Positions 1 to 21,009 of a stretch of 21,009 nt of DNA are shown in pieces. How positions within the stretch are numbered: the first letter of the stretch is position 1; each line of letters opens with the position of its first letter. The DNA comes from a bacterium. Lineage in GTDB: Bacteria; Babelota; Babeliae; Babelales; JAUWHS01. Under the pieces are notes generated by a model that had not been told where the DNA came from, did not search any database, and saw only the letters and a program-made list of their open reading frames with translations. A program made the translations under genes and the position numbers. The DNA lies in assembly GCA_043818275.1 (NCBI GenBank), contig JBDRFY010000004.1:1-21009 (forward strand), in the 5' to 3' direction.

Positions 1-1718
1 GCGGGGAGTTCTATAAAAAAGGTTGAGCCATTGCCCTCGCCTTCTGACTCGGCCCACACCCTGCCCTTATGGGCTTTTATAATCTGGCTGGCAATGTACA
101 GCCCGATGCCCCGCCCGGTAACGAATTCCTTTTTGGCATGCTCTCCCCTTTCAAAAGTGCTGTTAAAAAGTTTTTGCATTCTTTCTTTTGTCATTCCAAT
201 GCCCGTGTCTTTCACCTCAATTAAAATTTTATTTTCGCCGCCGGTATTATCTGTTTTTAGTTCTTCATTTTCTACTTTTAACTTTATTTCCACTCCCCCC
301 TTCTGCGTATATTTTATGGCGTTGTCAAATATGTTATACAGGGCTGCTTTCAACTTTTCCGTGTCACCCCTTATGGGTGGAATATTTTTCGGTTTTTCCA
401 GCTTTAAATAAATTTTCTTTGTGTCTGCTTGAAATTTTAATTCATTTGCTATTTCTTCCATCATCGGCCCCATCTGAATATCTTGTTTTAGCATAACTAC
501 CTCTTTTCCCAGCTGAAACTGGGTAATGTCTAAAAACTCGTTCACCATTTTAATCAAGCTGTTGGTTGAACCGCAAAATTTTTGTATTACCTCTCTTGTT
601 TCTTTGCTCTGCTTTCCGTAAACTCCTTTTAATATCAAGTCTGCGTACCCCATCATAGAAGTCAAGGGCGTCCTTAAATGGTGCTGAATTGTCAAAAGAA
701 ACTGATTTTTCGCTTTATCCAAATACTCCAACTCCTCCTTCGCTTTCTTCTCCACCTCGTAGGCCTCCTCCGTCCTCTCTTTGGCTTGTTTTTCCGCTTC
801 ATATGCTTTTTCCGTCTGTTCTTTGGCCCACTTCTCCACCTCATACGCCTGCTGAATCTCCTTAGCCAGTTTTTCAATCTGCTCCCTTTGCTTTACTTCT
901 TTCAAGATACTACGAGCAAGTAATATGCCAACAAAAAAAATAGCAATAAATAAGCCAGTGTTTATAAAAAAGTCTTGCGAATCATTCGAAAAAAATATTT
1001 TTATGGCCGATGCAACCCAAATTATAAAAATAAATAATTCAGTGGTAATCACCCTAATACCAAGAAGGTGATATTTAACAATAGCAAAGAATAAAACTAA
1101 AACACAAAGAAAAGCGGTAATATAGGGAAATGGAAATATAATATCAATACCATAAGCGGGCAGAAAAGCAAAAGATGTTATTGCTATAATAAAAAAAGTA
1201 AAAAGTATATAATTAGCTTGATTTTTTTGTATTCCCGCGGCTTTTCTTTGAAAAAAATAAATATTTAAAAAAGCTAAAACAATATAAAAAGCAAAAAAAG
1301 CTAAAAATATAGTGTGTAAGGGTTTTGCCTGAGCATGGACGCCCCAATTATATTTATATAATCCCGATATAAAATAATCTGTTGTACTTAAAATTGAAAA
1401 AAATAAAAAAATAAAATACCCTAAATATATAAAAAATTTTTTATTTTTAATATTTTCTGTAAAAAGAAGAGTAAAATGGTAAAATAAAATGGGAATAAAT
1501 ACCACTGCAGCATATACTATTTTGTCCCAAAAAATAGCGGCTCCTTCAGTTGTGCTTGAAAGCATCATAAAAGAAGCAAAAAGCCAAATCACCACAGAAA
1601 AAATAAAGAGTGAAAAAATCTGATTCAATCTAGAATTTATATTTTTAGCCAATGCGACTATTCCTAAAAAAAACGCTGAAACGGCTCCAATTAATGGAAA
1701 AAATGAATAAATATTCAT
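1..1718 (-). CDS. Membrane sensor histidine kinase (HisKA_7TM-like input, coiled coil, HisKA, HATPase_c); 3' end lies beyond the window edge
   Basis: Not in the ORF track because there is no stop in the window. Manual translation from ATG 1718 gives MNIYSFFPLIG..., several TM helices, H-box QHHLRTPLT, N-box NIFDNAIKYT, G1 VKDTGIG, G2 GRGIGLYIA, and ends GSTFFIELP at the edge. Confidence 0.92.
   Translation of the reverse strand, partial: MNIYSFFPLIGAVSAFFLGIVALAKNINSRLNQIFSLFIFSVVIWLFASFMMLSSTTEGAAIFWDKIVYAAVVFIPILFYHFTLLFTENIKNKKFFIYLGYFIFLFFSILSTTDYFISGLYKYNWGVHAQAKPLHTIFLAFFAFYIVLAFLNIYFFQRKAAGIQKNQANYILFTFFIIAITSFAFLPAYGIDIIFPFPYITAFLCVLVLFFAIVKYHLLGIRVITTELFIFIIWVASAIKIFFSNDSQDFFINTGLFIAIFFVGILLARSILKEVKQREQIEKLAKEIQQAYEVEKWAKEQTEKAYEAEKQAKERTEEAYEVEKKAKEELEYLDKAKNQFLLTIQHHLRTPLTSMMGYADLILKGVYGKQSKETREVIQKFCGSTNSLIKMVNEFLDITQFQLGKEVVMLKQDIQMGPMMEEIANELKFQADTKKIYLKLEKPKNIPPIRGDTEKLKAALYNIFDNAIKYTQKGGVEIKLKVENEELKTDNTGGENKILIEVKDTGIGMTKERMQKLFNSTFERGEHAKKEFVTGRGIGLYIASQIIKAHKGRVWAESEGEGNGSTFFIELP
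723..848 (-). repeat. 3 x 42-bp in-frame tandem repeat (14-aa unit) in the kinase signalling helix
   Basis: AYEVEKWAKEQTEK / AYEAEKQAKERTEE / AYEVEKKAKEELEY; the Ala codons start at 848, 806 and 764. Confidence 0.85.
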
Positions 1719-1747
1719 AGATTAATAAAAATTATTTTATAAAAAAA

Positions 1748-2779
1748 TCAAAGATTTAATATTGGCTCTCCAAAACAGGTAAATGGAGCGTGATGAAAAT
1801 CATATTTTTTAGCCCAATCTTTTGTTATGTTTAAATAAGATGTTTCTATTTCTCCCACATGATGATTTTTATCTCCCTCTAATGTCATCATTATTGTTTC
1901 TACCAAACAGCCGAAAGCAATACCTTTCGGAACCCCTAAATAAAATTTTAAGTCAATGTCGCCTGTATCCACATATCCGCCGTCAATTCTAATCAAATCA
2001 GGGCGTTCTTTAATTAATTGGCGGGAAATATTTGCCGGCTGGGCAACATCATAAATTATTGCTCCTCTTTTAAGATGCTTGTTTTTAAGCAAGGCTGTGT
2101 GGTGAGATGTTGTTGTTATAACGAGGTCTGCCTGAGAAATATTATTTAAATCGGTAGAAACGACAAATAATTCTTTTGATAAATTTTTATTTTTTAATCT
2201 TCTTTTTATTGATTCTAATTTTTCATCGTTCTTTTCAATTAAAATCAGAGAATATCCTTTTTGGGCCAGAAAAGATGTAATCTCTCTCCCTATAATGCCG
2301 TAAGCGCCCACTATTGCAATTCTTGTTCTATCGCTGTCAAGCTTACGAATATCTAAAATTTTTTCAATGCCTTCTTCTGTTGCCGTGGCGGCATAAGTAT
2401 CGCCATGAGTTATATTAACTTTAACATTTGACTGAGACACAAGCCAGTTTCCTCCCTCTGTAACAGAGGTTGTAAGAGCGCCTAATCCCACAATATTTAC
2501 GCCTAATTTATTCTGGGCAAACAAGGTTGCTTTTAAAATTATTTTTTGCACCCTTTCTCTGGACAGCTCCATTAATTTTTTACTTGTAAATCCTATCCAA
2601 ATTAAATATCCTTTTATTTTTTTATTATTTCTGAATATTTCAAATTCCGAACAAACAGAAAAGCCCCACTTTTCAATAATTATATCAATTAATTTTTCCG
2701 GTAAAATCCAAGACAAAGGGATATTTTTTCTTATGTCTTTTATATCTCTCGGGTGAATCAAAAATGCAAATTTTTCCAT
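1748..2779 (-). CDS. Acyl-ACP reductase-like (COG5322-type) NAD(P)-dependent oxidoreductase
   Basis: N-terminal FAFLIHP, GLGALT, THGDTYAA, Rossmann motif IVGAYGIIG, DVAQPAN, and FGCLVET, whose Cys matches the catalytic Cys position of cyanobacterial AAR. Confidence 0.75.
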   Translation of the reverse strand: MEKFAFLIHPRDIKDIRKNIPLSWILPEKLIDIIIEKWGFSVCSEFEIFRNNKKIKGYLIWIGFTSKKLMELSRERVQKIILKATLFAQNKLGVNIVGLGALTTSVTEGGNWLVSQSNVKVNITHGDTYAATATEEGIEKILDIRKLDSDRTRIAIVGAYGIIGREITSFLAQKGYSLILIEKNDEKLESIKRRLKNKNLSKELFVVSTDLNNISQADLVITTTSHHTALLKNKHLKRGAIIYDVAQPANISRQLIKERPDLIRIDGGYVDTGDIDLKFYLGVPKGIAFGCLVETIMMTLEGDKNHHVGEIETSYLNITKDWAKKYDFHHAPFTCFGEPILNL

Positions 2780-2821
2780 TTTTTATTTTTTATATTAATT
2801 TTTACTTTTTTGCTCCCTCAT

Positions 2822-3796
2822 TTATAATTTTTTATCTATATCTTTTCCAAAAACCGCTGTTTCTATTCTTTTTATTCTTTCCTCTGATATTTCGGCGAAT
2901 GTTTTTCTTAGCCGTTGTTCAAAATCAAGGTCTTTTTTAGTTTCTTCTAATAACTTTTTATCAAATTCTATTTCTTTAAACATACTTTTGATAATTAAAT
3001 AGCTTAAAAACATGGAAATTACGAGCATTGTTCCATTCCAAATGTATTGCTCAAAAGAATTTGAAATCACAAAATTTAAAAGCAGTAAAGATAAAAATAA
3101 AATGACCAAAAATTGAGTCATCATTATTTTTACGCCAAAAAATTGATGTTTTACAGTTGAATATATAATAAATAACAAAAGAGGAGAATAAGTTATACTA
3201 ACCAGACTAGCAAGTTTAAAATTGTCGAAAAATAAAGGAAGGAAAAAATTAACGACGAATGCTAACAAACCAAAAATAGAAGAACCAATAAAAACTGAAA
3301 GAATCTGTTTCTTTTTAAAAATATCTGTCTCTTGTATTGATTTTCTCGCTAATTTATAAAGGCAAGCTACAATAAGCAATCCTATATATAAGGAATATAT
3401 TGGAAATAAAACACCCTTATTTCCAGTATATCCAAATGGTTCTAACACAGCGAAAGAAGTCACTACATAATTAGAAAAAGAAGATATAAAAAATATTACT
3501 ACAGAAAATGGTACTATAAAATAGAAAATAAATAATGGAGTTTTTTCTTTCACTAAATTATAAACCCATATTAATGCAAATGTTGCCACAAAAATTCCTA
3601 ATCCGTATGATAATAGACCATATACGCTGTATGCATAGATTCTCAATAAAAAATTATCAAGCAACCATATCGTTACGATAAAAGAAAAAATCAAAAAAGA
3701 AATATGTTGCTTCGATTTTTTTGCGTTCAAAAAGACAAAAAAAGTTAGCGTAAAATTAACTATGCCAAGGAATAAAATAATATTGGTTATTGCCAT
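2822..3796 (-). CDS. Kinase-less HisKA_7TM-like membrane sensor protein
   Basis: Same TM architecture as the kinase N-terminus (KHQFFGVK, SMFKE); ends in a short helical tail LDFEQRLRKTFAEI; no H-box. Confidence 0.8.
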   Translation of the reverse strand: MAITNIILFLGIVNFTLTFFVFLNAKKSKQHISFLIFSFIVTIWLLDNFLLRIYAYSVYGLLSYGLGIFVATFALIWVYNLVKEKTPLFIFYFIVPFSVVIFFISSFSNYVVTSFAVLEPFGYTGNKGVLFPIYSLYIGLLIVACLYKLARKSIQETDIFKKKQILSVFIGSSIFGLLAFVVNFFLPLFFDNFKLASLVSITYSPLLLFIIYSTVKHQFFGVKIMMTQFLVILFLSLLLLNFVISNSFEQYIWNGTMLVISMFLSYLIIKSMFKEIEFDKKLLEETKKDLDFEQRLRKTFAEISEERIKRIETAVFGKDIDKKL

Positions 3797-3804
3797 ATTT
3801 TATT

Positions 3805-4809
3805 TTATTTATTTTTTAAATTTCTATCAATTTTATTAAAAATTATTTTTTCTATTTTCTTTGTTTGTTCTTCTGCTATCTCGGCAAATGTTTTCCGTAG
3901 TCGTTGTTCAAAATCAAGATTTTTCTGCGCGTCCTCTAATAATTTTTTATTAAGTTCGTTCTCTTTGTAAACGCTTCTCAAAAATAAAACGCCGATAATA
4001 GTCAGCGAAATAGCTAAAATTATATTTAATATTAAATCCTGAAAATTTACCGAAAAAATAGTTCTAACAAATAATAAAATCCAAACACCAAAAGTCAATA
4101 ATTCACTGGCGAACACGCGAATATTAAAAAGATTATATTTTAAAATAGCATATGTGGTAAAAGCAACCCAAACAAAAGACAAAAAAGCAGGGATGTCGTA
4201 ATACGGAGACCACCCTAAAACAAAAGGTAAAATAGACACAATTATTATAACGCTGATTGTGAATATGGATGTGCCCCAAATAAAATATTTAAGCTGCGAT
4301 TTTTTATCATTGCCTACCTTAAAATATTTTTTAAAAAGGTTTGTTAATGCAATTAACAGCCCCAAAAGAATATAAGCCCTGCCTAAAAAATCAAGGCTTC
4401 CTGTGGCGCCTACAATATTAAATTCATTTGGAAATATTTCTTTTGCAAAAAGATTTGTAGTTATGGCAAAATAACTAATTATAAAAGCCACCAAATAAAA
4501 AACTGTGGCTTTTATTTTAAGGTTCTTCGTATTTCCCGTAAAATAATAGGTAAAAATATTAAAAGAAGGTATTGTTAAAATTCCTAACCAAGTAGATCGC
4601 CACCAATATATTGAGACAATAGAATATGGATTCCAAAAAAAATATGTTCCGCCGCAAAGAAAAGCGTATAAACCAGAAAACAAAGCTGTAACGCCTAACC
4701 ATATTTTTGCTTTATCATTTTTAGATTTTTTCCAAAGCAATAAAGCTAAAATTAAATTTAGAAAAGCGACGATAAAAAGAGAAATTCCTCTAATTTTTAA
4801 AATATCCAT
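3805..4809 (-). CDS. Kinase-less HisKA_7TM-like membrane sensor protein
   Basis: KSQLKYF, YAILKYNLFNIR..SELL, RSVYKE; tail LDFEQRLRKTFAEI. Confidence 0.8.
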   Translation of the reverse strand: MDILKIRGISLFIVAFLNLILALLLWKKSKNDKAKIWLGVTALFSGLYAFLCGGTYFFWNPYSIVSIYWWRSTWLGILTIPSFNIFTYYFTGNTKNLKIKATVFYLVAFIISYFAITTNLFAKEIFPNEFNIVGATGSLDFLGRAYILLGLLIALTNLFKKYFKVGNDKKSQLKYFIWGTSIFTISVIIIVSILPFVLGWSPYYDIPAFLSFVWVAFTTYAILKYNLFNIRVFASELLTFGVWILLFVRTIFSVNFQDLILNIILAISLTIIGVLFLRSVYKENELNKKLLEDAQKNLDFEQRLRKTFAEIAEEQTKKIEKIIFNKIDRNLKNK

Positions 4810-4959
4810 AACTTTTTAATTATTTTTTAAGTTAAAATTTACTCTTTTTTTATTATACACTAATTTTTAGAAAAATACCTGTTTTGATTTGATAAAATAG
4901 GTTTATGGAGTTGAGGATTTTTTACTTTGAATTTCTCAAAGTATTCTTGGCTCTGTGTT

Positions 4960-4976
4960 CGCTCTTTTACAAGGAG
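4960..4976 (+). promoter_or_regulatory. boxA-like motif followed by Shine-Dalgarno
   Basis: CGCTCTTTTACA followed by AGGAG upstream of ATG 4984; a near-identical leader precedes the paralogue at 16061. Confidence 0.5.
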
Positions 4977-4983
4977 TTGAGCA

Positions 4984-5433
4984 ATGCCTCAACGCGCGTC
5001 GAAGTTAGCGGTTCTGGCGGCGGTGGTCGTTCTGTTTGCCTCGTTCGTGGGCTTTGTTCCACAGGCACGGGCAGCGAACTATGTCAGTTTTATTACGAAG
5101 GGTCAAAACCTTAAGCAGATCATGGGTAGCTTTGATTACTGGACTATCTACTACAACACCGATGGCACTCGTCCAACCTTAACGGCAGACGAACCAATGG
5201 GCGTATGGATACTCTGTGGCATTAACAAGACACCCACTCCTGTGACGCCAATGAGCGTCTATGTCTGGGGTCTGTTGCCAACAGGGAATCAATGCGGCTG
5301 GGTGTGGGTGGGTAATTACCAGATTAGCCCACAGAAAACCAATGTGTCGCTGACGGCCGGCAAGGGTCTTCAGTACAAGTTTGTGATTGCGAACTATCAG
5401 ACGACGACTCCCGTCTACATTCAAGTTCGCTAA
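4984..5433 (+). CDS. Secreted protein of unknown function (Sec signal peptide; beta-rich, Trp/Tyr/Thr-rich)
   Basis: Strong SD; signal peptide MPQRASKL...QARA/A; paralogue of 15651..16061. Confidence 0.8.
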   Translation: MPQRASKLAVLAAVVVLFASFVGFVPQARAANYVSFITKGQNLKQIMGSFDYWTIYYNTDGTRPTLTADEPMGVWILCGINKTPTPVTPMSVYVWGLLPTGNQCGWVWVGNYQISPQKTNVSLTAGKGLQYKFVIANYQTTTPVYIQVR

Positions 5434-5456
5434 CATCACAAGACCGCCACAAGTAA

Positions 5457-5504
5457 GGACAAAGGCAAGCACAGATAAGTATTTGCCTTTGCCCCCTTTT
5501 TTTT
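5457..5504 (+). terminator. Rho-independent terminator
   Basis: Stem CAAAGGCAAGCAC / GTATTTGCCTTTG followed by a T run. Confidence 0.75.
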
Positions 5505-5543
5505 GCTAAAATAAATCTTAATAAAATTAATAAAATATTTTAT

Positions 5544-5927
5544 ATGAATATGAATAAATTTTTTTATCTAAGTTTTTTTAAAATTGCGATTACTATAATA
5601 CTGCTTATAATTGTTTTTGGCGGGGGTCTGCTTTACGGATTCACTTTAACCGTTACAGAAAACGGCGTCATAGAACAAACCAGCTTATCAATTAAAATAA
5701 TAAATATCATTGGTGATATTATTTATTATCCTGTTCGTGTCGTCCTTAGTCCATTTAATAATAATTTCGAAATGACCCTGACTAATAACATAGATAACCC
5801 ATACATATTGTTTAATCCATACATATTGTTTGTTTCGATAATGTCCATATTGCTTACCGCCTTAGTATCGTATCTAATTAGTTGTGTTATTTCTATATTT
5901 ATCAATAAATTTATCAATAAAAAATAA
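5544..5927 (+). CDS. Small membrane protein of unknown function
   Basis: Hydrophobic N- and C-terminal helices; IIYYPVR and YLISC motifs shared with 15239..15592. Confidence 0.75.
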   Translation: MNMNKFFYLSFFKIAITIILLIIVFGGGLLYGFTLTVTENGVIEQTSLSIKIINIIGDIIYYPVRVVLSPFNNNFEMTLTNNIDNPYILFNPYILFVSIMSILLTALVSYLISCVISIFINKFINKK

Positions 5928-5943
5928 AAAATTTTTCATAACT

Positions 5944-6909
5944 TTATCTAAAATATTTAGACTTAATTTCTTTTTCTGCTATTTCGGCGTAAGTTTCACG
6001 AAGCCGTTTTTCAAAATCAAGATTTTTCTGCGATTCTTGCAATAGTTTTTTATCAATTTCAATTTCCTTGGAAACGCTGCGCATCAACATAATTCCTGCC
6101 ATAAAAACTAAAAACGCCAAAACGCCGTTTATCCAAAATTCTTGATAATTGCTTGATAAAACCACCCTAGCAATTACAAAAATCCAAATAGAAAATACTA
6201 AAAGTTCGCTTATTAAAAGTTTTATATTAAATAAATGATGTTTTGCAATTCCACAAGCAACAATTATCATTCCAACAGCGCCCAAAAAATTGGTAACCGG
6301 CGGAATCATAATTCCATACCAAAGAAAATAATTTGGAGTAGCCCCTATAAATCCTATAATTGCTCCGACAAGAATATATTTAAGCTGAGCTTTATAGGAG
6401 GCATCCGCAGATGTTCTTTTAATTTCTTTGACTATAATATAAGCGGATAATAAAAGATAAAAATACCATACCGCTAAAAATGGGGCTAAAAGAACACCTG
6501 CTTTGGGCCAAAATTCAAAAAATAATTCTTTTTGCACATTTTTGACAATAAATGGAGTGAAATAATCTGTCAGCAAAAAGAAGAAAAATATAACATATCC
6601 GCCTATTAAGAGTTTCTTGTATTGTTTGATTTTGTTTGTAAACGCAAGTATTGAATGAAAAAATAAAATTGCGATGAAAATTGAAGCGCCCATTAAGAAA
6701 AAACGATGATTAAGCAAAATAAGGTTTTTATCTTTTAACAAAAACCATGCAAAATAAGCGTAACTCCAAATAGCCACTGCTCCGCAAAACAAAGCAAACA
6801 CTTTATTAACAAGCTGTTTTCTATTTCTAAAATAAACAATAAAACCTAAAATCGTGGCAACTAATGCATTAACTAAGGGATTTATTATATAAAACAACAT
6901 TCCCGACAT
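5944..6909 (-). CDS. Kinase-less HisKA_7TM-like membrane sensor protein
   Basis: NKVFALF..IWS, KAQLKYI, KHHLFNIK..SELL, RSVSKE; tail LDFEKRLRETYAEI. Confidence 0.82.
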   Translation of the reverse strand: MSGMLFYIINPLVNALVATILGFIVYFRNRKQLVNKVFALFCGAVAIWSYAYFAWFLLKDKNLILLNHRFFLMGASIFIAILFFHSILAFTNKIKQYKKLLIGGYVIFFFFLLTDYFTPFIVKNVQKELFFEFWPKAGVLLAPFLAVWYFYLLLSAYIIVKEIKRTSADASYKAQLKYILVGAIIGFIGATPNYFLWYGIMIPPVTNFLGAVGMIIVACGIAKHHLFNIKLLISELLVFSIWIFVIARVVLSSNYQEFWINGVLAFLVFMAGIMLMRSVSKEIEIDKKLLQESQKNLDFEKRLRETYAEIAEKEIKSKYFR

Positions 6910-7006
6910 ATTTTTATATTTAATTTATCTTTATAATTGACATCTTTTATTATATCACCTTTATCCGTTTATGAAAATAAAATAAAGATATAAATAGTCA
7001 AGAGAT

Positions 7007-7051
7007 TTGACATGTACGATTTTATGGTTTATGCTATATTTAGTTCTTTAA
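7007..7051 (+). promoter_or_regulatory. Sigma70-type promoter of the GreA-like gene, with a boxA-like motif
   Basis: TTGACA (7007), 17 bp, TATGCT (7030); GTTCTTTAA at 7043; SD AAGGAG before ATG 7095. Confidence 0.6.
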
Positions 7052-7094
7052 TTGCTCGTTTAAAATAGCTAATATCGCCAAGAAAGGAGAAATC

Positions 7095-7571
7095 ATGCCC
7101 AATAGACACTATTTTTTAAAAGAGGATCTTGAGGCACTAAATGAATCTATTAGAGATATAGACGACCGCATTAGAGATATATTGCAGCAAGCCGGAGGCA
7201 GTTGCCAAGAGGGCGCAGATACATGGCACGATAACTTCGAATATGAAGAAAGCCAACGTGGCGCGTCTATGTGGTCAAATCGCTTGCGAGAATTGGTTTC
7301 TTTAAGAGCAAGTGCTCATTTGATTATACCTTCTCTTACTGGCGACGAGGTTCTTATCGGTCGCACTGTAACAGTAGAAGATGAAATAACAAAAGAGAAA
7401 AGCACATTCCAAATCGGTAGTTATATGGCCTTGAAAAAAAGGACGGGACAAGAAGTGGTCTCTTACGCCGCTCCGCTTGCGAGCATCCTTATCGGCGCCA
7501 AAGTTGGTGAATCAAGAGAGGGTAAAGTTGGAGGCGAAATAAAAAAATTCAAGGTCATAAAAATAAAATAA
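7095..7571 (+). CDS. GreA/GreB family transcription elongation factor (divergent)
   Basis: N-terminal coiled coil with tip ADTWHDNFEYE; C-terminal VLIGRTVTV and VSYAAPLASILIGAKVGE. Confidence 0.85.
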   Translation: MPNRHYFLKEDLEALNESIRDIDDRIRDILQQAGGSCQEGADTWHDNFEYEESQRGASMWSNRLRELVSLRASAHLIIPSLTGDEVLIGRTVTVEDEITKEKSTFQIGSYMALKKRTGQEVVSYAAPLASILIGAKVGESREGKVGGEIKKFKVIKIK

Positions 7572-7577
7572 TAAAAT

Positions 7578-7608
7578 CACGCAGAACCTAACGGTCACTG
7601 CGTTTTTT
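7578..7608 (+). terminator. Rho-independent terminator
   Basis: Stem ACGCAG...CTGCGT followed by a T run. Confidence 0.65.
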
Positions 7609-7733
7609 ATGTATTAAATTCTTTATGTCATGCTTCATATTTTTTTTCCGAAATGCTTTTTTCTTATAACTCCAAACTACATAAGAAAATTTTTAAATAA
7701 TATCTTAAATTTGTTTTTTTTAAAATGTTTTTA

Positions 7734-8168
7734 TTAGAGAAAAATTCTTTTTAGTCTTTTATAAATAATGTCTTTTTCGCTACTAAAATATGTTTTCACA
7801 TCCTTCTTGTCGGACCAAACAAAATCTGAATGTTCTTTGCTTAAAACAATAATAGGAGATGTCATATTTAATACAATTTTATAAGTATGTTCTGTAACGT
7901 TTTTTGTATTTCCAGTTCTTGTTTCAAAACTATATTTTTCTAAATCCACAAGCATTGCTTTGTTTTCGATATCGTTAATAGTAAGACCGGTTTCTTCCAT
8001 AACCTCTCTTTGTAGAGACGTTAAAATGTTTTCGTTTTTTTCAATTCCTCCCGAGGGAAGCTCCCAAACATTAGGCATAGAATCTTCTAACGAACTTCTT
8101 TTTATTAAGAGCAATTTTCCCGAGGCGTCGATAATAAGCGCCGCTATATTTGTTTTTTTAATAATCAT
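7734..8168 (-). CDS. NUDIX hydrolase (MutT-like)
   Basis: Nudix box GGIEKNENILTSLQREVMEETGL; LLIKRS; LSKEHSDFVW. Confidence 0.92.
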   Translation of the reverse strand: MIIKKTNIAALIIDASGKLLLIKRSSLEDSMPNVWELPSGGIEKNENILTSLQREVMEETGLTINDIENKAMLVDLEKYSFETRTGNTKNVTEHTYKIVLNMTSPIIVLSKEHSDFVWSDKKDVKTYFSSEKDIIYKRLKRIFL

Positions 8169-8230
8169 AATTGTTTTTTACTTTTTATTTTATTGATAAC
8201 ATTAAAAAATGAATTAATATATAAATCAAC

Positions 8231-8438
8231 CCTTCCCCTAATTCCTAAAATTTTTTTAATTGTTTCTTCGCTTATAGGCATAATTGTTTTTTTTTAAATT
8301 TTTATCCTCGGCAATGCTTGTTTTCATTTTTTTATTTTACCACAAGAAATGCAAACAAAAAAGACGGCCAACCCGCCTCTCATTTTTTATCGCCTCCAAA
8401 TAATATTTTTAATGAAAAATGGTGAAAAATGGTGGCTG
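8231..8438. repeat. Copy 1 of a 130-200 bp intergenic element
   Basis: Near-identical to 13724-13895 and 17714-17848 (core CACAAGAAATGCAAACAAAAAAGACGG...TTTTTTATCGCCTCCAAATAATATTTTTAATGAAAAATGGTGAAAAATGG). Confidence 0.9.
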
Positions 8439-8500
8439 AAAAATGGTGGCTGTCCCCATTTTTTGGCTGTCCCCATTTTCCATCCATTTTTCCCATTTTT
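8414..8500. repeat. REP-like hairpin with nested partial copies
   Basis: Full AAAAATGGTGGCTGTCCCCATTTTTT at 8439-8464, preceded by growing 5' fragments and followed by 3' fragments. Confidence 0.88.
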
Positions 8501-8516
8501 CTCGGCTCACTAAAAT

Positions 8517-8545
8517 TTGACAATGATAATTATTTATACTATATT
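8517..8545 (+). promoter_or_regulatory. Sigma70-type promoter of the NDK-like gene
   Basis: TTGACA (8517), 17 bp, TATATT (8540). Confidence 0.65.
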
Positions 8546-8588
8546 AAAAAAGATCGAGTTTGTCATCTATTTCCGAAAGGAGATTAAC

Positions 8589-9074
8589 ATGAGTCTTAGC
8601 TTTTTAATGATCAAGCCCGATTCGTACAACAGGTGCATTGCTGATACTGTTAGAGTTGATGTTCTGGTTTTATGCCGGAATTATCACCTTGAAGTTGTCG
8701 GCCAATGGACAAAAAAGTTAACACGGGAAGAAGTCTTAAGGATATACTCCACCATTCGCGAAAAGTCATTTTTCGACGAATTCATGGGATTGATGGTGTC
8801 CAACTATTCCACACTCATTTTGGTTGACGGAACCGATGCGGTTGTAAAAACCAAACTGATTCGGGGTGATTGTAGGCACAGTAATTCAGATCCTATGAGT
8901 GGCATTCGTGGCAAGTATTGCTATGTAGAAGACATTAGTGCCGACGATTGGGATAAGTTGCTTAAGAGGTGTCATCCTGACACCGAAAGACTTATTCAAA
9001 TCATCATTGGTGGCGTTCTACACGCTCCCGACAGCGAACAGGAAGTTCAACCCACACTAGCCGTGTTTAACTAA
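8589..9074 (+). CDS. Nucleoside diphosphate kinase-like protein (divergent)
   Basis: SD AAGGAG before ATG 8589; FLMIKPD, KLIRG, IRGKY, and catalytic-His region LHAPDS. Confidence 0.8.
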   Translation: MSLSFLMIKPDSYNRCIADTVRVDVLVLCRNYHLEVVGQWTKKLTREEVLRIYSTIREKSFFDEFMGLMVSNYSTLILVDGTDAVVKTKLIRGDCRHSNSDPMSGIRGKYCYVEDISADDWDKLLKRCHPDTERLIQIIIGGVLHAPDSEQEVQPTLAVFN

Positions 9075-9079
9075 AACCC

Positions 9080-9108
9080 AGCAGCGGACTTAATTGCTCG
9101 CTGCTTTT
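9080..9108. terminator. Hairpin between convergent genes
   Basis: Stem AGCAGCG...CGCTGCT followed by Ts. Confidence 0.6.
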
Positions 9109-9631
9109 ATTTGTAAAAATCCTCTTGGAAACTACATATTAAAAATGCTATACGCAATGCTTCAGTAAAACTCTTTTTTCTCTCAATAAGTTCGTCTAAA
9201 TGATCAATAAGAATCTGGGATTTATCACTATTTTCCTTTCGGAAAACTCTTATTGTATCACCAAACTGCTCACCATTGTCTATTTGATCTGAGACTTTTT
9301 TGGGAAGCGGCAATTCACTGCTCATACCAATAAATTGTTTTCCTTGATTGTCAATCATAACAGCAACACAGATTAAATAATATAAACCGTTTATTTTCAG
9401 TAATCCGCCCTCTAATCCTATTGAAAAAGCAAATTCTCTACCATTTTTTGCAGCGTTTCTTGCGCGATTAGTAGCACCAAGTATAGTAGTATCCTCATCT
9501 AAAGGCTGATCTACTATTTCCGAACTGACATCTTGCGGAAGAATATTATATTTTTTGCCCTGTTGCTCAAAAAAATCTTTTACAATTTTTAATTTAGACT
9601 CACTTGTTGTTCCTATCAAAATATTTTCCAT
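9107..9631 (-). CDS. yjjX: Inosine/xanthosine triphosphatase (YjjX/DUF84 family)
   Basis: ILIGTTSESK, VSSEIVDQP, GATNRA, IGLEGG, LPLP. Confidence 0.82.
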   Translation of the reverse strand: MENILIGTTSESKLKIVKDFFEQQGKKYNILPQDVSSEIVDQPLDEDTTILGATNRARNAAKNGREFAFSIGLEGGLLKINGLYYLICVAVMIDNQGKQFIGMSSELPLPKKVSDQIDNGEQFGDTIRVFRKENSDKSQILIDHLDELIERKKSFTEALRIAFLICSFQEDFYK

Positions 9632-9636
9632 TTTTT

Positions 9637-10839
9637 TTATTTTAATTTTAATTCGTGCCCCATTCTTTTTTGCTTGGTTGCTAGATAATGTTTATTATCC
9701 TTGCACGGTTTTATCTCAAGCGGAATTCTACCCTCAACAATAACGCCGAGCTCTTCTAATTCCCTTATTTTTTCCAAATTATTTGTTAAAATTTTCACGC
9801 TTTTTATTTTCAAGTCATTTAAAATATCCCTAACAGCTGTATATTCTCTCATTTCTATTGGAAAACCCAGCATCTCATTTGCATCTACGGTATCGGCCCC
9901 TCTCCTTTGCAAGTTATAGGCGTCTATTTTATTAACAATGTTTATACCACGTCCTTCCTGGAACAGATAAATCAATAACCCTTGTTTGTTTTTCTCAATC
10001 ATTGATAATGCCCTTGCCAACTGATCCCCACAATCGCAAAGCAAAGATCCAAAAATATCACCGGTAGCACAAGAAGAATGAACTCTTAATAAAACGCCTT
10101 TTTTATTTTCGATATCGCCCTTAATTATTGCTATTCCTGTTGTGTAATCTATTTTTGACAAATAGGTTATGATATCAAATAAGCCAAATTTGGTATTCAA
10201 TTTTGAGCTCGATTTTCTTTCGTAAGTAGTCTGAATATTTTTTTCATGGCTTTTTATCTTTTCGAAAATAGAACTAATAACAAAGTGTTTTGGTTGATTG
10301 GCGCTGACACTGAAATATGATTCTGATATGGGCGATAAAATACGGATGGCGTCGGTCACAAATTCAAAAAAGGTATAATATTCGTTTTTAATATCTTCTC
10401 TGTTAATTTTGTTTTTCAGCATTGCACTACCGCAATTTGAGCAAAAATTCCCTTTAATAATATGAAAATCACCTTTATAAATAAACCCACACTTCTCGCA
10501 GAAAAATCTATTTTCTAAATTGGAAATTACTCTTTCTAAGTTAATATTCAGTTGAATAATAGATTTAACGGTGACTTTTTTTTTATTAAGTATTTCCAAC
10601 AGGAATTGAGCCTCTTCTTTGTTAATAGGAAAACCGCTCAACACAATTTTATCATTTTCGCCAAACCCATTTATGAGACTATTTTTTAAAAGTTTTAATT
10701 TATTTTCTTTATTTGTTTTAACTTTGATGTCGCGCCAAGCGATATGCAAAGCATCAAAAAAATCTGCTATTGTTTTTGAATACAGTGTCTTATTTGCCCC
10801 CGGTGGTCCCACGAAAATATAAATTTCTTTTTGGTTCAT
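9637..10839 (-). CDS. ribA: Fusion of an adenylate kinase-like domain (Zn-LID, degenerate) and GTP cyclohydrolase II
   Basis: N-terminal half: GPPGANKT, SGFP, CEKC..CSNC. C-terminal half: RVHSSCATGDIFGSLLCDCGDQL, QEGRGI, DTVDAN, LTNN, YLATK..RMGH. Confidence 0.9.
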   Translation of the reverse strand: MNQKEIYIFVGPPGANKTLYSKTIADFFDALHIAWRDIKVKTNKENKLKLLKNSLINGFGENDKIVLSGFPINKEEAQFLLEILNKKKVTVKSIIQLNINLERVISNLENRFFCEKCGFIYKGDFHIIKGNFCSNCGSAMLKNKINREDIKNEYYTFFEFVTDAIRILSPISESYFSVSANQPKHFVISSIFEKIKSHEKNIQTTYERKSSSKLNTKFGLFDIITYLSKIDYTTGIAIIKGDIENKKGVLLRVHSSCATGDIFGSLLCDCGDQLARALSMIEKNKQGLLIYLFQEGRGINIVNKIDAYNLQRRGADTVDANEMLGFPIEMREYTAVRDILNDLKIKSVKILTNNLEKIRELEELGVIVEGRIPLEIKPCKDNKHYLATKQKRMGHELKLK

Positions 10840-10843
10840 AATT

Positions 10844-11824
10844 TTATAAATAACTTATTTGATAAGAATTTGACATTTTTTTAAGCGGCCTCAGAATCTC
10901 TTTATTATATCTTGTTCCCTTCTCATATCCCATAGACCCAATATTCATAAATTTCACTCCTCTGCTTTGTAATTCTTCACATATTTTAAAATATAAATAC
11001 CTCGACAGACCGGATGTTCCGTATTTTTGCCCGTTTATTTCGTAACCGTTCAAGCATTTATTAATGATGCATATTACAGAATCAGGTCGGACAATTTCTG
11101 CAAGTAAAGCACCGCACAGTTTATTATCAAAATCAACTAATCTTGTCATAAAATTAGGATTTTCCCTGTTTTCTATAAAAAAATCTAAATAATCCAAATC
11201 TGATCTTTCCCGATTAATGCTATACTTCGTACCTTGGGTAGCAAGCCAATTTCTAAAGAGCTCCTGTAATTCTTCCTTCGTTTGAGTGGTCATCTCTATA
11301 TAACTGCATTTGCCAGTCTTTTCAATTTTATTTACATTTTGTCGTAGACTGCCGTAATCCTTACCAGCTAACGAAGCAGTTCTCTCGGTTGATAGTATGG
11401 CTTCCTCAGAAGAATGGGCTGATATCATGTGTTTGTAATTTAATAAAAACTCATGATTTTTTATGTATTCCTCTGAAATTCCCCTAATTGAAAGCGGCAT
11501 GCCAGCCGAAGATGCGTCATTATAAATTCCATCAAATTCTGTGGGATCTAATATTGGATCAATAAGTTGTAATCCGTTATCCCTGCGCAAGGCCAAATTC
11601 ATCCCTTTAGTTTTCAATAAAAAGGGTGAGAATTTTGGATCATGTAAAAGCTTATTTAGGTAGGTAGCGCACTGCTCAAAAAGAACTTCGCTTTCATACC
11701 CAAACCTTTCCAGGTATTCAGATTTTAATCTATCCGTATTTTCGGGTTCAAGCTCAAATGGAGCCAACCATTTTTCTGAAAATTCCTCACCATCATTAGC
11801 TTCATGAAATGATTCGTTTTTCAT
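10844..11824 (-). CDS. DUF2156 / LPG_synthase_C-like aminoacyl-tRNA-dependent transferase (GNAT fold)
   Basis: LAGKDYGSLRQNVNK, INKCL, and FMNIGSMGYEKGTRYNKEILRP resemble DUF2156 motifs. Confidence 0.68.
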   Translation of the reverse strand: MKNESFHEANDGEEFSEKWLAPFELEPENTDRLKSEYLERFGYESEVLFEQCATYLNKLLHDPKFSPFLLKTKGMNLALRRDNGLQLIDPILDPTEFDGIYNDASSAGMPLSIRGISEEYIKNHEFLLNYKHMISAHSSEEAILSTERTASLAGKDYGSLRQNVNKIEKTGKCSYIEMTTQTKEELQELFRNWLATQGTKYSINRERSDLDYLDFFIENRENPNFMTRLVDFDNKLCGALLAEIVRPDSVICIINKCLNGYEINGQKYGTSGLSRYLYFKICEELQSRGVKFMNIGSMGYEKGTRYNKEILRPLKKMSNSYQISYL

Positions 11825-12954
11825 AATTTTATTTCGCCCATCTTAATAAGGCTAATATTTTTAGATTTTAAAAAATCTTCATATATTTTCTTAAAATGAT
11901 TACCTATATGCATATAAACCGAAGGAATTGTTGAAACATCTGTGCCCTTTGGAGGTATCGGGAATTTTTTAGCCTTGATTTTATTATTTATTGAGACTAA
12001 CCTACAAGAAATATCCTGCTCAAACTGAATATAAAAACTACCATCATCCTTACCCTGCGTAAGTTGTAATTTAGAGAAGCCTGTTTCTATATTATATTTT
12101 GTCTTATAAAATTCTTCAAGTTGGGCGAAAAAATCAAAATCTCTGCCGAAATGTTTAATACCAGATAATGATAGTACCCAATATATTATCTCCTTGCATG
12201 GCAACAAAATGCCTTCTCGAAGCGATTCAATTATTTTAATTGCTTGATTAGGATTGAATTGATTTATAGTTTTTAAATTATTTGTGTACATAAAATATGG
12301 TGGTGCAATAAGAGATGAATTATTAATCAGATTATCAAGGCTGAAAGGCGTATTTTTGGAATTTTCCATAAGCCAAGGTACAAATTCTTTAATAATAGTG
12401 GTCTGCATAAAACTTTGAGAGTATGTATTATAGAATTCGGCTACATCGGTGAAATCTAAAAATTTATAAATCTCCACCACTAACTTTTTGTAAAAATCAG
12501 ACGAGCTTATGTTCGGATTTTCATTAATAATTTTACCATAGATTTTCATTAATGTTTGGAATCTGTCCAAATAAGCCTTTTTTAATATTGCCTTTTTATA
12601 TTTTGGATAATTGAGAACTAAATCCAGGCAATTTCCCAATTCATTTAGCTGTCCGTCGAGATCGGGTTTAAGCACCGACGATTTTCCCTGAATCTGATTT
12701 ACAGGGAAAATAAAATATTTAGTGTCGTTCGGAGCAAAAATTCCAGAGTCTAAAATAAAATCAGTTCGGCTCTTTTTTATTTTAGGATAAATACTGTCCC
12801 AAATTATTACTTTGACGCCACCCAGCCGCATGAGTCGATGATGCGAATCAATCAATCTGATTGGAATACTAGAATAAACATGATCCACGGTTGAAATTGT
12901 AGACTCCTGAATACCGGTTATTTCTTTAAATTTTTCCTTAAAAAATTTATCCAT
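11821..12954 (-). CDS. Hypothetical soluble protein, first gene of the operon
   Basis: Long ORF; likely start is ATG 12954 (the track uses TTG 12972); its stop overlaps the next ATG (ATGA). Confidence 0.75.
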   Translation of the reverse strand: MDKFFKEKFKEITGIQESTISTVDHVYSSIPIRLIDSHHRLMRLGGVKVIIWDSIYPKIKKSRTDFILDSGIFAPNDTKYFIFPVNQIQGKSSVLKPDLDGQLNELGNCLDLVLNYPKYKKAILKKAYLDRFQTLMKIYGKIINENPNISSSDFYKKLVVEIYKFLDFTDVAEFYNTYSQSFMQTTIIKEFVPWLMENSKNTPFSLDNLINNSSLIAPPYFMYTNNLKTINQFNPNQAIKIIESLREGILLPCKEIIYWVLSLSGIKHFGRDFDFFAQLEEFYKTKYNIETGFSKLQLTQGKDDGSFYIQFEQDISCRLVSINNKIKAKKFPIPPKGTDVSTIPSVYMHIGNHFKKIYEDFLKSKNISLIKMGEIKL

Positions 12955-12970
12955 GTTAATTAATTTTAAC

Positions 12971-12999
12971 AAAAAAGACCGCTCTCTGCAAACGGTCTC
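12971..12999 (-). terminator. Terminator of the second GreA-like gene
   Basis: On the minus strand, stem AGACCG...CGGTCT followed by a T run. Confidence 0.65.
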
Positions 13000-13020
13000 A
13001 TAACTAAAACTACTTCGTTC

Positions 13021-13491
13021 CTATTTACAGGAAGATGGCGGAAAAATCTGACCGATTGTTACCGTAATTTTCCTGATATCGGCTATAAAACTTATCGTTT
13101 CTCCTGACTTTGCACCAAGAATAGCTTTGCCCAATGGGCTATCCATTGAGAGCGAGTCCTCTGAACCGGGAAGAACAAAGCTTTCAATTAAGTAGTTTTC
13201 CGTATCTCCATCCTTGTAGATAATTTCTACCATATTGCCGAACTGAACGCTTTTGTTTTGTTCAACTGGCTCAACGATTTCAGCATTGGCAAGCACCGTT
13301 GCAAAATTATTGGCTATGCTGTCATGAACAAATGTTTCTCTTAAGCTTAACTGGTATCCCTCATCATGATGGCCATCTTGCTCGGCACCAGACTGGTAAC
13401 CACTGCCAGCGATGTCGTCAGCCTTTTTTCTTGCTTTTTCGACCATCGTCTTGAGCTCCGCGAACTTTTTGGGAGTAAAAAAATGTCTCAC
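13021..13491 (-). CDS. GreA/GreB family elongation factor (divergent paralogue)
   Basis: SD GGAGG and GTG start; tip QDGHHDEGYQ; VQFGNMVEI; LSMDSPLGKAILGAKSGE. Confidence 0.85.
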   Translation of the reverse strand: MRHFFTPKKFAELKTMVEKARKKADDIAGSGYQSGAEQDGHHDEGYQLSLRETFVHDSIANNFATVLANAEIVEPVEQNKSVQFGNMVEIIYKDGDTENYLIESFVLPGSEDSLSMDSPLGKAILGAKSGETISFIADIRKITVTIGQIFPPSSCK

Positions 13492-13528
13492 GATTAGTCC
13501 TCCACATTCAAGGGTAGCTAATTGTTTT

Positions 13529-13575
13529 CTTTCAATGAACCTATTTGATTATAACACAATATATATTTTTTTCAA
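13529..13575 (-). promoter_or_regulatory. Promoter of the second GreA-like gene
   Basis: TTGAAA, 16 bp, TGnTATAAT on the minus strand, followed by GTTCATTGAAA. Confidence 0.55.
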
Positions 13576-13619
13576 GGACGTGTATTAAATTATATAAAAT
13601 CAAACTGAAAGCATGTCGA

Positions 13620-13730
13620 GTATATGTATAAAGTATAAAGGAGTATAAAAAGATAAAGAGATAAAAGAGAGATAAAAGGGTCAGGTACCTTTAAATTCCT
13701 CTACAGGTAAAGGGCGAGTCTTGCCTTCCC
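13620..13730. repeat. Second stutter array leading into other REP-like imperfect palindromes
   Basis: GTATAAA/AGATAAA(A)G iterations end in AAAAGGGTCAGGTACCTTT, then AAGGGCGAGTCTTGCCTT. Confidence 0.6.
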
Positions 13731-13895
13731 TTAATTTCTAAAATTTTTTTAATTGTTTCTTCTTTTATCGGCATAATTATTTTTTTCTTTTTTTTATTTT
13801 ACCACAAGAAATGCAAACAAAAAAGACGGGTTAACTCGCCCTTCTTTTTTTATCGCCTCCAAATAATATTTTTAATGAAAAATGGTGAAAAATGG
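13724..13895. repeat. Copy 2 of the intergenic element
   Basis: Aligns by eye to 8231-8432; lacks the CCTCGGCAAT...TTTTCAT segment. Confidence 0.9.
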
Positions 13896-14015
13896 AAAAT
13901 GGTGGAAAATGTGGAAAATGGGGAAAATGTAAAATGGAAAAATGAAAAATGGGGACAGCCACCATTTTATTGTTTTTTTGAAAAATGAAAAATGGGGACA
14001 GCCACCGTTTTTTTT
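13877..14015. repeat. AAAATG(G) stutter array plus two REP-like hairpins (reverse orientation)
   Basis: About 10 AAAATG units, then AAAAATGGGGACAGCCACCATTTT at 13945-13968 and a second copy from 13988. Confidence 0.88.
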
Positions 14016-14043
14016 AGTTATTATTTTTCCCAATGTCTTTCCT

Positions 14044-14669
14044 TCAAAAATAAATTTCGAATCTCTTTTTAATGTCTGTAAATTTCTCTTTTCTGAAGTT
14101 GAACTTAAAGCCGGGCCTGTCGTTTAAATTCTCGCACACTTTGTAAAAATCTTTGTCGTTAAGAATTTTTAAATTAAGTTCCGCGCAAACTGACGAGATT
14201 TTTTTGTTCGCCTTTTTTACATTATCTGAGTTAGTGGCAATTTCTGCCTCAAAATAGCAACCCCAACCAGGAACTTCTACTAAAGCAAATTCAACTTGTT
14301 CATATAAATATAAATAAGTTTTCGTCGCCTGCAACACCCCATAATAAAAACCAAGTAAATTTAAAAATTCTGCCATCTCTCCGAACTTTTTCGAGTCTAT
14401 CGGAAATAAAAATTCTTTTCTTGCATCGTTTCCGCTCCATTTACCATACTTTAAAACTAACTCTGATTTTTTATTTGTAATCCTTATTCTCAAATCTATG
14501 GGGTTATCTTTATCCAAATCAAAATTTTCCTCTTTTCCGTGTAAAAAATAGATCACAGAAAATCTATTCTTTTCTCCGATAAATTTTCCTTTTTTTTCAA
14601 AAACTTATTTAAATCTTTAAATTTTTTCGCGGACAAAAGTCCACGGTGTTCAACTTCAATTTTTGTCAT
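14044..14669 (-). CDS. CYTH-domain triphosphatase / class IV adenylate cyclase-like protein, split by a frameshift at an A8 run
   Basis: ATG 14669 gives MTKIEVEHRG (ExE motif) in a different frame from LRIR..LVLK..RKE..YFEAE. A -1 shift at 14590-14597 joins them. Confidence 0.8.
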
Positions 14670-14739
14670 GTTTTTTATAAAATATTTTTAAAATTGTGGT
14701 TCCACGATTCTTGTTTTGATTTTAGTTTTTTTTACGAAT

Positions 14740-15165
14740 TTATTTGAAAAATTTTTTAATTGTCGCTTTTACGCCCGGGGTATATTCTAAATTTTTCCGC
14801 TCATTTTTTGAAACCCATTTAAATTCCGTATGTTCTTCGCTTAATAATACATCTCCATTAATCGGCCGCGCCTTAAATCCATAAATATTAAATTTTTTAT
14901 CTGGGCAGTTATAAACGCAAAAATGATTCTTTTTTAACTCTATGTCTAAACCGCTTTCTTCTTTTGCCTCTCTTTTTGCGGCTTCTTGCAGGGTTTCTCC
15001 GCTTTTTACATTTCCCCCGGGCAAATCCCAAAAATTTGGATAACTCGGTTCATGCGAGCTTCTTTTTAAAACAAGAATTTTTTTCTGACTGCTAAAAATT
15101 ACAACGCTAACGCATTTTTTCTTGGGTTTTTTTGAGTTGTAAATTTTACTTGGAATATGGTTCAC
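14740..15165 (-). CDS. NUDIX hydrolase (MutT-like)
   Basis: GGNVKSGETLQEAAKREAKEESGL; LSEEHTEFKW. Confidence 0.92.
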   Translation of the reverse strand: MNHIPSKIYNSKKPKKKCVSVVIFSSQKKILVLKRSSHEPSYPNFWDLPGGNVKSGETLQEAAKREAKEESGLDIELKKNHFCVYNCPDKKFNIYGFKARPINGDVLLSEEHTEFKWVSKNERKNLEYTPGVKATIKKFFK

Positions 15166-15238
15166 AATTTAAATTTTTTTGTTTATAATTTTGCCATAGA
15201 TTTTGCATTGGGGCTATTTTTGTGGTAGTTTAAATAAT

Positions 15239-15592
15239 ATGAAAAAATTTTTAAAACTAACTGCTTTTAAGATTATCCTTACGATAATAATAGTGTTGGC
15301 GGCCTTCGGCGGCAATCTTCTCTATTCAAACAGCATAACTGTTGTTGAAGATAAGATTGTGGAACCGAATTTAGCAATAAGAACAATAAATTTTGTGTCA
15401 AATATCATTTTTTACCCTGCCCGTCTTATCAACAACCTTTTTATCACTAAAAGTTTTATTGCTAATTTAATCACTAATGAGTCGCAGAGCTACATGATCC
15501 TTCTGTTTTTGTTTAGTTTTTTATTACCTGTTATTTTAGAAGCATATTTAATAAGCTGCTTTATTTCTGTACTTATTCGTAGAAAGCAATAA
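15239..15592 (+). CDS. Small membrane protein, paralogue of 5544..5927
   Basis: ATG 15239 gives MKKFLKLTAFKI; FGG.LLY, IIFYPAR, YLISC. Confidence 0.78.
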   Translation: MKKFLKLTAFKIILTIIIVLAAFGGNLLYSNSITVVEDKIVEPNLAIRTINFVSNIIFYPARLINNLFITKSFIANLITNESQSYMILLFLFSFLLPVILEAYLISCFISVLIRRKQ

Positions 15593-15597
15593 AGAGA

Positions 15598-15636
15598 GAG
15601 ACCAAGCATAAAACGAGTTATGCTTGGTCTTTTTTT
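15598..15636. terminator. Terminator between convergent genes
   Basis: Perfect stem AGACCAAGCATAA / TTATGCTTGGTCT followed by a T run. Confidence 0.8.
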
Positions 15637-15650
15637 GTGGTCTCGCGTTA

Positions 15651-16061
15651 CTACTGAATTCGGAGATACACAAAGTCGCCGCCCCTGAAGTTCTTAAACA
15701 CAATTCTGCATTGTGTTCCTTTCGTCAGGTATAGTCTCCAGCTTGTCGTCCAGGGCCACGGTTGTACATTATTGGACCATATAAACTGCCAACCCACCCG
15801 CGGGGCATAACCGTAAATACTTCCTACGGTATATGGATTATGTTTATATGACCAAATCGGATTGCTCCACCATGTAACAGTACATGGTCTAGCGTCGGGT
15901 GTGTAGTAAACCGTTAAGGTTGAACCGCTGTCAACCGACCAAAGTATTGTCTGTCCGCGCGAGATGGTACCGATCTGATCACCTGCTCTTGCGGCAGCGG
16001 CAAAAACAAAAACCAAGGCCAACACTAACGAAAACACCAGCTTCGACATGCGTTGAGACAT
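15651..16061 (-). CDS. Secreted protein of unknown function, paralogue of 4984..5433
   Basis: Signal peptide MSQRMSKL...AARA/G; shared I(S/T)xGQ, YYxxD.RP and C-terminal VY(I/L)x(V/I). Confidence 0.8.
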   Translation of the reverse strand: MSQRMSKLVFSLVLALVFVFAAAARAGDQIGTISRGQTILWSVDSGSTLTVYYTPDARPCTVTWWSNPIWSYKHNPYTVGSIYGYAPRVGWQFIWSNNVQPWPWTTSWRLYLTKGTQCRIVFKNFRGGDFVYLRIQ

Positions 16062-16124
16062 TGCTTAACTCCTTGTAAAAGAACGAAATGTTGTGGCTAA
16101 AAACAACTTTCAGCCGCTGGCTTT

Positions 16125-16207
16125 ATTTTAGCAAAATAAAAAGTGTTGTCAATAGTTATGACAACAAATATATTGGTTGACACTATCTTAAAATTAGGAT
16201 ATATATT
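16125..16207. promoter_or_regulatory. Divergent promoters with a palindromic operator candidate
   Basis: Minus strand: TTGACA (16152-16147), 16 bp, TGnTAAAAT. Plus strand: TTGACA at 16177. Inverted repeat TGTTGTCA-N7-TGACAACA at 16144-16166. Confidence 0.6.
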
Positions 16208-16232
16208 ATAATTGTTAAATAGGGTGGATTTT

Positions 16233-17655
16233 ATGGCAATAAAAAATTATAAAAAAAATCAGCAACTGGACAATCTTTTAGACATTCTTGGCCTAAGGGG
16301 CAAAGAAAGAGATGTTTTTTCTCTCTGTTTTTTTTTCAGGTCCCCTGCCTGCCTCTACCATTGCCAAAGAATTAAATATCAACAGAGCGGCTGTTTACCA
16401 GATTATAAACCAGCTTATAGAAAAAGAAGTCTTGCAGAAAGAAAATATTTCCGGAAAAAAACGCTTGTTTAATTCTGTGTCCGCAGAAGAAATAAAAGGA
16501 ATGCTTTTGCAAAAACAAAAACAGATTTCTGAAATAGAAAACCAGCTACCCTCGCTTTTGCTTGATAAAAAAATACAACAAGACAGCGATTCTTTATCAG
16601 TGGAAACTTTCAGCACTTCTTTGTCTTTAAGGCAAATGCTGTATCGCGCAATGGATAATTCAAAAGAAAAAATGTATTTAATTGCCAGCGTTGACAGCCC
16701 TTATAATATTTATGAAAAAAAAGTTTTTGATTCTTTTTTGAAAGAGTTGTCTCGAAAAAAAATAATATTGTATGTATTGGTTCCAAGAGAAGAAGATGCG
16801 AAAAAAAATAACATGTGGAATCGCGAATCAATAAAGGTTAAATTTTTAGAAAAAAGCGATTATCCGTTTTCTGACGGACTTTTGATCTCTGATAAATTTT
16901 TATTTATGTTTTCCTGGAATCCTCAAAATCCAAAAGGCCTGATGATTTCAGACAAAACAATCAGGCAGACATATTTGTCTTTGTTTTTACTGCTTTGGGA
17001 AAAAACTATTTATTCTGAGCAAAAGACAGATAATAAAAAAGTTTTTCCAAGCAATATGCAATTAGTTCCGGGCGGTTATTTTTATTCTGGCGAGGAATCA
17101 AATGCCAAGAAAATATTTTTAGATTCGTATTTAATAGATAAAACGCCCGTAATTAACACAGAATACCAAAAATTTGTTAAGGCAATCGGTTATCATTTTC
17201 CAGAGCATTGGAAAAATGGACAAATTCCAAGAGGCGAGGAAAACTATCCTGTTTATAATGTTTCGTGGTATGACGCAAAGGCATATGCTAATTTTGCCGG
17301 AAAAAGATTGCCCACAGAAGAAGAGTGGGAAAAGGCGGCAAGGGGAAGCGATAAAAGAATATATCCTTGGGGAAATAATTTTGATGTTAATTTTTGCAAC
17401 ATATTAAGAAAAAACAAAGGCGCTACTCCTGTTGAGAAATATCCTTTAGGTAAAAGTTATTATGGTTTATGTGATATGGCGGGCAATGTTTGGGAGTGGA
17501 CAGATACTCCAAGCAGCGAAAAAAATTATTATATTATAAAAGGCGGCTCGTGGTCAGATAATGAAAAAACCGCTCAATGTTTTTATAAAACATCAGAGTT
17601 TGCCGACAAAAAATACGATAACATCGGCTTCCGCTGCGCAAAGGATATTATTTAA
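16233..17655 (+). CDS. TrmB-family regulator (wHTH and effector domain) fused to an FGE-sulfatase/SUMF1 domain; frameshift near the 5' end
   Basis: ATG 16233 gives ...LGLRGKERDVF, which continues as SGPLPASTIAKELNINRAAVY in another frame. C-terminus has PVYNVSWYDA, RLPTEEEWEKAARG, YPWG, DMAGNVWEW, KGGSW, IGFRC. Confidence 0.82.
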
Positions 17656-17670
17656 GTATCTTTCAAACAA

Positions 17671-17704
17671 AAAAAACGCGAATAAATACTCTTCGCGATT
17701 TTTT
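17671..17704 (+). terminator. Terminator
   Basis: Stem CGCGAA...TTCGCG followed by A and a T run. Confidence 0.6.
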
Positions 17705-17713
17705 AATTTAGTC

Positions 17714-17848
17714 CCTCGGCAATAGTTGTTTTCATTTTTTTTATTTTATCACAAGAAATGCAAACAAAAAAGACGGGTTAACTCGCCCTTCCTTTTTTAT
17801 CGCCTCCAAATAATATTTTTAATGAAAAATGGTGAAAAATGGTGGCTG
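17714..17848. repeat. Copy 3 of the intergenic element
   Basis: Matches 8306-8438. Confidence 0.9.
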
Positions 17849-17876
17849 TCCCCATTTTCCATTTTTTCATTTTTTT
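17824..17876. repeat. REP-like hairpin with partial copies
   Basis: AAAAATGGTGGCTGTCCCCATTTT at 17835-17858, followed by CCATTTTTT and CATTTTTTT. Confidence 0.88.
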
Positions 17877-17911
17877 ACTTTTTCTCATATTTTTAAATTA
17901 TAAATAATTTT

Positions 17912-17944
17912 AAAAGAAAAGGGGACTACAAGGAACAGCCCCCA
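17912..17944 (-). terminator. cysS terminator
   Basis: On the minus strand, stem GGGGCTG...TAGTCCCC followed by TTTTCTTTT. Confidence 0.65.
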
Positions 17945-17951
17945 TAATTTA

Positions 17952-19343
17952 CTAAACGACCATCTTTTGGACGCGTGAACCGCTCTTGGTGTCTTGGATT
18001 TTGTATCCCTTCGACTCCAATTCGACCCTAACTTTGTCGGCCTCGCCCCATTTCCCCTCCTTTCGAAGGGTTTCCCTGCTTGCGACGAGAACCATGACTT
18101 CGTCAGGAATCTTGTCTTCCTTGACCTTCATAAAGTCTAATCCTAACACCTTATCAAATTCGGCGAATGTGGCCCTTTTCATCGCAGACGGAAGTGTCAT
18201 GCCGACAACTTTCCAAAGAAAAGCAACAGCTTGCGGCGTATTCAGGTCGTCATTTAAATACCCCCGAAATTCGCCAAGCAATTCTTCGTCTGGTTTGGCA
18301 TTAGTATCTTCCCATTCAGCAATCCTCTCTCTCAAGGAAGACAACGCTTTCTGGGACCCACCAAGACCGTTCCAAGTGAAGTTGAGACCGGCGCTGTATT
18401 TAGCAGTCAGCAACAGATACCTAAAAGCAAGTGGATCGTATCCTTTGTCCACAATATCTTGGAGTGTATAGAAATTCCCCAGGCTTTTAGACATCTTTCC
18501 GCCGTCAACGGTTAGAAAAGCAACATGCATCCAATACCTTGCGAATTGCTTCCCAGTTGCTGTTTCAGATTGAGCGATTTCATTGGTGTGGTGCACCGGA
18601 ATGTGATCAATCCCGCCGGTGTGCACATCAATTGTTTCTCCGAGATACTTCATCGCCATCGCGCTGCACTCAATGTGCCAGCCGGGGAAACCTACGCCCC
18701 AAGGACTGCTCCACTCCATCTGGCGTTTTTGATCCTTGGGAGAAAACTTCCAAAGGGCGAAATCTGTTGGATTCCGCTTTTCAGGATTTTCCTCGACACG
18801 TGCGCCGGACATTATGCCGTTGATGTCCAGCCTTGCCAAATGTCCATACTCGGCAAGCTTAGATGTGTCGAAATAAACCCCATCAGAAATTTTGTATGTA
18901 TAGCCCAGTTTTTCTAAACATTCAATCAGTGCAATCTGCTCTGGGATATGCTCGGTTGCCCTGCTCCAAACGGTTGGGGACTTAATATTAAGACTAATGA
19001 GGTTTTGCTTGAAGAGATCGGCAAAAAATTCCACAATATCCCAAGCCGAACGGTGTTGTTCCCTTGCACGAGCTTCGATTTTATCCTCACCCTCATCAGC
19101 ATCAGACCTGAGATGCCCGACATCGGTAATGTTTATTACGTGCGTCACTTCATAGCCGTTAAACTCAAACATCCGCCTGAGAATATCGGCGAAGACATAT
19201 GCCCGCAAGTTCCCGATGTGCGGGTAATCATAGACCGTTGGCCCGCAAGTATAAATCTTAACCTTGCCGGCCTCCAATGGCACGAACACCCTCTTCTTTC
19301 TTTCGTAGGTGTCGTAAATCTGAACTTCGTTTGATGTTTTCAT
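17952..19343 (-). CDS. cysS: Cysteine--tRNA ligase
   Basis: [39 protein letters not shown]. Confidence 0.98.
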
Positions 19344-19380
19344 TTTTATATCCTCTATTTTAACTCTCTGTGGTGAGATT

Positions 19381-19453
19381 GTAAAATGATAAAATGGGTA
19401 AAATGTAAAATGTAAAATGTAAAATGTATAAAATGGGGACAGCCACCATTTTT
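19381..19453. repeat. TAAAATG stutter array plus REP-like hairpin
   Basis: Six TAAAATG units, then AAAATGGGGACAGCCACCATTTTT from 19430. Confidence 0.88.
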
Positions 19454-19803
19454 ATACCTGCCCACTCTTCTTGTTGTTTGTTCAATGTGTGAAAATGTGA
19501 AAATGGGGTCACTATTTTTTGACCCTATTTTTTATTTTTTTTTGCCAGTGTTAAAAAATAATCATCTGTTTGACTTATAAACGATTTATCGCCATCTTTT
19601 TTGGGGTATAAAACTAAATGTCAATGATTTGGCATAATACAATATGCCAATAATCTCATGTCAAGCCCCTTCACAGCGTCCGTTAAAATACATTCAAAAA
19701 TTTGATAATCTTTATCATTGTCAAAAATTTGAACACGAACATTGGCTCTGTTTAATATGTGATACACTTTTCCTCCTATATCGGTGCGTGATGTGCGTGG
19801 CAT
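19440..19803 (-). pseudogene. Decayed REP-associated tyrosine transposase (RAYT; Y1/HUH)
   Basis: MPRTSR..VYHILNRAN..IF..D..LLAYCIMPNH*HLVL with TGA inside the HUH motif; then KSFISQTDDYFLTL; a C-terminal-like fragment IEQTTRRVGRYKNGG runs into the hairpin. Confidence 0.85.
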
Positions 19804-19838
19804 AATTTATTATATCTATTTATATCATAAATTTACAT

Positions 19839-19867
19839 AAATGGTGGCTGACCCCATTTTCCATTTT
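19839..19867. repeat. REP-like hairpin upstream of the RAYT remnant
   Basis: AAATGGTGGCTGACCCCATTTT followed by CCATTTT; inverted relative to the 19430 copy. Confidence 0.85.
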
Positions 19868-19937
19868 CACGTAGGCTCAAAGATGCTACAATCAATGTAT
19901 AAGAGCATCATTGTCGCGTCACAATTATGCGGACGAA

Positions 19938-20915
19938 TTACAAATCGCCCGCTTTTTTTATTATTTCTGCAATAGCCTTAATAAACTTCTTATCAAGTTT
20001 TTTATCATTTGCATAGTAATATGTAGCCAACGGATAAATAAGCCAACCAACATAGGCTGATAATTTTTGTTTGTCAGCTTCTTTGTTATTTATAAAATTT
20101 TCGTAAGCCTTAAATCCATCTGCTAAATTATTAAATAAAAACCTTTTAAACGGGTTGCTGGCTTTTGAATATTTTTGAGCAGGAAAACCTGATGGAGAAA
20201 TGCTGTCTATTAATATTTCCTTTACTAAGGGTAAGTTATCTCCTGAGAGTTTCTTTGCTGTTAAATAGTTTGCACTATTTTCAAACCAGATATGAAATAA
20301 TTCGTGCAATAAAATACAAACTGCTAATTCAATTTGCTCTTCGGTTAAATTAAGCACGGGAACTTCTAATGTTATATCTCTATCTCCTAAATTAGCGTTT
20401 CCCGAGGCACTCCACATCAGAGATGGCGACATTAATAAGTGCACATTTATAACAGAACTTGCTTTTGTGGCATTGAAAAATCTTTGTGCAAAATTAAATA
20501 ATTTTAGGAATTTCTCGCTTGATAATTCTTTTTCTAGTGCAAACTTCCAATTCTCAAGTAATTTTTCATTATAAATTTTATTAAAGCGACCCTTAAACAC
20601 GCTAAAGCTATCGCTTATTATTTTATATTCTTCCGGTAATAAATACTTTTTAAGACTATCAAATTTTTCTTTATCATCCGGGCAATAAAAATGTTTCCCC
20701 AAATAAATAGATTTATTAACTTTAACGTCAAATCCGTATCTTTCAAAAATAGGTTTGATATTCTTTATGGCTTTCTTCTCTTCCTGATTCAACTGTCCGG
20801 TAGCTGACACCCAATCAATATTAAAATTTTTCCTGCAGGAAAAATGGAACTCCGTTAAATTAGAAACGAAAAAATATAAATTATCGAGTCTTGATGTTTT
20901 AAAAATGAATTTCAT
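19938..20915 (-). CDS. Hypothetical protein with a HExxH zinc-metallopeptidase-like motif
   Basis: ILLHELFH; likely start is ATG 20915 (MKFIFK), because the track's extension reads through the repeat. Confidence 0.65.
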   Translation of the reverse strand: MKFIFKTSRLDNLYFFVSNLTEFHFSCRKNFNIDWVSATGQLNQEEKKAIKNIKPIFERYGFDVKVNKSIYLGKHFYCPDDKEKFDSLKKYLLPEEYKIISDSFSVFKGRFNKIYNEKLLENWKFALEKELSSEKFLKLFNFAQRFFNATKASSVINVHLLMSPSLMWSASGNANLGDRDITLEVPVLNLTEEQIELAVCILLHELFHIWFENSANYLTAKKLSGDNLPLVKEILIDSISPSGFPAQKYSKASNPFKRFLFNNLADGFKAYENFINNKEADKQKLSAYVGWLIYPLATYYYANDKKLDKKFIKAIAEIIKKAGDL

Positions 20916-20964
20916 AGTTTTATAATAATACGACCCTGACACTTTATTCAAGTGGGGAAAATGG

Positions 20965-21009
20965 AAAATGGGGACAGCCACCATTTTTATACCTGCCCAC
21001 TCTTCTTGT
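20965..21009. repeat. REP-like hairpin plus RAYT 3'-end fragment; 45-bp exact direct repeat of 19430-19474
   Basis: AAAATGGGGACAGCCACCATTTTTATACCTGCCCACTCTTCTTGT is identical at both sites. Confidence 0.92.

Follow-up and report, generated by a model that had tools for sequence, protein, structure and literature searches.

Results and discussion

Partial copies of a short hairpin repeat, stacked in ladders at several places in a 21,009-nt stretch of bacterial DNA (the window, which is the whole of contig C4 in the 92-contig, 1.33-Mb assembly of genome G000), are local duplications at the outer end of a transposon repeat. The hairpin, AAAATGGTGGCTGTCCCCATTTT, is with good support the ~23-nt terminal inverted repeat (TIR) of a TIRtron, and it is well supported that the ladders form, across phyla, at the GGGG/CCCC side of the repeat, which is the outer terminus of the element. 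Regarding their cause, we lean slightly towards duplications at the TIR outer end of a Y1 transposase that were seeded by transposase nicking and resized by slippage, with hairpin-promoted slippage without an enzyme as the main rival.

Identity of the hairpin and its relic transposase gene

TIRtrons, as presented in the available parts of Di Nocera, De Gregorio and Rocco (2013; PMC3733652), are small mobile elements with a sole gene, which encodes a TIRYT, a RAYT-like Y1 (HUH) tyrosine transposase. The RAYT-like Y1 genes described there are flanked by long inverted repeats, many of them with GGGGWSAS, and some of these repeats also occur as moderately abundant gene-less copies in the form of singles, dimers and clusters. 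Quentin et al. (2018), in the portions of the text at hand (PMC6006769), assign most TIRYTs to TnpA-Y1 subclass 2.1, which equals RAYT group 1, and restate the GGGGWSAS box for this subclass. As in TIRtrons, the window has a RAYT-like Y1/HUH gene between long inverted repeats with this box, here GGGGACAG, which is contained in every copy of the motif except the one at 19839-19860, where a single mismatch yields GGGGTCAG, still fitting GGGGWSAS. Gene-less repeats occurring as singles, dimers and clusters are likewise shared with TIRtrons, and besides the pair around the gene there are six more copies on C4 and one on contig C66. Unlike in the described TIRtrons, however, the gene of the window is a relic.

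This relic of a TIRYT, a protein of ~225 residues when intact, was located on the reverse strand at 19462-19806 by tblastn, a Y1_Tnp match and alignment. In tblastn it showed 44% identity (E = 3e-29) to the 225-residue open reading frame of locus L068, which lies beside a near-copy of the repeat in a member of the Saccharibacteria, and 40% identity (E = 7e-29) to a 228-residue frame at locus L067, while the Y1_Tnp match extended over 60 residues (E = 4.4e-4 in one search, 27.4 bits in a second). The middle residue of the HUH motif, W or F in the relatives, is replaced by a TGA stop codon (19621-19623), a 33-residue internal deletion takes out the conserved GHLYQGRY, and the C-terminal third is missing. 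The stop codon and the deletion imply that the window holds a dead member of the family. The relic sits between inverted copies of the repeat at 19430-19453 (its 3' side) and 19839-19860 (its 5' side), and the segments 19430-19456 and 19834-19860 are 89% complementary over 27 nt (repeat family I25). The window is thus, with good support, one decayed TIRtron (19430-19862) accompanied by at least six gene-less repeat copies. Apart from the relic, tblastn detected no TIRYT-type gene in the assembled genome, which is 94% complete, and the five intact Y1_Tnp genes elsewhere in it have no copy of the motif nearby. With no intact cognate transposase in the assembly, the ladders would mostly be historical scars that are now drifting by slippage.

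The repeat has a wide distribution. An exact 20-mer from it, ATGGTGGCTGTCCCCATTTT, was found at 113 loci (48 in species-representative genomes and 65 in metagenomes), some of which are the same contig deposited twice, and copies were de-duplicated by identical 40-nt flanks. Judging by record titles, the loci include Saccharibacteria, Staskawiczbacteria, Alpha- and Gammaproteobacteria, Nitrospiraceae, Acidobacteriota, Bdellovibrionales and Hydrogenedentales, and their local G+C content ranges from 0.36 to 0.72. That the 20-mer is identical across genomes of 36-72% G+C points to an unusually tight constraint on the repeat, and this identity makes it an easy marker for locating these elements. 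A TIRYT-like gene was present within flanks of 1-1.5 kb at 15 of the 113 loci. Where repeat copies stand next to the gene, their GGGG half always faces away from it (10 gene-bearing loci, two of them cut upstream), the layout in gene orientation being GGGGACAGCCACC upstream and GGTGGCTGTCCCC downstream; the inverted-repeat layout around the gene also occurs at L088, L091, L103, L119 and L123. Intact relatives scored 56-66 bits against Pfam Y1_Tnp. In the protein alignment, from which L103 was left out since its frame holds a stop, the HUH motif (NH-W/F/V-HLV) aligned in all six intact relatives and GHLYQGR[YF] was present in five, the sixth (L079) having GHLWQSRF. The relatives also carry a C-terminal extension of ~90 residues, which had no Pfam match at E values up to 1.

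In other genomes the motif forms inverted doublets as well, of which 44 were found, all with the GGGG halves outward, and one doublet with the same interior appeared in at least three different flanks. The window has no inverted pair within 90 nt, the nearest arrangement being the direct pair at 13945 and 13988. Closer to the window's genome the repeat is rare: none of 40 relatives contained the exact 20-mer, one match with two mismatches was seen in G012, and the comparison of positions 7000-21009 with the same-genus genome G001 gave 99 nt of similarity in total. The 20-mer had no match in viral contigs, and the L067 protein had no tblastn match in plasmids at E values up to 1e-20. A literature search with the letters of the motif returned only an unrelated text on a human gene. 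Within the window's phylum, a TIRYT of this kind was found in 2 of 261 genomes, G000 included (E up to 1e-20), which suggests horizontal arrival; the second one, in G175, is associated with a different, fully palindromic repeat. The kind of element is already known; the window contributes a decayed member, accompanied by several copies of the repeat without a gene, from a phylum that seldom has this gene.

Partial-copy ladders in the window

All ladders are described on the forward strand. Ladder 1 (8413-8501) is two-sided, with prefixes of the repeat to the left and suffixes to the right of a full copy at 8439-8465 (AAAAATGGTGGCTGTCCCCATTTTTT, in the GGTGGCTGTCCCC orientation). Between 8414 and 8500 the order is GAAAAATGGT, GAAAAATGGTGGCT, the full copy, GGCTGTCCCCATTTT, CCAT, CCATTTTT and CCCATTTTT, and every string is present at the position that the preliminary description had given. 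Tandem Repeats Finder resolved 8413-8501 into four adjoining arrays, each 100% matched, with a period of 10 in 2.2 copies, 14 in 2.1, 17 in 1.9 and 9 in 2.0. In ladder 1, perfect short tandem duplications thus follow one another around a single full copy, and the varying periods agree with the earlier remark that the units differ in length and form no simple microsatellite. Directly downstream of this ladder lies a promoter-like site, TTGACA-17-TATATT (8517-8545).

Ladder 2 (13876-13968) is one-sided and consists of nine prefix pieces of the AAAATG type followed by a full copy (13945-13968) in the GGGGACAGCCACC orientation, opposite to that of the copy in ladder 1. A second copy in the same orientation, with one mismatch, follows at 13977-14012 and contains a 7-nt stutter (13979-13994); this copy and the end of ladder 2 make up a 43-nt tandem duplication (family D5, start-to-start spacing 43). 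Ladder 3 (17823-17876) is again two-sided, having GAAAAATGGT to the left and CCATTTTTT and CATTTTTTT to the right of its full copy (17835-17858). Ladder 4 (19380-19453) consists of four TAAAATG units and variants of them, followed by the full copy at 19430-19453 that forms one end of the decayed element. The full copy at the other end, GGCTGACCCC (19839-19860, one mismatch), is followed by the suffix piece CCATTTT (19861-19867), the whole spanning 19839-19868 (I25). Inside the relic gene, a degenerate repeat-like copy, AAAATGGGGTCACTATTTT (19487-19520), carries its own 8-nt stutter, TGTGAAAA, in 2.2 copies (D16). The last ladder (20953-21009) has the prefix pieces GGGG and AAAATGG and then a full copy (20965-20988); positions 20965-21009 repeat 19430-19474 exactly (D4, two copies at 100%), and the contig stops there. 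The polarity seen in ladder 1 was present at each of the other sites for which it had been reported (13877-13944, 17824-17876, 19381-19429, 19861 and 20952).

The units of the ladders are short (7-17 nt) and are mostly perfect local tandem duplications. In each, the outer breakpoint falls 0-5 nt beyond the repeat and the inner one at variable depth within it, so that prefixes remain on one side or suffixes on the opposite side. In two ladders of the window (8414 and 17824), inner-side pieces were present too; both of these ladders sit at paralogous modules and share their first 10-nt duplication. This module is a local intergenic segment of ~110-180 nt (families D2 and D10) with copies at 8231-8413 (copy A), 13724-13876 and 17699-17823, the right ends of which run into ladders 1-3. 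The first 10-nt duplication is common to all three module copies, and the ladders diverge beyond it. The module was seen on this contig only, and its end had no match in the metagenome scan.

The repeat and the duplications are concentrated in the same places. A 15-mer core of the motif, allowing up to two substitutions, had nine matches in the 1.33-Mb genome, eight on C4 (one being the partial duplicate at 8461) and one on C66, and five of the six genome-wide clusters of at least three AAAATG/CATTTT words were on C4. Of the perfect tandem duplications with periods of 7-20 nt, 16 fall within 2,120 nt surrounding the motif, and the remainder of the genome (1.32 Mb) has 219, giving densities of 7.55 and 0.166 per kb, respectively. 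This corresponds to an excess of ~45-fold over the 0.35 duplications expected near the motif (Poisson P = 1.8e-21), and the pattern is, by this genome-wide count, beyond chance. A generally slippage-prone genome was considered as the cause and rejected in view of the background of just 0.166 per kb and the presence of MutS and MutL homologues, which also speak against a lack of mismatch repair.

As single-stranded DNA, the core folds at -6.8 kcal/mol on each strand (z = -3.75 and -3.38). A long nested hairpin was obtained for the two-sided ladder at 8410-8505 (-23.2 kcal/mol, z = -5.6), and ladder 3 gave -13.0 kcal/mol (z = -4.2); in two-sided ladders, pairing between the pieces on the left and those on the right extends the hairpin, while one-sided ladders folded no better than shuffled sequences. 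In an Rfam scan of the window, the sole match was to a microRNA and is attributable to chance (25 bits, cut-off 100), and the window contains no tRNA genes.

Ladders in other genomes

Ladders of the same type recur outside the window's genome. In total, 176 distinct copies were collected (17-mer, up to one mismatch), 168 of them from 103 loci outside this genome; full and near-full copies were masked, and exact motif pieces of at least 7 nt were sought in the 40 nt on each side. Such pieces were present in 21 of 160 left flanks and 16 of 163 right flanks, compared to 47 of 920 control windows, corresponding to odds ratios of 2.8 (p = 5.5e-4) and 2.0 (p = 0.027), respectively. The left pieces comprised 17 prefixes and 5 suffixes and the right pieces 23 suffixes and 2 prefixes, with some fragments counted twice. 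Counted per locus, the polarity was concordant at 20 of the 103 loci and discordant at 2, and 81 had no partial copy. The word pair AAATGG/CCATTT showed the polarity outside the window's genome (p = 2.5e-4), and the 6-mer pair AAAATG/CATTTT showed no significant polarity there (p = 0.2). Ladders were found in 21 of 93 and 14 of 95 flanks at AT-rich loci, compared to 5 of 65 and 4 of 66 at GC-rich loci. Clear ladders adjoin the intact elements L091, L093, L119 and L123, and in the last of these a variant of the repeat, GGGGTCAGTCACC, also stutters.

Each copy of the repeat consists of a GGGG/CCCC half and a GGTGG/CCACC half, and the two sides differ. The collection of hairpin flanks and the search for fragments anchored at a fixed end, which had been proposed as the check on the initial observation, gave anchored partial copies in 23 of 161 flanks on the GGGG side and in 3 of 162 on the other (p = 2.4e-5, the copies counted being phylogenetically non-independent). 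Solo copies, with no neighbour within 40 nt (n = 92), had 15 on the GGGG side and 1 on the other, and in the window's genome the figures were 7 of 8 and 2 of 7. With a looser definition of a fragment, the asymmetry weakened to 34 of 161 against 18 of 162 (p = 0.016).

The outer breakpoint hugs the boundary of the repeat while the inner one varies. Among 67 units, the part that does not belong to the repeat measured 0-7 nt, with a median share of 0.20. The flank letters repeated within the units, usually 1-5, are specific to the site: TG at 8414, T at 19381, and GAT, AG, CT or ATG in other genomes. Such locus-specific letters indicate that the pieces were made in place and not re-inserted from elsewhere, and the re-insertion of fragments that had been suggested as one origin of the ladders is accordingly unlikely.

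Assembly reliability and length variation

The ladders were compared at the contig level with assemblies of public runs. A contig from the groundwater run X1, produced by another pipeline, reproduced 8383-8512 with no differences, and between them, X1 and X2 contigs match 8383-8512, 17356-17858, 18780-19421 and 19430-20275 without any other letter and with one gap at most. Since the window possibly derives from the very sample of X1, this agreement represents an independent assembly and not necessarily independent data. That the ladders are an artefact of assembling a low-complexity, repeated stretch of a metagenome-assembled genome is the least probable of the explanations considered. In its favour, the window is one whole contig of 92 and ends inside a repeat, many metagenome contigs break at the motif, and one X1 contig links module C to ladder 1 via a shared 56 nt. 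Against it stand the four ladder regions matched by contigs from the other pipeline and the like ladders found at the motif in unrelated assemblies with different contig-naming styles, the latter being the stronger argument.

The ladders also change fast. One X2 contig is 7 nt shorter at 19398, an additional CCATTTTCCA (+10 nt) stands at 19853 in one X3 contig, and one X1 contig is 10 nt longer at 17879, each of these variants resting on one contig at a depth of 2-4.4, where single-contig differences (below depth 5) may be errors. In addition, some contigs have one more base in the T-runs at 13964 and 17854. The evidence supports the view that the ladders record a site-specific history, as they differ between paralogous copies within the window and between the contigs of different runs; the suggestion that they keep a record of past events at each site was thereby borne out.

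Origin of the ladders

Y1/HUH enzymes are a family that nicks and rejoins single-stranded DNA. In the reading that we narrowly favour, a nick made by the transposase in one strand, at the repeat's outer foot, would leave the enzyme covalently attached to the 5' end, whereupon the free 3'-OH of the flank would be extended by a few bases into the repeat. The reverse reaction of the enzyme, or break repair, would then rejoin the strands and leave an extra prefix. Repeated rounds would build a ladder, and slipped-strand mispairing between its units would afterwards add or remove units. It is possible, though we hold this more specific form only tentatively, that each unit is the footprint of a single TIRYT round composed of an outer-foot nick, strand-displacement synthesis over a few bases and rejoining. 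Of the initial proposal that the ladders are scars of nicking and rejoining, the part concerning repeated local events at the hairpin, which is the terminal repeat of a Y1/HUH element, has held; nicking and rejoining, or re-priming on the hairpin, is a cause that we infer.

The polarity of the ladders is by itself no pointer to nicking, since any tandem duplication with one breakpoint inside and one outside the motif automatically places prefixes on the left or suffixes on the right. The side on which the ladders form is more informative. Without a transposase, the replisome could stall at the hairpin and the nascent strand realign on the A/T runs and the short repeats of TG or AG, so that short tandem duplications arise and later expand or contract; we regard this as a possible but less probable origin. 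It would fit the observations that every unit is a simple tandem duplication whose microhomology measures 0-2 nt, that ladders are commoner at AT-rich loci, that the genome is without an intact cognate transposase, that a contig of another run differs in unit number (-7 nt) and that the two-sided ladders extend the palindrome. However, both strands fold equally, at -6.8 kcal/mol, so that a stall of purely structural origin ought to affect the two sides alike, yet partial copies are found on the GGGG side at 23 of 161 flanks against 3 of 162, and at 15 solo copies against 1. This asymmetry despite equal folding points to events at the junction of element end and flank. The short non-repeat part of the units (the median share of 0.20), the low genome-wide duplication rate and the MutS and MutL homologues also weigh against slippage without the enzyme. 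The microhomology at junctions near the motif is like that of the background, where it is mostly 0-1 nt, and thus does not discriminate between the mechanisms. Transposase nicking, for its part, has to contend with the lack of an intact cognate gene in G000, the weaker asymmetry under the looser definition, the two ladders with inner-side pieces and the bias towards AT-rich loci, all of which count against it.

Two further explanations concern the arrays as such. Origins served by HUH Rep proteins usually have short direct repeats next to the hairpin of the nick site, and the arrays could by analogy be selected, iteron-like binding sites for the transposase or a host protein, kept for regulating the neighbours or the element. 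The recurrence of AAAATG(G) at a spacing of 7-10 nt in intergenic regions and the promoter-like site adjoining ladder 1 would agree with such a role. It is nevertheless improbable, as the length and spacing of the units are irregular, the ladders differ between paralogous modules and between runs, only about one fifth of the loci elsewhere have a partial copy (20 + 2 of 103) and conservation of the arrays was not seen. Even less probable is nested re-insertion, by which whole or partial copies would repeatedly enter or adjoin a resident copy and cut it in two, leaving a prefix to the left and a suffix to the right. The arrangement at 8414-8500, with prefixes left and suffixes right of the full copy, has this form, and GGCT is common to the prefix GAAAAATGGTGGCT and the suffix GGCTGTCCCCATTTT in the manner of a 4-nt target duplication. 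The outermost prefix, GAAAAATGGT, however, has no matching suffix, most ladders are one-sided, units usually contain locus-specific flank letters, and tandem duplication is the simpler account of every step, from which every ladder can largely be derived.

Relation to known systems and implications

The combination of a Y1/HUH enzyme with hairpin repeats is also found in the IS200/IS605 family (e.g. IS608). There, the enzyme acts on single-stranded DNA, in which it recognises imperfect hairpins that contain an unpaired base, and it cuts next to the hairpin at a fixed position. The end hairpins of these elements are in direct orientation on one strand, and TnpA has ~130-150 residues. Membership in this family was rejected for the present element, the relatives of which have 220-252 residues and inverted ends and score 17-23 bits with the IS200 model, against a cut-off of 55. 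A classical REP/RAYT system was likewise set aside, with no GTAG by the motif and 54-65 bits in the NCBIfam model REP_Tyr_transpos against a cut-off of 80.

The likeness to REP, RAYT and REPIN systems, as they appear in the accessible parts of Bertels and Rainey (2011; PMC3116915), lies in short hairpin repeats tied to a Y1 transposase and, for REPINs, whose mobile unit is a closely spaced pair of inverted repeat copies, in the inverted doublets that the motif forms in other genomes (n = 44). In contrast to REP sequences, which the same text describes as species-specific, the 20-mer studied here is identical across many phyla, and whereas REPIN clusters are described there as tandem repeats of whole units with their flanks, the ladders consist of partial copies. 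Concerning subclass 2.1, the available text of Quentin et al. (PMC6006769) states that REP-like sequences were not found near the genes, while gene-less repeat copies accompany the gene here. It further reports a C-terminal extension with HTH-like similarity (Bac_DnaA_C, HTH_23 or HTH_28); the ~90-residue extension of the present relatives had no Pfam match. The portions at hand of PMC3733652, PMC6006769 and PMC3116915 contain no mention of ladders of partial copies at the outer end.

The scar is polar, is limited to the outer end of the repeat and is met with repeatedly in bacteria ranging from candidate phyla to Alphaproteobacteria. In annotation, such ladders are to be read as transposon-end scars and not as microsatellites, CRISPR-like arrays or misassemblies. 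The scar predicts cleavage on the GGGG side, 0-5 nt beyond the A-run, for which new prefix duplications would be a cheap read-out. If each unit is indeed the footprint of one round of transposase action, the fixed outer boundary of the units would be the cleavage site of group-1 RAYTs, the ladders would constitute a natural tally of abortive transposition attempts per site, and the enzyme family would act on opposite strands at the two ends of its element.

The local setting of the repeat ladders

Three of the ladders, i.e. the stacks of short tandem duplications of partial repeat copies beside a full copy of the TIRtron terminal inverted repeat, each directly adjoin one copy of an intergenic module (copy A, 8231-8413; copy B, 13724-13876; copy C, 17699-17823). 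The module is local, with all three copies confined to the contig of the window, and contains a terminator-like hairpin with A- and T-runs on its flanks. The hairpin stem shows paired changes among the copies, reading GGCC...GCC in copy A and GGG...CCC in copies B and C, and an extended -10-like element (TGGTAAAAT) was read by eye on the minus strand of the module. Genes are likewise duplicated here: two are GreA/GreB-like (7095-7571 and 13021-13491), two encode NUDIX proteins (7734-8168 and 14740-15165) and three encode paralogous membrane proteins, one with a HisKA_7TM domain (2822-3796, 3805-4809 and 5944-6909). All these duplicates lie within a 15-kb stretch, which has the appearance of a mosaic built up by segmental duplications.

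Within this genome, the sole copy of the motif outside the contig of the window is found on contig C66, at 2987-3020 (1501-1535 of the corresponding locus, L007). It carries a 12-nt stutter, with CCCCATTTTCCA present twice, and falls within the final codons of a 64-residue ORF; a 194-residue ORF begins, with a GTG codon, just downstream of it.

The relic transposase gene

An exact 45-nt repeat, composed of the terminal repeat and the truncated end of the relic TIRYT gene, occurs at 19430-19474 and again at 20965-21009. Since the contig ends within the latter copy, a second copy of the relic gene probably lies past the contig end. At position 19621, the window has a T, while contigs from two public groundwater metagenome runs (X1, possibly the source sample, and X5) have a C, which converts the minus-strand TGA within the HUH motif of the relic into TGG (Trp), as found in relatives. 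The unbroken HUH codon persists either in a second copy or in part of the population.

Inverted doublets in other genomes and in the groundwater community

In other genomes, inverted doublets of the motif (L013-L058 and L086-L150) have their GGGG halves pointing outward in 44 cases, compared to 0 for the opposite arrangement. Most spacers measure 40-48 nt (mode 42), and their sequences show no relationship to one another (median identity 0.49); a ribosome-binding site and start codon often follow immediately downstream of the doublet. Three doublet-bearing Devosia loci can be aligned at 85-91% identity across approximately 2.2 kb; all three retain the repeats, and the spacer is common to two of them and replaced in the remaining one.

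Further doublets, whose loops are short (for example CTCCCGGAG, CTCGGAG and CTCCGAG), are carried by the groundwater runs X1-X3, and the repeat is therefore common among other organisms of this community. Finally, in metagenomes of a single series, one doublet with an identical interior between its repeats was found in three or more distinct genomic settings (L111, L126, L140 and L150). This provides direct evidence for the mobility of doublets as whole units.

Follow-up and report, generated by a model that had tools for sequence, protein, structure and literature searches.

We analyzed a bacterial window, i.e., the whole 21,009-nt stretch of DNA under study, in which four consecutive open reading frames (ORFs), here called genes A to D, lie on the minus strand. 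Gene A (11821..12954 from an ATG, 377 aa; the ORF spans 11821-12972 when read from a TTG) overlaps gene B (10844..11824, 326 aa) by 4 nt, while B is followed after 4 nt by gene C (9637..10839), and C after 5 nt by gene D (9107..9631, 174 aa). These are the spacings of -4, +4, and +5 nt from which a first-pass annotation of this DNA had proposed a four-gene operon, and its domain calls for B, C, and D are likewise borne out by Pfam matches above cut-offs. The ATG at 12954, also the start taken in the first-pass annotation, is common to 21 homologues of A. Between it and a GreA/GreB-like factor encoded upstream (13021..13491, minus strand, 156 aa; PF01272 at 38.2 bits) lies a terminator-like hairpin of 10 bp followed by a T-run (12975..12999, minus strand). 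At the other end, an NDK-like gene (8517..9074, plus strand; PF00334 at 43.6 bits, matched from residue 28 onward in the frame as listed) is convergent on D, and an NDK-like gene occupies the equivalent position in a related locus, L148. The hairpin upstream and the convergent NDK-like gene downstream are plausible limits of the operon.

The GTP cyclohydrolase II fusion and riboflavin synthesis

Gene C combines an N-terminal adenylate kinase (ADK)-like domain (residues 1-200, 10240..10839, minus strand) with a C-terminal GTP cyclohydrolase II (GCHII) domain (residues ~206-400, 9640..10224, minus strand). The latter scored above the cut-offs of both PF00925 (185.7 bits, cut-off 23.3) and TIGR00505 (215.8 bits, cut-off 205.85), and aligned without gaps to E. 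coli RibA (2bz0) at an offset of 203. Residues C257, C268, C270, Y308, and R331 of C correspond to C54, C65, C67, Y105, and R128 of RibA, where Tyr105 presumably serves in ring opening and deformylation. All five are at least 97% conserved across 154 sequences, and the equivalent of Lys154, K357, is present and invariant. One passage of the GCHII literature gives the zinc motif as CX2GX7CXC and links Arg128 to pyrophosphate release (PMC10366380). Judged by its sequence, the domain is complete at all catalytic residues checked, and the earlier call of an ADK::GTP cyclohydrolase II protein holds for this part.

The ADK part of that call holds with a qualification. The domain matches PF00406 (29.2 bits, cut-off 26.8) over residues 48-145 only and falls under the cut-off of TIGR01351 (57.4 bits, cut-off 168). 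The sequence of its P-loop is GPPGANKT, K17 being conserved in 31/31 fusion rows, and the lid retains its CxxC...CxxC cysteines. In the GFPR motif, Arg is found in 16 of the 31 fusions and in 0/7 rows of the window's clade, where I, T, or Q stands in its place (Ile in the window's own protein), and the NMP-binding segment of this clade is shorter by ~23 residues. We take this Arg and the adjoining segment to be the NMP-binding residues of adenylate kinase. The ADK-like domain of the window's clade is degenerate and may be catalytically dead.

The GCHII domain is the one found in RibA and RibBA: it scores 150-154 bits against enzymes of known structure (E. coli 2bz0, M. tuberculosis 4i14) and is ~50% identical to RibBA enzymes. 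In RibBA it is joined to a DHBP synthase, in C to an ADK-like domain. In a quick tree of GCHII domains, all 74 fusion-type domains fell within one subtree of 77 rows (SH-aLRT 91), apart from the RibA and RibBA sequences. The two groups also differ at a residue of the QEGRGIG loop, N300 of C (Gly97 in E. coli), which is Asn in 77/77 fusion-clade rows and an otherwise invariant Gly in 77/77 RibA-type rows.

The simplest role for the fusion would be that of the organism's own RibA, with the other riboflavin genes located elsewhere or their products supplied by a host. The identity to RibBA, the catalytic residues kept at the checked positions, and the occurrence of RibBA in other Patescibacteria (8/8 frames checked) are all consistent with such a role, which we nevertheless regard as highly improbable given the separate clade with its Gly-to-Asn signature and the gene content of the cassettes. 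The first-pass annotation had seen no other rib gene in the window, and indeed no riboflavin-pathway family was detected among the 22 window ORFs scanned by profile, nor was a rib gene present in any cassette locus annotated. Two fusion-bearing genomes (G261 and G262) had no match to PF00885, PF01872, or PF00926 (the ribH, ribD-C, and ribB families), which is weak evidence since their completeness is not given, while another genome (G512) possibly holds both a RibBA and a fragment of A. The window itself very probably comes from a member of the Patescibacteria and was binned into the wrong genome, which makes an absence of rib genes from the assigned genome uninformative and invalidates the check for ribD/E/H proposed at first pass; more generally, mis-binned contigs can void genome-level absence tests on metagenome bins.

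Predicted folds and families of the partner proteins

The product of gene B matches PF09924 (43.8 bits, cut-off 27.5), i.e., the DUF2156 / LPG_synthase_C-type tandem-GNAT family. Its structural model (pLDDT 76.4) retrieved, in Foldseek searches, an uncharacterised soluble Bacteroides protein as top match (2hqy, E 2.3e-14), followed by MprF C-domains (~1e-10), Sbb17/Sba18 (~5e-9), and FemX (1e-8). Both the profile and the model thus place B among the aminoacyl-tRNA (aa-tRNA)-dependent GNAT-fold transferases, a group that includes the MprF C-domain (DUF2156), FemX, PacB, Orf11/Sba18, VlmA, and DhpH. MprF is membrane-bound and carries a lipid-flippase domain, whereas no MprF-like flippase domain was found in the 326 aa of B, whose sole Pfam match is the catalytic-domain family. 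B is a soluble tandem-GNAT member of this group, with aa-tRNA as its predicted donor. As covered in part of one source, several transferases of this group aminoacylate nucleotide-linked or amino-sugar intermediates, and small molecules including nucleosides are aminoacylated by GNAT-fold and aminoacyl-tRNA synthetase (aaRS)-like enzymes (PMC12945691).

Gene A, listed as unknown in the first-pass annotation, indeed had no sequence match in Pfam, NCBIfam, or the PDB, and belongs to a small orphan family: its homologues fall into 22 clusters, and 82 representatives were counted in a set of 1.84 billion proteins. A fold could nonetheless be assigned from its AlphaFold model (pLDDT 92.5). While Foldseek alone returned nothing at E <= 0.001 for this model, VIA-align superposed it on BshC (4wbd_A; Z 14.1, rmsd 4.4, 301 residues aligned), on the class I lysyl-tRNA synthetase 1irx_B (Z 10.8), and, at Z 6-7, on CysRS, ArgRS, and MshC. 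The confident model points to a Rossmann-type class-I aaRS fold with BshC as its closest structural match. Invariant residues of the family (T22, D24, H25, R33, H38, D69, H268, G270, D272, Q297, T299, D304, and H349) include a T22-x-D24-H25 motif after the first strand and most of a K267-H268-x-G270-x-D272 motif at a later strand; we take these to be non-canonical motifs placed like the HIGH and KMSKS signatures.

BshC, MshC, and the catalytic domains of class I aaRS resemble the model of A in fold and join an amino acid to the amine of a small molecule. However, A has no detectable sequence similarity to any of these enzymes, is shorter than BshC (377 versus 540 aa), and is partnered by nucleotide enzymes rather than by the glycosyltransferases or deacetylases that accompany BshC and MshC. 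The shared fold gives no substrate, and A may be an enzyme that adds amino acids or, alternatively, one of the nucleotidyl-transferases of that superfamily. For MshC, one report describes the ligation of Cys to an amino sugar (PMC9736012), and the reaction of BshC itself is described, in a part of another, as never reconstituted in vitro (PMC5790435). As a distant structural relative of BshC with a clear metabolic context, A could help in understanding the BshC reaction.

The product of gene D passed the PF01931 cut-off (105.3 bits, cut-off 25) but not that of TIGR00258 (65.3 bits, cut-off 117.1), and scored below the cut-offs of the other NCBIfam equivalogs as well. Its structural matches, ranging from 1e-8 to 1e-6, include VC0702 (1zno, 1.8e-8) and YjjX (1u14, 2e-7). 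D is thus assigned, from its sequence, to a divergent branch of the YjjX / NTPase_I-T family and is predicted to be a phosphatase for non-canonical purine NTPs.

Conservation and distribution of the cassette

Across 21 metagenome loci holding A, an ADK::GCHII(::CYTH) gene was found together with it in 14 (~9 of them distinct). One further locus begins partway through the upstream gene, in its CYTH end, and in the remaining 6 the contig stops where the ADK::GCHII gene would be, so that none of the 21 had both flanks visible and lacked the fusion gene. No other gene accompanies the GCHII fusion as faithfully as A does. Gene order is otherwise variable: Gre-A-B-C-D in L148, Gre-A-B-DegT-C in L152, C::CYTH-Gre-A-B in L154, C-CYTH-A in L023, and, with A absent, B-DegT-C-D in L022. 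Since B and D are missing from many cassettes and A from L022, the only conserved pair is C with A, or C with B. Domain fusions link the same genes, both for A (ADK::A in P0175, A::methyltransferase in P0190) and for GCHII (GCHII::YjjX in P0066, ADK::GCHII::CYTH in P0038 and P0042). The gene-neighbourhood check suggested at first pass thus showed the genes to co-occur in other contigs, and because the arrangement recurs there, it is not a product of chance. Our literature search on the ADK::GCHII fusion found no paper on it.

The cassette is rare: among 401 sampled Patescibacteria genomes, one carried the full fusion and one a split form. It occurs patchily and with changing accessory genes, a pattern suggestive of horizontal transfer. 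These features bear on two alternatives. The cluster could be a salvage or house-cleaning island of an organism unable to make nucleotides, in which nucleotide genes share no special product, GCHII destroys surplus or damaged GTP to yield ribose phosphate, formate, and pyrophosphate, and YjjX and NUDIX enzymes clean the pool. Two NUDIX genes, the NDK-like gene, a CYTH-like ORF, the YjjX-type gene, and the ADK-like domain all fall within an 8-kb part of the window, and L154 and L163-165 likewise have NUDIX genes close to the cassette, as this would predict. Yet so general a need would not produce so rare a cassette, and the tightest partners of the fusion, i.e., the aaRS/BshC-like and aa-tRNA-type proteins, would be left unexplained together with the ADK::A and A::methyltransferase fusions; we consider this explanation unlikely.

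The second alternative is an anti-phage or conflict module, in which infection would trigger GTP depletion or the production of a toxic nucleotide analogue, the hydrolases providing immunity. A nucleotide-depleting defence had also been raised in the first-pass annotation. It would suit the patchy, transferred look of the distribution and the changing accessory genes, and the two NUDIX neighbours match a candidate PADLOC family (PDC-S07). However, A, B, C, and D matched none of the 5027 PADLOC models (2023 library), which leaves the defence proposal unsupported, and the scanned ORFs revealed no mobile-element gene and no sensor or effector of the kinds usual in defence systems. Overall, we judge a defence function very unlikely.

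A candidate pathway starting from GTP

The best explanation of these observations is that the four genes form the core of an accessory cassette, patchily distributed in Patescibacteria (CPR), that starts from GTP and does not lead to riboflavin. Given the co-occurrence of the genes, their domain fusions, and the lack of rib genes in the annotated loci, the best reading is the one the first-pass annotation had placed beside defence, namely a pathway that makes, aminoacylates, or detoxifies a GTP-derived nucleotide, here with aminoacylation as its chemistry; no description of such a pathway was found in the literature searched. That the cassette aminoacylates a GTP-derived aminopyrimidine nucleotide is put forward tentatively, as a possibility that falls somewhat short of an even call.

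As a first step, strongly suggested by sequence, the GCHII domain of C would convert GTP to 2,5-diamino-6-ribosylamino-4(3H)-pyrimidinone 5'-phosphate, formate, and pyrophosphate. To judge by their folds and their linkage, A and then B may next join one or more amino acids to an amine of this product or of a close derivative, giving an aminoacyl or peptidyl aminopyrimidine nucleotide, whose ring might close again to form an 8-substituted guanine nucleotide. The ADK-like domain, D, and the NDK-like and NUDIX proteins would then set the phosphorylation of intermediates or clear toxic side products, a role that the CYTH domain might fill similarly in other lineages. In other lineages, a DegT aminotransferase or a SAM methyltransferase takes a place in the cassette, an exchange of the sort often seen in biosynthetic gene clusters.

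Toxoflavin-type pathways, which we take to be GCHII-initiated and non-flavin, offer a parallel in logic: there, as proposed here, what GCHII makes by opening the ring of GTP enters a specialised pathway, and some cassette variants include a SAM methyltransferase. The partners differ, however, since the cassette associates GCHII with aaRS-like, DUF2156, ADK-like, CYTH, and YjjX proteins, and no RibD-like deaminase/reductase occurs in the annotated cassette loci. If the proposed pathway is correct, it would define a new aaRS/BshC-like enzyme family, give the first intermediate of riboflavin synthesis a use not seen before, and perhaps yield a metabolite or signal of nucleotide origin that is itself new. 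Although their genomes are tiny and they probably live at the expense of other cells, Patescibacteria with the cassette spend several genes on a GTP transformation that fits no known pathway. In its boldest form, the proposal would give these ultra-small bacteria a new branch of nucleotide chemistry, in which the amine exposed by ring opening is acylated by the aaRS-like family and an aa-tRNA-dependent transferase. The end product could then conceivably be a peptidyl-aminopyrimidine or 8-substituted guanine nucleotide that serves as a charged-tRNA signal read by the Gre-like factor at RNA polymerase, or as a weapon against the host cell, but we hold this to be unlikely.

We give a similarly low probability to a purely regulatory alternative, in which the cassette would make and degrade a modified guanine-derived nucleotide that reports amino-acid or charged-tRNA supply and is read by the Gre-like factor at the secondary channel of RNA polymerase, where DksA acts with ppGpp. 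Against it, genes of the Gre type are commonplace housekeeping genes, the cassettes of clade 2 lack such a neighbour, and, in the window, the terminator-like hairpin stands between A and the Gre-like gene. On the other hand, aa-tRNA is the donor in the fold family of B, and hydrolases of the CYTH, NUDIX, and YjjX types would suit turnover of a signal. A Gre-like gene also lies directly upstream of A in 7/7 clade-1 metagenome loci and heads the operon in L022, within which a tRNA-Thr gene is found.

Gene layout and recurrence of the cassette

We analyzed four genes on the minus strand: A (11821–12972), B (10844–11824), C (9637–10839), in which an ADK-like domain is fused to GTP cyclohydrolase II (GCHII), and D (9107–9631). 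The ORF listing agrees with the spacings of −4, +4 and +5 nt given in the first-pass annotation, i.e., a 4-nt overlap of A and B followed by gaps of 4 nt (B–C) and 5 nt (C–D). The start it had chosen for A, 12954, also held: 21 homologs begin, in the alignment, at the position of this ATG and not at the listed TTG (12972). Upstream, a GC-containing hairpin of 10 bp and the T-run behind it (12999–12975, minus strand) separate the ATG of A from the stop of a Gre-like gene (13021), while downstream an NDK-like gene (8517–9074, plus strand; NDK match at residues 28–136 of the listed 185-aa frame) converges on D. Given these two boundaries, the unit 9107–12954 is plausible as an operon. No tRNA and no Rfam family was found in the window by the respective searches, and the sequencing runs matching it were groundwater metagenome DNA only, with shares ≤0.22 and no RNA run among the matches listed.

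Two NUDIX hydrolase ORFs and one weak CYTH/CyaB-like ORF (7734–8168, 14740–15165, and 14044–14556, all minus strand) lie around the operon and, with the NDK-like gene, form a dense nucleotide-handling neighborhood. The window also encodes two GreA/GreB-like paralogs within 6 kb (7095–7571, plus strand, and 13021–13491, minus strand), the latter kept upstream of A in relatives. Farther out are a histidine kinase with an N-terminal 7TM sensor region (HisKA_7TM; 3–1718, minus strand), a second ORF consisting of the 7TM region without kinase domains (5944–6909, minus strand), and a winged-helix (TrmB/MarR-like) DNA-binding domain fused to a formylglycine-generating-enzyme-like FGE-sulfatase domain (16312–17655, plus strand), an unusual architecture for a regulator.

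The predicted ADK::GCHII architecture recurs: of 120 listed matches to the fusion, the first 68 cover 83–100% of the query, save two short proteins (P0055 and P0059, 64–67%), and from P0069 onward the match is limited to the GCHII half of ordinary RibBA. Among those 68, 13 proteins are 639–664 aa long, 8 of them with a precomputed CYTH domain; P0066 is GCHII::YjjX, and its domains, like those of P0038 and P0042 (ADK::GCHII::CYTH), were confirmed by a separate check. Overall, the cassette is rare and patchy. Although 36 of 401 sampled Patescibacteria genomes yielded a match at E ≤ 1e-30, the whole fusion profile was matched only in G261; G578 holds a split form with adjacent ADK and GCHII, and all 8 other Pfam-scanned frames were DHBP-synthase::GCHII. 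A contig scan with the fusion alignment returned mostly ordinary RibA, with fusions at 2 of 80 loci. Within Babelota, the nominal phylum of the bin, GCHII was matched in 9 of 261 genomes (RibBA in 3 of 5 Pfam-scanned frames), and no homolog of A, B, or D was detected near GCHII in the 9 corresponding stretches. An order-level search around genome G395, comprising only 16 genomes, gave one A fragment beside a CYTH gene.

When A was used as the probe of metagenomes, 21 loci were recovered, and the fusion gene adjoins or is near A in 14 of these, ~9 of which are distinct (L157–160 are mutual copies, as are L163–165). At L156 the contig starts inside the upstream gene, in its CYTH end, and at six further loci (L149, L150, L151, L153, L162, and L166) it ends on the side that holds the fusion in relatives; none of the 21 loci shows A with both flanks visible yet no fusion. 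A is the most faithful partner of the fusion, an association that is new here. In L163–L165, A is only 208 aa long (about 1993–2616 in L163), with a further, separate ORF of 155 aa behind it, which may reflect a split or frameshifted copy.

Two cassette types could be distinguished. In clade 1 (52–89% identity to A) the genes run Gre-like, A, B, (DegT aminotransferase), C, (D), with the Gre-like gene directly upstream of A in 7/7 loci and B directly downstream in all 5 loci reaching that far. Despite this constant Gre-like neighbor, a signaling nucleotide read by the Gre-like factor is quite unlikely to be what the cassette makes. Clade 2 (25–35% identity to A) shows ADK::GCHII::CYTH, A, and a SAM methyltransferase of ~255 aa, a methyltransferase being confirmed for 6/6 Pfam-scanned downstream genes. 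A Saccharibacteria genome (L023) carries ADK::GCHII, CYTH, and A, and A itself occurs fused as ADK::A (P0175) and A::methyltransferase (P0190). The operon of a Patescibacteria genome (L022) is without A and reads Gre-like, ADK, tRNA-Thr(TGT), an unknown 305-aa gene, B, DegT, ADK::GCHII, and YjjX. The tRNA-Thr(TGT) (4870–4945, plus strand, between the stand-alone ADK and the 305-aa gene) is suggestive of an aminoacyl-tRNA-dependent step. The 305-aa protein was considered as a relative of A and rejected (hhalign probability 0.3 against the A family). At the level of sequence, conserved adjacency and gene fusions link A, B, C, and D. The first-pass annotation had left it to a neighborhood search whether the genes co-occur elsewhere, and they do: 14 loci have the fusion near A, and L148 repeats the order of the window as far as the convergent NDK-like gene.

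A GCHII clade fused to an ADK-like domain

The predicted GCHII domain of C is complete (PF00925, 185.7 bits; TIGR00505, 215.8 bits against a cut-off of 205.85). Its alignment to E. coli RibA (2bz0) is gap-free at an offset of 203, with the zinc site CX2GX7CXC at C257, C268, and C270, and with R331, Y308, and K357 equivalent to Arg128, Tyr105, and Lys154, respectively. Tyr105 serves ring opening and deformylation in GCHII. None of the six residues varies among 31 fusion proteins, and across 154 GCHII domains each is ≥97% conserved; the zinc motif and Arg128 are among the features described in PMC10366380.

In a quick maximum-likelihood search on 158 GCHII domains, all 74 fusion-labeled domains fell into one 77-row subtree (SH-aLRT 91), the three remaining rows being short or contig-truncated proteins. 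A column comparison, from which the long-branch or outlying rows L115, L147, L107, and P0097 were left out, revealed Asn at residue 300 of C (~nt 9940–9942; position 97 of the E. coli enzyme, within the QEGRGI-G/N loop) in 77/77 clade rows, whereas the RibA-type rows carry Gly in 77/77 and Asn in 0/77. The neighboring residue is Ile in the fusion clade and Leu in RibA-type domains. That C acts as a plain RibA is the reading to which we give least credence.

The ADK-like half is weakly matched (PF00406, 29.2 bits against a cut-off of 26.8, residues 48–145 only). It keeps the P-loop lysine (GPPGANKT, for a family consensus of GPPGSGKT) and the CxxC...CxxC lid. The arginine of GFPR is retained in 16 of 31 fusion rows overall, and the 7 rows of the window's clade have I, T, or Q there; the ADK-like domains of this clade also lack ~23 residues from the NMP-binding segment. 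This domain may therefore bind a nucleotide without working NMP kinase activity. A predicted complex of C with A scored 0.00, which says nothing either way.

Folds of the partner proteins and a candidate pathway

A matched no Pfam or NCBIfam family, and its homologs amount to 22 clusters among 5.8 billion clusters and 82 representatives among 1.84 billion proteins. Thirteen residues are invariant in the alignment (T22, D24, H25, R33, H38, D69, H268, G270, D272, Q297, T299, D304, and H349). One family member, P0172 (803 aa), has a long N-terminal extension very rich in Trp and Asn, and this surplus of Trp may indicate that TGA is decoded in the source organism otherwise than in the translation used. 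The AlphaFold model of A (pLDDT 92.5, pTM 0.91) retrieved nothing from the PDB at E ≤ 0.001 with Foldseek, the protein atlas gave no usable match for A, and the profile of A against PDB sequences gave chance-level rows only. An exhaustive VIA-align comparison over 48,161 chains ranked BshC first (4wbd_A, Z 14.1, 301 residues aligned, rmsd 4.4) and class I LysRS second (Z 10.8), followed by ArgRS, CysRS, and MshC at Z 6–7 and then many other class I aminoacyl-tRNA synthetases (aaRS), with cyclodipeptide synthases at ~Z 4. From this ranking, the modeled structure of A is a class I aaRS catalytic fold with BshC as its closest match. Alternatively, A may belong to the nucleotidyl-transferases within this superfamily. 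The T-x-D-H motif that is invariant behind its first strand is reminiscent of such signatures. As for the BshC-like reading, BshC couples cysteine to an amino sugar, in a reaction that PMC5790435 describes as never reconstituted, and MshC catalyzes an analogous ATP-dependent ligation, as outlined in PMC9736012.

B is a member of the aminoacyl-tRNA-dependent transferase fold family (PF09924, 43.8 bits against a cut-off of 27.5). Its model, built on an 8-row alignment (pLDDT 76.4), matched 2hqy, a soluble DUF2156 protein without known function (E 2.3e-14), the C-terminal domains of MprF (E ~1e-10), the aminoacyl-tRNA-dependent peptide synthases Sbb17 and Sba18 (E ~5e-9), and FemX (E 1e-8). D is probably a divergent member of the YjjX family (PF01931, 105.3 bits), scoring below all NCBIfam equivalog cut-offs and matching the solved YjjX and VC0702 proteins.

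Taken together, the completeness of GCHII, the folds of A and B, and the linkage of the genes lead us to favor, with somewhat less than even confidence, a cassette yielding an aminoacylated GTP-derived product. The undescribed pathway suggested in the first-pass annotation survives to this extent. Specifically, the GCHII of C would make a 2,5-diaminopyrimidine nucleotide, and A and/or B would acylate the newly freed amine, or a derivative thereof, with an amino acid; in the analogous acylations by MshC and BshC, the acceptors are amino sugars. Precedents covered in PMC12945691 include the GNAT-fold proteins Orf11, PacB, VlmA, and DhpH and the aaRS-like AcmF and SbzA, which aminoacylate other small molecules including nucleosides. 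The DegT aminotransferase or methyltransferase replaced or added in variant cassettes would be typical of tailoring steps, while the ADK-like domain, NDK-like gene, CYTH, YjjX, and NUDIX could set or trim phosphates or shield the nucleotide pool. More speculatively, the acylated intermediate might re-close to an 8-substituted guanine nucleotide. The same accessory families could be read as a salvage or house-cleaning island, which we consider rather unlikely, and the other proposal of the first-pass annotation, a nucleotide-depleting defense module, is very unlikely, A, B, C, and D being without a PADLOC match.

Contig origin and riboflavin genes

The window is all of contig C4 in bin G000, an assembly of 92 contigs and 1.33 Mb (94% complete, 4.2% estimated contamination) that holds two CysRS genes. 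The copy on contig C78 shares 76.5% identity with the CysRS of G001, a genome from the same genus, versus 39–41% for the window copy (17952–19343, minus strand), which reaches 39–43% within the bin's own phylum and up to 57% (E 4e-181) among 301 sampled genomes of the Patescibacteria group, the phylum of G261. By blastn, the window gave only 2 matches to G001 (99 and 56 nt), compared to 73 and 28 matches, many kilobases long and at 70–77% identity, for two equally long control contigs from that bin. Among named relatives, those nearest to A, B, and C carry the labels Parcubacteria or Patescibacteria. On this evidence, the window is very probably a Patescibacteria contig mis-binned into G000, and a large foreign island in that genome is less likely. 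Composition was not decisive on origin, with C4 pieces in the 5–14% tail of the bin's 8-kb chunks. Since the window CysRS (GC 0.473, versus 0.328 elsewhere on the contig) is an outlier even inside its own contig, it could itself have been transferred recently or reflect a join in the assembly. This very probable mis-binning is new here, as are A as an aaRS/BshC-like family, the fusion network, the Gly-to-Asn signature, and the two cassette types; the literature searched held no report of the ADK::GCHII fusion or of the cassette.

The first-pass annotation saw no other rib gene in the window, and indeed no rib family was found among the 22 window ORFs scanned, nor among those scanned in L022, L023, and the metagenome loci. 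Its key check, a search of the surrounding genome, gave no ribB, ribD-C, ribH, or ribE in G000, but is void for a contig very probably mis-binned, so we rejected this absence as evidence on the operon. The fusion-bearing genomes G261 and G262, for which completeness is not given, had no match to PF00885, PF01872, or PF00926, each of which was found in 14/14 control genomes. Genome G512 encodes RibBA as well as an A fragment beside a CYTH gene on a short separate contig, suggesting that parts of the cassette and the canonical riboflavin pathway may coexist in one genome.
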